Positions 1 through 64,000 of a stretch of DNA of 64,000 bases are shown here, piece by piece (position 1 is the stretch's first letter; each line of letters opens with the position of its first letter). Under the pieces are notes generated by a model. It was not told where the DNA came from. It searched no databases and saw only the letters and a program-made list of their open reading frames with translations. Location: positions 157,094-221,093 of the forward strand of contig CASIAP010000005.1 of assembly GCA_949372645.1 (NCBI GenBank), given 5' to 3'. The DNA comes from Candidatus Poseidoniaceae archaeon. Its GTDB lineage: Archaea; Thermoplasmatota; Poseidoniia; Poseidoniales; Poseidoniaceae. The position numbers and the translations under genes were made by a program.

Positions 1-1
1 A

Positions 2-160
2 GAACTCTTTGCCTTGGAGAAGGAAGTCAACAGACTCATTGAAAATAGGAAAATTAAAACATTACATGGCTTGATTTTGAGAAATACCATCGAAGAGCGT
101 GAAAGTTCAATTCGAGAAACCTCTTCTTCGAACAAAAAGTTGAGAACGGAAGAAGAATAA
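2..160 (+). CDS. 3' end of a gene entering the window (hypothetical protein)
   Basis: Open frame from position 2 (ELFALEKEVNRLIENRKIKTLHGLILRNTIEERE...TEEE) to TAA at 158-160. Confidence 0.6.
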   Translation, partial: ELFALEKEVNRLIENRKIKTLHGLILRNTIEERESSIRETSSSNKKLRTEEE

Positions 161-269
161 ATCCTCTGAACTGCGTAAGAACGTACCTCGCGGCAAAAAC
201 AAAAGGGGCCGAGGTAGAGATATGTGGCTTACTTTCATCCTCAATACCTATGTGTAATGTGCCGCAGGA

Positions 270-1043
270 ATGGATAAGGGCGTATCTGTGACGAAAAGAA
301 AATACGGCAAAAGCAATGTCATTGATTTATCAGAATGGGGCAGGCCATTTGCTCGAATTCTTGCCAATTTCTTGAAAGAGAAGCCTGTATCCGTGATACA
401 GGTCACCAATCTTCATTTCGTACTCTCCTTGTTTTGTGCTTGGCTCATCTTCGAGGGGCACACAAGAGAAGGTTGTTTTCTGTTAATCATCAAAGGAGTG
501 CTCGATGCAGTTGATGGTGAATTAGCACGTATTCGTGAACGACCATCTCACGTCGGAAGGTACTGGGATACCGTAGCAGATACAATTGGACTGATTGCGG
601 TCATGTGGGCATTTGGGAGTCTTTTGGCCTGGGACATCGGTTTAACTTCGCTCATGATATTAGCCGTACTCTTTCAGTATTCATTGTTCAATCATTTTTC
701 AATACGAATGAGAGTCTTAGGCTCAGGTGACTCGACCAGCCGGATTGATGAGCGTATTCGCCCCGTTGCTCAGCCATGGGAGCGACAAAGAAATGTGAAT
801 ATTTTTCACACCATTTATCTCATATTTTTCAGTTGGCAAGACAGTATTATTTCCACCTTGACTGGAAAGGGTTCAAAGAAATTATTGTTTGAACTGACTG
901 TTTCTTCTTCACTTGGATACGGTATGCAATCGATCCTCATCTTTGGGCTTGCACTTACACAGAATCTCGACTATCTCCCACACTTGATTTTAGGTGTCAA
1001 TGGATCGTTAATGGCCGCAGTCATCATCCGAAGTCGATTGTGA
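270..1043 (+). CDS. CDP-alcohol phosphatidyltransferase family protein
   Basis: Signature DAVDGELAR...GRYWDTVAD (DxxDGxxAR...GxxxDxxxD); several TM segments. Confidence 0.9.
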   Translation: MDKGVSVTKRKYGKSNVIDLSEWGRPFARILANFLKEKPVSVIQVTNLHFVLSLFCAWLIFEGHTREGCFLLIIKGVLDAVDGELARIRERPSHVGRYWDTVADTIGLIAVMWAFGSLLAWDIGLTSLMILAVLFQYSLFNHFSIRMRVLGSGDSTSRIDERIRPVAQPWERQRNVNIFHTIYLIFFSWQDSIISTLTGKGSKKLLFELTVSSSLGYGMQSILIFGLALTQNLDYLPHLILGVNGSLMAAVIIRSRL

Positions 1044-1157
1044 CGATTCTGAACTATGATGAGACTCGGTTTCATCAAAAACCCCTCAAATCGGCGTTAA
1101 AAAGAACTCGGGGCATTACAAAACAAAGTTCATTAAACATTACATATTGGTGTTAGC

Positions 1158-4094
1158 ATGCGCCGAAATGCTATTTTGATTTGTTTTATTATGTTGGTTG
1201 GAACTCTTCCTCTTGCCCTTATTGGTATCAGTTCAGCCACTGAACACACTGTTTCAGTTAGTGCGGATGGGTACGAACACTTCGCTCTAGGGCAGATTAA
1301 CCAAGGCCAGGAATTGTCCATTGATTACGATCTAAGTGGAAACGTCGACGTTCTTTTATTGAATCAAGAACAGTTCAACCAATGGAGCACAGGAGGTACC
1401 CAACACATCGAATCTGGTTCGGATTACGACGATAAGAAGGATGACTACATATTCACTATTGATGAATCAAACACCTACCACCTCATCTTTGATAACAGTC
1501 AGCAGGCAGGTGAAGCATCCAGCTCTGGGTCGACAATTACTGGAACTGCCACAACATCGCTTTTGTCACCAGAACCAGACCGACTTCGCACTCGTACGTG
1601 GGCAGGAGTGGGGTCGTCGATCGATATTCTCGCACCCGAAGTGGAAATTGGTGAAATCATCTCCATTTCAGTTCACTGCGACATAGGTTTGACAAGTGGT
1701 GATGACTTAGACTTCTTACTCAGAGATTCAGTGCAAAAGAATGCTCCTGGAGCGATTACAGATTGGAATCGCCATGCTTCTTTCGAAGATACCTGTTCCT
1801 ATTCTTGGGAATATGAGACAAATAAAGAATCCAGTTGGTTCCTCACCGTTGATAATTCAGATACTGCTCGTACTGACGGTTTAAGCAATGGAGTTATGGT
1901 GGATGTTGTCATTGAAGTGCGAAGTTTAATCCCCTTGATTGAGGTTGTTGATACCTCACGTATGATTGATTCTGGAGACTATTACCGTGTTGATATAGGG
2001 TATATGCCGGCAGATGGTGTTGCTTACATTGATTTTTCATTCTGGAGTCATGGAACTGCAATGTTAACTGATGATTTGGATGTTCTCGTAATGGAAAGTA
2101 CTGAAGCGAATCTATACGAAAGTGGAAACGATGCTACTGCCCTAGGCCATACGACTATACTCGATGCAACCAGCCAATCATGGTCGTACCAATTCGCAGA
2201 ATCAGGAACTTACAGCGTAATTTTCGATAACACTGACGAACCCGATGGAGGTGCTGGTGATGGCTCCGATATACAAGTGGAAATCGGGGTCACCTCATTG
2301 ACTATTCCTTCACTTTTTGGCAACATATGGACTGGATGGCACCAATCACGCCATTACACCGATGAAGGAGGTCATATAGCCCTTGATCTTGGAACCTTAT
2401 CCAGTGGCGAGGAGGTTTACTATTACATTGATGGGAGTAATGAGGGTGGAAGTATTTTCTCTGCCAAAGAATTTGATATTATGTTCATGACAAAGGTAAA
2501 TTATGATTTGTATGTCAATGGTTCTTCCACTTTCACTGCTCTTCAAGATGGAACAAATTACAAAGAAGGTGGAATTATTCCCACCATAGAAAATATTTCT
2601 ATCGTTTCAAATGACCACTATATGCTGGTCATGGATGCCGCAGATGGGCCAAATTCAAACGCTGCAGATGAAAATGGAGATTGGATCTGGGAATTCATCG
2701 TTCTATCAGATGGTGGACCAATTGAAAACCTCCAATCTAAAGACGGACGATACCTTCAGAGCCTATCCATTGATTCAATTTCAGCTCCTGACAACGATAA
2801 TGATGGTGTGAGGAACGGACTGGATGAATGCCAGTCAACATCAAGCGGAATGTCTGTTGATGCTACTGGCTGTTCAAATTCTGAATCGGATTCGGATGGT
2901 GATGGAGTTACAAATAACAACGATCAATGTCCCAATTCTGCCCATGGAGTTTCTGTTGATACCACCGGATGCGTTGTGGTTGTTGTGGCTGATGAAGACG
3001 GCGATGGCGTCAATGATGAAGACGACCAATGTGCAAATACGCCTGCTGGAACAAGCGTAGATACCAACGGATGCGCTTCCTCACAACTCGATAGCGATAA
3101 CGATGGAGTTACAGATAACAACGACCAATGTGCAAATACACCTGCTGGAACAAGCGTAGATACTAACGGATGCGCTTCCTCACAACTCGATAGCGATAAC
3201 GATGGAGTTACAGATAACAACGACCAATGTGCAAATACACCTGCTGGAACAAGCGTAGATACCAACGGATGCGCTGTTGTAGCTACTGATTCTGACGGCG
3301 ATGGCGTCAATGATGAAGACGACCAATGTGCAAATACGCCTGCTGGAACAAGCGTAGATACCAACGGATGCGCTTCCTCACAACTCGATAGCGATAACGA
3401 TGGAGTTACAGATAACAACGACCAATGTGCAAATACACCTGCTGGAACAAGCGTAGATACCAACGGATGCGCTGTTGTAGCTACTGATTCTGACGGCGAT
3501 GGCGTCAATGATGAAGACGACCAATGTGCAAATACACCTGCTGGAACAAGCGTAGATACCAACGGATGCGCTGTTGTAGCTACTGATTCTGACGGCGATG
3601 GCGTCAATGATGAAGACGACCAATGTGCAAATACGCCTGCTGGAACAAGCGTAGATACCAACGGATGCGCTGTTGTAGCTACTGATTCTGACGGTGATGG
3701 CGTCAATGATGAAGACGACCAATGTGCAAATACACCTGCTGGAACAAGCGTAGATACCAACGGATGCGCTGTTGTAGCTACTGATTCTGACGGCGATGGC
3801 GTCAATGATACAACCGATCAATGTTCGAACACACCAACTGGAGCAAACGCAGATTCAACCGGTTGCTCAGCATCTCAGAAAGACGGCGATGGCGACGGTG
3901 TAATGAACGATATCGACGAATGTCTCAACACACCTGCTGGAGAGAGTGTTCTGGCAAATGGTTGTGTTGAGGGGATTTCACCGAACCTCGATAACGATGA
4001 AAACTCTGATGATTCAGACAAAGGCCTTCCCGGTTTCACTGCAGCACTCGCAACATTAGCGTTCATGGGTGCAGCGTTGATTCGCCGTGATTGA
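1158..4094 (+). CDS. Secreted surface protein with thrombospondin type 3-like Ca-binding repeats and PGF-CTERM-like anchor
   Basis: Signal peptide; DSDGDGVNDEDDQC...NGC repeats; C-terminus LPGF-TM helix-RRD. Confidence 0.85.
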   Translation: MRRNAILICFIMLVGTLPLALIGISSATEHTVSVSADGYEHFALGQINQGQELSIDYDLSGNVDVLLLNQEQFNQWSTGGTQHIESGSDYDDKKDDYIFTIDESNTYHLIFDNSQQAGEASSSGSTITGTATTSLLSPEPDRLRTRTWAGVGSSIDILAPEVEIGEIISISVHCDIGLTSGDDLDFLLRDSVQKNAPGAITDWNRHASFEDTCSYSWEYETNKESSWFLTVDNSDTARTDGLSNGVMVDVVIEVRSLIPLIEVVDTSRMIDSGDYYRVDIGYMPADGVAYIDFSFWSHGTAMLTDDLDVLVMESTEANLYESGNDATALGHTTILDATSQSWSYQFAESGTYSVIFDNTDEPDGGAGDGSDIQVEIGVTSLTIPSLFGNIWTGWHQSRHYTDEGGHIALDLGTLSSGEEVYYYIDGSNEGGSIFSAKEFDIMFMTKVNYDLYVNGSSTFTALQDGTNYKEGGIIPTIENISIVSNDHYMLVMDAADGPNSNAADENGDWIWEFIVLSDGGPIENLQSKDGRYLQSLSIDSISAPDNDNDGVRNGLDECQSTSSGMSVDATGCSNSESDSDGDGVTNNNDQCPNSAHGVSVDTTGCVVVVVADEDGDGVNDEDDQCANTPAGTSVDTNGCASSQLDSDNDGVTDNNDQCANTPAGTSVDTNGCASSQLDSDNDGVTDNNDQCANTPAGTSVDTNGCAVVATDSDGDGVNDEDDQCANTPAGTSVDTNGCASSQLDSDNDGVTDNNDQCANTPAGTSVDTNGCAVVATDSDGDGVNDEDDQCANTPAGTSVDTNGCAVVATDSDGDGVNDEDDQCANTPAGTSVDTNGCAVVATDSDGDGVNDEDDQCANTPAGTSVDTNGCAVVATDSDGDGVNDTTDQCSNTPTGANADSTGCSASQKDGDGDGVMNDIDECLNTPAGESVLANGCVEGISPNLDNDENSDDSDKGLPGFTAALATLAFMGAALIRRD
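2990..3808 (+). repeat. 99-bp (33-aa) tandem repeat, about 8 near-identical copies in two variants
   Basis: gaccaatgtgcaaatac(a/g)cctgctggaacaagcgtagatac recurs every 99 bp. Confidence 0.95.
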
Positions 4095-4188
4095 TTCAGA
4101 ATCTGAGGAGTGGTTCTCATCCAGAGCTTCACTTAAGCGAGAGTATTTCTAAACGAGATACTATAGTGCAAAAGCCTGAACGAAGGAC

Positions 4189-4644
4189 ATGGATGTCTAC
4201 GACTACTCTTTTTTCTTTTCGACAATGTGGGTTGGCCCTTTTTGGTTTGCAATGCTGGTTTTTCCCGAACATGAAATGACCAAAAAAGTCATGCAAGGAC
4301 CATGGTTCTTCCTCGGACCAGTTCTCGTATGGTGGGCGGTCACCATCGCAGACCCTCAAGGATTGATTGACTTAGCTAAAGACTCAACAGACCCCACTGG
4401 AATCCTTGATGGCCTTGCAGCCATTATGGGTTCAAAACCCGGCGCATCTGCGGCTTGGGCACACATGGTTGCTGGAGATATCTTTGTCACACACTGGATG
4501 TGGAAGCGATGCTTAGAGCAGAACAGTCCTCGATGGATTGCTGCAACAACCGTGTTCTTTGGCGTGATGATGATGCCAGTTGGTATCGCATTGCATATGA
4601 TCTTGGTTCGTCCTTCGAAGGAATCCTCTGATGCCTCGGCTTAA
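4189..4644 (+). CDS. ABA4-like (DUF4281) membrane protein
   Basis: About 150 aa, 4 TM; AWAHMVAGDIFVTHW resembles the family WxHxxxxDLFVGxW motif. Confidence 0.7.
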   Translation: MDVYDYSFFFSTMWVGPFWFAMLVFPEHEMTKKVMQGPWFFLGPVLVWWAVTIADPQGLIDLAKDSTDPTGILDGLAAIMGSKPGASAAWAHMVAGDIFVTHWMWKRCLEQNSPRWIAATTVFFGVMMMPVGIALHMILVRPSKESSDASA

Positions 4645-4711
4645 TCAAAGTACTGAAAGACATCAAACTTTCTTAATGATGAAGACTTCAATTATTCTGG
4701 TCATTAAAGAA

Positions 4712-4876
4712 TCAAACATCGATGTATTTCCACTCTAATTCGCCCCCGTAATTGACCCAATGATGACCTAAACCCTCTGGGTGTTCTTGATACATTGGAT
4801 ACGACTCTGGTGACTTCTCTTGCTTTTGATATTCCAACGGTGCCTCCTTGGATCTTGATTCAAAGAGAAAAGAAGA
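4712..4876 (-). pseudogene. Probable relic of a C-terminal Trp-rich tail of a surface-protein gene
   Basis: Reads ...ESRSKEAPLEYQKQEKSPESYPMYQEHPEGLGHHWVNYGGELEWKYIDV*, with an in-frame stop just upstream; resembles the tails of the two neighbouring giant proteins. Confidence 0.45.
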
Positions 4877-4915
4877 TTACCTGTTTACAAAGAAGTTTAT
4901 GCTTAAATCGAAATT
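4854..4915. repeat. 62-bp direct repeat, left copy
   Basis: cttgattcaaagagaaaagaagattacctgtttacaaagaagtttatgcttaaatcgaaatt; 58/62 identical to 15937-15998. Confidence 0.95.
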
Positions 4916-4934
4916 AATCAATAAAGGGTGTTCA

Positions 4935-7900
4935 CTAAGCCTTCTTTGGAGTTACTACGGATTCCAATAATTGCCATTCGTGTTGTGAATCGTCACGCCA
5001 CCAGTATGTTTTATCTGAATCATGATACCATTGTCGGCCATTTTCATCGACCATGGTCGCTTCTGTGTTCATTGTTGGACCTTTCTCCACTTCAACTTCT
5101 TCAGCTTCTTCAGCTTCTTCAGCTTCTTCAACTTCTTCAACTTCTTCAGCTTCTTCAACTTCTTCAGCTTCTTTAGTTTCTTCAGTTTCTTCAGTTTCTT
5201 CAGTTTCTTCAGTTTCTTCAGCTTCTTCAGCTTCTTGCTCCGATTCCACTAGAGGAGTTTGATCGATCTTATCATAGAATTTTGCTTGCGATTTTTCTTT
5301 TACAACTCCAGGTTCAAATTTCTTTGAATCCTCTTCAAGTTTGTACTTGAAGTGACGTTCAGTTTCTTCCAACTTATCATCTGCTTCTGCTCGAATTCTT
5401 TCAAGCCTCATACCGTGGTGTGGACCAATCAACCGGAACATGAGTGCCCTTTCATAACGTTCAGCAACTGCTGAAATATCTTCTCTCGATTTAGCAGTTT
5501 CAATTTCTTCCAAGAATCTTCGCGTTCTTTTGTTGCGTGTCAAGAGACTAAAGGAGAGGAATAAAATTAATGGAATACCTGTCATCATACCAATGATATC
5601 CCATGCACCGAGGCTGATTTCGGTGCCAGGGATGATGATTTCAAAGCCTTCGATTGGGTTCGATTGATCATTGTATGGATCACTATCTTTCAATTCTTCT
5701 TCTTTATCAGAATAGCCATCATTGTCATCATCTTCGTCTAATTCATCCGGAATTGTATCGCCATCAAAGTCTGACAAAGTTTTCAGCGTAAAAGACAAAC
5801 TATAGTAGCCACCATCGTTGCTTGCATTGATGGTTATGTTCATGAGAGCGTTTATTTCACTCGGTCTACCAAACATTGAACCTGATGTGCTATCAAAGAC
5901 CAAGCCATTCGGTAATTGATAACCTTGTTCGAATTCAAGAACCCATAAATCTACAACGACGTCTGAAGAGATAAATGGAGCAAATTTAGCCATTTCCACC
6001 TGTTCGGTCAGCGAAAGTGTTTCGTATGGTAATGTAAATCTCGGTGCTTGATTCAAAATTTGAATCGAAATGAGTTGTTGGTACGTTCCCCCGCTATTTT
6101 CTGCAGTAATCGTGTACTGGATTTCGGGAGAAACGATTAATGGAACTCCTTGAATCATACCTCTTTTCTCATCAAAAAACATACCTGATGGCAATGAAGG
6201 AGTAATGCTGTAGGATGCTATATTTCCACCTGAACTTGTAACCTGAATCGCGTTAAATGGTGAATTTTTATACAAAATGTGTTTCGAAGAAGAGAAGCTA
6301 AATTGTGGTTCAGGCTCTAAAACCTCTAGGTAAAACAACCATTGTGAAGTCCCTCCCTCACTCATAGCCGTAACTGTAAATAATTCAGAGGTTGAGTTGA
6401 CCAAAGGAGTGCCGTAAATCAATCCATTCTCAAGAAAGAGACCATCTGGTAATTCTGGAAGAATAGTCCATTTTTCAACCATTCCGCCTGAGTTAATGAT
6501 CATAAGTTCTTCAATAAGGCTGTCTCGAGTCGCAAGAATTGAATTCGAAGGATTCTCAATCATTGGTGCTGGTTCAAGTATCTGAATGCTGAAAGTCATT
6601 TCATCAAACCCTCCAGTATTTTCTCCTTTTACGGTGTAATTCACTGCAGACATGTTGACGGTTGGGGTTCCGAATATCTGCCCGTTAAGGAAGACTAGAC
6701 CGTCCGGTAATTGAGGTGAAATTGTCCACAAGGCGATATTTCCACCAATGTTACCAATCACAATATTTGACAACGTCTGTTCTCTTTCGACAACGTATTG
6801 AGATTGAAGAGCGATAAATTGAGGTGTTGGTTCGAGCACTGTGATGTTCAAATCTATGAACGATACACCCCCGGAGTTATTTCCATAAATCCGGTATGTT
6901 ATAATCGTCTGATTATTGGAAGCTTGGCCTGAAATTATACCGTTACTGAATGACAATCCTGCGGGTAATGATGGATTGATGGACCATTGTGAAACCACTC
7001 CATCCGTCACAAGTGGAGAATATTCAATGTATTGACCCGTACGAGTGAGTTCGATCTCATTTACGGGATAGGTGATACTTGCCGCAGGCTCATACACCAC
7101 CAACAATGAATATGAGGTTACAGCACCGAACTGGTTTGAATAAGTGATGATGTAACTCTGCTGTGTGCTGTTTACAGTAGGTGTCCCACTGATTACTCCA
7201 GTCTGCGCGTGAATGCTTAGGCCATCGGGCAGAGGTGGTTGAATCGAAAATTCCGCATTACTTATTCCGCTCAACACTGGAATAATCGGCGATGAAGTTT
7301 GGTTTCGTATCGATTCCATGAATGTCAATGGATAAGAATATGATGCGCTAACAGCTAAGGTTTGTTGAACATAGTGAGTGCCGGCAAGGTTCGTGATGCT
7401 CATCTCAAGAACGATGCTGCCAGAACCGTTTTCGGGAGCACCGTAAATGGTTCCTGCCAAAGCATGATCAACGTGGAGTGTGATTCCCCTGTATTCAGTG
7501 AATTCTGAAACTACAGTGGCATTTATCCAAGGAATTTGGCCTGCTTGATTGTCTCCTGTACACATAATCGACCAGCGAATTGTGCTCATACAGAGGTGTT
7601 GATCTCCAATGACAATCAATGATGAACCTATTGAATTTTGATTTTCAACTTGAACTGGCGACGTCAATATCATACTTGTGGTCGAGAACATTCCTGAACG
7701 TGATTGACCCCAGCACCAGATCTCATTTTGTAAACTAACAATACATGATTGCTCAGCTCCAGCCACAATTCGGGATGCTCCAGACCAAGCAGAATTTTGA
7801 ATGATTCTTGGTTCAATCTTCCCAAGCAGCGTACCGTCTCCCAATTGACCTTGAGCATTTCTTCCCCAACATGCCGGTTGTGAGCCATTGAGAACAGCGC

Positions 7901-10900
7901 ACGAATGGTCGCCTCCTGCACTAACGGATAGTACTGAGAAACCAAGTGGCAAATTAACTAAAGTTGGTTGCAATTTATTGTCAATTGTTCCATCTCCCAG
8001 TTGACCAAAAGAATTCCTACCCCAACAATAGAGTTCTCCAGAGTAAGTGGTTGAGCATGTATGTGCCTTTCCGAGGTCGATTTGAGTAAAAAACATCGAT
8101 TGATTGGTGTGAACGTCAACTGGAATAAAGGAATTCTCGTATGTTGCATCACCCAGTTGTCCATCTTCATTTGAACCCCAACACAGAGCACTACCATTCA
8201 CAAGAATTCCACATGTGTGGGTATCGCCGACACTGACTCCAACAAAACCATATTCACCGGTATGCGATACTAATCCAGGTGAAGTGACCGCAAAATTCCC
8301 ATTGCATCCAGTGGTATACGAACCATAGACGCACCTGAAGCCTCGGCCGAGTTGACCGAAATCATTCTGACCCCAGCATTCTACTGCTCCGGCAGAGGTT
8401 ACAACACAGGTGTGGTGCTTACCTACTGCAACATCCACTGGCCACTGAAGTGACGAGAGGGTTATGTTCACCATCGTATTTATTGAATTCGTGTTACCTT
8501 GCCCAAGTTGACCCATGTCATTTGAACCCCAACAGACAACCCGATATTCTACTGTAATTGTACAAATATTGGAGCCTGAACTTGAAACCGTTTTGCTTGA
8601 GTTATACTCAGAAAGATAGATTCCAGCCACAGATGAGCCATTCCACTCCCAATTCTCTGGATATCCTGCGTCCCCTGATGGGCTTAAAGGAGCAAATCCA
8701 AAACCATTGTAAAGATCATAGACAGAGCTTGAATAACTCACGTTTGGAAGTATTTCGTCAACATTCAATGTGAAGTTGAGCCTGTCTTCACCTGTTGAAT
8801 TCCATAATCGAATTGAATAATGTGTTGATGGCCATGGAATCGCTGGAGTTCCGCTAATGTTCGCCGTTTGGAAATCAAAGATTAGACCGTCTGGCAAAGC
8901 TGGTTCAATACTCAAGTTTCGTTCATAGATGTTGATTGAAGGCAAATAAGCGCTCATCGTGGAGTTTCTGGTTAATTGAATCGAGTTGTATGAATTTTCA
9001 ATTCCAGATAGCACTTCAAAATCGATATCCCAACTCGAGAAACCAAAACTGTTGTTGGCCCAAATGGTATGGACTGATGATGGATAAACAACACTCGGAA
9101 TGCCCGTAATACGTCCTGTTGAATTGTCGAAATCCAAACCGATTGGAAGTGTTGGACTAATTTGGAAAGCTGCAACAGCACCTCCAGTTAGGCTGGCGAT
9201 AGGGTGAATGCTTTGGAAGCCTCTTCGATAGGAAATATCAAGTACATTATATTCGAGAATCGGAGGAATCTCTGAAATTACAATTGATATTACGGATGAA
9301 TCGAGCCCGTATTGATTGGATACTGTAACTGTATATTGAGAGACCGGTTGGTCAAAAAGAGGAGTGCCCCAAATTGAACCATTGGAGGGTTCAAAGAACA
9401 GCCCAACAGGCAAACTTGGAGAAATGGAAATAGAAGTATATGCACCTCCTGTAATGATTGGTGAACGTGAAACCATGGTTTGGTTTCTGGTTAACACAAG
9501 CATATTATTGCCATAATCGTAGGCAGGAACGACTCGTAATGACATCAGATTGGAATGAGACCCAATACTGCTGTTTGTCCAAACGGTATAATCTGTCCAT
9601 GATGAGAATGAGCTTGGAACTCCATAAAGAGCTCCAATATTTGTAGATGAAGAGAAATTGAGGCCTTGAGGAAGGGGTGGGTGTGATTCAACTGATTGGA
9701 CATTTCCACCGAATTGGTTTGCCTCAATCGTCGTGATATTGAAACCTCGGACGAAAGTCTCATTATTCGTATCGTAAGTAACCAGTGGAGCAATGTCGCC
9801 GATTGAAATTGTAATTTCGATGGTGTCTGAACCAGCAAGGTTCGACACATGAATCGAAAAGTTTTGCGAGGTTTGATTGTTTAATGGAGCCCCCCAAATT
9901 GTACCGTTTGATGGCTCAAAATTCAATCCTTGCGGAAGAGATGGAGAGATCGATGCAGAATATGCACCTCCTGTAATGATTGGTGAACGTGAAACCATGG
10001 TTTGGTTTCTGGTTAACACAAGCATATTATTGCCATAATCGTAGGCAGGAACGACGGATATTTCTAAATTAAATACACTCGAACCAACGGTGTTGCCACC
10101 ATAAATGGTGTATATTTGAGTGGCCGTTACTTGTGAAGCCGTTCCAGATAACGTTCCAAATGGTTTTTCAACAAATCCTGAGACCATGACCGGAATCGTA
10201 AATGGTATTGTTGAACCGATGCCAAGTTGGCCTTGAGAATTCTGACCCCAGCATTTCAAAGTGCCAACATCAAGCACTGCACAAGTATGATAGTTACCTG
10301 AACTCACCGAAACGGCTGTTCTTCCTGTTCCCAGAGTAACGGTCTGTGACGTATTTTGTTGTATTGTTGAACCGATGCCAAGTTGGCCTTGAGAATTCTG
10401 ACCCCAGCATTTCAAACTGCCATCATCAAGCACTGCACAAGTATGAGCGCCACCTAAACTCACCGATACGGCTGTTCTTCCTGTTCCCAAGTCAACGGTT
10501 TGTGGCGTAGTTTGTTGTGTTGTTGAACCGATGCCAAGTTGGCCATAGTAATTCTGACCCCAGCATTTCAAACTGCCATCATCAAGCACTGCACAAGTAT
10601 GATAGGAACCTAAACTCACCGAAACGGCTGTTCTTCCTGTTCCCAAGTCAACGGTTTGTGGCGTAGTTTGGGATGTTGTTGAACCGATGCCAAGTTGGCC
10701 TTGAGAATTCTGACCCCAGCATTTCAAACTGCCATCATCAAGCACTGCACAAGTGTGATAGGTACCTAAACTCACCGAAACGGCTGTTCTTCCTGTTCCC
10801 AAGTCAACGGTTTGTGGCGTAGTTTGTTGTGTTGTTGAACCGATGCCAAGTTGGCCTAGAGAATTCCGACCCCAGCATTTCAAACTGCCATCATCAAGCA

Positions 10901-13900
10901 CTGCACAAGTATGAGATGGAACCTAAACTCACCGAAACGGCTGTTCTTCCTGTTCCCAAGTCAACGGTTTGTGGCGTAGTTTGTTGTGTTGTTGAACCGA
11001 TGCCAAGTTGGCCATAGTTATTGTGACCCCAGCATTTCAAAGTGCCATCATCAAGCACTGCACAAGTATGAGCGCCACCTAAACTCACCGATACGGCTGT
11101 TCTTCCTGTTCCCAAGTCAACGGTTTGTGGCGTAGTTTGGGTTGTTGTTGAACCGATACCAAGTTCGCCATAGTAATTGTAACCCCAGCATTTCAAACTG
11201 CCATCATCAAGCACTGCACAAGTGTGAGAGGTACCTAAACTCACAATAGCTGCAGTCTGAGTACGGTTTTCTAGACTCAATCCTATGGGAAGTTGCGGAC
11301 TAATGCTTATTGTATCCACATTTCCGCCATCGAGGTTTGAGAGATTGAGATTCCCGATTGACCTGTTTCGAATAAAAGTATAACTTGAACTCGGATATGA
11401 GATATTTGCAAGAATATCGAGAACTCTAATCTCCAAAATTACTTCATCCCAACCAGAGGTGTTCTCTATAAAAATGGTGTGCTCTGTTAAGGTTTGAGGA
11501 ACTGTAGGCGTGCCCCATATCGTTCCATTATTTACCCCAATATACATTCCGAGAGGTAAAGATGGATGAACTGAAAATTGATAGGGGCCTCCAGAAAGAG
11601 TGGGGGAAATGTTGAGGTTTGAGGTATTTCTTACCAAGTTCAGTTGAGTGTTCGGATAGTCTGCCGCAATTCCAACTGTTATTGTAATATTTACATCATC
11701 CGAGCCGCCACTGTTGTTGGTGTACAACCGGTGAATTGTCATTGGTTGAGAGGCGAGGGGGGCTCCAGTTAACGCCCCCATTGAAAATGCCCCCACCAAT
11801 GCTGAAGAATGGGTGAAACGAACCGGTTGAGGGGTTGTGGCTGTTTGTATGGTCGAATTCAACCCGAGTTTTTGACCAGAGTTGTCCCCCCAACACCAAA
11901 TTCCTCCCAGTTCATCAACAACACAAGTGCCATCTGATCCAGCAAAAACATCCACTGCATTCATCCAAGAAGGAATGATTGTTACATTCACTGGACTCAA
12001 TCGATTGATCGTAGTTCCATCGCCAAGTTGCCCATGGGAATTATCACCCCAACACATTATTCCACCCTCATCCACCATAGCACAGGTGTGTGAATAACCT
12101 ACTGAAACATTGCTGTACGAGGCCCAAGACGGTGAGTCAACTATTTGAGGTGACAATTGATTTACTGAATATCCATTGCCGATTTGACCGCTGGTGCCAG
12201 TCCCCCAACACAGAATACTGCCATCGTTCCGAACTGCACAAGTATGTTTTTGCCCTGTGTCAAAATCCAAGGCAGTATATCCTGTTCCAAGATCGACCAT
12301 GACTGGAATGGTCGTTTCCGTACCTGTAGCTGATTGACCAGTCCCAATAGCATAATTTTGATTATTTCCCCAGCAATATAAGGATTCATAGATGGTTAAT
12401 ATACAAAAGTGAGAATCTCCACTGTCTAATTGAGTTATTTGCCCATAGCTATGTTGAGATATTGAATAGTCACTCGAACCTTGGCAGAACAAATCATTCA
12501 CGGCATCCAGAACACAGATTTCATTCATCGAAGTTGCCACTTGAACAATTGGAACAGTACTGCTAAACGTTGCTTCGATAAATTGAAGAGAATCGTTTGT
12601 TCCAATCGAACCGTTTATTTGACCGTAATTATGTTCACCCATGCATTTAACATCGCTGTTTGAATTCACTACACAAACATTTGTTGGACTCAAAGACACA
12701 TCGATTATCGCAGATTGATTATAGGGAAAGAAAGTATCAGGTGAATGAGTGAAGTCATCGCCCCAGCAATTCAAACCCGAGGAAACGATTGAGCAAACAC
12801 CATTCGAGTTGAGAAGAAGGTTCTCATTGTTCCCATTATTTGTCAATAAACCAACAATTGAAGGGTCTAAACTAGAAGAGGTGATTGAACCTCCGATGTT
12901 CGAGAGATCATTCGATTGATTTCTAAATCCTTTGATGAAGTGAAGTGAAGTGGATGTTGTAGATATCTCAGGTATATTGTCGACAATTTCTAATGAAAGG
13001 GGAACCTCCCAATATCCCGAGTAATTCTGTGTAGAAACTGTATATGTTTTGTTAAAGGTGACTTCAGTTGGAGTTCCCGAAATCACTGCGTTTGAGGAAT
13101 TGAATTCCATGCCCTGTGGAAGTTGAGGGGAAATCGAAAGAGTGCATGCTTCACAGCTGAATCCTGTTGGTGTAATCGACGTGGACTGGTTTATCGTAAA
13201 AACAAAAGAATCTGCTGAATACGTAATCGTGGGAGATATGTTGACCTGTATACGATGGAAATTAGTGGAGGATGAGGTATTATACCATACGTCGAGATTG
13301 AGAAGTCCAATCTCTTTAGGTATACCATGCCAAGAATTCGAGTCTGTCACGAACAGTGGAAAATAGGGATTGTAAGTGAAGAAAAAAATACCCTCTATTT
13401 GTGGAACATATACGTAAGATAATGAACCGATGCCAAGTTGGCCATAAGAATTGTGACCCCAGCATTTCCTACTGCCATCATCAAGCACTGCACAAGTATG
13501 ACCGTAACCTAAACTCACCGAAACGGCTGTTCTTCCTGTTCCCAAGTCAACGGTTTGTGGCGTAGTTTGGGATGTTGTTGAACCGAGGCCAAGTTGGCCT
13601 TGAGAATTCTTACCCCAGCATTTCAAACTGCCATCATCAAGCACTGCACAAGTATGATATTGACCTAAACTCACCGATACGGCTGTTCTTCCTGTTCCCA
13701 GAGTAACGTTCTGTGGCGTAGTTTGTGTTGTTGTTGAACCGAGACCAAGTTGCCCATGGGAATTATCACCCCAGCATTTCAAACTGCCATCATCAAGCAC
13801 TGCACAAGTATGATATTGACCTAAACTCACCGAAACGGCTGTTCTTCCTGTTCCCAGAGTAACGGTCTGTGGCGTAGTTTGTTGTGTTGTTGAACCGATA

Positions 13901-15825
13901 CCAAGTTCGCCATAGTAATTGTAACCCCAGCATTTCAAACTGCCATCATCAAGCACTGCACAAGTATGACCGTAACCTAAACTCACCGAAACGGCTGTTC
14001 TTCCTGTTCCCAAGTCAACGGTTTGTGGCGTAGTTTGTTGTGTTGTTGAACCGATACCAAGTTGGCCTAGAGAATTCCGACCCCAGCATTTCAAACTGCC
14101 ATCATCAAGCACTGCACAAGTATGAGAGGAACCTGAACTCACCGAAACGGCTGTTCTTCCTGTTCCCAAGTCAACGGTTTGTGGCGTAGTTTGTTGTGTT
14201 GTTGAACCGATGCCAAGTTGGCCATAGTTATTGTGACCCCAGCATTTCAAAGTGCCATCATCAAGCACTGCACAAGTATGAGCGCCACCTAAACTCACCG
14301 ATACGGCTGTTCTTCCTGTTCCCAAGTCAACGGTTTGTGGCGTAGTTTGTTGTGTTGTTGAACCGATGCCAAGTTGGCCATAGTAATTCTGACCCCAGCA
14401 TTTCAAACTGCCATCATCAAGCACTGCACAAGTATGATATTGACCTAAGCTGACACTTTGAATTGGCGTGGGGATTGCTCTACCTAATAGTACAGGTAAC
14501 ACCATCGCGTTTGAGATACTACTACCAAGTTGGCCATAAGAATTCTGACCCCAGCATTTCAAAGTGCCATCATCAAGCACTGCACAAGTATTATAGGTAC
14601 CTAAACTCACCAAAACGGCTGTTCTTCCTGTCCCCAGAGTAACGGTTTGTGGCGTAGTTTGTGTTGTTGTTGAACCGAGGCCAAGTTGGCTTTGAGAATT
14701 GTGACCCCAGCATTTCAAAGTGCCATCATCAAGCACTGCACAAGTATGAGCGCCACCTAAACTCACCGATACGGCTGTTCTTCCTGTTCCCAAGTCAACG
14801 GTTTGTGGCGTAGTTTGTTGTGTTGTTGAACCGATGCCAAGTTGGCCATAGTAATTCTGACCCCAGCATTTCAAACTGCCATCATCAAGCACTGCACAAG
14901 TATGACCGTAACCTAAACTCACCGAAACGGCTGTTCTTCCTGTTCCCAAGTCAACGGTTTGTGGCGTAGTTTGGGATGTTGTTGAACCGATGCCAAGTTG
15001 GCCTTGAGAATTCTGACCCCAGCATTTCAAACTGCCATCATCAAGCACTGCACAAGTATGATATTGACCTAAACTCACCGATACGGCTGTTCTTCCTGTT
15101 CCCAGAGTAACGGTCTGTGGCGTATTTTGGTTTGTTGTTGAACCGAGGCCAAGTTGGCCAAAGACATTGTAACCCCAGCATTTCAGAGTGCCATCATCAA
15201 GCACTGCACAAGTATGAGAGGTACCTAAACTCACCGAAACGGCTGTTCTTCCTGTTCCCAAGTCAACGGTCTGTGGCGTAGTTTGTTGTGTTGTTGAACC
15301 GATGCCAAGTTGGCCATAATTATTCCAACCCCAGCATCTCAAACTGCCATCATCAAGCACTGCACAAGTATGATATTGACCTAAACTCACCGATACGGCT
15401 GTTCTTCCTGTTCCCAAGTCAACGGTCTGTGGCGTAGTTTGGGTTGTTGTTGAACCGATGCCAAGTTGGCCATAGTAATTGTAACCCCAGCATTTCAAAG
15501 ATGTATCAAGTAAGATCAAGCACATACTATTACCGACCGATACTTTTCCATCGGCGTTTATTTCGTCTGGAGTAAAATACATTCCTTCTACATTTGAATG
15601 AATGTCATACGAACCAGAGGAAGTATTCCCGGTTAACGACGTTAGAATCAACGCTTTGTGTCCTGCTGTCAAATTAACAGTAGCATTTGAAGATACTGTT
15701 TGGATTGTAACTTCGGGTTCAAGGGTGAACTCATCCCATGATTGCATCGTAGCACTCATACTGATGGTGGCCATCAAGAACGACAGCAGAATGGCTTGGT
15801 ACTTGCTACGAGCCTTGTCCTCCAT
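4935..15825 (-). CDS. Giant (about 3630 aa) RCC1-repeat / putative Ig-domain surface protein, split by a 1-nt frameshift near 10917
   Basis: ORFs 10894-15825 and 4935-10901 join within one RCC1 repeat; signal peptide, HTCAVLDDG.LKCWG.N..GQLG repeats, LP.GL.F....G.I.GTP Ig-like units, DxDGD motif, C-terminal TM and acidic tail. Confidence 0.85.
5088..5238 (-). repeat. 9-bp minisatellite encoding (EEA/EET/EEV)n
   Basis: ttcttcagc / ttcttcagt / ttcttcaac units in tandem. Confidence 0.9.
10205..15500 (-). repeat. Three blocks of 7 RCC1 repeats with a 156-bp (52-aa) period (about 10205-11245, 13425-14450, 14525-15500)
   Basis: ccatcatcaagcactgcacaagt recurs every 156 bp within blocks. Confidence 0.95.
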
Positions 15826-15936
15826 GACTTCACTAATATGTGATAGTAATAAAGAATTAGGCTTGCTTTCAATCTAATTTTATTACAAAAACCATGATAA
15901 AAAAGGATTTCAGTCAATTCAAGCCCTACTCTTTAA

Positions 15937-15998
15937 CTTGATTCAAAGAGAAAAGAACATTACCTGTCTACAAAGAAGTTTACGCATAAATCGAAATT
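15937..15998. repeat. 62-bp direct repeat, right copy
   Basis: cttgattcaaagagaaaagaacattacctgtctacaaagaagtttacgcataaatcgaaatt. Confidence 0.95.
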
Positions 15999-16022
15999 GA
16001 AGAAGCAGGAAACGGTTGAGTA

Positions 16023-17882
16023 CTAAATCAACCTTGTTTGGCGGGATGTCTTCTTGGTTTCTACAGAAGCATTCATGTCCCAAAGAACCTCGACACTTTG
16101 CCATATCGCATGGTCGATTTTCATCGCCAATGAGCCTTGAAGAGTAGATGAGTTTTGCGAATCGTGTAAAATTGAAACAGTTTCGTCTTGAGGTAATGCG
16201 TCAATTGAAGGAATCCCCATTCGTAGTTTTTCCCTCTATATCTGCAACTGTACTGATTTGTTGAGATTCACACATCGAGGCCACACGCTGTTCCATCCAA
16301 TGCGGGAACAAACCGTCTGCAAGTGCATCGAGGTCATGCTCCGTCGGCGAGAGTTCTCGCTCTTTGTAGAAAGAATGTGAACCGTTAACCCATGATCATG
16401 GAGCACACGGGCAATACAGGAGGAGAGAATACCGTTCTCAACAACGTAGTGAGTTGCTTGAATGAGGCTTTGGTTTCGATGAATGTGTGTTCCGTATCTG
16501 TCGACATCAAGTCGAGAGGCATGTGTGACAACATCTCGTTTACGCACTACGCCCATCACCTGCATTGAAGGGAAAAAGGGACGGTCAAATAATCCATGAC
16601 ACCATTGAATGCCAACTACAGAGGAAGGGTCCCTTCCATCAAGAGCATACTTGTCATTGAGCATCTGGCCAATATACAGCGAATGCTCCAAAGATTCAGT
16701 CCACAGTGGAATCGCTTTACCCCAGGTCATTCGTAAATTATTGTGTAATTCGCCGTGTCGAAGCAATGAATGTTGACAAAGATTCCATAATTCAAGAGGC
16801 GAAGAAGCGTATTCCATCTCATGGTCTTTCAACTGAACAACTCGGGGGTCATCAGAGGTTTCTCTCCACGATTGTAATGCCCATTCTGGAAGGTTCGATG
16901 AATCATAAGGGTCTGTTGCGGCATAGATGTGGTGCCACGGATGTTCTCGAAAAATCAGTAATTCGTCAAGATACTTTTCCGCCGATTTCGTGCCAACTGC
17001 TGCCGCTTCTCTGGCCACCCGCATGGGGGAGATGAAACCATAGTGAAAAGCCGCAGAGAGACGAGATACGCCGGTTGGGTCGGCAGCGTTATTTCGCCGC
17101 TTAGCATAGCCATTGAGCCCTTTATCATAGAACTCTTGCCATTTGTGAAGGGCTGCTTTCTCCCCCCCGCGTTCATGCCACACGGGGTGAACTGACGGAT
17201 CGATAGAACATTCACGTAACAAACCAAACCGGTTCTTGAGTTGCTTTACGCGCTCAACCACATTGACGGGCTCAAAGGGCAACGGGCCAGTATAGGGTTC
17301 TGGGTTGGCCTCGCAAACCGGCCACGAGGCTTGCAGCCTCTGCTTCCTCAGTCGCTTTGTTGCGTCTCGGAACTTGTACGGCCGGTCTACCGACTTGCCA
17401 AACATGGGCATTGGAATCACACAGTGGCAATCAACATCGAACACGGGGCAAGCCGCTGAGGCTGCAATCGTCTCAACCCAATCGGTCCATGGTGGTAAAG
17501 GGAACAGAGATCGGTGATGATGCAACTTGCAGACTGGCTAAACGACTTCATGACGGAGGGCCGATGGCCTTCTCGTGCTACGTGAAGCACATACCGAAGC
17601 CCCGCCTTTTCTGCATCCATCATCCATGTCAACTGCTGCATCAAGCAACATGTTGTGATGGCGAAGAGATGCGTGTGGATATCGCTCATCAATCCCATGA
17701 TAGATGAGTAAGGGCAAATCATGTTGAGCTGCTATATGCCTACCGACTTCAATTGCCGGGTTCTCATGAAGTCGAAACGAAGACTTCAGCCATACGACCA
17801 CGGGCCCAGAGCCTTGAGGTTCAGAAATGCTGTTGCGGTGACGGGTTCGCTCTGACAAATGCGTAGGCCAGTCGTCCATCAT
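16023..17882 (-). pseudogene. Class II-like CPD photolyase with C-terminal extension, interrupted by three frameshifts (about 17610, 17505, 16355); pseudogene or sequencing error
   Basis: VVVWLKSSFRLHENPA; SRLSAAFHYGFISP; LHNNLRMTWGK...LNDKYALDGRDP...FDRP; fragments join across frames to about 620 aa. Confidence 0.8.
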
Positions 17883-17978
17883 AGACTTACTACAGTTCGA
17901 TACAATATATATCGCTGTTTTTCCACAGCAGAATTTAAATCTCGATGAGAAGAGAAAAAACGGAGGAAAGAACCGGAA

Positions 17979-19472
17979 TCATCCATTTCTTCTTTTTCTG
18001 CTCCCATGCACCTCATAGACGAGGATTGAGCGCTTTTTTACATCGGGCTTACTTTTGGCTGAATATGACTTGCTCACGCCTTCTTTACGAGATGTTTTTT
18101 CATCCACTATAGGTGAAGGGTAATCCGTTCCAATTTCACAAGCGTACAACTCTTGCTGTTCTTGAGTCATCAGCCATGGTTCATGGATAAATTCTGCTGG
18201 GACTGATGTCAACTCCGGTACCCATTCTCTGATAAAATTCCCTTCCGGATCTTGGTCCTCTGATTGCTTGCGAACAGAATATGCGCGTACGGAATTAATG
18301 CCTGTCACGCCTGATTGCATGTGCACTTGAGACCAATGAATACCGGGTTCATAGTCAAGGAAAAGACGTGCCAGGTGCATTCCAGTGTCCTGCCACGGCA
18401 GCCACAGCGTGTAGGATGCAACCGACTGAAGCATCGCCCTCATTCTGAAATTTATCCAGCCTGTTGCCGTAAGCGAGCGCATGCATGCATCAAAAAATGG
18501 CCAACCAGTTTGACCATTCGCCCATGCTTGATATCGCCCTTCATCGTGACTTCGTTCGAGATGCCCATCAAGTTCAGGATTGATTGCAATCTCATCCATT
18601 GTCGTTTCAAATTCAAGTCTCTGAATGAAATGACAGTGCCATGCAAGTCTGCTTTGGAATGAACTCAGACTGGATGTCCAACCTCGGTTTTCTGCCGAAC
18701 GCGGGTTGACTCTCACCTGCTTTTGTTTTCTTCTGCTGTAGTGCAAGATTTGGCGAATCGTGATGCAGCCTGTACTGATGTATGGTGATAATCGAGAACA
18801 GGCTTGCCTTCCTAAAATGGGACTTGACATACCAGATCGATATTTTCTACCTCTCTCATCCAAGAATGAAAACAGTACAGATATCGCTGCTTTTTCTCCA
18901 GCGATTGGCCGCTCCAATAATTCTCGAGGTTTGACTCCGATCTCCTTCGCATCGGGAATACGGTCCGATTTCAAATCGTCAGGTGATTGAATTGAAACTG
19001 GCGTACTGATTAATTCACTCTCGACTCGCGCATCTCTTTGACCCTTCCAATTATCGCGTGATTGCAAACCTCTGATGACCCCATTACTCGGGTATTCGGT
19101 AAAGGAAGCTCCATTTTCTTTACACCATTTGGTCACTGATTTGTCACGTCCCCATGACCAATTGAGCCCTGTTTCTTCATGACTGAACACGGAAGCAATC
19201 TCATATTCTTCATGGAGTTCTGACAATGTATTCACAACATTTCCAAAGTTAAACAACAACTTTCCACCAAGATGTTCGAGCGATTTACCGAGCGCTCGAG
19301 CACAATCCAACTCCCATTGAATATGTATTTCAGAAACATCCTTTCGATTCAACCTTTCAGGCTCAATATTGAATAAACAAATAACGGGATGTGGGCTTTT
19401 ACATGCTTCGGTAAGTGCATGATTGTCCGAGACTCTGAGGTCCCGTTTGAACCAGACCACTGAGACAGGCAT
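17979..19472 (-). CDS. Cryptochrome/photolyase family protein
   Basis: VVWFKRDLRVSDN, CSRLSPYI, GQTGWPFFDACMR, WINFRMRAM, LFLDYEPGIHW, QDPEGNFIREWVPEL. Confidence 0.95.
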   Translation of the reverse strand: MPVSVVWFKRDLRVSDNHALTEACKSPHPVICLFNIEPERLNRKDVSEIHIQWELDCARALGKSLEHLGGKLLFNFGNVVNTLSELHEEYEIASVFSHEETGLNWSWGRDKSVTKWCKENGASFTEYPSNGVIRGLQSRDNWKGQRDARVESELISTPVSIQSPDDLKSDRIPDAKEIGVKPRELLERPIAGEKAAISVLFSFLDERGRKYRSGMSSPILGRQACSRLSPYISTGCITIRQILHYSRRKQKQVRVNPRSAENRGWTSSLSSFQSRLAWHCHFIQRLEFETTMDEIAINPELDGHLERSHDEGRYQAWANGQTGWPFFDACMRSLTATGWINFRMRAMLQSVASYTLWLPWQDTGMHLARLFLDYEPGIHWSQVHMQSGVTGINSVRAYSVRKQSEDQDPEGNFIREWVPELTSVPAEFIHEPWLMTQEQQELYACEIGTDYPSPIVDEKTSRKEGVSKSYSAKSKPDVKKRSILVYEVHGSRKRRNG

Positions 19473-19514
19473 GAAGATAAATCAATTCTACATTCTATTA
19501 AGCCATGTTTCAGT

Positions 19515-19528
19515 TCCCAGACTTGAAC
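19515..19528 (-). repeat. 14-bp copy of the tRNA-Tyr T-loop/T-stem (possible att site)
   Basis: tcccagacttgaac is identical to 25869-25882 and in the same orientation. Confidence 0.65.
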
Positions 19529-19568
19529 AGCAGTTTGAGAGTCGCACCGACCTGCGCTCCATCCGTTA

Positions 19569-19588
19569 CGAACTTTGTTCAAAGTTCG
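19569..19588. promoter_or_regulatory. Inverted repeat cgaactttg-tt-caaagttcg between the surface gene and the photolyase gene
   Basis: Perfect 9-bp arms; operator or terminator, function not determined. Confidence 0.4.
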
Positions 19589-19619
19589 CTAGATGAAATG
19601 ATTGATCAGTACCCGGAAT

Positions 19620-22600
19620 TTAACTTTCCCACTTAGTCCAAACTCCATTTGTTCCTGATTGTTTGTACCACGTTAGGCCATTGAACTGAACCCACTCATA
19701 ACCGTGTTGATCTTGTTGTCCAACCATCTCTAAAGGGGGTGTTGAGACTGGAGTTTCCGACTGAACAAGTGGAATTTCTGGAAGATAATTTTGTTCAACT
19801 GCATTGGATTTAATCACTGGAGTCGTAAAAGTTTCAGCCTCTATTTGTTGGTTTAAGTTGTTTGGGGCGACGTAATGGCTGCTTTCAATTGGCTGTTGGT
19901 AACTTTTCTGTGGAAGTGAATCACCATTTCCTTTTCTCCTAAGAATTACAAAGACTGCGCCGGAAATAATCAAAACGAATACTCCAATGATAGAAGAGAG
20001 AATAATGACTGAAAAGCCACTACTTGATGCAATATCATCCGCATCTGTTACTATTTCTTGGTCATCACTCGAACCTGCATTTTGATTATCTTCATTATCA
20101 GTTATATTTCCTTGGTTATCATCGTCGTTGGTTTCATTATCAATATTATTATTATCATCTGTCAAATTCTGCAGAGCATTGAGCATTACAGTGTGAGAAT
20201 ATTCTGCTATACCGCTAGACACAATAATATCGACACTGTGGGTTCCTTCGGGTATGTTCTCCCAAGTGAGAACGCAATTCTGGTCTATAATCTGACCGGT
20301 TATTGGATAACCCAGTCTACAATCGTATGTAGTTGCATTTTCCAAAGAAACCAACACATTTACTACAGCTGTTTCTTTCTCAATTCCTTCCCATGGGGTT
20401 GAAGTTGCGATAATTCTTACAATTGGGACATCCTGAGGGAAAACTGTAATCGTGGGATTGATTGAAGACGATTCTCCTCTCTCGTCAGATACTTCGATAA
20501 TAAATGTGTACGAGCCAGCGTTTAATGGAGTCCAGGAGATTCTCCATGTATCAACATCTAAGACCATTCCATTCGGAGAATTCAATAGTTGAATGGAAAG
20601 ATTATCACCATCAATATCAGTAGCAGTTATGCCAAATTCGATATATCCTCCTTCTTGTGCAACGATACCAACAATTTCATCAATGATTGGAGGGTTATTT
20701 GGTTGGTCATTTACAGTTAGGTTGTAGGAGTATCTTAACGACACAATCCAATCGGATTCAGCAACTATAGCCACTGAATGGACGCCCACATCTGCTGAAG
20801 TGACTGTCATTGACAACTCTCCAGTTAGTGCATCGATAACCAAGCCATCCGGACCTTCCTCGATTGAATAGGTCAACAAAGCAGGAAGATACCATCCGCG
20901 ATTAAGTGATTCTATCCAGTGAACAGCTTCGAAAGTGGTTGAGTAGGTTTCTCCGGCTACTGCTGATTTTGACGGTTCTGTGTAAATCAACGGTTCATAA
21001 TCGATAAACGCCCATAGCCAATAACCTCCACCTTGGCCCTCAATAATAATCTCATATGTCCCGCCTTCAACATCAGCGAATATGAAATAATTATCTGAAT
21101 TTGGATAAATTATATTCCCGCTGGGGCCTACTGCCCATGCGGTCAAAGAATATGCGCCTGACAGATTGAAGAGTTCATCGGCTGTTCCCAATGTGATAAC
21201 AACTGGTAAACCTGGTAAAATATCAACTGCCCAATAATCCAAATCATCTATTACTCCAATCTCTGAAAAAATTATATCGCCAAATGGAAGCATCGGTGAT
21301 TCTATCGATTCTTCTACGAAAACTGAATAATTCGCTCTGCCCGAAAAAGCTTCAATGGTCAAATAGACTTGACCCATCCCCATTTCGTCAATTGAAAGAA
21401 TGCCGCCTTCAGTAGCGTTAAATTCATCGATCACATAGATCGCTTGCGTTATATCATCAGGCACCCATACTGCTGAAATGGAGGCTTCAATCGAACGATC
21501 AAAATATATGAAAATATCTTGAGCCTCTCCATCAAATACTTCCCAACTAAGTATGTCTAACGAGTCTTCTTGACTATCGATCCACCCATAATGAGAACCT
21601 TCAGTAAGAGGATTTGCTTCAACATAATCATCATCTGGAAGGTGATAACTAGGCAATTCCCAGATGTGGATTTGATAATTCCCGTTGATGATGTGCGGAT
21701 TTTCATATCCATACAAAGTAACACCCACTTCGTGATAACCTGAGTTGCTCGGAGTTACAACTGCCTCAAGAATATTCGAATTTTGTGCAGACTCAGCCAT
21801 CCACCAATTTGTGTAAGTTAAATCTGCCACGTCCATGAAGACGGAGAGAGAATCGTTGTTGTTTTCAGAAGAGATAAAGTCACCAAGTAATTCAACTGTG
21901 ACTGCATATGTAATCCCCGAATACAGGTAGGCCTCATAACATGATGAAGAGTAATCTGGCCCTTGACTAAGGTAAGGGACTAGTTGGTCTGAGACAAGAT
22001 CTACATCCACAATCAACGTTGGCGGGTACAGCAAATCGTCTCTGTATTCGTATTCCCAGCATGCAGGGTTATCGTCATTTACGTATGCCGATTCAACGCC
22101 AATCCAAGTTTGTGCTTGATAATTCCAATTCTCAACCTTTATGCTGAATACATCAGAATGACTTGTTGAAGTGGTTATGGACCATGAATCATCAACGAAT
22201 GAGGAAGTAAACGTTCCGAGTATTGTAGTTCCTGCCTCATCGTAAAGAGTTACGCCATCTATTTCTTCACCGGTAAATTCGATACTAAACAATCGTCCTG
22301 GTTCTGCCCTTATTGAATACCACTTATGCCCGTATGCATCAACGTAAAATGGTGAGGCTCCATCTTGACCAATGTAAATTGGTGTAGCATTTTCAGGTGT
22401 TTCTTGACTAGTAAATTCTTGTAAAGACCAATTTACAGACTGCAAAATTAGCAATTCCAAATCATAGCGGTTTACTATTGAGGCTGGATCAAAAGCAAAA
22501 TAAGATAACCGGCCAGTATTTTCACCATCATCATCGATAATCATTCTAGAAATTCCTACACTTTCGTAGGTCCCTGAAAATTCATTGTATGTCTCAAATA

Positions 22601-25565
22601 TACTCAAGGTGTAATCATCATCTTCTGCAGTATAAATGATATCTTCATATGGTTCTGAGACGCCATTTACAGTAATATTTCTGGTTTGTACATAATCCAA
22701 GCCAGCAGTTAGTAGATATGCAATGTTATTAACCCCGTTTCCATCATTTCCTGTTAAACTATCAAGGCCAGAATCCTGATTCGACGAGGCGATCCCAAGG
22801 GTTCGGTTAGCAAAGGTAGAGAAGTTCCAAGAGTCACATGTTTCGCAAGAACCGTACAAGTAATCCTGAGAGAAAAGAATTAGAGAACCTCCGGAGTTTA
22901 CGTACGTCGAAAGATGGAATTCGTCACTTTCAGTAAGTGGATAGTAATCAGGACCAGTTGTCCATATAACTGTGCGATATTGTTGCAAGATTCCTAAACC
23001 AGGTCCGTCTTCCCCAGTTGTGTCGAACACCCCATCGCGATTAGTGTCTCCAACGTAAAATAAATCAAAGTCTTGATCTATAATCTCAGCTACTGTCATT
23101 GTTGCTTGGAAAATTGTTTCCTCTCCATTTGTTGGATTCAGAGCTGATGAATTCCAAGCGGATGGCTCCGCAGCATAATTTGCACCTTCAGTATCAATTA
23201 CCAATAATATTCCATTGTCTGAGACATCAATTATTGGCAAATCAGGCACTTCGAAATCGAACTCTAATGATGCATTGGCAATTTCACTCATATTTTGATC
23301 ATACAAAACTGCGGCGGCATAGTGGAGATCTTGAATCCAAAGGTGCTCCCATGTAACTGCCCAACTTTCTGTCGAAGATTGAGGGGAAAAAGTATTGTAA
23401 TCATAAAATAGGTTTACCCATTCGTAATTCCCTGACGATTGATTCAATTCTAATACGTCTAACTGGATAGCAACTGTATATTGGTTTGTAGTTGATAATC
23501 CGGTCATGTTTACAAATCCTCCCTCAACACCCGCATCTGTGGTAATTGATTCTGTTCCAACACTGTTTGATGCGCTGTTGGTAACGACAGGTTCCCCTGC
23601 TCCTTCTTCGGAGAAGTTTTCTGCGTCAACCTCCCCTGGAGTGCCTATCTGTGCTGGAGGGTTTGAATTTGGGATTACATCGATGCCATATGTTGTCGAT
23701 ACCGAATTATCTCCATCGGTTACTTGAACTGTGACAACATTCAATCCCGGACTTGAGTAAGTATGGGGGATCGTCGCACCTGAGCTCAGGGTTTGGTTGG
23801 TTCCATCTCCCAACCATAGAATAATGCTATCGGGGCTAGAAATATTATCCAAGGATACGGTAATCGACACTGAATTGCCGACTTCTACTTGACTAAGATT
23901 AGATGATATACTGACTGTTCCAAGATATGGTTGTTGCGTTACAACTACGGTTGTCGAAACTGGCGTAGATGTCGCCACATTATCACGAACTCTACTGATA
24001 ATTTCATATGTTCCCGGGTTCGAAAACATACGGCTGAAACTGGTATCACTTGACCAATCTGTAACACTACCGTCACCCCAACTTACAGATGTTTCCAAAA
24101 CATCATTCTCTGCGTCTTGGCTGCTCGACGAATCAAGAGTAATACTTTGGCCAGTGAATATCTGTGTTGTGGAAAGAGTGATACCTGCTTGCGGAATATT
24201 ATTCGGCGGAGGTGGTGAAGGTAATACTGGCATTGACGAAGTATGAACTGCCGAAGTCATAGTTGATTGCAAATGTGATGATGAGGATGAAAATAGATTT
24301 TGAACAAGTGGTATGCGAATTGGATTATCCCAGCCCTTTATGGCCCAAAGAGTCTCACCAAGTGATCCAGCCCAAACAAACAAGTTTATTCTTTTTGAAC
24401 TCGGTCTAATCTCTAAATTTACTGAATAAGATTCTGTTGAATTACCAACATAAACGAAACTTAATCCAGATAGCAACTCATCCTCAAGAGGATTTATTTG
24501 TCTAATTTCAGAAGTAGATGGCACTAATGTATCATCGGTTCTACCATCACTAAATCCTAATGGCATAGAATTGGCAATCCTTTCAGCGTGACTGTCAGTA
24601 GATTGTTGTAATGTTGTAACATCGTTCGCAACATTGATTTTAGCCAAAGATTGAAGATAGAAATCAATATCTAGGCTCAACGTAAGCCAGACCTCTACAA
24701 AATAACTCAAAACTTCCAACGCTGCAGCAGCTCCTGCCCCAGCACCAAGGTTACTAAGCACTGACTTTGCAAACTGAACAAGATCAATCTCAACCAAGTT
24801 AATGTAACCGCTCAAGTCCAGATTACTGCCTAAGCCATTCAAACTGGTAGCGTTTGAAACTGCAGTGAAGTTGTCCCACAGATATATCTTGTTAGTGTTG
24901 ACTCCAGGGATATTGAAGCCTAATTCTCTATGCGTACCATCACCATCAACGTCAACAAGAGTTGGGAAAGGTATCTCAAACCTGAATGTTTGAATTGTGT
25001 GTTCATGGCCAACAGGAGTGTATTTTCTGTAGATTTCAAAAACAATTGAGGTCTTCAAACTCAAATTAAATACCTCATTACTCTCAATAATTTCATGAGT
25101 TACAGTGGTTGCTTGATTTTGAGAAGAGGTAATAGTCTCCTTCACTTTGACGGTTCCCGAATGATTCAACCTGTAATGATATTCTATTCTACCATTGAAT
25201 GTATATTCCTCATTTTCTAGAATATCTTTGCTGCTTTTCTGCCATGTGGTTACGGAATGATCGTGAACGCCTCTGAATCTCTCGTCGCAATTCCAGTCCG
25301 AATACATCCCTTGAAACCATTCACAAATTTTATTGTCATAGTGAATTTTTTCAGGAGTCGTGGCAAGTGTCATGTTTTCTTGAGTAAGCCACTTATTGGA
25401 AATAAAATCAACGGTTTCATTGAACTCCAAATCATAGGTTTCGTTTTCTGTTACGTGCCACTTAGTAATCTCGTCTAATGATTGCACTGGAACGGTTACT
25501 GTGATCATAAGTAAAGTAAGAAAGGCGCAAACCGCCGTGGAATTTCTGGCTGCTTCTCTGCTCAT
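19620..25565 (-). CDS. Large secreted, membrane-anchored protein with PKD and cadherin/Ig-like domains (about 1980 aa)
   Basis: Likely start MSREAARN followed by a signal peptide; PKD motifs (SWGDGS, WLGDGT...HTYSSPG); NNPPII/DIDGD cadherin-like units; TM plus RRK; Trp-rich tail. The ORF-track start at 25790 lies in the tRNA-linked repeats and is unlikely. Confidence 0.85.
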   Translation of the reverse strand: MSREAARNSTAVCAFLTLLMITVTVPVQSLDEITKWHVTENETYDLEFNETVDFISNKWLTQENMTLATTPEKIHYDNKICEWFQGMYSDWNCDERFRGVHDHSVTTWQKSSKDILENEEYTFNGRIEYHYRLNHSGTVKVKETITSSQNQATTVTHEIIESNEVFNLSLKTSIVFEIYRKYTPVGHEHTIQTFRFEIPFPTLVDVDGDGTHRELGFNIPGVNTNKIYLWDNFTAVSNATSLNGLGSNLDLSGYINLVEIDLVQFAKSVLSNLGAGAGAAAALEVLSYFVEVWLTLSLDIDFYLQSLAKINVANDVTTLQQSTDSHAERIANSMPLGFSDGRTDDTLVPSTSEIRQINPLEDELLSGLSFVYVGNSTESYSVNLEIRPSSKRINLFVWAGSLGETLWAIKGWDNPIRIPLVQNLFSSSSSHLQSTMTSAVHTSSMPVLPSPPPPNNIPQAGITLSTTQIFTGQSITLDSSSSQDAENDVLETSVSWGDGSVTDWSSDTSFSRMFSNPGTYEIISRVRDNVATSTPVSTTVVVTQQPYLGTVSISSNLSQVEVGNSVSITVSLDNISSPDSIILWLGDGTNQTLSSGATIPHTYSSPGLNVVTVQVTDGDNSVSTTYGIDVIPNSNPPAQIGTPGEVDAENFSEEGAGEPVVTNSASNSVGTESITTDAGVEGGFVNMTGLSTTNQYTVAIQLDVLELNQSSGNYEWVNLFYDYNTFSPQSSTESWAVTWEHLWIQDLHYAAAVLYDQNMSEIANASLEFDFEVPDLPIIDVSDNGILLVIDTEGANYAAEPSAWNSSALNPTNGEETIFQATMTVAEIIDQDFDLFYVGDTNRDGVFDTTGEDGPGLGILQQYRTVIWTTGPDYYPLTESDEFHLSTYVNSGGSLILFSQDYLYGSCETCDSWNFSTFANRTLGIASSNQDSGLDSLTGNDGNGVNNIAYLLTAGLDYVQTRNITVNGVSEPYEDIIYTAEDDDYTLSIFETYNEFSGTYESVGISRMIIDDDGENTGRLSYFAFDPASIVNRYDLELLILQSVNWSLQEFTSQETPENATPIYIGQDGASPFYVDAYGHKWYSIRAEPGRLFSIEFTGEEIDGVTLYDEAGTTILGTFTSSFVDDSWSITTSTSHSDVFSIKVENWNYQAQTWIGVESAYVNDDNPACWEYEYRDDLLYPPTLIVDVDLVSDQLVPYLSQGPDYSSSCYEAYLYSGITYAVTVELLGDFISSENNNDSLSVFMDVADLTYTNWWMAESAQNSNILEAVVTPSNSGYHEVGVTLYGYENPHIINGNYQIHIWELPSYHLPDDDYVEANPLTEGSHYGWIDSQEDSLDILSWEVFDGEAQDIFIYFDRSIEASISAVWVPDDITQAIYVIDEFNATEGGILSIDEMGMGQVYLTIEAFSGRANYSVFVEESIESPMLPFGDIIFSEIGVIDDLDYWAVDILPGLPVVITLGTADELFNLSGAYSLTAWAVGPSGNIIYPNSDNYFIFADVEGGTYEIIIEGQGGGYWLWAFIDYEPLIYTEPSKSAVAGETYSTTFEAVHWIESLNRGWYLPALLTYSIEEGPDGLVIDALTGELSMTVTSADVGVHSVAIVAESDWIVSLRYSYNLTVNDQPNNPPIIDEIVGIVAQEGGYIEFGITATDIDGDNLSIQLLNSPNGMVLDVDTWRISWTPLNAGSYTFIIEVSDERGESSSINPTITVFPQDVPIVRIIATSTPWEGIEKETAVVNVLVSLENATTYDCRLGYPITGQIIDQNCVLTWENIPEGTHSVDIIVSSGIAEYSHTVMLNALQNLTDDNNNIDNETNDDDNQGNITDNEDNQNAGSSDDQEIVTDADDIASSSGFSVIILSSIIGVFVLIISGAVFVILRRKGNGDSLPQKSYQQPIESSHYVAPNNLNQQIEAETFTTPVIKSNAVEQNYLPEIPLVQSETPVSTPPLEMVGQQDQHGYEWVQFNGLTWYKQSGTNGVWTKWES

Positions 25566-25657
25566 CGGCATTTGTTTATTCTGTACATAGATATACTTAA
25601 CCCACCAAATTCTATGTTGCAGGGTAAATACATTAGCGTGTTGAGGACAATAGCAAA

Positions 25658-25860
25658 GGACAATCCGAACTGATAGAATTAGAGTCCCGCTCCCAGGAGA
25701 GAGGGCTGTGAACGAAGTCGAACAAACTCTCGACTCGTGCGGACGAGCACGACTAAAATCTGATGCTATCGAAGTGGTCCCCGCTCCCATGAGTGAGGAT
25801 GTGAATGGCGGCGAATCTCCTCACGATAGAGCGTGGACGAACCGAATGGCTACGATTAGA
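25658..25860 (-). repeat. tRNA-linked degenerate tandem repeats (about 2.3 copies of 84-93 bp); full units end in the tRNA-Tyr 3' end
   Basis: gtccc(c)gctccca at 25684, 25777 and 25861 (the tRNA); intervening sequences align with each other. Confidence 0.8.
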
Positions 25861-25861
25861 G

Positions 25862-25960
25862 TCCCCGCTCCCAGACTTGAACTGGGGACACCCTGATGTC
25901 TGCTGAGACGATTGAATTAACAACTACAGTCAGGTGCTCTACCAACTGAGCTAAGCGAGG
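25862..25960 (-). tRNA. tRNA-Tyr(GTA) with a 26-nt intron at 37/38 (25898-25923)
   Basis: CCTCGCTTAGCTCAGTTGGTAGAGCACCTGACTGTAG-[intron]-ATCAGGGTGTCCCCAGTTCAAGTCTGGGAGCGGGGA; BHB-like CUGU/GCAG helix with AG^U and AC^A bulges. Confidence 0.95.
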
Positions 25961-26209
25961 TATTCCTTCGCACCAACCACCAGTACTTAATCCTCATCAA
26001 TCGAAGGCGAGATGGAAAGTTGATGCTTGGGCTGAAAAACCAAGAGAATGCCTGAACAAACCCTTACCTTATCATAGGTAGAGGTTCTTGACACAATACG
26101 AGTGTGTTGGAATGAACAATTTACTATCAAAATCGGCCTCTGAGATGGCTTGGGAAAGTGCGCGCTTAAGTAGGGTAAGAGTAGGCTCTCGGAATCAGGA
26201 TGTGTAGGG

Positions 26210-27364
26210 ATGGGACCCAGTACTTCAGGAACTGAAAACAACACACTCGCCGATATGGTGAACGAGATGGCCAAAGAGGCAAAGCGCGGAGCTACAGCCC
26301 TTATGGATGATGAAGTTGGTTCTCTCGGTGTACCGAATCCTCGTATCCTGATTGTTGGTTGTGGTGGTTCTGGAAACAACACACTCAACCGTATTACTCA
26401 CTTAGGAGTTGAAGGCGCAGTCACCGTTGCCATCAATACCGATAAGCAACATTTAGACCATACCAGGGCTTTGCAAAAACTCCTGGTTGGCCGTCATATT
26501 ACCCGTGGACTTGGTGCTGGAGGTGACCCTTCAACTGGCCGAAGATGTGCTGAAGCAGGTCGTGAAATGATTCGCCGTATTGTCACAGGTGCAGACCTTG
26601 TCTTCATCGCCAGTGGCTTGGGCGGTGGCTCAGGAACTGGAATTTGTCCAATTGTGGCTGAAGAAGCAAAAGCTGCTGGTGCTCTTGTTGTAGGAATCGT
26701 TACAACGCCATTCCATGTTGAGCGACGACAACGCATGACAAAAGCACTCGAAGGTTTAGAATCGCTACGCAGAGTTGCAGATGCTGTCTTGGTGCTTGAC
26801 AACAACCGTTTGTTACACTACGTGCCTCACCTCCCATTGGATGAGGCGTTCTCGATCATGGACCAACTGGTCGCAGAAATCGTCAAAGGAATTGTTGAGA
26901 CCATCACCTTGCCTTCACTCATCAATCTTGATTTCGCTGACGTTCGAGCCATTATGGCCAACGGTGGCGTTACCATGATGCTCTATGGAGAGAGTGACCG
27001 TGGCCCGGAAGAAGTGGTTCATGAAGCACTCAACCATCCGCTGTTAGATGTGGACATCTCTGGTGCGACCGGTGTTTTGATTCACGTGACTGGTGGCCGA
27101 TACATGACTTTGGATACCGCATCTCAAGTGGTCGAATTATTGACTTCAAAGGTCAGCGAGGATGCCAACGTCATTTGGGGAGCTCGACAAGATGCTGGAT
27201 TTGGTGATACCATCAAAGTCATGGCCATCATTACCGGTGTGGGTGGAACTGATTTGCGAACCGCTCGAATGCAACCAAACCTACTCGGAGATGCTCTGCG
27301 ATTAACTCAAGACCAAGGCGGAGTTCAACGCAATGACGACCTTGGTTTCCAACGATTCGACTGA
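26210..27364 (+). CDS. ftsZ: Cell division protein FtsZ (FtsZ2-type)
   Basis: GCGGSGNN, GLGAGG, GLGGGSGTG, LDNNRLL, PSLINLDFAD. Confidence 0.97.
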   Translation: MGPSTSGTENNTLADMVNEMAKEAKRGATALMDDEVGSLGVPNPRILIVGCGGSGNNTLNRITHLGVEGAVTVAINTDKQHLDHTRALQKLLVGRHITRGLGAGGDPSTGRRCAEAGREMIRRIVTGADLVFIASGLGGGSGTGICPIVAEEAKAAGALVVGIVTTPFHVERRQRMTKALEGLESLRRVADAVLVLDNNRLLHYVPHLPLDEAFSIMDQLVAEIVKGIVETITLPSLINLDFADVRAIMANGGVTMMLYGESDRGPEEVVHEALNHPLLDVDISGATGVLIHVTGGRYMTLDTASQVVELLTSKVSEDANVIWGARQDAGFGDTIKVMAIITGVGGTDLRTARMQPNLLGDALRLTQDQGGVQRNDDLGFQRFD

Positions 27365-27435
27365 AAAATCGGACACTTCTTTGCTCATTGAGGCAAAGAC
27401 AAGGATTCGTAAGCGTAAAATGGAGGGAGCGCGGC

Positions 27436-28271
27436 ATGTCAACCATGCGAGCCAAGACACTTGTTGCACTTCTTGTCACTGCTTTGATGCTAACACCTGT
27501 TCAAGCAGGCGATGTTACCGCCATGCAAAGTGAACCTGTTGAAGATCCAAAACAGCCCGATGTCGATAACCAAACGATGTATATGTACTTCAATGGTTCA
27601 AATGGCGATGTGGCATGGACTCATTTCCAAAACATGGATAATGACAGTGAAGAAGCATACACAGACGAGAACGAAAATGGACAAGTCAATGTTGACATCT
27701 CATTCCGAATGACGCCTGAACTTACCAAGAGAATTTACATTGAAGCAGATGGCTTGATTCGTGGCTCATTCAAAATCAATGTTCAAGGTGACTGGACCAA
27801 CGATAACGATGGAAACACAGCATGTGGACAAAACGACTGCGATGAGCTGAACATCACGCTCATGGCTGGACCAAACATCATTGGAGAGCACCACGAAACT
27901 GGATTGGTTCAAGGCGATAACACGGTTGTGTTTAATTTCCAAATGGAGGAAGATACAGTTGTTGATTGGAACAAAAAAGATTTCAACCCCGTCGTAAAGG
28001 TGGAAATGAAACTACAAGGGAATTATGATGAGGGAGAACTTTGGAATTACTACAGACTGGAGAACCTGCAAGTTTTTCAATGCAAATGGGTATGGACAGT
28101 TTCCTTGAATTACCAATCGATGAAGCCTCATGGGACGAGAGTTTCCAAGACGGCGGCGAACTCGGTGCTGATATGGAAGACACACCTGGATTCACACTGG
28201 TCGTTGCATCGGCTGCCATTGCAATGGCGGTCTTTGTCAACATCGGCAAGGAAGAAGAAACCGAAGCGTGA
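27436..28271 (+). CDS. Secreted protein with PGF-CTERM-like tail; frameshift near 28040-28055
   Basis: GGAGG then ATG at 27436 and a signal peptide; the acidic sequence continues in ORF 28041-28271, ending DTPGF-TM helix. Confidence 0.7.
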
Positions 28272-28272
28272 T

Positions 28273-29622
28273 TCAGCGCATTGCTTGAATCGCTGCTGCT
28301 AGAGCATCGGCATTGAGGCCAACCGCTTGTTGTTCTCCAGATACCAAACTCTTGACCATTGCTTGACCGTTCTCAAGGTCTCGTGGTCCGATAACAACGG
28401 TAAATTGGCATCCGATTGAATTAGCCCACTTCATCGCTTTCGGGATCTTACGTCCTCGAAGTTCAAGTTCGATTCGCTCACCTGCTGCGCGCAAACTCGC
28501 TACAATTGGAAGTACGCCTGCTACGTCTATTCCGAATGGAATGAATGCAACCAAACCTTTCGGGTCCGTCTCGCCTGGAACAACTTCACTGCGACCACTG
28601 GCTTCTGCTTGGGCTTCAAGAGCCAATAAGACGCGGTCAAAGCCAAGACCAAATCCGCAACTCGGGTCAAGGTCAGGCAGGCCAAACAGATGGAGCAGTT
28701 TGTATGAACCACCACCAAGCACTTGTCCTTCGCCACCAAGTTCAGGGACTTTGACTTCAAACACCATACCGGTGTAGTAATCCAATCCACGAGCGACGGT
28801 CAAATCCACAGCCAGTGAAGGAGGAGTGGGTGCTAATGCAGCAACCGCCTCAAGGGTGGTTTGCAAATCATCCAGTGCTTCAAGAGAAACGCCTTCAAGT
28901 GAAGTGAGAATCTCACGGGCTGGTCCAAGTGTCTCAATTCCACCTTCAAGGTCAGCAAGAGCACGTAAAGGTGCCGTATTGTCGGGATTGATTCCATTAT
29001 CGGTGAACAGTTTCGCTAAACCAGCATCGTCGCCTTTGTCGAGAAAACGCATTGCACTGGCAACAGGTGGCTCATTGGCACCTTCAGGAGTATCGGCAGA
29101 AAGCCCCAATCCAGTAAGCGCACCTTTGAGAATACCAACATGACCAATACGAATCTCCCAGTTTTCAAGACCACACGCATCGAGCATGTCAATGGCTAAA
29201 GCGATGACTTCTGCTTCTGCCAGAGGCCCAGATTCGCCAACCAATTCGACACCGTATTGGAAAAATTCACGGTATCGGCCTTTCTTTGATTCTTCATAGC
29301 GATAGCATTGACCATAGTACGAAAGACGGAGCGGTTTTTGCAGCATTTGCATGCCTTCTTCGGCAATCATCCGCATCACTGGTGCTGTTAATTCCGGCCG
29401 GAGAGTCAACGGTCGCTCACTCTTATCCTCGAAGGCATAGAGTTGGGAGACGATGCCAGGACCGGATTTAGCGGTGAACAAATCAAGAGACTCGAAAATA
29501 GGAGTTTGAATGCGGGAAAAACCATGACGGCGGGCACGCTCTTCCAAGAGTTGCTCAAAAGCCAAACGACGCGCCATCACCTTTGGCGTGAAGTCGCGAG
29601 TCCCACGTGGGCGTTGCACCAT
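28273..29622 (-). CDS. hisS: Histidine--tRNA ligase
   Basis: RPRGTRDF, LRPELTAP, GRYREFFQ, RGLDYYTG, GFGLGFDR; start moved to MVQRPRG. Confidence 0.97.
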   Translation of the reverse strand: MVQRPRGTRDFTPKVMARRLAFEQLLEERARRHGFSRIQTPIFESLDLFTAKSGPGIVSQLYAFEDKSERPLTLRPELTAPVMRMIAEEGMQMLQKPLRLSYYGQCYRYEESKKGRYREFFQYGVELVGESGPLAEAEVIALAIDMLDACGLENWEIRIGHVGILKGALTGLGLSADTPEGANEPPVASAMRFLDKGDDAGLAKLFTDNGINPDNTAPLRALADLEGGIETLGPAREILTSLEGVSLEALDDLQTTLEAVAALAPTPPSLAVDLTVARGLDYYTGMVFEVKVPELGGEGQVLGGGSYKLLHLFGLPDLDPSCGFGLGFDRVLLALEAQAEASGRSEVVPGETDPKGLVAFIPFGIDVAGVLPIVASLRAAGERIELELRGRKIPKAMKWANSIGCQFTVVIGPRDLENGQAMVKSLVSGEQQAVGLNADALAAAIQAMR

Positions 29623-29692
29623 GAGCGTTCCACGGACCGACTGTTCATCACCTCTTCGCCTTGAAACGAGGTGACCATGGTGTTTGTGGGCA

Positions 29693-30415
29693 TCATTCTT
29701 CTTCGAGGTGACCGAACCAATTGTCGCTCCAATCTGTTTCGATAGGAGCCTCTTCTTCCTCCAGCGACCATTCAGGTTCACGGTCCGATTCAGATGAGAC
29801 TTGAGACAGCATGTCTAAATCAGGTGCAGATGGAATCGATGCTTCGATCGCATCTGAAATTTCATTGATGTCCAACTCAAGAACGGCTTCTTGTTCTTCA
29901 GCATCAGAGGAAAGTTCTGGAAGAGTCTCAGAGGCGGCTTCTTGTTCTTCAAACACAAAACCTTGATCTTGGCGAACTTTCACCAGCTCTGCAACATCAT
30001 GGACGTCATCATCGTTGGCTTCGGACTCCAATTCATTCCCAATGAGAGCTGCTTCTGCCGATGGAGCAGTGTCGTGATGTTCGGTAAAGGACTTCACGGG
30101 AGTTTGAGGTTCCATATCAAAGGCAGCAAAAGCGTTGGAGACTTCACCTGTTGGAGGTGGTAATGCTCGTTCCCGTTCTTCTGCCTTACGTCGTTGGTAC
30201 AAGGCTTGTTCTTCTAAGGCGGCTTTTTCTTGATTCATCTGTGATTCAACTGCACGCCACATTTGTGTTTCTTTTTCTTTTTTGACAAGAGATTCTTCTC
30301 GTTCAATCTGAGCTTCACTCGGCTCATCATACCGTTTCCAAAACCACCATGAGATGACAATAAGAATCACTGAAGCGAGAAGACCAATCGTCAATGTTTC
30401 GACGAGGTCGTCCAT
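29693..30415 (-). CDS. Hypothetical membrane-anchored acidic protein
   Basis: N-terminal TM, coiled-coil-like region, acidic tail; operon-like spacing. Confidence 0.75.
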   Translation of the reverse strand: MDDLVETLTIGLLASVILIVISWWFWKRYDEPSEAQIEREESLVKKEKETQMWRAVESQMNQEKAALEEQALYQRRKAEERERALPPPTGEVSNAFAAFDMEPQTPVKSFTEHHDTAPSAEAALIGNELESEANDDDVHDVAELVKVRQDQGFVFEEQEAASETLPELSSDAEEQEAVLELDINEISDAIEASIPSAPDLDMLSQVSSESDREPEWSLEEEEAPIETDWSDNWFGHLEEE

Positions 30416-30427
30416 AGCATCAACTCA

Positions 30428-32134
30428 TCATACAAGTTCTGCATCTAGTGTATAATCCTTCGAAAGGTGTTCAAATCCTGGAGCAACCTCTCCCAAAGCA
30501 ACAACCAATTCATCATCGCCACCTGGTAATGTTGAGATGTCAACATCTGCACCGTTTGGAATATTTCGATACAATGGGCGTCGAATAAGGAATTTGTTGA
30601 AGAAGATAAACAAGGTTGCCACAACGCCCCAGAAGAGGAAAATGATTGAGAGACCTTTTGGATTTGATGGATCCCATACATTTGGTGTATTCGCAACCAT
30701 GTCGCTGAAGTAGGAAAGCATCAAAACTGCGAACAAGATTGGGAATGCCAAATACATCAACAAATCCCACCATCGGCCAACATGCATGTCGTTATCTCCC
30801 GTGTTGATGAAATCATCTCGGAAAGCAGATACGCCAAAGCCAAGATAGCCTTTGAAACCAGGAGGCGCGACGCCTGCTTCGACACCGGACTTCCATCGGT
30901 AGTATCCATACTTCCAGATGGAGAAAGCGATAAACAGGCCCGAGAACATGAGGCCGTAGCCCCAGATGTGGTCTTGAACTTCTAAGAATTCAGGGAAAGC
31001 GACCCCATTACTGTCAAGCTTCACCCACATCACTGCGGAAGGAAGACCGAACATGAACAAAGCCACACCGGTAAGAGCGACTGATTTTCCACGCTCATAG
31101 CCGTGGTCAACGAAATTCCGAACACATAATTCGACGGTTGAAATCATTGAGGTCATCGCAGCAAATGAAAGCGCCAAAAAGAATCCCGCCATCATAAACA
31201 GCGGACCGATTGGTGCAAACGGTGCGAGTGCGAACACTTCAGGCAAAGCGAGGAACGTGATGGCAGACGAGCCTCCAGTCACGGTTGCTAATGGGTCTGG
31301 GTTGACAGCAAAGATAGCTGAAAGAACCGCAAGACCTGCGATAATCGAGATGCTGTTATTTGCCAATCCCATTGTGAAAGCATTGAGAACAGTGTCCTCA
31401 TCTTTACTCATGTAGACAGCATAGGTGATACACATACCCATCCCTGCAGAACAGGACCAGGCGGATTGCGATAACCCGTTAATCCATACTTCGGGTTCCA
31501 TTAACATGTCAAAGTCAACAGTGAACATGAACAAAGCTCCGTCGAGAGTGCCGTCGGAAAAGTCCATCCAAAGTGAAAGGAAGAGGGTAAGGAAGAGTAA
31601 AGCAAACAAAGAAATCATCAGATAAAAGTTAACCTTTTCAATCGCTTTTGCTCCTTTCCAAATAGCAGCAAGCGTCAGGACAATCACCAAGAATTGGAAG
31701 AAGATAACTTGTCCAGGATTTTGTAAAAAGGCATTCCATACTTCAGTTGTGTCAACATCTTCGCCGTTCAGTGCACCGGTGATTCCCAGTTGGAAATATT
31801 TGATGGTCCAGCCGGAAACAACGGCATAATAGAAACCTATAGCTGTTGAAATCCAGGCAGTCCACAGGCCCATCCAAGCGAATTTCTTTCCAGCGAAAAT
31901 ACGGAATGTTCCGATGGTTCCTGTTCGGCTTCTCTTCCCCATTGCGTATTCTGCAATGACCAGAGGTATCGACCAGATGAACAAGAAAAACAGCCATGGA
32001 ACAAGGAAGGTTCCACCACCATTCGCGCCAACCATACGAGGGAAACGCCAAATGTTACCGGTACCAATAGCGGCACCAATCGAAGCAAAGATAAGGCCCA
32101 TACGGCCATTGAATTGGTCGGAATCTTCTGCCAT
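30428..32134 (-). CDS. Sodium-dependent transporter, NSS/SNF family
   Basis: GAAIGTGNIWRFP...NGGGTFL; about 12 TM. Confidence 0.95.
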   Translation of the reverse strand: MAEDSDQFNGRMGLIFASIGAAIGTGNIWRFPRMVGANGGGTFLVPWLFFLFIWSIPLVIAEYAMGKRSRTGTIGTFRIFAGKKFAWMGLWTAWISTAIGFYYAVVSGWTIKYFQLGITGALNGEDVDTTEVWNAFLQNPGQVIFFQFLVIVLTLAAIWKGAKAIEKVNFYLMISLFALLFLTLFLSLWMDFSDGTLDGALFMFTVDFDMLMEPEVWINGLSQSAWSCSAGMGMCITYAVYMSKDEDTVLNAFTMGLANNSISIIAGLAVLSAIFAVNPDPLATVTGGSSAITFLALPEVFALAPFAPIGPLFMMAGFFLALSFAAMTSMISTVELCVRNFVDHGYERGKSVALTGVALFMFGLPSAVMWVKLDSNGVAFPEFLEVQDHIWGYGLMFSGLFIAFSIWKYGYYRWKSGVEAGVAPPGFKGYLGFGVSAFRDDFINTGDNDMHVGRWWDLLMYLAFPILFAVLMLSYFSDMVANTPNVWDPSNPKGLSIIFLFWGVVATLFIFFNKFLIRRPLYRNIPNGADVDISTLPGGDDELVVALGEVAPGFEHLSKDYTLDAELV

Positions 32135-32146
32135 TCAATTCCCTCC

Positions 32147-34309
32147 TCAAGCATTCGCCATTTCAGCAACCTCAGCTGCTGCCAAGTCGAGTTCTTCATC
32201 ATCCTTAAGCATCATTCGCAAACAGACAGCGAGGCCGCCCCAAACAAATGTCGCCGTGATTCCGAACATGACCAAGGACCCAAACACGCTACCGTAGGCT
32301 TTTCGATACGACAAATCAAGAGTGTAATAATCGCCATCTCCGGGGTATTGGAATTCTGAACTATCACGAGTCGTTACTGAAGCCTTGTAGTGCAACGTAC
32401 CGGTCGCAGTTTCAGAGATTGGAATCATTCCTCTCAATATTGTCCCATTTCCGTTGGCTATTGAACACGTGCCTTCAATCTCCATGACACCGACTGATTC
32501 CCATGCGGTAGTTGCCCATTCACGTGGACCATAATCGCTTTGCAAACGACTTGGTTTGACTGTACGCCATTGAATCTTTGAGTTGGGTGCACTGGCCTTC
32601 AATTCGGTTGGTACACAGAGGTCAATTGGAATATCTCCCTCTTCTGGTATGTCGACATCTTCGAGTTGTTGCAATATATTCTGTTGGGAGATGTTCGCGA
32701 TTCCCAAATTTGCTTGTTCTCGTGGGTTGTCAGCAATCTCTGTCATGTAGAAAGCAACACCGAGGTTACGTACAGCGATATGATCGATGTCGATTTCGTT
32801 TTGGTGGAACGCAGTGCCAATTTCCATTGTGTAGCAATACGAACCATGCACACCGTAATGCCAATCGCAGAAGTCACCCGTTGTTGGGTAAAGGTCACTC
32901 GATTGCATGTTGGTGTATTGAGTCATCTCTGCCATCTCATCACCGTGGTAAATGAGTTGTTCATGGTCGGTTGTTTGGCAATCTGCGCAGTGGCCCCATG
33001 GATAGAGAACAAGTTCTGAGTAGGAGTGATAGGTGAGTGTGGCTTTGTATTCAGATTCGCCATCACCGTTGTCGTCATTCATTTCGGTCATGTCTTGAAT
33101 AAAACGAGTTTCAGGTTCGGAGTTTCCACCTGCCCAATCTTCGTCTTTAACACCATCATTATCGTCATCTTCACCGTCAACATTGTCTTCATTGATCAGA
33201 CCGTCACCATCGTTATCCTTGGTATCAAACGGCCCGGTATAGACGTCGTTATTGGAAACACCAGCTTGTTCATCTTCCGAAGGAGTACATGTTCCTGGAA
33301 TAAGAGGGATTGTAGCGCCAAGTGGCCAGCCCCATTCAAATTGGTAATTTCGATTGAGGTCAACACCGTCGCAATCTTCGTCAACATTTTGAGTTAAATC
33401 AGGTCCAGGTTCAGGACCATTGTTTCTCAAATTCTTTCTCCATCCACCGGATGGACACGTCTCCCAAGCTGGAGCAGGGCAGAATACCTCTCGATCGTAG
33501 ATATTTCCATCAACGTTGAGCATTGGGATGAGATAGATTTCTCGGCTGTTGACCAAATCAGTAATCCATTGTTCACTGTAGTCTTCATCGACACCAAGGT
33601 CGCCTGCACCACATGGAGTTCCATCACCATTCGAATCTTGAAAAGAAGCATCCAAAGCAAGACAATCTCCATCATCATCAAGAATACCGTCGCCATTATC
33701 ATCGCCCCAGCCGTCTTCATCGACCCGGCCGTCACCGTCGTTGTCGTACCCAATGTTGTTGTAGGAAAATGCAATTACTTCCATGACCATGAGTGGTGTC
33801 TCGTACGACATCCATTCTCGTGCGTGATGGTTTCCAACAATCATGACGTCTGGTCGGTCTGCATAATTCCCAGAGTCGCCAACGAATTCATTGTAATCAC
33901 CATCATACACATCTCCTGTGATTTTGAGCCAAGGTGATGCATGGGCGTAAACCCAACCTTCGTATGTATCGCCGGTTGTGGTTTCGCCTCGAGCATTCAC
34001 GCCACCGTTCAATCCTTCAAGAAATTGGAAAATATCATCATTTTCGTCAGTAAGTTCCTGCATACGATCTTTCATGGTCTCGTATGAGTGGTATTCTTTG
34101 AACTGAAGTTTTGCTTCATTGGCGGGCGCCCATGGGAAAACCATGTTGATGTAATCATCAGACCAAACGTCTTCTGGGGTCGTGCCCATTGGCTCATCTT
34201 GCGCCACACTTGCGTTCGCAATTGGTGCAATAAGTGACAATAAAAGTGGGAGAACAATAAGAACTCCAAACGAAGGGCGAGTGCGGATGACTTTACCGTT
34301 CAATATCAT
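32147..34309 (-). CDS. Membrane-anchored M14 zinc carboxypeptidase
   Basis: HHAREW, NVDG, WRKN, GVDLNRNY, SEPET, TYHSYSE, YTMEI; signal peptide and C-terminal TM. Confidence 0.93.
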   Translation of the reverse strand: MILNGKVIRTRPSFGVLIVLPLLLSLIAPIANASVAQDEPMGTTPEDVWSDDYINMVFPWAPANEAKLQFKEYHSYETMKDRMQELTDENDDIFQFLEGLNGGVNARGETTTGDTYEGWVYAHASPWLKITGDVYDGDYNEFVGDSGNYADRPDVMIVGNHHAREWMSYETPLMVMEVIAFSYNNIGYDNDGDGRVDEDGWGDDNGDGILDDDGDCLALDASFQDSNGDGTPCGAGDLGVDEDYSEQWITDLVNSREIYLIPMLNVDGNIYDREVFCPAPAWETCPSGGWRKNLRNNGPEPGPDLTQNVDEDCDGVDLNRNYQFEWGWPLGATIPLIPGTCTPSEDEQAGVSNNDVYTGPFDTKDNDGDGLINEDNVDGEDDDNDGVKDEDWAGGNSEPETRFIQDMTEMNDDNGDGESEYKATLTYHSYSELVLYPWGHCADCQTTDHEQLIYHGDEMAEMTQYTNMQSSDLYPTTGDFCDWHYGVHGSYCYTMEIGTAFHQNEIDIDHIAVRNLGVAFYMTEIADNPREQANLGIANISQQNILQQLEDVDIPEEGDIPIDLCVPTELKASAPNSKIQWRTVKPSRLQSDYGPREWATTAWESVGVMEIEGTCSIANGNGTILRGMIPISETATGTLHYKASVTTRDSSEFQYPGDGDYYTLDLSYRKAYGSVFGSLVMFGITATFVWGGLAVCLRMMLKDDEELDLAAAEVAEMANA

Positions 34310-34422
34310 GGTATCACTTGACCCAAAACGCTCGACTTCTTGAAGCGTTCGCGGCCAAGGGTGTCCCCGTAGGGGACGGATTTAGGCGGAAGTGACCAAT
34401 ACAAGCACCTGTTGGGTCGTGT

Positions 34423-35532
34423 ATGGCCAACATTCTCCAACCCGAAGCAGACTCGTTTTGGTCCGAACAAATTTTCGGGCTCAATTACCTCACTGTGGCT
34501 CTGTTGACTGGCATTTTCATGCTGGCAATCATCGTCCGATTTATCACCATGTGGGTGGCTCCAAAACTCTTATCGAAAATAATTCGGTCGGACTCCATTC
34601 AATCAAAAGCGGTCAAAGATTCTGATAAGGCCCTTGGAAACGCTGCAGGTGCTGGAGTTGCAATGTTTGTCCTGAATGCACTCATCAAACTTCATGAAGA
34701 AGGGGAGAACGATTTCGCTCTGCCTGGAATGATTGAAGAATTGTTACCAAATTTGCTTCAATTCATCTTGGCTCTCTCGTTGGTTTTGTGGGCCTTTCGG
34801 TTGGTCTCCATTGTCAAAGATGTCGTCCAGATCTTCGACAAAGATGGAGAACTTGATGGTTCAGAACTCACACTGATTTCAGCGGTCGAAAGTTTACTTC
34901 GCTTCCTCATCATCGCCATCGGTTCAGTGTTTATTGCCGATGCATTAGGCTTCAATTTGACTTCCCTCATCGCTGGATTAGGAATTTCAGGTTTGGCGTT
35001 GGCCTTAGCAGCCAAGGATACTATTTCCAATCTCTTTGGAGCAACAACGGTCTTGCTTGACCGGCCATTCAAGGTCGGCGATTGGATCATCATTGATTCG
35101 GTCGAAGGAGAAGTCATGGAAATCAGCCTACGTACAACTCATATTCGAACCGCTATGGATACCGTAGTGACCGTTCCAAATGCCAACTTGGTCAACACGC
35201 CAATTGAGAACTTTGGAAAGCGACGGTGGCGACGTTGGCAATCTTTGCTCCACCTTGACCTCAATTCAAACCCAGAAGATGTTGCCACCTTCTGCGATGG
35301 TGTCATTGAACACATCAAGGCTTCTCCAATCACTTTGAAGCATGAGAGTTCATGGTGCCAAGTCAGTGCTCTTTCTGCTCAATCTCTTGACATCTCTCTC
35401 AATTTGTATTGGGACGTTGCTGGCGGTTCAACAGAGCGAGAAGAGAAAGAAAAGTTCTTGCTCGGCGTTATGCAACTCGCTAAAGAAAAGAAGTTGAAGT
35501 TCTTCGATGCTCGAATGATGCAAAATTCCTGA
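34423..35532 (+). CDS. MscS family mechanosensitive channel
   Basis: GLGISGLALALAAKDTISN...RPFKVGDWI...VPNA. Confidence 0.93.
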   Translation: MANILQPEADSFWSEQIFGLNYLTVALLTGIFMLAIIVRFITMWVAPKLLSKIIRSDSIQSKAVKDSDKALGNAAGAGVAMFVLNALIKLHEEGENDFALPGMIEELLPNLLQFILALSLVLWAFRLVSIVKDVVQIFDKDGELDGSELTLISAVESLLRFLIIAIGSVFIADALGFNLTSLIAGLGISGLALALAAKDTISNLFGATTVLLDRPFKVGDWIIIDSVEGEVMEISLRTTHIRTAMDTVVTVPNANLVNTPIENFGKRRWRRWQSLLHLDLNSNPEDVATFCDGVIEHIKASPITLKHESSWCQVSALSAQSLDISLNLYWDVAGGSTEREEKEKFLLGVMQLAKEKKLKFFDARMMQNS

Positions 35533-36711
35533 TTAATACGGCTTAGGGTCTTTGACTCGATAGATGAAATTGGTAGCCAAACCGAGGCCAAAACTTAGCA
35601 AGGCCACGATGAGACTTTGATTGGGCGTGAGCGTCTCAAGTTTCCATGCAAAGAAGGAAACGATGAGCCCAGTTATTCCAACCCATTGTCCTGACTTCCA
35701 CATCCGAAGAGTCCCCAAATACGCCTGAAGACGGGAGACTTCCCTCAACCATTGTTCACAGGCTTTGACGGTCGTTTCATCTGCGAAAGCTTTGGCTTGG
35801 GCAAGTTCGAGAATCGTTGCATGATAGCGCCATACCCACGCCCCACCGCGTACGGTCGAAAGAGCGCTACGACTGGCCCAGGACGATGGAACTGAACGGC
35901 TCCAAGTCTCAAGCATGCTCTGACGTTGCTGTTCACTCAGGCTGTCTTTCCGAGCCCATTGATGTTCCAACACCATCAGTGAAGCAAGTGAAGGAAGACG
36001 GTCACTTTCACACAAGAGATGTTCACTCAAGGAACGGCAAAGCGGTAAGAACATCTGCTCCCCATCAACTTCAACTATCGAATCGAAGGAAAGGTGAATC
36101 CGAGGCAATCCAAGCGTCGAGGAAGCATGAGGTGCTCGCCACATCGTATTGGTTTTCAGTTGATCTTCGACCGCTTTCAAACGGTCGTTCCAACGACGTT
36201 CAGTGTTTGGAGTGGTGAATGGCTCAAGTGCAGTATGGAGTTGGCCAAGATGTTCAACCTGCTTTATGACCGTTGAATCCTTACCATCAAATGAAAGATG
36301 AGTATGCACTGGATAAAGCAGGATTCGGTCATTTCCATCTACTGCCCAACCTCCTATCGGGAGCAAAATCTTGTGTTCTTTCAACGCTTCTTGCCAAGGG
36401 TGGTAACGCGCCAAACGAGAAACATCATCACCGATATGAGCCGGTTGGATGGTTGCAATCATCTCCTGATTCAACAGTAAAACGAGACCTCGAGAATTGG
36501 TCGAAAGAAGTTCGGTCGTTTCAATATCGAGATCCCAATCACCCCACACAGTTCCTTCACCAGGAGCTGTATTCCAGCCTTCAGGGGTGAGAAAAGGTTC
36601 AAAATCCCACAGTGCGGTTCGACCGTATGAAGTACGAAGAAGGCCATCTTTTTGTGCAACTTCTATGGATGAAAGTGCGATGCCTTTTGGCCACCACGCA
36701 GGTTCGTCCAT
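35533..36711 (-). CDS. Hypothetical protein with two C-terminal TM helices (possibly degenerate APH/kinase-like fold)
   Basis: 392-aa ORF filling the gap; LGQLHTAL motif only weakly suggestive. Confidence 0.65.
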   Translation of the reverse strand: MDEPAWWPKGIALSSIEVAQKDGLLRTSYGRTALWDFEPFLTPEGWNTAPGEGTVWGDWDLDIETTELLSTNSRGLVLLLNQEMIATIQPAHIGDDVSRLARYHPWQEALKEHKILLPIGGWAVDGNDRILLYPVHTHLSFDGKDSTVIKQVEHLGQLHTALEPFTTPNTERRWNDRLKAVEDQLKTNTMWRAPHASSTLGLPRIHLSFDSIVEVDGEQMFLPLCRSLSEHLLCESDRLPSLASLMVLEHQWARKDSLSEQQRQSMLETWSRSVPSSWASRSALSTVRGGAWVWRYHATILELAQAKAFADETTVKACEQWLREVSRLQAYLGTLRMWKSGQWVGITGLIVSFFAWKLETLTPNQSLIVALLSFGLGLATNFIYRVKDPKPY

Positions 36712-36758
36712 GTTTATGCGAGGGAGCCGAGGTTCTCAAGTCTCGCCCCAAATGAGGA

Positions 36759-37598
36759 GTGGATTTGAGGGATGACATCATACCTCATGGATGCCACGCC
36801 AACACAGAGGCGGAATTGATGGGTATCTCGGAACGGATGGGGGATGTACTTGGTCAAGTCGTCGAATCCAAACTCCTTCGAGAAGTCAAAGAACACGCTA
36901 TCAAAGTCAAACATCTTGCTATTATCATGGATGGAAATCGTCGGTTTGCATGGAAGAGTAACATCGCAACCGGAATCGGCCACCGAATTGGTAAAGAAAA
37001 ACTCGAAAAGGTGCTGGATTGGACTCTTGAAATTGGCATCCCATGGTTGACGGTATATGCACTGTCTACCGAGAACCTCAATCGTCCGAAGAAAGAACTT
37101 GAAACATTGTTCAAGTTGTATGATGAAGGTTTGCGGGACATCGCTGAAGATAAACGAATCCATGAAAATGAAGTCAAAGTACAAATTATTGGACGTCGGG
37201 AATTACTTCCAAAGCACGTCAATGATGCTATTGATTATGCTGAACAACAAACTGCTAATTACGACAAATTCGTCTTTACCGTATGTCTTGCCTACGGGAG
37301 TCGTGAAGAGATGGTCGATGCCATTCGCTCAATTGCAGAAGAGCATGCTGCGGGTGATTTAAAACTTGAAAACATTGATGAAAAAGCAGTCTCCAAGCGC
37401 TTGTATACAGGAGATATGCCTGACCCTGATTTGGTGATTCGTACCAGTGGAGAAGAACGAATTTCAAACTTTTTATTATGGCAAATGGCTTATTCAGAAC
37501 TCTATTTTTCTGATGTGTTCTGGCCTTCGTTCCAAAAGAAGGATTTACTCAAAGCAATTCGAACATTCCAAAACCGTCGTCGACGTTTCGGAGAGTGA
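36759..37598 (+). CDS. uppS: Polyprenyl diphosphate synthase (cis-prenyltransferase); start may be downstream
   Basis: HLAIIMDGNRR, YALSTEN, PDPDLVIRTSGEERISNFLLWQ. Confidence 0.96.
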   Translation: MDLRDDIIPHGCHANTEAELMGISERMGDVLGQVVESKLLREVKEHAIKVKHLAIIMDGNRRFAWKSNIATGIGHRIGKEKLEKVLDWTLEIGIPWLTVYALSTENLNRPKKELETLFKLYDEGLRDIAEDKRIHENEVKVQIIGRRELLPKHVNDAIDYAEQQTANYDKFVFTVCLAYGSREEMVDAIRSIAEEHAAGDLKLENIDEKAVSKRLYTGDMPDPDLVIRTSGEERISNFLLWQMAYSELYFSDVFWPSFQKKDLLKAIRTFQNRRRRFGE

Positions 37599-37602
37599 AC
37601 CT

Positions 37603-38034
37603 ATGGCGGTTTGTGATGAGTGCAACGGTTGGCTCAACCCTGCATTAGCTGCAGACTCTCTTGTTCGTCGCGGGGATGACGTTCTGTTAATTCAGCGTAA
37701 GTTCCCCCCAATGGCTGGCTCATGGGCGTTCCCTGGCGGCTTTGTAGAACAAGGTGAAGATCCAATGCACGCTGCTGTTCGTGAATTGAAAGAGGAAACA
37801 GGATTAGATGGTGAAGCTCCAAAACTCGTGATGGTCATGGGTGACCCGCAACGAGACCCTCGCAAACACATTGTCAGTATTGTCTACGAAGTCGAAGTCA
37901 GTGAAGAACAACAACCTGTTGCTGGCGACGATGCTGCTGATGCCCGTTTCTGGCCAATTACTACGCTGCTTTCTGGTGATGTTGAATTCGCTGGAGACCA
38001 CTTCACAATTTTGCAACGATGGCTCAATCAATGA
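37603..38034 (+). CDS. NUDIX hydrolase (ADP-ribose pyrophosphatase-like)
   Basis: GGFVEQGEDPMHAAVRELKEETGL Nudix box; RDPR; GDDAADA. Confidence 0.92.
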   Translation: MAVCDECNGWLNPALAADSLVRRGDDVLLIQRKFPPMAGSWAFPGGFVEQGEDPMHAAVRELKEETGLDGEAPKLVMVMGDPQRDPRKHIVSIVYEVEVSEEQQPVAGDDAADARFWPITTLLSGDVEFAGDHFTILQRWLNQ

Positions 38035-39052
38035 GTTTCATGCCCAAAAGGTCTGCTAATTCTTTCCGGGTGTTTGGCCAAGGTTCAGGTTCAAGCAACT
38101 CAGTCAAATGTATACCTGTTAGGAATTGGGCTTGCAAGTCTTTCCATTCATCACCTTCACACGTCGATTTCCATCGAAACAATGGATAGCCTGCAGATTC
38201 TAAACGGTCAAGGAAACCTCGTTCAGCCTTACTGATGAGAAGGGTTGGCGTTCCAAGTAAAGCCGCTTCACTGGCGAGTGTTACTGATTGGGTGATGACG
38301 CAGTCATGGGCTGCAAGTTCTCTGTCGAGCGACCATGCATCACCGGTGTATGCATCTTCATCAGCCAGAGTCGTCGATAAGCCATCAAAGACTTCATCTG
38401 GAATTTCAATCAATTCGTCATCGTCATGTATTCCACCGCCCACCAAGCGACGAACAAGAACACGGGGTGGGTCGCTCACCGCTGTTGGTCGAAGGCTCGG
38501 CCGTAAATGCACGTGGCCATGTAAGCCATCCAAACGGTGAACTCGAGTGCCATTAAGTTGTTCTAAGAATCCACCATCAAGGTCACTGCACCAATGCGAT
38601 GGCAGCACCACATCGGTGGCTGCTTTTCGAGCAAGTCCATGCGCAAGGTGATTGACTTCGGTATCAGAGATGTACCAGCGTTCAACAACAGATGAAAGGC
38701 GACGGTGAAGGAAAGGAGAGCGCCAAGCCATCAGTTCCAAAGGAGCGCCGATAGAAACAATACGTTCGATTGGGTCTCCTTGTCGGCTACATTGACGCAA
38801 GAACCGGTGGCTTGAACGCCATCGGCCCAGTGCTTTTTTCCTCCGATTGTCACCGACTGGCCGTTCAACCCAATGCGTTTGACGGCGTGGGAGGTGTCCG
38901 TCACCATCTTTGAGAAGATGCTCAACTTCCTTTCGTTGAGTGGCAATGATCACATCGTCACTTTGACCAGCTCGCAAAAATGGCGCAAGTAAGCGAACAT
39001 GCGCGGGATGGTCAAAAACCCAACAGGTGCGCATGGCCTTGCCTGTCATCAA
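38024..39052 (-). CDS. DUF354-like / GT-B glycosyltransferase-like protein
   Basis: DHPAHV N-terminal motif and TLASEAALLGTP. Confidence 0.65.
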   Translation of the reverse strand: MMTGKAMRTCWVFDHPAHVRLLAPFLRAGQSDDVIIATQRKEVEHLLKDGDGHLPRRQTHWVERPVGDNRRKKALGRWRSSHRFLRQCSRQGDPIERIVSIGAPLELMAWRSPFLHRRLSSVVERWYISDTEVNHLAHGLARKAATDVVLPSHWCSDLDGGFLEQLNGTRVHRLDGLHGHVHLRPSLRPTAVSDPPRVLVRRLVGGGIHDDDELIEIPDEVFDGLSTTLADEDAYTGDAWSLDRELAAHDCVITQSVTLASEAALLGTPTLLISKAERGFLDRLESAGYPLFRWKSTCEGDEWKDLQAQFLTGIHLTELLEPEPWPNTRKELADLLGMKLID

Positions 39053-39113
39053 CTCATCCTCAATGCATCGCTTTGTTGCGAGAAGTTAAGATAGCGAACC
39101 TCAAGGCATCATC

Positions 39114-39491
39114 ATGGAGAAAGAAAGCATCGAATTGCCAGGCGCCAGCAAGTATGGGCCGTATTCAGCAGGTGTCAAAGCCAATGGAATGATCTGGTTG
39201 TCCGGTCAAATCGCTGTTGAAGCAGGCGACGATGTGCAAGCACAAACGCAAGGTGCCTTGGATAAAATCGATGCACTCTTGGCAACATCTCAATTATCGA
39301 AACACAATTTATGCTTCGCACAAGTCTTGTTAGCAGACATCAATGATTTCGCTGCCATGAACGAGATTTACGGCGCTTGGGTTGAAGATATCGAAATACG
39401 ACCTGCACGTGCTGCTTTTGCTGCTGCGGCTTTACCTGCTGGAGCATTGGTTGAAATTGTTGTTCAAGGCGCTTGCCGAACTTCATTCTGA
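39114..39491 (+). CDS. RidA/YjgF family protein
   Basis: GPYS, LSGQI, DFAAMNEIY, PARA, LPAGALVEI. Confidence 0.92.
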   Translation: MEKESIELPGASKYGPYSAGVKANGMIWLSGQIAVEAGDDVQAQTQGALDKIDALLATSQLSKHNLCFAQVLLADINDFAAMNEIYGAWVEDIEIRPARAAFAAAALPAGALVEIVVQGACRTSF

Positions 39492-39500
39492 GGCGGTTTT

Positions 39501-39683
39501 ATGCCTGGGTCTCCGTATTTGACTGACCCACCAAAGAAATTGACGACGTGGAGAAGAGTGTTGATGTTCACAATTCCAACCGTTTTGGCCACCATCGGCT
39601 TAGCGGTTATGTTGGATGTTGTGTTGGAGATGATGCTTGTCTTCACGGCCTTCTTTACGCTCAGTGCAATCATGAGAAAATAA
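39501..39683 (+). CDS. Small two-TM hypothetical protein
   Basis: GAGG RBS, ATG 9 nt after the RidA stop, two hydrophobic segments. Confidence 0.65.
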   Translation: MPGSPYLTDPPKKLTTWRRVLMFTIPTVLATIGLAVMLDVVLEMMLVFTAFFTLSAIMRK

Positions 39684-39756
39684 AGACTCGAGTGGGATGA
39701 ATATTTCCTCTCAAAAGAAAGGGCATCCTTGAAAGGGATGACCCAATGGCATTTAC

Positions 39757-41193
39757 ATGGACGAATGGCCAGTTCAATGTTTCAAAGCCTACGATATCCG
39801 AGGACTTGCCAACGGTGATGGAACCGGTGAATTAACACCGGATTTTGCTTATCGGCTCGGTCGCGCAATGGCGACTTACCTCGATTGCAGCACCTTTGCT
39901 GTCGGACGGGACATTCGACATTCATCTCCCGCACTGGCCAATGAACTGATGCGTGGTTTGGTTGACGGTGGTGTCATCGTATCTGATTTGGGTATCGTTT
40001 CAACCGGTTGTGTCTATCACGCTTGTTGGACTCTTCCTGTTGACGGTGGTGTTATGGTGACTGCAAGTCACCTCGCTATGCCAACCCACAATGGATTCAA
40101 AATGTGCAGAGGGACTTTGCCACTTGCTGGAGAAGAAATTCAAGAATTGAAAGATGTCTTTCTCGAAGGTGCATTCAAAGAAGGTACAGGCCAAATCATT
40201 GACACGCCTCACTTGGAAACATATCTTGACGCCATCATCGAATCAACAGGCCCACTTGCTCGGCCAGTCAAGGTAGCAGTGGATTGTGGAAACGCAGTTC
40301 CTGGCCCTGCTCTGACTGCTTTACTCGACCGTATGGGCTGCGAACACATTGACCTGTACTGCGATTGGGATGCGAATGAACCGAACCACGGAGCTGACCC
40401 AACCCGTCCAAAGAACATGGTTGATTTGGGTGCTGCTGTGGTTGAACACGGCTGTGAATTTGGCCTTGGTGCTGATGGTGACGGAGACCGAATTGGTGCA
40501 GTTGATGAGGCTGGCCGATTCATCTATCCTGACCGATTGATCGCTTTGATGGGCGAAGATATTCTGGCCAACGTCGATGCTTCGGCAAGTGATGAAGCAA
40601 AGACCATCATTTATGATGTCAAATGTTCAATGAACGTTGAAACTGCTATTCTCAATGCTGGTGGAGTTCCACACATGGCTCGTACCGGTCATTCGTTCAT
40701 GAAGCGCGTATTAGCCGATATGCCCGAATGTCAAATGGCTGCAGAAATGAGCGGTCACATCTTCTTGGCCGACCGTGGCTGGTATGGTTTCGATTGTTCT
40801 CTGTACAATGCTGCTCGCTTGATTGAAGTCTGGAGTCGCAAAGCAAGTCCGAGTGAAGGAGGGCCTTCGTTCTCAAGCGAACTGGACCGGTTAGCACCGA
40901 GCCTGCCAACCACGGGTGAGGTCAAAGTTCCATGTTCGGAAGCAGACAAACTTCCAGTTGTTGCTGCCATTACTGAAGCGTTTAATGACCGAGAATCTTC
41001 TACTGTTGATGGTGTCCGAGTTCGATTCAACTTCGATGGAGAATATGCGGGATGGTATTTAGCACGAAAGTCAAACACTGAGGCTGTTCTTGTGATGCGA
41101 GTTGAAGCAAAAACTGAACAATTGTTTCAGAAAATGCTGGCTGAAATCAACACAAAAGTCTCGCCAATTATTGACATTGAAAAGTTGATGTGA
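39757..41193 (+). CDS. Phosphomannomutase/phosphoglucomutase
   Basis: FKAYDIRG, VTASH, DGDGDR, EMSGH, RKSNTE. Confidence 0.95.
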   Translation: MDEWPVQCFKAYDIRGLANGDGTGELTPDFAYRLGRAMATYLDCSTFAVGRDIRHSSPALANELMRGLVDGGVIVSDLGIVSTGCVYHACWTLPVDGGVMVTASHLAMPTHNGFKMCRGTLPLAGEEIQELKDVFLEGAFKEGTGQIIDTPHLETYLDAIIESTGPLARPVKVAVDCGNAVPGPALTALLDRMGCEHIDLYCDWDANEPNHGADPTRPKNMVDLGAAVVEHGCEFGLGADGDGDRIGAVDEAGRFIYPDRLIALMGEDILANVDASASDEAKTIIYDVKCSMNVETAILNAGGVPHMARTGHSFMKRVLADMPECQMAAEMSGHIFLADRGWYGFDCSLYNAARLIEVWSRKASPSEGGPSFSSELDRLAPSLPTTGEVKVPCSEADKLPVVAAITEAFNDRESSTVDGVRVRFNFDGEYAGWYLARKSNTEAVLVMRVEAKTEQLFQKMLAEINTKVSPIIDIEKLM

Positions 41194-41196
41194 AAG

Positions 41197-41850
41197 TCAA
41201 GTGACTGTATCCCAAATACTTTCATTTCCGGATGCAATCTCTGTACTCTCTTCTTCAGAAGGTTCTGATTTTATCACCTCAGTCTTCGAAGTTTCGGACT
41301 CATCTTTTTGTTCATCGCAGACATATCTCTGATTGAAAAGCAATGAAAAGAAACCACCGATGGTCAATAATGCAGGTATAAATCCAATCCAAATTAATCC
41401 AAAGGCATAGGGGAATATTTTCCACCAATTCGTACCCCATTCACCCCACGGTAATAATGCCCAAGTGTATGGTAGACAAACCAACCACAACAAGGCCCAA
41501 ATTATTGAAGGGTTAATAGAAAATAAGTTGCCCCATATTTCTTCTTTCCACTTCTGTGTTACATCTTTTGTCCGATAAGAGGTGAGCAAAGCAGCGAAAA
41601 CGAGAGGGCCTACAGCAATTCCTGTCAGTAAGCTACCAAGCAGTGACCACCATATTCCTCCAGAACTAACAGCGAGAGCAAGATAGAATTCTTCCCAGAA
41701 CCAAAGTATGTCAAAAACTTCAAGAAATAACCATAGCCAACCTAACCCAAAACAGAACCAGGAAATAATCTGCTTATTCCTTGAATTTAATTCTTCAAGA
41801 GAACAGTCATGTTGCCCATAATTAAACTCGTCATTAGGTTTTTGATTCAT
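41197..41850 (-). CDS. Hypothetical Trp-rich membrane protein
   Basis: 217 aa with about 4 TM segments. Confidence 0.7.
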   Translation of the reverse strand: MNQKPNDEFNYGQHDCSLEELNSRNKQIISWFCFGLGWLWLFLEVFDILWFWEEFYLALAVSSGGIWWSLLGSLLTGIAVGPLVFAALLTSYRTKDVTQKWKEEIWGNLFSINPSIIWALLWLVCLPYTWALLPWGEWGTNWWKIFPYAFGLIWIGFIPALLTIGGFFSLLFNQRYVCDEQKDESETSKTEVIKSEPSEEESTEIASGNESIWDTVT

Positions 41851-41895
41851 AGTGCATCATCAAAAGTGGCGTGTCAAGTCTCATCTTTTCAAGAA

Positions 41896-42630
41896 TCAAA
41901 GTTCTGCTTCATCGAAAGCAGGTGCGATGGTGTAGTCGAAGATAATGAGTTCAACTGAGTAAGTCACTTCTTCACCAGCATCACTTCGACTACAAGCTGG
42001 ACCAGGTGCATTTCCTGACTCTGCAACAACGCCAATCTCGATTGAATAAATACCTAATCCAGCACCCATTGAATCGATTTGATTCACAATTTCTGATTCT
42101 GTAAGTTCGGAAACAGTAGCACCAACCATTGAGGAATTAAACCATTCAACGGCAACTTCGTGACCGCTGTTTTGACCACCGTTTTGACCGTCATTACTTT
42201 CCGTGAAATTAAGGTGTGTGGCAGAACCTGTTATGGTATCGTCAGCATTTTGACCACCTGCTGGTCCAACACACCCACCAAGCAATGATGGATCAGTAGT
42301 TTCGTCTTCACCATAGGACATAGTGACTCGAACACCAACGATGTTCATGTCTTCTGCACCGTCAACTGAATCGGTATGAAGGTCGTCAATCATCAATGTG
42401 TCACCATCTGCGATGTATTCAATTCCATCTGCGATTTGAACATAGGTGAGTTCTCCATTGACATTGTAATCGGCAACACCACCCATTGCACCGCTTCCAC
42501 TTGCATTGCCTCCTTGCATGCTAAAGTAAAGGGGAAAAGCCACAAGGAAAAAAGCGATACAAGCCACAGTGATTTGTGTATCACGGTTGGTTTTCAAATC
42601 GTCCAAGGTAATCATTTGTGTCGCCCTCAC
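41896..42630 (-). CDS. Hypothetical membrane-anchored exported protein
   Basis: N-terminal TM and acidic extracellular domain. Confidence 0.75.
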   Translation of the reverse strand: MRATQMITLDDLKTNRDTQITVACIAFFLVAFPLYFSMQGGNASGSGAMGGVADYNVNGELTYVQIADGIEYIADGDTLMIDDLHTDSVDGAEDMNIVGVRVTMSYGEDETTDPSLLGGCVGPAGGQNADDTITGSATHLNFTESNDGQNGGQNSGHEVAVEWFNSSMVGATVSELTESEIVNQIDSMGAGLGIYSIEIGVVAESGNAPGPACSRSDAGEEVTYSVELIIFDYTIAPAFDEAEL

Positions 42631-42715
42631 CCCAACCGATGATGGGTCAACCTCTATGACTTTCGGTCAAAAGTAAATGATCAGTGAAAGAGAATTCCAA
42701 TTCAGTTGCCGTTAC

Positions 42716-45700
42716 TCAATCTTCTTCATCTGCTTGGAATGATTCATGACCTGAGGGGAATTTATCGATCTTTTTCCCAGTCAACATTTCTGATGCACCC
42801 AGTCCATCAGGCAAATCTACAACCATTTTACCACCCGACATTTCAGCTGATTCGGGTTTTGCAGTCAGGTTGACTATCTTTTTCCCAGTCAGCATTTGAG
42901 AGGGAGCAACTTCATCTGGCAAATCTACAACCATTTTACCACCCGACATTTCAGCTGAATCGGGTTTTGCAGTCAGGTTGACTATCTTTTTCCCAGTCAG
43001 CATTTGAGAGGGAGCAACTTCATCTGGTAAATCTACAATCTCTTTTCCAGTCCACCTCTCAGCTGCATCAGGTTTTGCAGTCAAATCCACGATTGTTTTT
43101 CCAGTCAGCATTTGAGAGGGAGCAACTTCATCTGGCAACTCGATTAACATTTTTCCAGATATCGCTTCAGTTATCTCAACTACAGTTGGCAAATCAAGTA
43201 ACTTTCCCTCAGTGCTTTGGTTTCTTGATTCAGCCTGTGATGATTCTGCAACAGCATCTACCGACGTGGCCGTTCCAATCACAGTTTCCGAAGATAATTT
43301 CCCAACAGTATTTGCGCCAGTGCTCGTGCCTAATAACTCGGTCTGCGAAGAGGCTGTGGCACCAGTAGTCTCGATTCCTGATTCAGAATGTTCAGGGGAG
43401 CGGAGATGTTCTTGCTCTTGCCCTGGAGCCAGAGCGAGCTTTAGTTCCTCGACTCGTTTTCGAGAAGAGATGACAATTAATGTAACGGCGAGTACGAAGA
43501 AGAATAAAAGAGCGAGCAGTATGTACAAAACAGTCATTGGTGTTGAATTTGGCGAAGGTGTGACAACCACCATATCAGATTCATAAACGGTAAGTGTGAA
43601 GCTTACTGAGCCTGAGCCGCCAGAATTATTGCCCCATATCGTGTAGAGGATTGTTGAAGAGTTTTCAGTTGCAATACCTGAAATAAAGCCATTCTCCATG
43701 GCTAACCCAGCAGGCAGATCTGGGAAGATATGCCAGTGTTCAACCATGCCGCCCGAATTATTCACTTGGACTGCCATGGTCGTATCATCTCGAAGAATGG
43801 TGAACTCGGCAGGGTTAATTGAAAGAACTGATGTTGGCTCAACGACAGTAATGTTGAACTCGACCAAGAAGAATCCTCCTGAATTCTCAGCTCGTACAGT
43901 GTAACTGCTCGCCGTTGAATTGAACAACGAGGTGCCCGAAAGAGTTCCATTTTCAAAGAGTAACCCTTCCGGTAAAGAGCCTATGATGCTCCAATTGTCA
44001 ACGAAACCAGCTACGAGTTGCGGCTCCAATGTGTCCATCGTTTCTCCTCGAATAAGCGTGAGATTCTCGAGCGAATATGTCACAGTTGGAGCCAATTCAA
44101 GGATGGTAATGTTGAGAAGCATCGAAGTTGAAGATCCGTCACTGTTATTGGCCCAAATAGTGAACAATCTTTGTGACATAATGATGGTGGGCGCTCCTGA
44201 AAGTATTCCGTTGACAAACGAAAGGCCGTCGGGTAGCATCGGTTCAATTTCCCATGCCGTCACAACACCATTGCTCAATTCAGGAGCCAATGGCGTCATT
44301 GTAAGATTACGCGTAAGGGTGATATTTGCGAGGGGGGAGAGGGTGATAGGTACCTCTGGTTCGTTCACGGTGAGATTGAAACTCATGAAGGCATTTCCAG
44401 CAGTATTCGTGGCCTGTACTGTGTATTGGGTCCGGGTCATGTTGACGGTTGATGCACCCCAGATACTACCGTTCGTTTCTCCAAAAGAGAGGCCGTTCGG
44501 TAGGTCAGGAAGAATCGACCAGTTCACAACATCTCCGCCAGTAGAAACCGGTACCAGAACCATCATCTCGATACCACGCGTCAATGTTACGTTCTCTAAA
44601 GAAGAAGAGATAACTGGCGGCTGGATTTCTAAAAGCACGGTGATGTTGACTGTGGCGGTTGAAGAACCACCCGTATTGACTGCTGTGATGGTGTACATGG
44701 TAAGCCCACGTACTGAGACTGGTGTTCCTGTAATTTGGCCGTTGGATGAATCAAAGTTCAATCCGGTGGAGAGGTCAGGAAGAATGGACCATGAGACGAT
44801 AGTGCCTCCTGAATTGGTCGGAGAAAGTACTTCCATGATTGAATTATTGGTGACGGTTCGATGATCAGGAGAATACGAGAGAACGGGTTGGATATCGTTC
44901 ACGGTGATGTTGACTGTGGCGGTTGAAGAACCGCCATCGTTGGTCGCAGTGATGGTGTAGAGTATGAGTGGTTGGAGGGTAAGCGGTAGCCCAGATATTT
45001 GACCATTGATTGCATTCATATTCAGTCCAAGGGAAAGCTCAGGGCTAATCGACCATGAGGTGATGGCACCGCCTGTATTGGTCGCAAAGAGTGGTGACAT
45101 GATTGAATTCTTCGTAAGTACCGCATTATCGGGCGAATAGGAAAGAATGGGGGGGGCGGAAGTCACGGAGATGTTGATGTTGGTCGTTCCTGTACCGATT
45201 GAGTTCGTACCCGTAATCGTGAACATGGTTCGGTTGAAGAGAACGGACGGCGTTCCAGAAAGATTTCCCGTTGAGGAATTAAAGAATAAGCCCTGGGGAA
45301 GAGCAGGGGAGATGGTAAAACCACTGGTGACGGTGGTAGTGATGTTACCGTATTTGAGGTTGCCATTGGTATTGTCATGGTATGAAAAATGAACATCGTC
45401 GTTTGAATCGATAGCAAGTGAGGAATACTCACCCACGTCACCTGATGAATCCAGCGTCTTTGACACCCAAGAGCCACTCGCATCTGTGGCATACTTGAAA
45501 TCATTACCAGAGGTATCATAGTAGGAGATATGTCGATTTTCGTTCGAATCCAAAGCAATTGATGAGAAGAATCCAACTTCGAGGGGGGAATCGACAGTTG
45601 TGTAGACCCATGAACCACTGGCATCAGTAGCATACTTGAGGTCGATCAGTGAGTTGTACAGATATGAAATATGCAGTGCATCATTTGAATCGATCACCAT

Positions 45701-48700
45701 CGAGGCATGGCTCCCTACATCACCTGTTGAATCAAGCGCCGTATATACCCACGAACCGCTTTTATTTGTTGCATACTTGAGGTCTTTATTGGTGTTATCA
45801 AAGTAAGCAATATGAACGTGCTGAGCGGAATCGACTGCAAGTGAGGTGCTGTACACCCCCACATTTGCAGAAGAGTCAATCGTCGTGTACACCCAGGAAC
45901 CACTCATGTCTGTAGCATACTTGAGGGCTTGATTGGTACCATCTCTGTAAGAGATATGAACTGCATCGTTTGAATCGATGGCAAGTGAGGTCTCTTGCCC
46001 GACGAAACCGATCGAATCAAGCATCGTTATCACCCAGGAACCGCTCTTATCTGTGGCATACTTGAGATCACCATTACTGTAGTCAAAGTAGGAAATGTGA
46101 ATGGCGTCGTTCGAATCAATGGCAAGCGATGAATGCTCACCAAGCCAGGCTGTTGAATCAACCGTTGTATACACCCAGGAACCACTTGCATTTGTGGCGT
46201 ACTTGAGGTGAAAGCCGTTGGTTTCACAATATGAGACATGCAAGGTTCCTTTGGAATCAATGGCCATCGAACTAAACAGTCCCCATGAATTACCAACCGA
46301 ATCCAATGTTGTGTTCACATCGTTTGACGCAGTTGAAAAACTACCGATTGCATTTCCGGTATTCGTTGGAGAGAGCGCTGGCATCAGTGTATTGTTGGTC
46401 AAGCTCAAGTCGCTTGGAGAATAGGAAATCATTGGTGCTCCAGAAGACACGGTGATGTTGATTGAAGCGGTAGAGATGCCGCGAATATTGAGGGCAGTTA
46501 CAGTATAGGGAGTCAAGGGGGAAGTCACACTTGGAGTTCCTGAAATCTCACCGGTAGTATCATTCAAATTCAAACCACCAGGCAAGGCTGGACTGACCGA
46601 GTAACCATAGGGATTCGAAGACGCATCCATCGCAAAATACGCAAGGTCGCCATTGCTAAAATCGGAGTACGAAATGTGCATTCCGTCGTTGGAATCAGCG
46701 GCGATCGAAGTGTACTTGCCAACATCACCTAAATTGACAAGGATACTATCGGACCATGAACTACCACTGTACTTTGCATACTTCAAATCATTACCAGAAT
46801 TAGCATGATAGGAAATATGAGGGTTGCCGCTGGAATCCAAAGCGATGGAACTATACGACCCAAAACCACCCATTGAACCAACTTGTCGAGTCGTGGTCCA
46901 AGTTGCACCGTTGTAGGTTGAATAAGCAAGGGAATCGTAGGTGAAGTCTTGGTGAGATATGTGAACATCTCCACCTGCATCAACTGCGATTGAAGAATGC
47001 CAACCAGAAGTCGTCCATCCGCCATCAGCAACCGAATTCGTCCAAGAACCAACTGCAGAACAACTGCTTGAACAGGTAGCGTACTTGAGGTCGCCGCCGT
47101 TATTTGTAGCATCATAGTAGGAAATGTGAACCTCATCGCTGGAATCGACAATCAATGAAGAGTACTGGCCTACGTCTCCAGTCGAGTCGAGCGTTATATC
47201 TGTCCATGAGCTCACAGTTGAGCAACTGATCGAACACGTTGCATACTTGAGGTCGGCACCGGTAACGCCATAGTACGAAATATGGACATTATTGTTAGAA
47301 TCGAGATCGATTGAGGTGTACTGGCCTACATCTCCAGTTGAATCAAGCGTCGTTAACACCCAGGAACCGCTCGTATCAGTAGCATACTTGAGGTCACCAT
47401 TGGTGCCATCATAGTACGAAATATGCACATCATCGTTGGAATCGGTAGCAATGGAAGTATACTGGCCTACATCTCCTGTTGAGTCAAGCGTAGAGTTCAC
47501 CCATGAACCGCTCTTGTCGGTCATAAATTTGAGGTCAGCGTTGGTTTGGTCAGAATATGAAACATACCGATGATCGTTGGAATCAAGAGCGATGGATGTA
47601 TGTGTCCCCGTAGTCCCCGTAGTATCGAGAGTTCCGGAAGTGATTGTGCTGCCAGAATTGATCGGTGTAGCCGTTGGTGACATTGCTGTGTTGATGATCA
47701 AGCTAAATTCGCTTGGAGAATACGAGATAGCTGGAGGCGCTGCTGCGGCATACATCATATACTCAAGATTGACATTGGAGGAGTCAAGGTAGGTCACGTG
47801 CAGGTTATCATTGGAATCAATCGCTAATGAGGAAAACTGGCCGACGTTACCTGTGCTGTCGAGAGAGACAGGTGTGCTCCAAGAGGAGCCATCATGGGTG
47901 ATGTACTCAAGATTGTCATTGGTGGAGTCAAGATAGGTTACGTGCAAGTTATCATTGGAATCAATCGCTAATGAGGACTCCCCGCCGACGTTATCTGTAC
48001 TGTCAAGCGAGACCGGTGTGCTCCAAGACGAGCCATCATAGGTCATGTACTCAAGATTCTCATTGGTAGTGTCAAGGTAGGTCACATGCAGGTGATCACT
48101 GGAATCAATCGCTAATGAGGAATCCCTGCCGACATGATCTGTGCTGTCGAGAGAGACAGGTGTGCTCCAAGAAGAGCCATCATAGGTCACATACTCAAGA
48201 TTGCTATTGGTGTTGTCAAGGTAGGTCACGTGCAGGTTATCATTCGAATCAATCGCTAATGAAGACTGCCAGCCGACGTTATCTGTGCTGTCGAGTGAGA
48301 CAGGTGTGCTCCAAGAAGAGCCATCATAGGTCATGTACTCAAGATTGTCATTGGTGTTGTCAAGGTAGGTTACGTGCAGGTTATCATTCGAATCAATCGC
48401 CAATGAGGAATAGTAGCCAACCTCATCTGTGCTGTCGAGTGAGACAGGTGTGCTCCAAGAAGAGCCATCATGGGTCATGTACTCAAGATTGCTATTGGTG
48501 TTGTCAAGGTAGGTCACGTGCAGGTTATCATTGGAATCAATCGCTAATGAAGACTGCCTGCCGACGTTATCTGTGCTGTCGAGTGTGACCGGTGTGCTCC
48601 AAGAGGAGCCGTCATAGGTCATGTACTCAAGATTGCCATTGGTGCCGTCGCGATAAGTCACATGCAGGTTATCATTCGAATCAACCGCTAAGGAGGAATA

Positions 48701-48892
48701 ATAGCCGACGTTATCTGTACTGTCGAGTGATGTAGATGACGACCAACCAACATTGGCGACGACGATATCTGAAAGCGTTGTCTCGGTGTGTGCGTCATGG
48801 CGATTGTCGATGGCAGATGACCACGACATCATCAGCAGAAGAGCCACCAGAAGCAGAGGAGTGGTGAACCTTGGACGTGCATTGATTCTCAT
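42716..48892 (-). CDS. Giant surface protein: beta-propeller repeats plus putative Ig stalk, TM and repetitive cytoplasmic tail
   Basis: Signal peptide; SLAIDSNDNLHVTY repeats; LP.GL....G.ISGTP units; TM plus RKR. Confidence 0.9.
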   Translation of the reverse strand: MRINARPRFTTPLLLVALLLMMSWSSAIDNRHDAHTETTLSDIVVANVGWSSSTSLDSTDNVGYYSSLAVDSNDNLHVTYRDGTNGNLEYMTYDGSSWSTPVTLDSTDNVGRQSSLAIDSNDNLHVTYLDNTNSNLEYMTHDGSSWSTPVSLDSTDEVGYYSSLAIDSNDNLHVTYLDNTNDNLEYMTYDGSSWSTPVSLDSTDNVGWQSSLAIDSNDNLHVTYLDNTNSNLEYVTYDGSSWSTPVSLDSTDHVGRDSSLAIDSSDHLHVTYLDTTNENLEYMTYDGSSWSTPVSLDSTDNVGGESSLAIDSNDNLHVTYLDSTNDNLEYITHDGSSWSTPVSLDSTGNVGQFSSLAIDSNDNLHVTYLDSSNVNLEYMMYAAAAPPAISYSPSEFSLIINTAMSPTATPINSGSTITSGTLDTTGTTGTHTSIALDSNDHRYVSYSDQTNADLKFMTDKSGSWVNSTLDSTGDVGQYTSIATDSNDDVHISYYDGTNGDLKYATDTSGSWVLTTLDSTGDVGQYTSIDLDSNNNVHISYYGVTGADLKYATCSISCSTVSSWTDITLDSTGDVGQYSSLIVDSSDEVHISYYDATNNGGDLKYATCSSSCSAVGSWTNSVADGGWTTSGWHSSIAVDAGGDVHISHQDFTYDSLAYSTYNGATWTTTRQVGSMGGFGSYSSIALDSSGNPHISYHANSGNDLKYAKYSGSSWSDSILVNLGDVGKYTSIAADSNDGMHISYSDFSNGDLAYFAMDASSNPYGYSVSPALPGGLNLNDTTGEISGTPSVTSPLTPYTVTALNIRGISTASINITVSSGAPMISYSPSDLSLTNNTLMPALSPTNTGNAIGSFSTASNDVNTTLDSVGNSWGLFSSMAIDSKGTLHVSYCETNGFHLKYATNASGSWVYTTVDSTAWLGEHSSLAIDSNDAIHISYFDYSNGDLKYATDKSGSWVITMLDSIGFVGQETSLAIDSNDAVHISYRDGTNQALKYATDMSGSWVYTTIDSSANVGVYSTSLAVDSAQHVHIAYFDNTNKDLKYATNKSGSWVYTALDSTGDVGSHASMVIDSNDALHISYLYNSLIDLKYATDASGSWVYTTVDSPLEVGFFSSIALDSNENRHISYYDTSGNDFKYATDASGSWVSKTLDSSGDVGEYSSLAIDSNDDVHFSYHDNTNGNLKYGNITTTVTSGFTISPALPQGLFFNSSTGNLSGTPSVLFNRTMFTITGTNSIGTGTTNINISVTSAPPILSYSPDNAVLTKNSIMSPLFATNTGGAITSWSISPELSLGLNMNAINGQISGLPLTLQPLILYTITATNDGGSSTATVNITVNDIQPVLSYSPDHRTVTNNSIMEVLSPTNSGGTIVSWSILPDLSTGLNFDSSNGQITGTPVSVRGLTMYTITAVNTGGSSTATVNITVLLEIQPPVISSSLENVTLTRGIEMMVLVPVSTGGDVVNWSILPDLPNGLSFGETNGSIWGASTVNMTRTQYTVQATNTAGNAFMSFNLTVNEPEVPITLSPLANITLTRNLTMTPLAPELSNGVVTAWEIEPMLPDGLSFVNGILSGAPTIIMSQRLFTIWANNSDGSSTSMLLNITILELAPTVTYSLENLTLIRGETMDTLEPQLVAGFVDNWSIIGSLPEGLLFENGTLSGTSLFNSTASSYTVRAENSGGFFLVEFNITVVEPTSVLSINPAEFTILRDDTTMAVQVNNSGGMVEHWHIFPDLPAGLAMENGFISGIATENSSTILYTIWGNNSGGSGSVSFTLTVYESDMVVVTPSPNSTPMTVLYILLALLFFFVLAVTLIVISSRKRVEELKLALAPGQEQEHLRSPEHSESGIETTGATASSQTELLGTSTGANTVGKLSSETVIGTATSVDAVAESSQAESRNQSTEGKLLDLPTVVEITEAISGKMLIELPDEVAPSQMLTGKTIVDLTAKPDAAERWTGKEIVDLPDEVAPSQMLTGKKIVNLTAKPDSAEMSGGKMVVDLPDEVAPSQMLTGKKIVNLTAKPESAEMSGGKMVVDLPDGLGASEMLTGKKIDKFPSGHESFQADEED
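42770..43210 (-). repeat. 54/108-bp repeats encoding GKxIVDLPDEVAPSQMLT / GKKIVNLTAKPDSAEMSG
   Basis: Visible in protein and DNA (cagcatttgagagggagcaacttcatctgg occurs 3 times). Confidence 0.9.
47755..48750 (-). repeat. Seven 144-bp (48-aa) near-identical propeller-blade repeats
   Basis: gtgctccaaga(a/g/c)gagcc recurs every 144 bp. Confidence 0.95.
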
Positions 48893-49004
48893 AAGAGGGC
48901 ACTTCCAATTTGACGGTAGTGCATCTACTTTTTAGCGATATCCTAAACTTGAAGCATAAATATTGAAAATCCTCAAAAGAACGATTCTGCGTAGTAATTG
49001 TTGT

Positions 49005-52000
49005 TTATTCTTCTTCATCTGCTTGAGTCGAGTCGGAATGTTCGGGTAAATCAACGACTTCCTTTTCAGGACTGGTTTCAGATAGAGTTTCATCAGAGGT
49101 GGATGAATTCTCTTCCTCTTGCTCAGCCAGCAGCCCTTCATCTTGTTCCTCTTTTTGTTCCTCTTCCTGTTTTCTGGAAAAGATTCCCAGCAATGTTAGG
49201 AGGAGCATCAAGACGAGTAAGACTCCAAACAGAAGGAACAATGGAGAAATTGGAGTGGAATCCGGTGAAGATTGGATCGACACTCGCTCAGGGTTTTCCA
49301 CGGTAAGTGTGAAGCTTACTGAGTCAGAGCCGCCAGAATTATTGCCCCATATCGTGTAGAGAATTGCTGAAGAGTTCTCAGTTGCAATACCCGAAATAAA
49401 GCCATTCTCCATGGTCAATCCAGACGGCAAGAATGGATATATCTGCCATTGTTCAACCATACCGCCCGAATTATTCACTTGGACTGCCATGGTCGTATCA
49501 TCACGAAGAATGGTGAACTCAGCGGGGTTAATTGAAAGAACTGATGTTGGCTCAACGACAGTAATGTTGATCACGACCAAGAAAAATCCTCCTGAATTCT
49601 CAGCTCGTACAGTGTAACTGCTCATCGTTGAATTGAACAGCGGTGTGCCCGAAATACTTCCATTGTCAAAGAGTAAGCCATCTGGTAAGGTAGCGTTTAT
49701 TTCCCAACTTTCAACAAAGCCAACTCCGAGTTCAGGCTTCAATATCTCCATCGTCTCTCCTCGAATAAGTGTGAGGTTTTCAGGCGAATAAATCACAGAT
49801 GGAACCGGTTCAAGGATGGTCATGTTGAGATTCGAAATTGAAGACCCGCCACTGTTATTGGCCCAAATGGTGTACACCGTTTGTGTCATGTTCACAGTGG
49901 GCGTTCCTGAAAGTATTCCGTTGTCAAACGAAAGACCGTCCGGTAGCATCGGTTCAATTTCCCATGTCGCAACAAAACCACCGCTCAATTCAGGAACCAA
50001 TGGCGTCATGTCCGAGGTGCGAGTAAGCGTGATGTTTTCGAAAGGATAGGTGACAATCGCAAGTGGTTCATTGATTGTGAGGTTGAACGTTGATGCAACT
50101 GAACCACCTGTATTGTTGGCCCAAACGGTATAGCTCGTTCGAGTTGAATTCACCAAAGGAATTCCAAGAATGGTGCCGTCCGACAAATTAAGGCCCAATG
50201 GCAACGATGGTTCAATTTCCCATGTCGCAACAAAACCACCGCTCAATTCCGGTGTAAATGGCGTCATGTCCAAGCTACGAGTAAGGGTGATATTTTCGAA
50301 AGGATAGGTGACAATCGCAAGTGGTTCATTGACGGTGAGGTTGAACATTGAGGTGACTGAGCCACCAGAGTTTTCGACCAATACCGTATATTGTGTTCGG
50401 GTCATATTGACAGATGAAGCACCCCAAATGCTACCGTTTGTTTCCCCGAAAGAAAGACCTGTAGGAAGTGCAGGACTGATTGACCATGTAAGAATGGCAC
50501 CGCCACCAGTGACGGAGTTTAGGGTGGTCATGTTGATGCCACGTGTCAATACGAGTTCACCAGGTGAATAGGAAAGCGTTGCAAGCTCATCATTCACAGT
50601 GATGTTAACTGTTGCAGTTATCGAACCACCAGTGTTTGTCGCAGTAATGGTATACATTGTGAGTGGTTGAAGTGCAATCGGTGTTCCAGAGATTTGACCA
50701 TTGGTCGTATCAAAGTTCAATCCATGGGAGAGCGCTGGAGTAATCGACCAGGATACGATGTCGCCTCCAGAAACCGTTGGAGACAGCAAGGTCATTGCCG
50801 AATTGTTGGTGAGCGTTATACTCTCTGAAGAATAGGTGAGAGTAGGCGCTACAGCATTCACAGTGATGTTGATGAAAGTGGTTGCCACACCTCCAGAGTT
50901 TGCAGCAGTAATCGTGAACATGGTTCGAGTCAAGAGTTCAATTGGCGTTCCAGTAATGGTTCCATTCGAAGTTGAGAACGAAAGACCGTTCGGCAGTGTT
51001 GGATGAATGGTCCACGATAGAATGACACCTGAACCGGTAAGAGTAGGTGACAGTGGTACATCGGAACTGGCTGTATTGTTGTTCAAGCTCAAGTCGTCTG
51101 GTGAATACGCAAGGATTGGAAGATTATCAACAACCGTGAGATTGATGTAAGCCGTTGATGAACCACCTGTGTTTGTTCCATTGACGGTGAACATGGTTCG
51201 AGTCAAGAGTTCAATTGGCGTTCCAGCAATGGTTCCATTCGAAGTTGAGAACGAAAGACCGTTCGGCAGTGTTGGATGAATGGTCCACGATGTAATGGCA
51301 CCTGAACCGGTAAGAGTAGGTGACAGTGGTACATCGGAACTGACAGTATTGTTGGTCAAGATCAAGTCGTCTGGTGAATACGAAAGGATTGGAAGATTAT
51401 CAACAACCGTGATATTAATCAAAGTGGTGGATGAACCACCTGTATTGGTAGCAGTGACCGAATATGTGGTAAGAGGTGAAACGACGGTTGGCGTTCCGGA
51501 AATCTCACCGTTCGTAATGTTCAACTCCAAACCCGTAGGCAAGTCTGGACTCACTGTGAACCTGTAAACATTGTAGGATGAATCCAATCGACTGCTGAGA
51601 AGATCACCGTTTAACACATCATAATATGAAATATCAACTGCGCCGGTGGCATCAACTGAAATCGAAGTATGGCTACCGACACCGACACTATCAATCACAG
51701 ATAATTCCCATGAACCATTCAGATTGGTTGTATATTTGAGCTGTTGATTGGTTCCATCGTAGTATGAAATGTGAACAAAACCGTTCGAGTCAAGCGCAAG
51801 AGAAGCGAATGAACCAACGCTTCCGAGTATATCTATCTCAGTCAATGTCCATCCGGTTGAGCCGTTGTAGGTTGCATAGCGCAAATTTTCACCCACTGAT
51901 GAATAAATACCCATTTGGTAGGCAATGTGGAGGTCATCATTTGAATCGATAGCAAGTGAAGTATAGAGCCCTACATTGGCAAAAGATTGCACCGTAGTTT

Positions 52001-54164
52001 TGACCCAAGAACCGGTTTTTTTGGTAACATGTATAAGGTCTCGATTGTAATCATCATAGGCAGAAATGTGAACCTCATCGTTCGAATCAAGAGCGATGGA
52101 TGAGTAGTGGCCTGCACGTATGGTTCCGCCGGTCGTTGTGTTGAAAGCAGTCTCAGTGACCCATGAGCCAGTCATGTCCGTTGCATATTTGAGATACGTA
52201 TCAATACTTGAATTTAAGTGAAGATATGAAAGGTGAACTTTAGCGTTCGAGTCTATGGCAATCGAAGTGTATAAACCAACGACTGAAGCATCCATTCCGA
52301 GTTGCCCCGTTGAATCGATCGTCGTGTTCACCCAAGATCCGCTTCTGTTGGTAATATACATTAAATTCCCATTGCTTTCATCGTAGTAAGAAATATGAAT
52401 CACATCGTTAGAATCAACAGCAATCGACGAATATTGGCCAACATCGCCGTTTGAATCAATGGTTGAATTGAGCCAAGAACCCGTCGTGTCAGTTGCATAT
52501 TTGAGGTCGCCGTTCGTTGCATCGTAATAGGAAATATGTTTGGAACCTGTGGAATCCAGAGCGAATGAAGAATATTCGCCAACATCGCCTACCGCATCTA
52601 CAATTCTGAGTTGCGTAACGGTGGTGTTTGCGCCGCTCGGTATCGGTCCGCCGGTATTCACTGGGACTGCCGTTGGAGACAATGCCGCATTGTTGGTCAA
52701 GCTCAAGTCGTCTGGTGAATACGAAATGTTGGGAAGATTATCAACAACCGTGAGATTGATGTAAGCCGTTGATGAACCACCTGTGTTTGTTCCATTGACG
52801 GTGAACATGGTTCGAGTCAAGAGTTCAATTGGCGTTCCAGCAATGGTTCCATTCGAAGTTGAGAACGAAAGACCGTTCGGCAGTGTTGGATGAATGGTCC
52901 ACGATGTAATGGCACCTGAACCGGTAAGAGTAGGTGACAGTGGTACATCGGAACTGGCAGTATTGTTGGTCAAGCTCAAGTCGTCTGGTGAATACGAAAT
53001 CACCGGAAGGGCTGGTGTTGAATACGTCACGTACTCAAGATTGCCATTGGGGGCGTCAAAGTAGGTCACATGCAAGTTATCATTGGAATCAATCGCTAAG
53101 GAGCAATACAAGCCGACGTTACCTGTGCTGTCGAGTGAGACTGGTGTGCTCCAAGAAGAGCCATCATAGGTCATGTACTCAAGATTGTAATTGGTGTTGT
53201 CATAATAGGTCACGTGCAGGTTATCATTCGAATCAATCGCTAATGAGGATTCACTGCCGACGATATCTGTGCTGTCGAGCGAGACAGGTGTGCTCCAAGA
53301 AGAGCCATCATAGGTCATGTACTCAAGATTCCAATTGGTTTCGTCCAAATAAGTCACATGCAGGTTATCATTCGAATCAATCGCTAATGAAGACTGCCTG
53401 CCAACGTTATCTGTGCTGTCGATTGAGACCGGTGTGCTCCAAGAAGAGCCATCATAGGCCATGTACTCAAGATTGTAATTAGTTTCGTCAAAATAGGTCA
53501 CATGTAGGTTATCATTGGAATCAATCGCTAATGAGGAATCCCTGCCGACGTTATCTGTGCTGTCGAGTGAGACCGGTGTGCTCCAAGAAGAGCCATCATA
53601 GGTCATATACTCAAGATTGCCATTGGTGCCGTCACGATAGGTCACGTGCAGGTTATCACTGGAATCAATCGCTAATGAGGAATCATAGCCGACGTGACCT
53701 GTGCTGTCGAGTGAGATCGGAGTGCTCCAAGAAGAGCCATCATAGGTCGTGTACTCAAGATTTTGATTGGTGGCGTCAAAATAGGTCGCGTGCAGGTTAT
53801 CGTTCGAATCAATCGCTAATGAAGACTGATAGCCGACGTTATCTGTGCTGTCGAGTGAGACCGGTGTGCTCCAAGAAGATCCATCATAGGCCATGTACTC
53901 AAGATTGCCATTGGTGTTGTCCCGATAGGTCACGTGGAGGTTATCATTCGAATCAATCGCTAATGAGGATTGATAGCCGACGCTATCTGTGCTGTCGAGT
54001 GTTGTAGGTGACGACCAGCCGACATGGGCGACGACGACATCTGAAAGCGTTGTCTCGGTTTGTGCGTCGTGCCGATTGTCGAGAACAGATGACCACGACA
54101 TGGCGACCATGAGAAAAACAAGAAACAGTGGCGCAGTGAAATTACGACGAGACAGGGGGCTCAT
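49005..54164 (-). CDS. Giant surface protein, tandem paralog of 42716-48892
   Basis: Same architecture; shared DNRHDAxTETTLSD and QADEE termini; likely start MSPLSRR (ORF-track start 54200). Confidence 0.9.
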   Translation of the reverse strand: MSPLSRRNFTAPLFLVFLMVAMSWSSVLDNRHDAQTETTLSDVVVAHVGWSSPTTLDSTDSVGYQSSLAIDSNDNLHVTYRDNTNGNLEYMAYDGSSWSTPVSLDSTDNVGYQSSLAIDSNDNLHATYFDATNQNLEYTTYDGSSWSTPISLDSTGHVGYDSSLAIDSSDNLHVTYRDGTNGNLEYMTYDGSSWSTPVSLDSTDNVGRDSSLAIDSNDNLHVTYFDETNYNLEYMAYDGSSWSTPVSIDSTDNVGRQSSLAIDSNDNLHVTYLDETNWNLEYMTYDGSSWSTPVSLDSTDIVGSESSLAIDSNDNLHVTYYDNTNYNLEYMTYDGSSWSTPVSLDSTGNVGLYCSLAIDSNDNLHVTYFDAPNGNLEYVTYSTPALPVISYSPDDLSLTNNTASSDVPLSPTLTGSGAITSWTIHPTLPNGLSFSTSNGTIAGTPIELLTRTMFTVNGTNTGGSSTAYINLTVVDNLPNISYSPDDLSLTNNAALSPTAVPVNTGGPIPSGANTTVTQLRIVDAVGDVGEYSSFALDSTGSKHISYYDATNGDLKYATDTTGSWLNSTIDSNGDVGQYSSIAVDSNDVIHISYYDESNGNLMYITNRSGSWVNTTIDSTGQLGMDASVVGLYTSIAIDSNAKVHLSYLHLNSSIDTYLKYATDMTGSWVTETAFNTTTGGTIRAGHYSSIALDSNDEVHISAYDDYNRDLIHVTKKTGSWVKTTVQSFANVGLYTSLAIDSNDDLHIAYQMGIYSSVGENLRYATYNGSTGWTLTEIDILGSVGSFASLALDSNGFVHISYYDGTNQQLKYTTNLNGSWELSVIDSVGVGSHTSISVDATGAVDISYYDVLNGDLLSSRLDSSYNVYRFTVSPDLPTGLELNITNGEISGTPTVVSPLTTYSVTATNTGGSSTTLINITVVDNLPILSYSPDDLILTNNTVSSDVPLSPTLTGSGAITSWTIHPTLPNGLSFSTSNGTIAGTPIELLTRTMFTVNGTNTGGSSTAYINLTVVDNLPILAYSPDDLSLNNNTASSDVPLSPTLTGSGVILSWTIHPTLPNGLSFSTSNGTITGTPIELLTRTMFTITAANSGGVATTFINITVNAVAPTLTYSSESITLTNNSAMTLLSPTVSGGDIVSWSITPALSHGLNFDTTNGQISGTPIALQPLTMYTITATNTGGSITATVNITVNDELATLSYSPGELVLTRGINMTTLNSVTGGGAILTWSISPALPTGLSFGETNGSIWGASSVNMTRTQYTVLVENSGGSVTSMFNLTVNEPLAIVTYPFENITLTRSLDMTPFTPELSGGFVATWEIEPSLPLGLNLSDGTILGIPLVNSTRTSYTVWANNTGGSVASTFNLTINEPLAIVTYPFENITLTRTSDMTPLVPELSGGFVATWEIEPMLPDGLSFDNGILSGTPTVNMTQTVYTIWANNSGGSSISNLNMTILEPVPSVIYSPENLTLIRGETMEILKPELGVGFVESWEINATLPDGLLFDNGSISGTPLFNSTMSSYTVRAENSGGFFLVVINITVVEPTSVLSINPAEFTILRDDTTMAVQVNNSGGMVEQWQIYPFLPSGLTMENGFISGIATENSSAILYTIWGNNSGGSDSVSFTLTVENPERVSIQSSPDSTPISPLFLLFGVLLVLMLLLTLLGIFSRKQEEEQKEEQDEGLLAEQEEENSSTSDETLSETSPEKEVVDLPEHSDSTQADEEE
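53025..54020 (-). repeat. Seven 144-bp propeller-blade repeats of the same family as 47755-48750
   Basis: Same scaffold sequence and period. Confidence 0.95.
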
Positions 54165-54220
54165 AGAGACTACTCCAGACAAGGGTCTATTGGGTAGCAT
54201 TTAGCAATATGCTTGATGTA

Positions 54221-54796
54221 TTACTCTGATTCTTCCGAAATCCAAGGGTTTTTCGGAGTATTTGGCCAATCGTTTTTCCCGACTGCGAAGCCTAATTTCG
54301 CAAAATTTTTCCGAGATTTCCGCCATACGGGTAACATGTATCCAATCTTTGAACGCTCACCAAAACCCCAACGCCAAGGACAGCGAGGTAATCGAGAAAC
54401 CCAATGCTGAAGCATGGATTGAGTCAATGGGTGTTCAAGACCTCCTGGTAAAACCCAAGAGATCATGTTGAGTGCCCCAGATGAACCACGGGTTTCAGCC
54501 CAGCTGGTCACTTCAAGTCCGCGTAGTGGACCATCAAGGATTCGTAGACCTAACATTCGTGTGGTCTGAGTCATTGGCATGATGATGGCAAAACGGTCGA
54601 CCATCCTCGAACCTTCATGACGTTCCATCGCCCATCCGGCTTCTTCAGCAAGAAGTCGAAACACTTTGATGGATTGAACAGGGGATACACTGACTTCGAA
54701 ATCTTGTGTAGCGCGTCGCACCATGATGAGTCCAACTGCGAGGTTGCCATCAACACTCCGATAGAGTGGTTCGATTTTGAACAGCCTTACGGCCAT
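54221..54796 (-). CDS. Hypothetical protein
   Basis: 191-aa ORF, no motif recognised; start may be the internal MVRRA. Confidence 0.65.
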   Translation of the reverse strand: MAVRLFKIEPLYRSVDGNLAVGLIMVRRATQDFEVSVSPVQSIKVFRLLAEEAGWAMERHEGSRMVDRFAIIMPMTQTTRMLGLRILDGPLRGLEVTSWAETRGSSGALNMISWVLPGGLEHPLTQSMLQHWVSRLPRCPWRWGFGERSKIGYMLPVWRKSRKNFAKLGFAVGKNDWPNTPKNPWISEESE

Positions 54797-54834
54797 AGTG
54801 AATTGTTTCGATCAAACTCGACGTTTGATTCGCT

Positions 54835-54943
54835 TGTATGCACGGCGATCCCCAAGTCCCACCCTTTCAGGCGAGGTTCTTCCTGGGAGGACCGAGTAGA
54901 ACTACCGTGCTTCACTTCGCGCGAGCATGTCGCGTCTCAAGTG
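54835..54943 (-). ncRNA. Candidate structured RNA (K-turn-like hairpin plus long hairpin followed by ACA)
   Basis: GC-rich intergenic region with multiple stems; G-U pairs favour the minus strand. Confidence 0.4.
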
Positions 54944-54970
54944 TGCGCTCGGCGGCGCTCGATACCTGTT

Positions 54971-55267
54971 TCAACCGAAAAGGGAACCAAGACCGTCGAA
55001 ACCAGCTTCTTCTTCTTCTTCCTCTTCCTCTTCAGCAGGGGCAGGGGCATCTGAAGAACCACCAGCAGCAGGTGCGGCAGCAGCTGGAGCAGCAACGGCT
55101 TGCGCCATTGCGTCAGCGATATCAACACCAGCGAGAGAAGCAACAAGTGCCTTCACACGGGAGTCGTCAGCTTTCACGCCAGCAGCCTTTAGAATGGCGC
55201 TCACGGTCTTTTCGTCAATGTCTTTTTCAGCAGCGTGCAGTAGCATAGCAGCGTATACGTATTCCAT
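54971..55267 (-). CDS. rpl12: 50S ribosomal protein P1 (aL12)
   Basis: [11 protein letters not shown]...[15 protein letters not shown]. Confidence 0.97.
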
Positions 55268-55287
55268 ATTTTTTCACCTCATTTGTT

Positions 55288-56307
55288 TCAACCGAATAGA
55301 TCTCCAAGTCCGCCGAAGCTTTCCTCTTCTTCCTCTTCTTCCTCTTCTTCGGCTTCGGTTGGTGCCTCAGAAGTGCTGTCTGATGAACTTGTAACTGCGG
55401 ATGCTGCTGCAGATGCTGCAGCGCCCAACATATTGGTCAGTTCTTCATCGAGTGCGTCGCTGTCAAGCTGTCCGGCAACGCCTAGGGCGCTGCTGTGTGC
55501 TCGTCCAACGAGATGCGGCATGGTATCTGCAGTTGTGATTGCAGCTTCCAATGCAACGGACATTGCCTCTCGGCTTGCCTTTGCAAGAATTGTTGGCATT
55601 GTTTGGCTTGTGAACCAAGTAATGTTGCAAGCGAGGTTGAAAGCACCAGCAGCATGGCTGATGAGGTCAGTCTCGAATTGCTCATAGTCGATGTCGAGAA
55701 CATTTGGCGGGAACAAAGTACCGCCTTCAAGCGCGCCACACAAACGTAGACCGGTTACGATTGGATTGATTCCAATCTTTGAGAGCATCATACCCATATC
55801 GGTGGTGAAAACCTCGCCTTCTTCAAGAACGACGGTTCGCTTTTGGATTTGAACGGAGCCGCCCATGATCTTTGCAGGAATACCCACGGAGTTCAATTCA
55901 CCCACGATTGGGCCAGGTGGCATTCCAGTATCCATCTTCTCAACAACAATTTGGTGAGGTGCAACGTCGCCTTCTTTACCAGCACGTCCAGCCTCAGTCT
56001 TCTTGAGTTCAGTGAACAACTGGAAAGAGTTCAAGTTTGCAGAGGAAACCAGAGCAGGTTGAATTGCTCCTTGGAACAATTCATCGAGGTTTGAACCGTC
56101 ATATCCGGCTTGCTCCCATGCAATGGCCATCAAACGCTTCTTAGCAACTTGAATTTTCATGTCGCTACGAAGGGTTGCACGCATTCCGAGCATAGCTCCA
56201 GCAGGAACACCGTGAATGTCGATAACGGCAATGGTATCGCCACCTTTGAGGAGGTCAACCAAATCTTGAACGGTATCTTTCTTCCAAGATACGACCTTAG
56301 GAATCAA
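55288..56307 (-). CDS. rpl10: 50S ribosomal protein uL10 (P0), TTG start
   Basis: WKK, TGMPPGP, acidic tail GLGDLFG; GAGGTGA RBS upstream. Confidence 0.96.
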   Translation of the reverse strand: MIPKVVSWKKDTVQDLVDLLKGGDTIAVIDIHGVPAGAMLGMRATLRSDMKIQVAKKRLMAIAWEQAGYDGSNLDELFQGAIQPALVSSANLNSFQLFTELKKTEAGRAGKEGDVAPHQIVVEKMDTGMPPGPIVGELNSVGIPAKIMGGSVQIQKRTVVLEEGEVFTTDMGMMLSKIGINPIVTGLRLCGALEGGTLFPPNVLDIDYEQFETDLISHAAGAFNLACNITWFTSQTMPTILAKASREAMSVALEAAITTADTMPHLVGRAHSSALGVAGQLDSDALDEELTNMLGAAASAAASAVTSSSDSTSEAPTEAEEEEEEEEEESFGGLGDLFG

Positions 56308-56948
56308 TTAATCACCTCGACGGATTGTGCAGGACCCATTGTTGTTTTGATGTAGAGGGAACGGATGTTTCCTACACCACGCTCGAGTTTAGAAGTTACA
56401 CGGTTGTAGACTTCCATAACATTCGCACGAAGTTCTTCGTGAGATTGGGCAACAGTTCCGCATGATATTTGGAACGTCATCTTGTCACCAGACTTGACAA
56501 CGACAGTGGATTGGAGACCTGCTGCAATAATTGCAGGATCGAGTGTTGGTGGAACCGGACGTGGCATTTTGCCCCGTGGACCAAGAACGACACCGAGGTA
56601 TCGTCCAATCAGACCCATGTGAGGCACTTCGGAAAGGAAAAAGTCGTATGCATTTGCAAGCTTCTTCGCCTTTCCTTTGTTGCCGCCAAGGTCTTCAATT
56701 TCTTGAGGAGTAATAACGTGGATTCCGGCTGTCTTTGCTTTAGTTGCTGCTTCGCCTGATGCGAACATTGCAATCTTGAGCACACGGCCTCGACCGGATG
56801 GAAGACGGATTTCTTCCTTGATACGGTTGTTTGGGTTTTTCAAGTCGACGTCACGGATTGTGAATGCAATATCCACGGACTCGACAAACTTTCTTTTTGG
56901 TGCACTCTCAAGTGCATCCTTAATTGCTTGGTTAATTTTTCCTTCCAT
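56304..56948 (-). CDS. rpl1: 50S ribosomal protein uL1
   Basis: KRKFVESVD, LGPRGKMP, KTTMGP. Confidence 0.97.
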   Translation of the reverse strand: MEGKINQAIKDALESAPKRKFVESVDIAFTIRDVDLKNPNNRIKEEIRLPSGRGRVLKIAMFASGEAATKAKTAGIHVITPQEIEDLGGNKGKAKKLANAYDFFLSEVPHMGLIGRYLGVVLGPRGKMPRPVPPTLDPAIIAAGLQSTVVVKSGDKMTFQISCGTVAQSHEELRANVMEVYNRVTSKLERGVGNIRSLYIKTTMGPAQSVEVIN

Positions 56949-56954
56949 TTTTGT

Positions 56955-57000
56955 TCACCTCAGTGGTCGGCGAGACGCTCAAAGACGCCTCTACCACGGT
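56955..57000 (-). promoter_or_regulatory. Hairpin abutting the rpl1 RBS; putative uL1 autoregulatory site
   Basis: GTGGT-AGA-GGCG...CGCC-G-ACCAC directly followed by TGAGGTGA; uL1 is an established translational repressor of this operon in archaea. Confidence 0.55.
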
Positions 57001-57009
57001 TCGTGAGTT

Positions 57010-57291
57010 TTAATTAAAACGCTCGTCCCATTCTCCTTTGTTGATGATTGCGAGGGCATCGTTTGCCCAGTGTCCATCAATCTTGACACGCATCGAAACG
57101 CATGTTCCGATGATTTCCTTTGTTTGAGCCTTAAGATCGGCGCCGGTCAGATGACCAAGGCCGTGCTTCTCTTGAGCAACTCCCATTGCTTTCTCGAGGG
57201 TGAGGTCTTCAACTGCAGCATCAAGGCTGCCGTTGCACTTCTCCACACCAAGAGCTTTGATGATAAGTTTAGATGTCCAAGGTTTCGGCAT
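57010..57291 (-). CDS. rpl11: 50S ribosomal protein uL11, C-terminal domain only (93 aa)
   Basis: PWTSKLIIKALGVEK...LTLEKA...KEIIGTCVSMRV...GEWD; lies between spt5 and rpl1; GGAG RBS and upstream TTATATA box near 57343-57349. Confidence 0.88.
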   Translation of the reverse strand: MPKPWTSKLIIKALGVEKCNGSLDAAVEDLTLEKAMGVAQEKHGLGHLTGADLKAQTKEIIGTCVSMRVKIDGHWANDALAIINKGEWDERFN

Positions 57292-57391
57292 TGTTTCAAC
57301 TCCATTGCTCACTATGTGGGCATTCAGCCGACAAAACACCCCTATATAATCGCGCTGTGCGAAGGGGGTTGGGCGACTGTACCCTGTAAAA

Positions 57392-58315
57392 TCACTCGAC
57401 ACGCTCCACGACACGAACGTGGTCGCCACGCATATTGAGGGTCATTGGGATTGGTTGTTCATACAATTCCATGCTGACTTCCTCTTTGGATTCTGCTACA
57501 CTAAGGACACGGGCCTTTTCGCCCTTGAATGCTCCAGTGACAATTTCAACGATGCATCCAACTTCGATTCCAGAGGTGACAGCCTTTGGTTCGAGGTAAG
57601 GGAGAATATCGGCGAGAGGTGCTTCGCCAGGAAGGACGGTCTTGGCATTCTTCAGTGGAGTTTGGTTGAGGCCACGACGAGCTGCTGGGTCTCGACCACC
57701 GGAGCGGCCGATCAACTTCTCAACATGGTGAAGAGCACTTGATTCAATAAACAAGTATCCACGCATTCCTGTAGGGTGGAGAATAGACATGATGTCTGGG
57801 AGAAGTGAGGTCAATGAACCGCTTCCATGAAGTCGGTTGTACATTTCGTCTGCAACACGTTGTTCAGATCCAATCGCTGTCTTAACGATGTAAAGGAAAG
57901 AACCAACTGATCCATACATCTCGCCAAACAATTTATTGTTGTTTTCCATTTCGAGATTTGAAAAGATACAGTTGTAGTTTTGCAGAGTTCCTGGGTCAAT
58001 CCATTCTGATTCGACATAGCGGCCAGTTGGTGTTACTTCATCGGTGCTTGAAACAACCAAGACGGGGACGACGTCAACAAGAGAACGGCCCATGTCAACA
58101 CCACGTTCAGGGCCAGAGCCTTGATAGTGGAGTGATTCGACTGGGATTCCAGTGGATTCTGAAACTCGGGCAAGAACTTCTTCAGGCGTATCGCCAATCC
58201 CCCAAACGCCATCCCACAAAGCCGGGAAGTCGCCATCGGATTTGCTGCGGCGCAACAAAAGAAGTTTCTCTTCAAATCGGACATATGCTACAAATGCTTC
58301 ACTCATTTCATTCAT
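57392..58315 (-). CDS. spt5: Transcription elongation factor Spt5 (NGN+KOW) with N-terminal NUDIX-like domain
   Basis: YIVKTAIGSEQRVA, MRGYLFIES, VEIVTGAFKGEKARV; N-terminal LLLLRRS...W...ESTGI. Confidence 0.9.
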   Translation of the reverse strand: MNEMSEAFVAYVRFEEKLLLLRRSKSDGDFPALWDGVWGIGDTPEEVLARVSESTGIPVESLHYQGSGPERGVDMGRSLVDVVPVLVVSSTDEVTPTGRYVESEWIDPGTLQNYNCIFSNLEMENNNKLFGEMYGSVGSFLYIVKTAIGSEQRVADEMYNRLHGSGSLTSLLPDIMSILHPTGMRGYLFIESSALHHVEKLIGRSGGRDPAARRGLNQTPLKNAKTVLPGEAPLADILPYLEPKAVTSGIEVGCIVEIVTGAFKGEKARVLSVAESKEEVSMELYEQPIPMTLNMRGDHVRVVERVE

Positions 58316-58328
58316 CTCCTGTATTCGC

Positions 58329-58598
58329 TCAGTTTCCGATGTTCATCACATCGAAAAGCCAAGGGAAGAAATTGTCCATCATAACGAGCATGACGAACCC
58401 GATTGCTCCAAGAACAAATAATCCAATACCACAGATAATGGAAGTTTGTTTGAATTCTTGAGCGGTTGGCTTACGAGCCATGCGAATGATACGAGCCCAA
58501 GAGCCTCGTGAGATACGACGAAATTGGGACTCAATCCAGTCTTGACGGTCCTGAACTTTATCTTCAAACGAACGGTTTTCTGTAGCATCACTCGACAT
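58329..58598 (-). CDS. secE: Protein translocase subunit SecE/Sec61-gamma
   Basis: RIIRMARKPTAQEF followed by GLFVLGAIGF TM; conserved position before spt5. Confidence 0.93.
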   Translation of the reverse strand: MSSDATENRSFEDKVQDRQDWIESQFRRISRGSWARIIRMARKPTAQEFKQTSIICGIGLFVLGAIGFVMLVMMDNFFPWLFDVMNIGN

Positions 58599-58735
58599 GG
58601 TACGACCTCGGGCCTTCAACGCCACCTACCCTCCCAATATAACCACTCCGTCGCGGAAGGCGCCATAATTACTCCCCACATTTCACGATTCTATGTTGCG
58701 AGGGTTGATGTGGGAGTGCCGGGGAAGGGCATTCA

Positions 58736-59623
58736 ATGGCGCAGCAAGACCCCTATTCCGTTTTGGGCGTCGTCCGTAATGCAAGCGATGTTGAAATCAA
58801 GCGAGCGTTTCGTAAAAAAGCCCGTCAATTCCATCCAGACCGGAATCCCGATGATGTGTCTGCTGAAACAAAATTCAAGGAAGTCCAAGCAGCCTACGAA
58901 TCTATTGCTACGGCAAAGGACAGATCTGAATTCGAACAGCAACAACGTATGTCCTCGATGCGTGGCGGTGGAGCTTCTTTTGGTGGCGGAGGAATGGACG
59001 ATATCTTTGGTCAAATGTTTGGAGGAGGAGGCCGGCCACGAGGAGGAAACCCATTCGGTGGCCCGGGTCAATCTCAACAACGTCGTCAACGGCCAAAAGG
59101 ATCTGACATCGGCGTGAGTCTTGAATTATCAACTGAAGAGGCTGAGCACGGAGGATTGTTTTCGTTCACCTTCAAACGGCTCAAACCGAATGGAAGTGGA
59201 GCTATGGAAGCGACAACTACGACCTTGAGGACGACGGTGAAAGCCGGAGTTAAACATGGAACGACAACCCGAATGAAAGGGCAAGGTCATGACCATCCAG
59301 AAGGTGAGGCTGGAGATGTTATGCTGACGATTCGAATTCAATTTGGTCAAGGACGCTTTTGGGACGGTGACCTTCTGGTTCAAGAAGTCCCTACGCCATT
59401 TAGCACCCTCATGCTTGGAGGGAAAGTGAAAGTTGTGTTGCCTTCACAAAAGAAAATCATGCTCACCGTAGCTCCTGAAACATTGGTCGGCGACCGACTG
59501 CGTATCGCTGGTGCAGGATACGATGGCGGGGATTTAGAACTCGAATTTGTCCTTCCAGATTATGACGAATTGTCAAAAGAACAAATAAAGGCGCTCAAGA
59601 AATTGAAGGATACTGGATTGTAG
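58736..59623 (+). CDS. DnaJ-class J-domain protein lacking zinc fingers (CbpA-like)
   Basis: DPYSVLGV, HPD, G/F-rich linker, C-terminal domain, no CxxCxGxG. Confidence 0.93.
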   Translation: MAQQDPYSVLGVVRNASDVEIKRAFRKKARQFHPDRNPDDVSAETKFKEVQAAYESIATAKDRSEFEQQQRMSSMRGGGASFGGGGMDDIFGQMFGGGGRPRGGNPFGGPGQSQQRRQRPKGSDIGVSLELSTEEAEHGGLFSFTFKRLKPNGSGAMEATTTTLRTTVKAGVKHGTTTRMKGQGHDHPEGEAGDVMLTIRIQFGQGRFWDGDLLVQEVPTPFSTLMLGGKVKVVLPSQKKIMLTVAPETLVGDRLRIAGAGYDGGDLELEFVLPDYDELSKEQIKALKKLKDTGL

Positions 59624-59631
59624 GTGAGCGT

Positions 59632-62004
59632 ATGGGTCGCCGAGGAAAACAACACAACCGCGGTTCGAAACATCGTACAAAAGGGCCACAACTCTCTGAT
59701 GATGAACGGCTTTGGAAACGGCTCTCCAGTCATTTCAGCCATGACCTGAGTCTTTGGGAAGTCGAATGGAGTGGAGAAGCCATTGCAGACTTACTGATCG
59801 AACGTGAAAACCTCGCTCGTGATTTTGCCGGTGATGGCAAAGCTGAGCGTGCTTTCCGTAGTAAAATTGATGCAACTTTAGCACAGGCTCGCTCAAAAAA
59901 TGAACATTTTATTGAAGTCGAAAATAAATGCGTTCGAATACGTTCACCGAGTGAAACTGAACAGATAAAATCTTCAGTATTGGATTGGCAAGCCTTCACC
60001 ACCGTTCATGCCTCAAAGGGCTCGACTGGCCTGCATGGTCGCCCTGCTTTGAATACAGAGAATGCACACCTCATCGATTCGGTGAGCCAAGGCGATATGG
60101 AGCGATACGCCCTGTTAGAGGACGTTTGGTTCGCCCACCTCGGAGGCGAAGATTACCCCGATTCGTTTTCACTGATGCCAGACGAAGTGGTCCGTTCATG
60201 GGGAAAGTTCGATTTAGTCAGTGAAGCCAGATTCATTGCCAATCGGCGCTCAGGATTACGATTCCGAGATGCCGAACCAAGTATGGCTTTGTTACTGGTT
60301 CAATCCGGGCGACTCAATGCTCGTAGCCTTCTCGATTTACGACTCGAAAACAAACGGAAAGGGGGTTGGAATCCCTTCCCAAGCACCTATGACCAGGCAT
60401 TAGTTGATGCAGCTGACCGTTTACCCGTATTGGATGGCGACAAAGAAGTCTCTTCCCGAAGAAAGGATTTACGGCACCTTCCTTTTGTCACCATTGACCC
60501 TCACGATGCAAAAGATTTCGATGATGCAATATGCCTCATTGAAGAAGACGGTATCCGTACATTATGGGTAGCGATTGCTGATGTAGCTCACTATGTTCAA
60601 CCTGATTCACGTTTAGACGGTGCAGCACGCGCACGTGCGACTTCAGTCTATTTGCCTCATACTGTTCTTCCAATGCTACCGCCTCGACTGGCCGATGATT
60701 TGTGCTCACTTCGAGCTGGTGTAGACCGATTGGCTATGGTGGTGGCGATGAAGATTAACAGTGAACAGGAGATGTACGATTGCAGTGCATATGAAGCAGT
60801 GATTCAAGTTGCTGAAAACATGGCGTATGAGGATGCTTTAGACAATCCTCGCTTTACTGAAATGTTCAAACTCGCTTCTCATTGGCAAGAGAAAGAAGTA
60901 CGTCTCAACATCCAAAATGCTGAATTACGCCCACGGTTGCATGGAGATGAGAACATTCGAGTCGATGTCAAATGGCCGAATGCTGCCACACAAATGATCG
61001 AATCCTTCATGGTTGCAACCAATGCTTCGGTTGGCCATTTACTCGGAAAAGTCGGCGCCCCTTTGCCGTGGCGATGCCACACACCACCTGATTCGGTTGA
61101 AGTCGAAGAATTGAATGCAAAACTCTCGGCTCTTGGAGTGGATATTGAATTACCAATGCCGAGTTTCAGGACGCATGGCCAATCCGAAGAGAGTGAACTC
61201 AACGACCTGTTGGCGGGTTGGGCTGGTGGTTCAATCGATGTTTCAGGGATGCAATCTCAAGAAGTCGAAGCAACCGATGACACTCCAGAGTATCTCTCAA
61301 GTGTGCTGGATTCTGAGGCACGACAGGATATTCTTGATGCACTTATGCAAGCTCAACTCCAGGCATCAGAACTCAAAGGCCCTGTTCGTCGAGTCGTTGA
61401 CCAAGGCCTCTTTCACTTGATGCAACGCGCCTCATACAGTGAAGAGAACTTAGGTCACTTCGGACTTAATCTCGACGCCTATGTCCACTTCACCAGTCCG
61501 ATTCGGCGCTATCCCGATTTGATGACGCACCGTCAATTAAAAGCCCATTTGCGTGGAGAAGAGTGGGTGCATTCACTTGAAGAAACAGCAAAGATTTCGA
61601 AGCATTGCAGTGAGCAAGGGCACACAGCAAAACGAATGGAGTGGGAATTGGTCGCAAATGCCTACCACCTCCACTTGTTACGTGGTGGGAAAATTGGTGG
61701 CGACAGCACAATTGACTCGACACCTCTTGAACACACCTCTTGGGCTGCACGTATTACCGGCCTGCGAACGCCATGGGTCTTCTTGGATCTCGCTGATGAT
61801 GGAGCCATTCATGGCCGTATGCATTTGCGCCAAATTGGAGGGAAAACGGAAATGAGCGTCGATGAATTTGGATTGTCAGTGATACCTGCAGAACCGGATG
61901 AACGCGGTGACCAAACCCCGATTGTTCAACTCGGGCAAATATTCCCTTGCCGATTACGTGGGCTCGATGTCTGGGCGGGTTCACTCGATTTGGCTCCGCA
62001 GTAG
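59632..62004 (+). CDS. RNB-domain exoribonuclease (RNase R/II family)
   Basis: TIDPHDAKDFDDA, VAIADV, MIESFMV, HFGL...YVHFTSPIRRYPDL. Confidence 0.93.
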   Translation: MGRRGKQHNRGSKHRTKGPQLSDDERLWKRLSSHFSHDLSLWEVEWSGEAIADLLIERENLARDFAGDGKAERAFRSKIDATLAQARSKNEHFIEVENKCVRIRSPSETEQIKSSVLDWQAFTTVHASKGSTGLHGRPALNTENAHLIDSVSQGDMERYALLEDVWFAHLGGEDYPDSFSLMPDEVVRSWGKFDLVSEARFIANRRSGLRFRDAEPSMALLLVQSGRLNARSLLDLRLENKRKGGWNPFPSTYDQALVDAADRLPVLDGDKEVSSRRKDLRHLPFVTIDPHDAKDFDDAICLIEEDGIRTLWVAIADVAHYVQPDSRLDGAARARATSVYLPHTVLPMLPPRLADDLCSLRAGVDRLAMVVAMKINSEQEMYDCSAYEAVIQVAENMAYEDALDNPRFTEMFKLASHWQEKEVRLNIQNAELRPRLHGDENIRVDVKWPNAATQMIESFMVATNASVGHLLGKVGAPLPWRCHTPPDSVEVEELNAKLSALGVDIELPMPSFRTHGQSEESELNDLLAGWAGGSIDVSGMQSQEVEATDDTPEYLSSVLDSEARQDILDALMQAQLQASELKGPVRRVVDQGLFHLMQRASYSEENLGHFGLNLDAYVHFTSPIRRYPDLMTHRQLKAHLRGEEWVHSLEETAKISKHCSEQGHTAKRMEWELVANAYHLHLLRGGKIGGDSTIDSTPLEHTSWAARITGLRTPWVFLDLADDGAIHGRMHLRQIGGKTEMSVDEFGLSVIPAEPDERGDQTPIVQLGQIFPCRLRGLDVWAGSLDLAPQ

Positions 62005-62007
62005 TAT

Positions 62008-62040
62008 TGTAGTCAAAACAAAGCGTTTATATTGACTACA
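62008..62040 (+). promoter_or_regulatory. TATA-box promoter bracketed by a 9-bp inverted repeat (putative operator)
   Basis: tgtagtcaa-N15-ttgactaca with tttata in the spacer, about 24 nt before ATG 62055. Confidence 0.65.
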
Positions 62041-62054
62041 TAAAACCCAAGACC

Positions 62055-62249
62055 ATGGCGCGAGTCAAGGCTCAGACGTGCGATTGTCAGTGTAAGATGA
62101 AGCGACTCTACACGCGAGCCGAGGGCGGCAAAGGCTGGGATCAAATCGGCTGGATGTGTAGCTGTGGTTGCGGTTGCATTACCATGGACCAAGGCGATTG
62201 GAACCTCATGCCTTGTGAAAATGATACGTGCAGTACTGTTGACGAATGA
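62055..62249 (+). CDS. Cys-rich small protein (9 Cys in 64 aa), putative metal-binding
   Basis: CDCQC and CSCGCGC motifs; ends 9 nt before copA. Confidence 0.75.
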   Translation: MARVKAQTCDCQCKMKRLYTRAEGGKGWDQIGWMCSCGCGCITMDQGDWNLMPCENDTCSTVDE

Positions 62250-62258
62250 GGTGACCAG

Positions 62259-64000
62259 ATGACAGAAGAATCGTTCACACTCAACATCACAGGCATGACC
62301 TGTGGTGCATGTGTTGCTTCGGTCGAGAAAGTCGTCTCAAAGGTCGACAGCGTGGCTGAAGTTGCAGTGAATTTACCGCTTAATCGCGCCGTTATTCGCC
62401 TTCATCCAACCGCCCAATTCAATCAAACGAAAGCCAAGGTCATCTCAGCGATTGAGCGGAGTGGTTTTGGGGCAAAGGAATCCAGGGGAAAGCCTGCTCT
62501 CTTTGGTGAAGCAAAATCAGAATTACGAAGACAAGGACAAAAGGTATCGGTCGCACTACTCTTAGCCCTACCAACGCTCTACCTCACCATGTTTGCAGAC
62601 GACATGGGGGGTGTGAATGGTGTGAACAAACGCTTGCTTTTTGCCTTCTTCACAACGTTACCTGTCTATTTCTGGTCTGGTTGGGAGTTTCATATGAGGG
62701 CTTGGAAATCCCTACGCAGTGGAACTGCCAACATGGATGTGCTCGTTCATTTAGGGACTACCGTAGCATTTGTCTGGTCTTTTCTGATTACATTCGAGCC
62801 ATCTTTGCCTTTCCTTCCCTCAGTGTTTAGTACCGCAACACATGTGTTCTTTGATGGCGTTGTATTCATCATTGGTTTCGTATTACTCGGCAATTGGATG
62901 GAGGCTGCAGCGAAACTCAAAGCAACCGATGCCATACATTCGTTAATGGAAATGCAACCAAAACAAGCCAGAGTGATTACCGATGAAGCAAGTGGATATT
63001 CTGAAACTCGAGAGGTAGAGGCTGTTGCGCCCGGTTCACTGATCAAAGTACTGCTAGGAGAAACAATCCCTTTGGATGGCGTGCTGTTTCAATGCAAAGC
63101 GAGCATCGATGAATCGATGATGACAGGAGAGCCGTATCCAGTTCGGAAAAACGATGGCGAGAGCGTTTCAGCTGGTACAATTGTTCTCGACGGTACCGTC
63201 TTCATCCGAACCACCCGCCCTTCCGAAGACACCTTACTTGCGGGTATCATCACTTTGGTGGAAGAGGCACAAATGGGCAAGGCACCCATCCAACGACTTG
63301 TTGACCGGATCGCAGCAGTTTTCGTTCCTTTGGTCGTCATAATGGCTCTACTCGCCGCATTCTTCTGGTGGATGTATCCTGACTCATCGGCGTATAACCC
63401 AATGGCGACGAATGCTGAACTCGCCATGATGGTTCTCGTTTCGACTTTGGTTATTGCTTGCCCTTGTGCCTTGGGTCTTGCAACGCCGACCGCTCTCATT
63501 GTTGGCACTGGTGTTGGCGCAAAGAATGGTCTACTCATCAAAGGCATAGAAGCACTGGAAAATGCACACAAAACCGATACCTTAGTCGTCGATAAAACAG
63601 GAACGCTCACCTCTGGAAAACCAAGAGTCAGCCATATTGAAATGCTCGATTGTGAAGTCAAGGAAATCCTTGGAATTGCTGCCTCTCTTGAAGAAGAATC
63701 AACGCACCCACTGGCAACTGCCATTCAGACCTCATGGGCGAATGTGTCCTCTTCACGGCCCGAGATGAGCGGAATTAAAACCATGCCTGGCCTTGGAATG
63801 ATTGGCAAATACGGCGAGGCTGTCGTCGCCATTGGAAACGCTGAACTGATGGAAGAGGTCGGTGTAAAAATCGATCAAGAAGTCGAAGAAAAACTGGCGT
63901 TGGCTGCTACGAAAGGTGTGACGCTCGTGTTGGTCAGTCAAGGTAAGCGCCTGCTCGGTTGGATTGAAGCAAAAGACCGTGTTCGAGAATCTTCAGAAAA
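62259..64000 (+). CDS. copA: Copper-type P1B ATPase (runs off the window)
   Basis: GAGGTGA RBS; GMTCGAC metal-binding domain, NMDVL, TGE, CPCALGLATP, DKTGT, HP motifs. Confidence 0.93.
   Translation, partial: MTEESFTLNITGMTCGACVASVEKVVSKVDSVAEVAVNLPLNRAVIRLHPTAQFNQTKAKVISAIERSGFGAKESRGKPALFGEAKSELRRQGQKVSVALLLALPTLYLTMFADDMGGVNGVNKRLLFAFFTTLPVYFWSGWEFHMRAWKSLRSGTANMDVLVHLGTTVAFVWSFLITFEPSLPFLPSVFSTATHVFFDGVVFIIGFVLLGNWMEAAAKLKATDAIHSLMEMQPKQARVITDEASGYSETREVEAVAPGSLIKVLLGETIPLDGVLFQCKASIDESMMTGEPYPVRKNDGESVSAGTIVLDGTVFIRTTRPSEDTLLAGIITLVEEAQMGKAPIQRLVDRIAAVFVPLVVIMALLAAFFWWMYPDSSAYNPMATNAELAMMVLVSTLVIACPCALGLATPTALIVGTGVGAKNGLLIKGIEALENAHKTDTLVVDKTGTLTSGKPRVSHIEMLDCEVKEILGIAASLEEESTHPLATAIQTSWANVSSSRPEMSGIKTMPGLGMIGKYGEAVVAIGNAELMEEVGVKIDQEVEEKLALAATKGVTLVLVSQGKRLLGWIEAKDRVRESSE

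Follow-up and report, generated by a model that had tools for sequence, protein, structure and literature searches.

The 64,000-nt stretch of DNA analysed here (the window), from a Candidatus Poseidoniaceae archaeon, carries on its minus strand a giant surface-protein gene of ~3,630 codons (4935-15825), in which RCC1-type repeats that are nearly identical in their DNA differ from one another at a few codons each. The locus thereby raises the question of how the scaffold of the repeats stays uniform while those few codons vary, and of what the varying residues may do for the cell. An initial annotation of the sequence had proposed a binding surface varied by recombination on an archaeal surface protein, possibly for adhesion or virus evasion.

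Architecture of the gene

In the assembly, a single extra nucleotide at 10917, in repeat unit 17, divides the gene into two ORFs, and ORF B carries unit 17 onward in register. The features of the gene are as follows.

10894-15825, minus strand: ORF A (1643 aa), from the ORF list
4935-10901, minus strand: ORF B (1988 aa), from the ORF list
15742-15825, minus strand: signal-like N-terminus, a hydrophobic stretch preceded by basic residues, as predicted from the translation only
14467-15558, minus strand: block 1, homogenised RCC1 propeller, units 1-7 (CWG-anchored units)
13375-14466, minus strand: block 2, homogenised RCC1 propeller, units 8-14 (CWG-anchored units; AlphaFold2 model)
13015-13242, minus strand: He_PIG (putative Ig) domain between block 2 and diverged propeller D1 (Pfam PF05345, ORF A residues 862-937)
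~11791-12828, minus strand: D1, diverged RCC1-like propeller, not homogenised (CWG-anchored units, ORF A residues 1020-1311)
10164-11256, minus strand: block 3, homogenised RCC1 propeller, units 15-21 (CWG-anchored units)
10917, minus strand: extra base in unit 17 between codons 9 and 10 (site A), breaking the frame (comparison with unit 10)
~7617-8600, minus strand: D2, diverged RCC1-like propeller (CWG-anchored units, ORF B residues 790-1063; Pfam)
5538-5600, minus strand: membrane anchor, a single strongly hydrophobic segment followed by a basic cluster (hydropathy scan)
4935-5537, minus strand: predicted cytoplasmic tail of ~200 aa, acidic, with Glu-rich repeats (composition)

Pfam searches matched RCC1, RCC1_2, WD40_RLD and He_PIG on both ORFs. 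For ORF A, the matches included PF00415 (E=5e-186, 18 stretches), PF13540 (E=1e-181) and PF25390 (E=1.5e-223), and those of ORF B were similar. No NACHT/NB-ARC STAND NTPase, or N-terminal effector domain to accompany one, was found in the Pfam scan, which returned RCC1-type, He_PIG and sub-threshold matches only. Across both ORFs, 19-residue windows with a mean KD of at least 1.8 occur in the membrane-anchor segment only. Asp and Glu account for 57 of the last 168 residues, and the protein contains 64 N-X-S/T sequons. The signal-like N-terminus, the one predicted C-terminal membrane helix and the He_PIG domains all point to a cell-surface protein, as had been proposed, and the archaeal host is upheld by the nearest relatives, which are Poseidoniales MAGs.

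The region between blocks 2 and 3 (11257-13374), which was absent from the initial annotation, is non-repeat and holds He_PIG and a diverged propeller. The two additional diverged RCC1 propellers of the gene, D1 and D2, had also been overlooked, as had the insertion at 10917; D1 is conserved in the orthologues L001, L003 and L081. A thrombospondin-repeat protein adjoins the gene (1158-4094), and a neighbouring photolyase-like gene is likewise split.

Variation among the repeat units

Tandem Repeats Finder reported a period of 156 at 10208-11244 (6.6 copies, 92% matches) and at 13423-15499 (13.3 copies, 86%). Anchoring on the CWG motif gave 21 in-frame units of 52 codons (156 nt), arranged in three blocks of exactly seven at 15558-14467, 14466-13375 and 11256-10164, the number of repeats per block being that first described. 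At the edges of block 1, 20 codons are divergent on either side, at the start of unit 1 and at the end of unit 7. Over the 210 unit pairs, with divergent block ends masked, pairwise identity averaged 0.855 in amino acids and 0.905 in nucleotides (range 0.833-1.0), the latter becoming 0.959 without six variable codons. This near-identity includes synonymous positions, as had been noted from the sequence, with a scaffold pS of 0.07.

The initial annotation had placed the variation at two sites, and entropy does peak there i.e., at site A (codon 9, 2.47 bits; codon 10, 1.86 bits) and at site B (codons 26, 28 and 29; 2.39, 1.62 and 1.75 bits, respectively). All eight of its site-A alleles, all 12 of its site-B alleles and every pairing that it listed were present. 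It had, however, missed a third site (site C) at codon 39, with 1.62 bits; all remaining codons have 0.88 bits or less. The six codons contain 24 of the 39 extra amino-acid states (binomial P 1.3e-13, for a set picked after looking). Their pN was 0.51, as against a scaffold pS of 0.070 and a scaffold pN of 0.031, and in codons 6-33 alone the ratio of pN at sites A and B to scaffold pS was 8.7, these contrasts being drawn between paralogous units that exchange DNA rather than from a formal site test. Of the unit pairs, 21 are separated by 1-6 nt; they have 101 differences in total, 67 of them in the six codons, which make up 11.5% of the length. Site A is the sole difference between units 5 and 19, 5 and 8, and 8 and 19, and many alleles are 2-3 nt apart per codon with the adjoining 150 nt identical.

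Among the variable residues, Tyr (27%), Gln (24%) and Ser (17%) predominate, and the scaffold has no Tyr, which agrees with the paratope-like composition suggested previously. Charged residues account for four of the 121 variable positions, and Trp for one only. A survey of 828 CWG-anchored units at 65 other loci provided an independent check of the site A and B positions, since its units come from other loci. Positions 10, 9, 26, 28 and 29 were the top five in variability among positions 1-35, and 39 of the 65 loci, taken singly, had at least four of these five among their own top five; requiring an exact 156-nt spacing kept five loci only.

Fold and location of the variable sites

Profile matches and the closed seven-blade ring of the model identify the repeats as seven-bladed propellers of RCC1/BLIP-II type. 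The AlphaFold2 model of block 2 (pLDDT 93.8, pTM 0.91) has 28 strands, making seven four-stranded blades. Its best solved matches were UVR8, RPGR, HERC2 and RCC1, of which UVR8 superimposed with a TM-score of 0.89-0.96, an rmsd of 1.4-1.5 Å and an identity of 33-34%; BLIP-II was not among the 32 PDB sequences matched at E≤1e-10. The modelled strand order is S1 (positions 2-7), S2 (11-16), S3 (21-25) and S4 (40-45), so that the S1-S2 loop, with site A, and the S3-S4 loop, with sites B and C, would lie on the same side.

The alignment with UVR8 spans 353 residues with one 1-residue gap. UVR8 residues W233/R234, W285/R286, W337/R338 and E182 align to site A, whereas W94, D96 and R146 align to site B and D107 to position 39. 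Passages of PMC5091643 describe R286-D96/D107 and R146-E182 as inter-monomer salt bridges of UVR8. In the model, and by homology with UVR8, all three variable sites are on one propeller face, in the columns of the UVR8 dimer interface. Modelled strand order and interface equivalence thus both favour the proposal that sites A and B share one face of a seven-bladed RCC1 propeller, and the same two lines predict that the variable residues are exposed to solvent.

Exchange of DNA between units

Blades 2-3 of block 3 match blades 2-3 of block 2 over 375 nt with at most two mismatches, and blades 4-5 of block 3 show 5 and 3 differences from blades 4-5 of block 1. Scaffold markers fail the four-gamete test e.g., codon 44 versus a 4-nt compound difference, codons 47-48. 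This failure, and the structure of block 3 as an in-register mosaic of blocks 1 and 2, indicate that DNA has been exchanged between units. The graph of site-A by site-B alleles has 18 edges and 20 nodes, with no cycle and no strict four-gamete violation, and because it lacks a cycle the A/B pairings also fit stepwise mutation. The variation had been described as recombination-driven and combinatorially shuffled. Recombination is borne out by the unit mosaics and scaffold markers, but shuffling of A against B is not, given the acyclic graph, and neither is a changing order of units, which is the same across assemblies.

The best foreign unit was the same for all 21 units i.e., L003:14801, at 0.67-0.85 nt identity, and within the gene every unit has a closer match in some other unit (0.74-1.00). 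The orthologues L001-L003 have the same block architecture with a scaffold pS of 0.47-0.73; across loci, scaffold pS ranges from 0.05 to 0.73. The three blocks, 0 and 2.1 kb apart, occupy the places of diverged propellers in the orthologues, which suggests that existing propellers were overwritten and not newly amplified, and the in-register mosaic of block 3 requires transfer between blocks.

Frameshifts and comparison of assemblies

Without the base at 10917, the identity of unit 17 to unit 10 returns to 154/156, and assembly P0242 is in frame at this site. The extra base is probably a consensus error or strain-specific; given the frameshift as assembled, the gene may be a pseudogene in this strain. 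Indels split the gene in all four assemblies seen, and all five in-array frameshifts in these assemblies lie beside columns where units differ, a placement for which cross-mapping of reads from one unit to another at the polishing step is an equally good explanation. In practice, arrays of this kind draw indel errors at variable columns of assemblies.

The four assemblies (contigs of 224,614, 109,527, 21,126 and 10,091 nt) have the same unit order over their shared units, up to units 1-17. The initial annotation had itself named an invariant allele order as evidence against its proposal, and the order is invariant over this range. In this small sample of four, no unit was gained, lost or moved, and no unit-number polymorphism was seen. 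The three further assemblies showed three substitutions in 3,403 aligned residues, two of them at variable columns (P=0.011, for assemblies that may not be independent samples). There was very little population variation between the assemblies.

An exact 45-nt scaffold pattern had no matches in metagenome contigs, and the relatives obtained from a subsequent protein scan had an identity of at most 75%. Over 9000-16500, the contigs of four short-read runs (four studies) cover the unique parts but end within the arrays, none of which is crossed by any contig. In the bin containing the frameshift (10757-11007), the depths of the four runs were 0.99, 0, 2.38 and 0.19. Three studies had runs in which the unique stretch between the blocks was present, the number of differences ranging from 0 to 18.

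Proposed mechanism and alternative explanations

We favor, with a probability of roughly 0.6, concerted evolution of the scaffold combined with diversifying selection on a Tyr/Gln/Ser-rich, putative ligand-binding face of a Poseidoniales adhesin. The protein would be a giant adhesin, anchored in the membrane in type-I orientation, of a Poseidoniales (Marine Group II) archaeon, with an ectodomain of five RCC1-type seven-bladed propellers strung between Ig-like He_PIG domains. The blade DNA of three propellers would have been homogenised in this lineage, starting from a blade similar to one found in the third propeller of the orthologue. Non-allelic gene conversion or unequal recombination would probably account for this, operating on the 21 units both inside a block and across blocks, in many cases in register. 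Selection may keep, and keep changing, five to six residues per blade (positions 9, 10, 26, 28, 29 and 39), which, in the loops after strands 1 and 3, would cover one face per propeller. The three propellers would each present a different binding surface, asymmetric, uncharged and with much Tyr, Gln and Ser. The ligand, external to the cell, would most likely be a glycan or a protein displayed by particles, algae or other cells. Ordinary point mutation, together with copying from unit to unit, would supply new alleles, and no dedicated mutator would be involved. The same figures would be expected if conversion homogenises the scaffold and selection does no more than protect loop alleles that are already old.

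An unlikely alternative to concerted evolution under selection is that a single blade was amplified recently and has since decayed neutrally, with the loops unconstrained, the scaffold under purifying selection and no continuing conversion. Loop positions are indeed the most variable family-wide too, and one closest foreign blade fits one source. Single-blade amplification is also common among highly repetitive propellers, as described in passages of PMC9218822, where RCC1/BLIP-II makes up 10% of the data set, and unit 1, with its divergent first half, is reminiscent of the distinct first strand reported there. However, neutrality expects a loop pN close to scaffold pS (0.06-0.07), as compared with the measured 0.51, and does not predict alleles 2-3 nt apart per codon amid 150 identical nt. 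The location of the blocks at the places of the orthologues' diverged propellers, 2.1 kb apart, speaks for overwriting, and the in-register mosaic of block 3 needs inter-block transfer; both fit conversion better. We consider it somewhat less likely still that blades serve as often-reshuffled cassettes, with cells displaying different surfaces, e.g., for virus evasion. DNA does move between units, two of the three inter-assembly substitutions are at variable columns, and the five in-array frameshifts beside differing columns could reflect mixed alleles. Against this, the four assemblies have one unit order and no unit-number polymorphism, no recombinase, silent cassette or extra unit copy was found elsewhere in the 1.8-Mb genome, and the frameshift pattern fits cross-mapping during polishing equally well.

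Targeted hypermutation of loop codons by a diversity-generating retroelement (DGR) or similar mutator might be suspected from variation that is limited to a few codons on a putative ligand-binding face, as in DGR targets, and Asn, Tyr and Ser are common at DGR variable sites. Nevertheless, the genome, which is 83.7% complete, has no RVT_1 (PF00078) match, with a profile that was positive in three of 14 control genomes, and all 21 blastn matches to a unit lie inside the gene itself, with no template repeat. Substitutions are not confined to adenines, the alleles drawing on all four bases at every codon position, and the alleles are identical across assemblies. Since neither a reverse transcriptase nor a template copy was found in this 83.7% complete genome, a DGR was rejected and retains hardly any credibility. 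An assembly artefact i.e., arrays that are collapsed, expanded or chimeric, with alleles derived from strain mixing, is very improbable. The short-read contigs from four studies do break in the arrays without bridging them, the gene has an indel, the neighbouring photolyase-like gene is split and the other assemblies have indels of their own. Yet each block has exactly the seven units that the fold needs, block 2 closes at a pLDDT of 93.8, and the three other assemblies are colinear with three substitutions in 3,403 aligned residues. Moreover, sites A and B are 63 nt apart within a unit, and thus within any read, and runs of three studies recovered the unique inter-block stretch, the differences from it numbering 0 to 18.

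Poseidoniales rank with the most abundant surface-ocean archaea. To our knowledge they have never been cultured, and their attachment to particles or algae has therefore been deduced from genes alone. If the favored reading, concerted evolution with diversifying selection, is correct, this gene offers a concrete, testable candidate recognition module, comprising three propellers with a near-invariant scaffold and ~40 variable residues each on one face. As the scaffold is near the family consensus and the modelled fold is confident, expressing the propellers, and screening them against glycans or algal surface proteins, should present little difficulty. The combination of a uniform repeat with loop positions under selection, which fungal immune receptors show, would here be extended to the RCC1 family and to archaea, with homogenisation acting across separate domains of one protein. 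A bolder reading, which we regard as doubtful, is that of a natural binder library, in which a conversion-uniform RCC1 scaffold bears a restricted Tyr/Gln/Ser code at 5-6 loop positions in each blade, ~120 over the three propellers, that is rewritten quickly by mutation and blade-to-blade copying, retuning attachment or virus access, as an archaeal equivalent, outside the cell, of lamprey variable receptors or of the repeats in fungal NLRs, and in which the indel clustering reflects real allele mixtures. Were this true, planktonic archaea would retune their own attachment targets, or which viruses attach to them, and the indels at variable columns would be a trace of allele mixtures in natural populations.

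Comparison with known systems

Like UVR8, the protein has seven-bladed RCC1-like propellers with a 52-residue periodicity, and its variable columns are the UVR8 interface columns. Unlike UVR8, it lacks the Gly-Trp-Arg-His-Thr motif of the Trp triad, and its residues in the interface columns are largely uncharged; site A has the pairs QY, TS, YG, GA, TY, SS, SY and NY, with Trp in none of the 20 scored and no Arg. UV-B sensing, which the UVR8 match and the neighbouring photolyase genes might suggest, was rejected, there being no basis for it where the Trp motif is absent. TAL-effector proteins are likewise built of tandem repeats that are almost the same, each with a two-residue site that sets its specificity, and their superhelix reads DNA base by base. 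By comparison, the propeller repeats close into rings and have two or three variable sites each.

Passages of Pereira and Lupas (2022; PMC9218822) describe highly repetitive RCC1/BLIP-II propellers whose blades are near-identical in DNA, with a distinct first strand and a continuum from identical to diverged. The present propellers share with these the fold family, the near-identical blade DNA, the distinct first strand and, across loci, the gradation from identical to diverged blades, and have the high blade identity of that class (85.5% aa, 90.5% nt). They differ from the set described in those passages in being archaeal, and in that three propellers, 0 and 2.1 kb apart, have one scaffold and replaced older ones. 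The passages searched of PMC9218822 describe amplification, and the terms 'gene conversion' and 'recombination', or variable loop sites, were not found in them.

The WD40, ANK and TPR repeats of the fungal NOD-like receptors HET-E/HET-D/HNWD have ~85% internal aa identity, according to passages of Dyrka et al. (2014; PMC4986451), which for HET-E-type repeats report concerted evolution, repeat exchange within and between arrays, and a few selected positions on the binding surface. The archaeal repeats resemble these in their identity (0.855) and in having a few hypervariable positions per repeat on one face. In contrast to the fungal receptors as described there, they are RCC1 and not WD40, lack NACHT/NB-ARC, and belong to a protein predicted to be extracellular and membrane-anchored rather than cytoplasmic. 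The repeat-number polymorphism and reshuffling between alleles that characterise repeats of the fungal-NLR type were not seen in the four assemblies, a small sample and perhaps not independent.

In Poseidoniales, genes for flagella, thrombospondin and flotillin have been linked with adhesion (Rinke et al., 2018; PMC6461757). The present locus agrees with that study in the organism group, the inferred particle-attached lifestyle and the thrombospondin-repeat neighbour; 'propeller' does not occur in PMC6461757, and a full-text literature search returned no paper on Poseidoniales and RCC1 together. Taken together, these comparisons place the variable face, a putative binding surface, within a known fast-evolving kind, for which the host and the protein family are new.

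Repeat Units and Variable Codons

Tandem Repeats Finder detected a period of 156 at 10208-11244 and 13423-15499. Anchoring on the CWG motif yielded 21 units of 52 codons, arranged in three blocks of exactly seven each (units 1-7, 8-14 and 15-21). All 21 blastn matches in the 1.8-Mb genome fell within the repeat gene, i.e., there were no unit copies elsewhere. The mean nucleotide identity of unit pairs was 0.905, or 0.959 with the variable codons left out. Entropy across the aligned units peaked at codons 9, 10, 26, 28, 29 and 39 (1.62-2.47 bits), with all other codons at or below 0.88 bits. We refer to positions 9-10 as site A, to 26, 28 and 29 as site B, to 39 as site C, and to the remaining codons as scaffold. 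The initial annotation had named sites A and B, both of which were recovered by this analysis, and its allele lists and pairings were all correct. Absent from it were position 39, a frameshift, two diverged propellers and the 2.1 kb of non-repeat DNA separating blocks 2 and 3.

The six variable codons held 24 of the 39 extra amino-acid states (P=1.3e-13, for a set picked after seeing the data). Their pN was 0.51, with a scaffold pS of 0.070 and a scaffold pN of 0.031, these being comparative figures among paralogous units that exchange DNA. Twenty-one unit pairs were only 1-6 nt apart, and 67 of their 101 differences lay in the variable codons, which make up 11.5% of the length; site A was the sole difference in pairs 5/19, 5/8 and 8/19. 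Within 10164-15558, Tyr accounted for 33 of 121 variable residues versus 0 of 890 scaffold residues and was thus confined to variable positions. The scaffold there was also free of Phe and Met, and just four of the 121 variable residues were charged.

Gene, Protein Layout and Neighbourhood

The repeats lie inside a single very large minus-strand gene, represented in the ORF list by 10894-15825 (1643 aa) and 4935-10901 (1988 aa), the latter beginning mid-RCC1 repeat, in register with the repeat of the former. When compared with unit 10, unit 17 has one surplus base at window position 10917, between unit codons 9 and 10; with this base taken out, 154 of 156 bases are identical to unit 10. The read-through protein comprises ~3,630 residues, with the following features:

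N-terminus: signal-like start
Body of the protein: five RCC1-type propellers with He_PIG Ig-like domains between them (Pfam domain matches)
5538-5600, minus strand: sole strongly hydrophobic segment, followed by basic residues
C-terminal end: acidic tail of ~200 residues

This combination suggests a type-I membrane-anchored surface protein. As proposed in the initial annotation, the host is archaeal: the repeat region has its closest relatives in Poseidoniales (Marine Group II) MAGs (65-73% identity). The gene is surrounded by genes for other giant surface proteins and by chromosomal housekeeping genes, namely those for FtsZ, histidyl-tRNA synthetase, an RNB-domain protein and a phosphoglucomutase/phosphomannomutase-family protein.

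The same 64 kb encode four additional giant predicted surface proteins, at 1158-4094, 19620-25790, 42716-48892 and 49005-54200. Thrombospondin type 3 repeats are present in one of them and PKD together with He_PIG domains in another; the remaining two contain arrays of He_PIG along with sub-threshold matches to the phage T4 gp5 C-terminal repeat. In addition, an intact photolyase at 17979-19472 (FAD_binding_7, E=4e-60) adjoins an apparently split photolyase-like gene at 16236-17882 (minus strand). The latter consists of a 114-aa ORF (17538-17882) with a weak DNA_photolyase N-terminal match below cut-off (E=3e-4), then a 429-aa ORF in a different frame without a Pfam match; it is either a decayed gene or the result of more indel errors in the window assembly.

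Position of the Variable Sites on the Fold

An AlphaFold2 model of block 2, built from a 60-sequence alignment, had a pLDDT of 93.8, a pTM of 0.91 and 28 strands, at positions 2-7, 11-16, 21-25 and 40-45 of each unit. Given the strand order in this antiparallel meander, the site A loop (8-10) and the loop carrying sites B and C (26-39) are predicted to exit the sheet on the same side, with the Asp-Asp-Gly-Ser loop and the loop of positions 46-52 on the opposite side.

The best solved structural match of the model was UVR8 (TM-score 0.89-0.96, rmsd 1.4-1.5 A), and the sequence alignment covered 353 residues with one gap of one residue. UVR8 residues were numbered by counting from mutant chains (W285A; D96N/D107N) present in the alignment output. 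W233/R234, W285/R286, W337/R338 and E182 fell on unit positions 9-10, W94, D96 and R146 on positions 26 and 28, and D107 on position 39. In UVR8, according to PMC5091643, inter-monomer salt bridges link R286 to D96 and D107, R146 is paired with E182, and the triad tryptophans have R234, R286 and R338 next to them. By this alignment, the three variable sites occupy the columns that form a one-face protein-protein interface in the closest solved homologue. Strand order and column equivalence thus agree with the earlier proposal that sites A and B share one face. UVR8's Trp motif, however, is missing from the window propellers, and a UV-B sensor was therefore ruled out.

Other RCC1 Loci

Across 65 other bacterial and archaeal loci (828 units), variability over positions 1-35 was highest at 10, 9, 26, 28 and 29, and the consensus of a 60-protein alignment was undefined exactly at the variable-site positions. 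Variable sites of this kind are thus a feature of prokaryotic RCC1 propellers. The unusual trait of the window gene is its uniform scaffold. Among 129 loci with at least six units, mean core nucleotide identity had a median of 0.62 and a 95th percentile of 0.77; the window's value (0.86) was exceeded only by that of one marine contig, L088 (0.89). Scaffold pS formed a continuum, from 0.05-0.06 (L088 and the window) through 0.09-0.16 (L044, L083 and L084) to 0.47-0.73 (the orthologous loci L001-L003), with pN at sites A and B at 0.44-0.66 throughout the compared loci, whatever the scaffold pS.

Three further cases were observed. The 3.85-kb contig L088 carries, at 606-1725, seven units that equal those of the window in uniformity (pN 0.44 at sites A and B, scaffold pS 0.052), with a 53-residue unit and a scaffold unlike the window's. 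A sister lineage (marine metagenome contigs L082 and L083, and protein P0222) has at least four propellers per gene and another uniform scaffold in common, with Ala for Leu ahead of site A and Ser-Leu for Asp-Leu near the unit end; sites A and B vary again (scaffold pS 0.15-0.35). Finally, the cultured betaproteobacterium Macromonas bipunctata DSM 12705 (6933-11000 of L077) has arrays of a 51-residue unit on both strands, with five and six units on one and six on the other, between-unit nucleotide identity of up to 94-96%, and variation at sites A and B and a third site. Being tractable, this organism would lend itself to tests of the idea.

Origin of the Uniform Scaffold

For all 21 units the best foreign match was one and the same blade, in the third propeller of L003, and each unit had a closer match among the other units of the window gene. 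Given that the orthologues have propellers at matching places with diverged blades, pre-existing propellers would have been overwritten. Block 3 is an in-register mosaic: its blades 2-3 show at most two mismatches to blades 2-3 of block 2 across 375 nt, and its blades 4-5 differ from those of block 1 by 5 and 3. Scaffold markers failed the four-gamete test, including pairs with a 4-nt compound difference that cannot stem from recurrent mutation. These data point to concerted evolution via conversion or unequal exchange. The mosaic and the scaffold markers support exchange of DNA between units. The combinatorial shuffling of site A and site B alleles, as first suggested, was not strictly borne out: 18 distinct pairs in 20 units gave a cycle-free graph. 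A retroelement-type mechanism was excluded: no reverse transcriptase was found in the genome (83.7% complete), blastn of the 1.8-Mb genome revealed no template copy of the unit outside the repeat gene, and the variable codons displayed no adenine bias.

Assembly Soundness and Population Variation

Short-read contigs from four runs of four studies recovered the unique parts of the gene and broke inside the arrays; in three of the runs, a single contig spanned the stretch between blocks, bearing 0, 8 and 18 differences. By protein search, the same gene turned up in three other assemblies, on contigs of 109,527, 21,126 and 10,091 nt. Under the proposal of the initial annotation, allele order should vary, but no reordering was seen there: in the units they covered, at most units 1-17, all three were colinear with the window. 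Three of 3,403 aligned residues were substituted, and two of these substitutions fell on variable columns (P=0.011, although samples may not be independent).

Because every assembly has frameshifts of its own and site A of unit 17 is in frame in the 21-kb contig (P0242), the split of the window's gene is probably either an error or peculiar to this strain. The five in-array frameshifts in the four assemblies all adjoin unit-variable columns, following positions 9, 9, 38, 38 and 33 (window 10917; proteins P0037, P0127, P0242, P0243 and P0244). They could reflect reads cross-mapping between units in polishing, or could equally be true mixtures. P0222, from the other lineage, likewise terminates through a frameshift after position 9.

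Comparison with Known Systems

A full-text search found no paper treating Poseidoniales and RCC1 together; supplementary files may contain archaeal RCC1 entries. The adhesion genes that Rinke et al. (PMC6461757) describe for Poseidoniales include no propeller. According to Pereira and Lupas (PMC9218822), highly repetitive propellers occur in most families, RCC1/BLIP-II making up 10% of their set and being mostly bacterial. Fungal NLR repeats, as outlined by Dyrka et al. (PMC4986451), combine ~85% internal conservation and concerted evolution with a few binding-surface positions under diversifying selection. For the window propellers we infer a putative ligand-binding role. Overall, the window gene offers a genuine, clean instance of an evolutionary pattern that is already known, here in a new host and fold family.

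Follow-up and report, generated by a model that had tools for sequence, protein, structure and literature searches.

Propeller heads with a uniform scaffold and six hypervariable codons per blade in two predicted surface proteins of a Candidatus Poseidoniaceae archaeon

Two neighbouring genes of a Candidatus Poseidoniaceae archaeon, here called A and B, encode propeller heads in which the scaffold of the blades is almost uniform in its DNA and six codons per blade are hypervariable. This is best explained by a recombining pool of blade patches together with diversifying selection on a face that would bind ligands, probably glycans. We give this explanation a probability of roughly 0.55. As a whole, it proposes that the products of both genes are giant surface proteins anchored in the membrane, with the propeller head as their outermost domain, that few codons per blade are under diversifying selection with the scaffold kept, that the head would bind ligands either at seven sites that differ from each other or over a single composite surface of 42 residues, and that the head repertoire changes on evolutionary time and not within a clone. 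All coordinates refer to the analysed window, a stretch of 64,000 nt from contig CASIAP010000005.1 of assembly GCA_949372645.1.

Both genes and all their features lie on the minus strand. Gene A (42716..48892, 2058 aa) starts with a hydrophobic segment (aa 12-27; 48812..48859), which was taken as a signal or anchor and is conserved among the family members; it may serve as the 5' anchor for recombination. The head follows at 47744..48751 with seven blades of 144 nt, from A1 (48608-48751) down to A7 (47744-47887). A linker behind the head (aa 378-396; 47705..47761), which has a similar counterpart at this place in B and other members of the family, is a possible 3' recombination anchor. The second (46625..47635) and third propellers (45350..46309) are of the same repeat type and ordinarily diverged, and are followed by a stalk of He_PIG (PF05345) Ig-like domains (43532..45349), a transmembrane helix (aa 1788-1810; 43463..43531) and a repetitive tail. 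Gene B (49005..54200, 1731 aa) has the same plan, but only one diverged propeller (51726..52601) and a longer He_PIG stalk (49245..51725). Its head (53016..54023) runs from B1 (53880-54023) down to B7 (53016-53159), and its transmembrane helix (aa 1653-1674) lies at 49179..49244.

The original prediction, made from the letters of this DNA, held that both genes start with exactly seven 48-aa repeats on a near-identical DNA scaffold. This was confirmed. In each gene TRF found 6.8 copies of a 144-nt period, with 86% matches at 47755-48730 and 87% at 53022-54001, and the VGxx[SC]S motif is spaced by exactly 48 aa in 6/6 intervals of A and 6/6 of B. Twelve codons are identical as codons in 14/14 blades. 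At the DNA level, the scaffolds of the 14 blades are 82-96% identical to each other, and those of the internal blades 87-96%. We also collected 71 head-type blades from three related genomes, besides metagenome alleles. Among the 71 blades, the scaffold positions carry the same codon in about 80-100%, with position-specific leucine and serine codons. High-scoring blades number exactly seven in 23 of 32 proteins and more than seven in none of the 32.

The variable codons are 14, 17, 18, 34, 36 and 39, with 5, 7, 5, 4, 6 and 8 residue types, respectively, among the 14 blades. Both lists of VGxxSS variants in the original prediction were exact and codons 17, 18, 34, 36 and 39 are indeed variable, but codon 14 had been left out; the listed TYxDxxNxN motifs do occur, but those of the two genes had been mixed in one list. 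The entropy at the six positions reached 2.4-3.2 bits among the 71 blades, and the next-highest position had 1.4. By rough counting rather than a likelihood site model, and on a repeat set that recombines and is non-independent, the pooled pairs of the 14 blades gave a pS of 0.26 and a pN of 0.055 for the scaffold and a pN of 0.535 for the six codons, whereas counting against the consensus gave 0.165, 0.038 and 0.28-0.52, respectively; the six-codon non-synonymous diversity is thus 1.7-3.1 times the synonymous diversity of the scaffold. In five pairs of close alleles taken together, 27/192 hypervariable residues differed versus 34/1244 in the scaffold.

As predicted, the more C-terminal propellers are ordinarily diverged: against the blade HMM they scored 12-47 bits, whereas the head blades reached 85-109 bits, and their pS between A and B is 0.6-0.8. 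In 31 diverged blades, too, the six positions rank among the ten of highest entropy, and the amino-acid diversity at the six codons per head blade is as high as in the anciently diverged propellers. At least 13 ORFs with such heads were found in the three related genomes, in addition to many metagenome alleles, and the design is a property of a gene family and not only of A and B.

The AF2 model of the head showed seven blades of four strands (pLDDT 78, pTM 0.78). The top Foldseek matches were the PLL/PHL lectins (E 3.8e-16 to 2.9e-14, TM 0.72-0.81, identity 18-21%), and all top PDB matches were 7-bladed propellers. In a phmmer search against the solved structures in the PDB at E up to 10, three matches were obtained, none to PLL/PHL and the best with an E of 0.19. 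Pfam detected He_PIG and SBBP, but no NACHT and no WD40; SBBP (PF06739) was found in six stretches when the head was searched alone (42.0 bits, cut-off 20.5, E 8.7e-11) and was not listed in the whole-protein scan at E up to 0.01. The DSSP string of the model places the strands at blade positions 7-10, 15-23, 29-35 and 40-46. Positions 14, 17 and 18 and positions 34, 36 and 39 would then fall in or beside two loops, namely the loop that precedes VG, together with the beginning of the following strand, and the turn TYxDxTNxN. As these are alternate loops of an antiparallel meander, strand topology alone puts all six positions on one predicted face of the propeller.

Like the heads, the Photorhabdus PLL/PHL lectins (PDB 6rfz, 8q82, 5mxf) are seven-bladed, four-stranded propellers of repeated motifs. 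They have one sugar site per blade interface and make use of aromatic side chains (PMC5584973). Binding of fucose or galactose between the blades via paired tryptophans is a mark of that family. At the six positions of the heads, Tyr, Trp, Arg, His, Asp, Gln and Glu are abundant, position 17 having Tyr in 25, Arg in 10, His in 7 and Trp in 7 of the 71 blades; Tyr and Trp are thus enriched at the variable positions. Since this residue make-up coincides with nearest solved folds that bind sugars blade by blade in a multivalent manner, we read the head as a ligand-binding domain, for which a glycan is the most likely putative ligand. The specificity would then differ between paralogues and between strains. 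The PLL/PHL lectins are small and soluble with near-equivalent sites, whereas the blades here all differ and the head tops a protein of 1700-2000 aa; sequence homology to the heads was seen neither with Foldseek nor with phmmer at the values given. Glycosidase and sialidase propellers ranked lower in the fold search (TM 0.50-0.69), and we discarded the enzyme reading, since an active site would be expected on the very face that is hypervariable.

Whole heads are found on unrelated bodies, and differing heads on near-identical bodies. The bodies of P0003, P0006 and P0009 are 97-99% identical and their scaffold identity is 84-88%, with a hypervariable identity of only 7-14%. The converse is seen for P0023 and P0025, with 92% identity at the hypervariable positions and 52-53% in the bodies. 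The head pS is 0.24-0.37 versus a body pS of 0.6-0.9. When gene B was compared with genome G003, its recently shared part had a pS of 0-0.1 and its species-specific part 0.5-0.9, with the break near aa 1000 (about nt 51200) in the region of the He_PIG stalk.

A possible but doubtful alternative is that viruses or grazers recognise the distal face, so that frequency-dependent escape drives the diversity and the head swapping and ligand binding is not needed. The different heads on near-identical bodies within marine populations would fit this, as would the recent sharing of the distal half of B between two species and the mosaic depth along B in the metagenomes, which was read from contigs only and is consistent with strain-specific segments. 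However, the composition at the six positions departs widely from neutrality and thereby points to selection for side chains of a binding type, and the diverged inner propellers are also most variable at these positions. Escape is, moreover, compatible with a ligand-binding face and does not exclude it.

The blades behave as one pool across genes and genomes. Scaffolds are as far apart within a gene (distance 0.116) as they are between genes of the same genome (0.117) or between genomes (0.115). The scaffold variants are in linkage equilibrium and scattered across genes and genomes: all four gametes were present in 315/465 pairs of the 31 shared scaffold polymorphisms, with a mean r2 of 0.02-0.05, the minor alleles at 27/31 sites did not cluster by gene, and several of the shared polymorphisms are transversions. 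Each of the six positions varies independently of the others, and among 65 blades no two have the same full combination. Between the B genes of G000 and G003, 26 nt differ, mostly in three patches of 7, 9 and 4 changes. When donors for these patches were sought among the 71 blades, no exact one was found, the closest being off by 1-3 nt. Blades 3 and 6 are identical within one head, and blades 2 and 4 of A differ by 4 aa.

The original prediction had proposed that the head is homogenised and diversified by blade exchange. The uniform DNA, the few diverse positions and exchange between blades, as seen in the four gametes and the patches, are in line with this. Whole-blade exchange between A and B is not supported and was rejected. 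In the tree of the 14 scaffolds only A1 with B1 and A7 with B7 were resolved, pairing by position, and the ten internal blades formed a star; the gene label required 4 changes versus a shuffled mean of 5.0, and 160-161 of 500 shuffles were as low. The tree, which had been suggested as a check, thus gives no support for whole-blade exchange between the two genes. A and B do share the motifs RQ, RD and RDGTNG, which stand on differently numbered blades in the two genes, but the residue frequencies predict such sharing (P 0.41 for RQ and RD, 0.20 for RDGTNG), so that it does not count as evidence for exchange. Displaced copies are rare: among 113 blades of 19 heads, only three pairs at different positions had one difference or none at the six variable positions. 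The units of exchange are short patches and whole heads, and the earlier interpretation is overall partly supported.

Somewhat more doubtful is a reading in which the family arose by a recent amplification from one unit, with heads that spread fast onto older bodies. The likeness of the scaffold would then reflect youth rather than ongoing homogenisation, and point mutations under positive or relaxed selection would have driven the divergence at the six positions. The star of the internal blades and the equal distances within and between genes agree with this, and the synonymous distances from the consensus nearly follow a Poisson distribution (dispersion 1.23, p 0.10), as a single burst would also give. 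In Hu et al. 2017 (PMC5587647), highly repetitive prokaryotic WD40 proteins are regarded as young duplications. The 31 shared polymorphisms with their transversions and four gametes, the patchy differences of close alleles and the two identical blades in one head speak against a burst alone. In addition, the heads differ in their mean distance from the consensus (ANOVA p 0.001), and positional orthology of the internal blades is absent both between A and B and when A is set against its counterpart in G003. For the recombining pool we propose the following steps. Short-tract gene conversion within and between loci would help to keep the scaffold uniform, recombination that replaces whole heads would act together with it, and diversifying or balancing selection would hold many residue states at the six positions.

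The heads were compared within populations. Seven members of the B cluster cover all or part of the head. Four of them show no head difference (P0013, P0125 and P0133 at full length, P0128 partially), and the remaining three carry one and the same single head patch. The three full-length members have 0 differences over 336 head residues versus 26 elsewhere. Since the head is here more conserved than the body, diversification must be slow. P0136, an independent allele of A, has 38/42 hypervariable residues in common with it in the same order, and G003 carries the syntenic A/B pair. The stability of the heads within populations argues against a rapid programmed variation. The Logan contigs of four runs fragment inside the blade arrays, 167-376 of 380-633 contigs fitting two places, and as contigs and not raw reads they allow the reading of neither head haplotypes nor the absence of variants. 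A contig joint from 47738 to 53013 was set aside as uninterpretable, having only 29 letters on one side.

Diversity-generating retroelements concentrate variation at few ligand-binding codons in a constant scaffold, and the heads resemble their targets in this respect. A programmed diversification, by such an element or by cassette-type antigenic variation with broken copies as silent donors, is nevertheless very improbable. The variable patches are flanked by conserved framework, fragmented or frameshifted copies exist in G003 (L031, L032, L035), and one G000 copy has a TAG exactly at the hypervariable codon 17, all of which would be expected. However, RVT_1 was found in 0/3 genomes searched, which are 84, 94 and 86% complete, and where the six codons mismatch the consensus, the consensus base is by no means always an adenine (A 151, T 137, G 97, C 72). 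No donor-recipient relation between broken copies and heads was found in a search of the 71 blades. Cassette variation of the vlsE or pilE kind is rapid and uses silent copies, in contrast to the four unchanged heads and the one shared patch in the B cluster. That short-read metagenome assembly collapsed or shuffled the 144-nt repeats is scarcely credible: although the genome is a 17-contig bin in which one family member ends at a contig edge, and public contigs fragment inside blade arrays, the B head is identical in independent assemblies, P0136 matches the order of the A head and the pair is syntenic in G003.

By mode of evolution and not by homology, the closest analogue of the heads is seen in the WD40 repeats of the NWD/HNWD genes (het-d, het-e) of Podospora anserina. 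These repeats evolve concertedly within loci and from one locus to another, and on their interaction face four codons of each repeat are subject to diversifying selection (Paoletti et al. 2007, PMC1805685; Dyrka et al. 2014, PMC4986451). The two systems share a high internal repeat conservation (here seen in the scaffold identity and the TRF matches), an exchange of repeat sequence within and between loci (here the four gametes, the patches and the identical blade pair) and a small number of diversifying codons, four there versus six here. The fungal proteins are described there as cytoplasmic NACHT-WD40 receptors with a variable repeat number and whole-repeat shuffling, whereas the archaeal heads are extracellular, of the SBBP and not the WD40 type, mostly of exactly seven blades, and exchange short patches and whole heads; the RIP hypermutation reported for the fungi has no counterpart in them. 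The proteins of Hu et al. are also prokaryotic propellers with high internal identity whose predicted hotspots are the diverse positions. They are WD40 proteins, and the passages considered mention neither a recombining pool that spans the family nor head swapping nor an extracellular setting. We found no prior description of such heads in Poseidoniales or Marine Group II in the literature, which is no proof of absence.

On inspection, the RCC1 propellers in the window, with heads at 10208-11244 and 13423-15499, have the same design; the original prediction had likewise spoken of two fold families. The likeness of two unrelated propeller families (SBBP-type and RCC1) in one genome suggests that these organisms may have a general route to a varied surface. 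Marine Group II archaea, which are uncultured, abound in the ocean. As a more speculative extension, they might share a combinatorial library of blade patches across paralogues, strains and even species. Micro-conversion and head swapping might assemble this library into seven-site heteromultivalent recognition heads, with the RCC1 heads following the same rules. Tentatively, a free-living archaeon would then have a population-level recognition repertoire such as has until now been reported for the immune receptors of fungi and animals, directed at particles, prey, partners or viruses.

Strains with near-identical genes differ at the propeller surface rather than in the rest of the protein, and the family pinpoints a likely recognition surface of 42 residues on the outermost propeller. 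The heads are a concrete target for expression and for glycan or ligand screening, and a marker for strain-level ecology. In conclusion, the combination of a concerted scaffold with hypervariable hotspots would extend from the cytoplasmic WD40 receptors of fungi and bacteria to a different propeller family, in a domain that is archaeal and extracellular.

Genes A (42716..48892, minus strand, 2058 aa) and B (49005..54200, minus strand, 1731 aa) are a tandem pair of giant surface-protein genes, and the genes around them are archaeal (L10P, L1, L11, Spt5-NGN and FtsZ). Both proteins begin with an N-terminal hydrophobic segment, followed by seven 48-aa repeats, the inner propeller or propellers and a long He_PIG (Ig-like) stalk, and end with a C-terminal TM helix plus a tail. 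The seven repeats (blades) form the outermost propeller, the head, and are in exact 48-aa register; Tandem Repeats Finder detected a period of 144 with 6.8 copies and 86% and 87% matches in the two heads. The inner propellers, two in A and one in B, have the same repeat type and are ordinarily diverged, as had been noted. In the tail of A, 3' of the TM helix, a 108-nt unit is repeated in tandem (3.4 copies, 87%, 42768-43138) and encodes a repeated 36-aa unit; similar tails were found in the related proteins P0010 and P0015. In the stalk of B, a He_PIG domain is duplicated in tandem (273 nt, 1.9 copies, 93%, 50914-51443), and alleles of B vary in stalk length (1480-1731 aa).

The original observation that both genes start with seven 48-aa repeats of near-constant scaffold and few variable positions was confirmed, with 12 codons identical in all 14 blades and the variation concentrated at codons 14, 17, 18, 34, 36 and 39. 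We extended the comparison to 71 high-scoring blades from the source genome and the related genomes G003 and G001. The entropy at the six positions was 2.4-3.2 bits and at the next-highest position 1.4, and at the scaffold positions roughly 80-100% of the blades shared one codon. Position 17 was mostly occupied by Y (25 of 71), R (10), H (7) and W (7), position 18 by D (19), Q (18), Y (11) and E (9). The same six positions were within the ten most variable ones in 31 diverged inner-propeller blades, where the rest of the blade had diverged too. Counting against the consensus, which is rough because the blades are non-independent and recombining, gave pS 0.165 and pN 0.038 for the scaffold and pN 0.28-0.52 for the hypervariable codons, 1.7-3.1 times the scaffold synonymous value. 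Summed over five close allele pairs, residues differed at 27 of 192 hypervariable and 34 of 1244 scaffold positions. The choice of residues at the hypervariable positions is strongly non-neutral.

The fold was modelled for residues 34-391 of A with single-sequence AF2, which gave seven four-stranded blades (pLDDT 78, pTM 0.78). In a fold search of the PDB, the Photorhabdus PLL/PHL lectins, which are seven-bladed, came first (E 1e-16 to 1e-14, TM 0.72-0.81) and the BP39L and CV39L lectins next, with lower scores for propellers of glycosidases and sialidases. When scanned alone, the head passed the Pfam SBBP repeat model with 42 bits (cut-off 20.5), and a sequence search of solved structures with the head gave no significant match. 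The strands are predicted at blade positions 7-10, 15-23, 29-35 and 40-46, such that the loop preceding the second strand is bordered by positions 14, 17 and 18, and the one following the third by positions 34, 36 and 39. Since alternate loops of an antiparallel meander point the same way, we infer that both variable loops lie on one face; by the same topology, the invariant DSNDN and DGSSWSTP loops would be on the opposite face. In the available part of one account of PHL (PMC5584973), the sugar sites are located between the blades, with Trp stacking.

The relationship of the blades was tested with a maximum-likelihood tree of the 14 scaffolds, from which the six hypervariable codons were removed. 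Intermixing of the two genes in such a tree had been proposed as support for exchange. The ten internal blades formed a star, and the gene labels were sorted no better than in shuffles (4 changes, shuffled mean 5.0; 160-161 of 500 shuffles as low); the only supported groups, A1+B1 (100/99) and A7+B7 (96/95), followed blade position. Over all blades, the mean scaffold distance was 0.116 for blades of the same gene, 0.117 for different genes of one genome and 0.115 for different genomes. The blade set is not a true star, because 31 scaffold sites had variants common to 5 or more of 65 blades, with several transversions among them, and all four gametes were present in 315 of 465 site pairs. The mean r2 was 0.05 at up to 10 nt and 0.02 beyond, and for 27 of these 31 sites the spread of the minor allele over the genes was as random as in shuffles. 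The hypervariable positions were statistically independent of each other, with only the pair 36-39 among 15 reaching p about 0.005, and no full six-position combination was repeated among the 65 blades. Together, the star-like tree, the equal distances, the four gametes, the low r2 and the independent positions describe one well-mixed pool of blades, in which exchange works by short stretches and not by whole blades. The original interpretation, that the head is homogenised and diversified by blade exchange, is partly supported.

Such stretches were seen when the B heads of the source genome and G003 were compared. They differ at 26 of 1011 nucleotides, 20 of which are concentrated in three patches, at codons 25-36 of blade 3 (7 changes), codons 2-18 of blade 4 (9 changes, with a 3-nt insertion among them) and codons 23-30 of blade 5 (4 changes). 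Every patch mixes synonymous, scaffold and hypervariable changes, and a search of the 71 blades gave no exact donor. Displaced blade copies were rare among the 113 blades of 19 heads, with 3 such pairs versus 24 same-position pairs in related heads. In P0029, an allele of a gene on contig C1 of the source genome, blade 3 is identical to blade 6, and blades 2 and 4 of A differ by 4 aa. The motifs common to A and B do not serve as evidence of blade exchange between the two genes as had been thought: of the 49 A x B blade pairs, RQ and RD matched in 2 (expected 1.44, P 0.41) and RDGTNG in 1 (expected 0.23, P 0.20), where the expected numbers come from the residue frequencies at each position in the remaining 51 blades.

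The uniformity of the blades could also come from a single recent amplification. As such a young burst would give, the synonymous distances from the consensus were near Poisson (dispersion 1.23, p 0.10), but the heads differed in their mean distance (ANOVA p 0.001). The scaffold uniformity may owe something to youth as well as to continuing homogenisation. General codon bias is no explanation, since the fixed codons are position-specific (CTC, TTA, CTG or CTT for Leu, and likewise for Ser). Exchange among the blades does continue, as seen from the patches and the shared polymorphisms.

Whole heads also move as cassettes. The bodies of P0003, P0006 and P0009 are 97-99% identical over about 1100 aa, and their heads have 7-14% of the hypervariable and 84-88% of the scaffold residues in common, which is the family background. 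The reverse case is P0023 and P0025, where 92% of the hypervariable residues are shared and the bodies are 52-53% identical. Between heads, pS was 0.24-0.37 (A and B, A and its G003 counterpart, and the two G003 genes); the bodies had 0.6-0.9 and two flanking housekeeping genes 0.39 and 0.68. When B was compared with its G003 counterpart L030, the first ~1000 aa had a pS of 0-0.1 and the remainder 0.5-0.9; the small upstream gene at 54221..54796 had 0.18. This low-divergence tract (51200-54796), which includes the head, suggests that the distal half was recently transferred between species. Just outside the membrane, A aa 1573-1773 (about 43574-44176) and B aa 1439-1638 have a pS of 0.24-0.29, compared with 0.6-0.8 elsewhere in the bodies, probably reflecting gene conversion between A and B.

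Several results speak against rapid or programmed variation. Among the 7 members of the 90% cluster of B that cover the head wholly or partly, 4 had no head difference (three of them full length, with 26 differences elsewhere) and the other 3 had one and the same blade-3 patch. P0136, an independent allele of A, kept 38 of 42 hypervariable residues. RVT_1 was not found in the source genome, G003 or G001 (completeness 84, 94 and 86%), and an adenine-specific mismatch pattern was not seen at the six codons.

The source genome holds at least two further members, both outside the window and on the minus strand. On C1 (~1700-5800), a 1363-aa ORF has TSP3-like (thrombospondin-type) repeats before the head and a cyclophilin-type domain C-terminal to it. 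The loop before VG carries indels in two of the blades, and in the allele P0029 the variable residues are a wholly different set. The second member lies at the edge of a contig (C12:3-362), and hypervariable codon 17 of its first blade is itself a TAG stop, one transition from the common TGG; it may reflect a pseudogene, polymorphism or error. The A/B pair has a syntenic counterpart in G003, along with at least five other loci. Several of its head copies (L031 on C6, L032 on C7, L035 on C4) are split over frames or truncated, and in one case an ORF of 8-9 blades has fragments of further blades after it in other frames; such copies may represent pseudogenes, debris of recombination, or errors in assembly or sequencing. 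Some match was found in 26 of the 41 genomes searched, and blades of >75% identity only in the source genome, G003 and G001. In the protein collection, the same head occurs on He_PIG, cyclophilin, TSP3, EF-hand and other bodies, and the related proteins carry the source names Candidatus Poseidoniaceae or Poseidonia. High-scoring blades were present in 32 proteins, of which 23 had exactly seven and none had more. The window was found wholly or partly in 20 marine or seawater metagenome runs from 10 studies (18 with at least half of the sampled words); these public data are contigs, which break up inside the blade arrays.

By eye, the constant/variable design was also seen in a second propeller family of the genome, in RCC1-type repeats of 156 nt at 10208-11244 and 13423-15499 (92% and 86% identity), in the minus-strand genes 4935..10901 and 10894..15825. 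Their translated scaffold is near-constant, and the variable residues are the two between SLG and H and those around the N after CWG. The plus-strand gene 1158..4094 has a third internally conserved array of the window, thrombospondin type 3 repeats in 99-nt units (88% identity, 2997-3941).

In the available parts of two reports, the fungal NWD/HNWD WD40 family shows concerted evolution within and between ten loci, with four selected codons on the interaction surface of the repeats (Paoletti et al. 2007, PMC1805685; Dyrka et al. 2014, PMC4986451), and highly repetitive prokaryotic WD40 proteins are described with diverse hotspot sites (Hu et al. 2017, PMC5587647). As far as these accounts go, the archaeal heads resemble the former in their mode of evolution and the latter in their diverse hotspot sites. 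Unlike both, the archaeal head propeller belongs to the SBBP family, is extracellular on a giant surface protein, is fixed at seven blades, exchanges patches and whole heads instead of repeats, and has spread across species.
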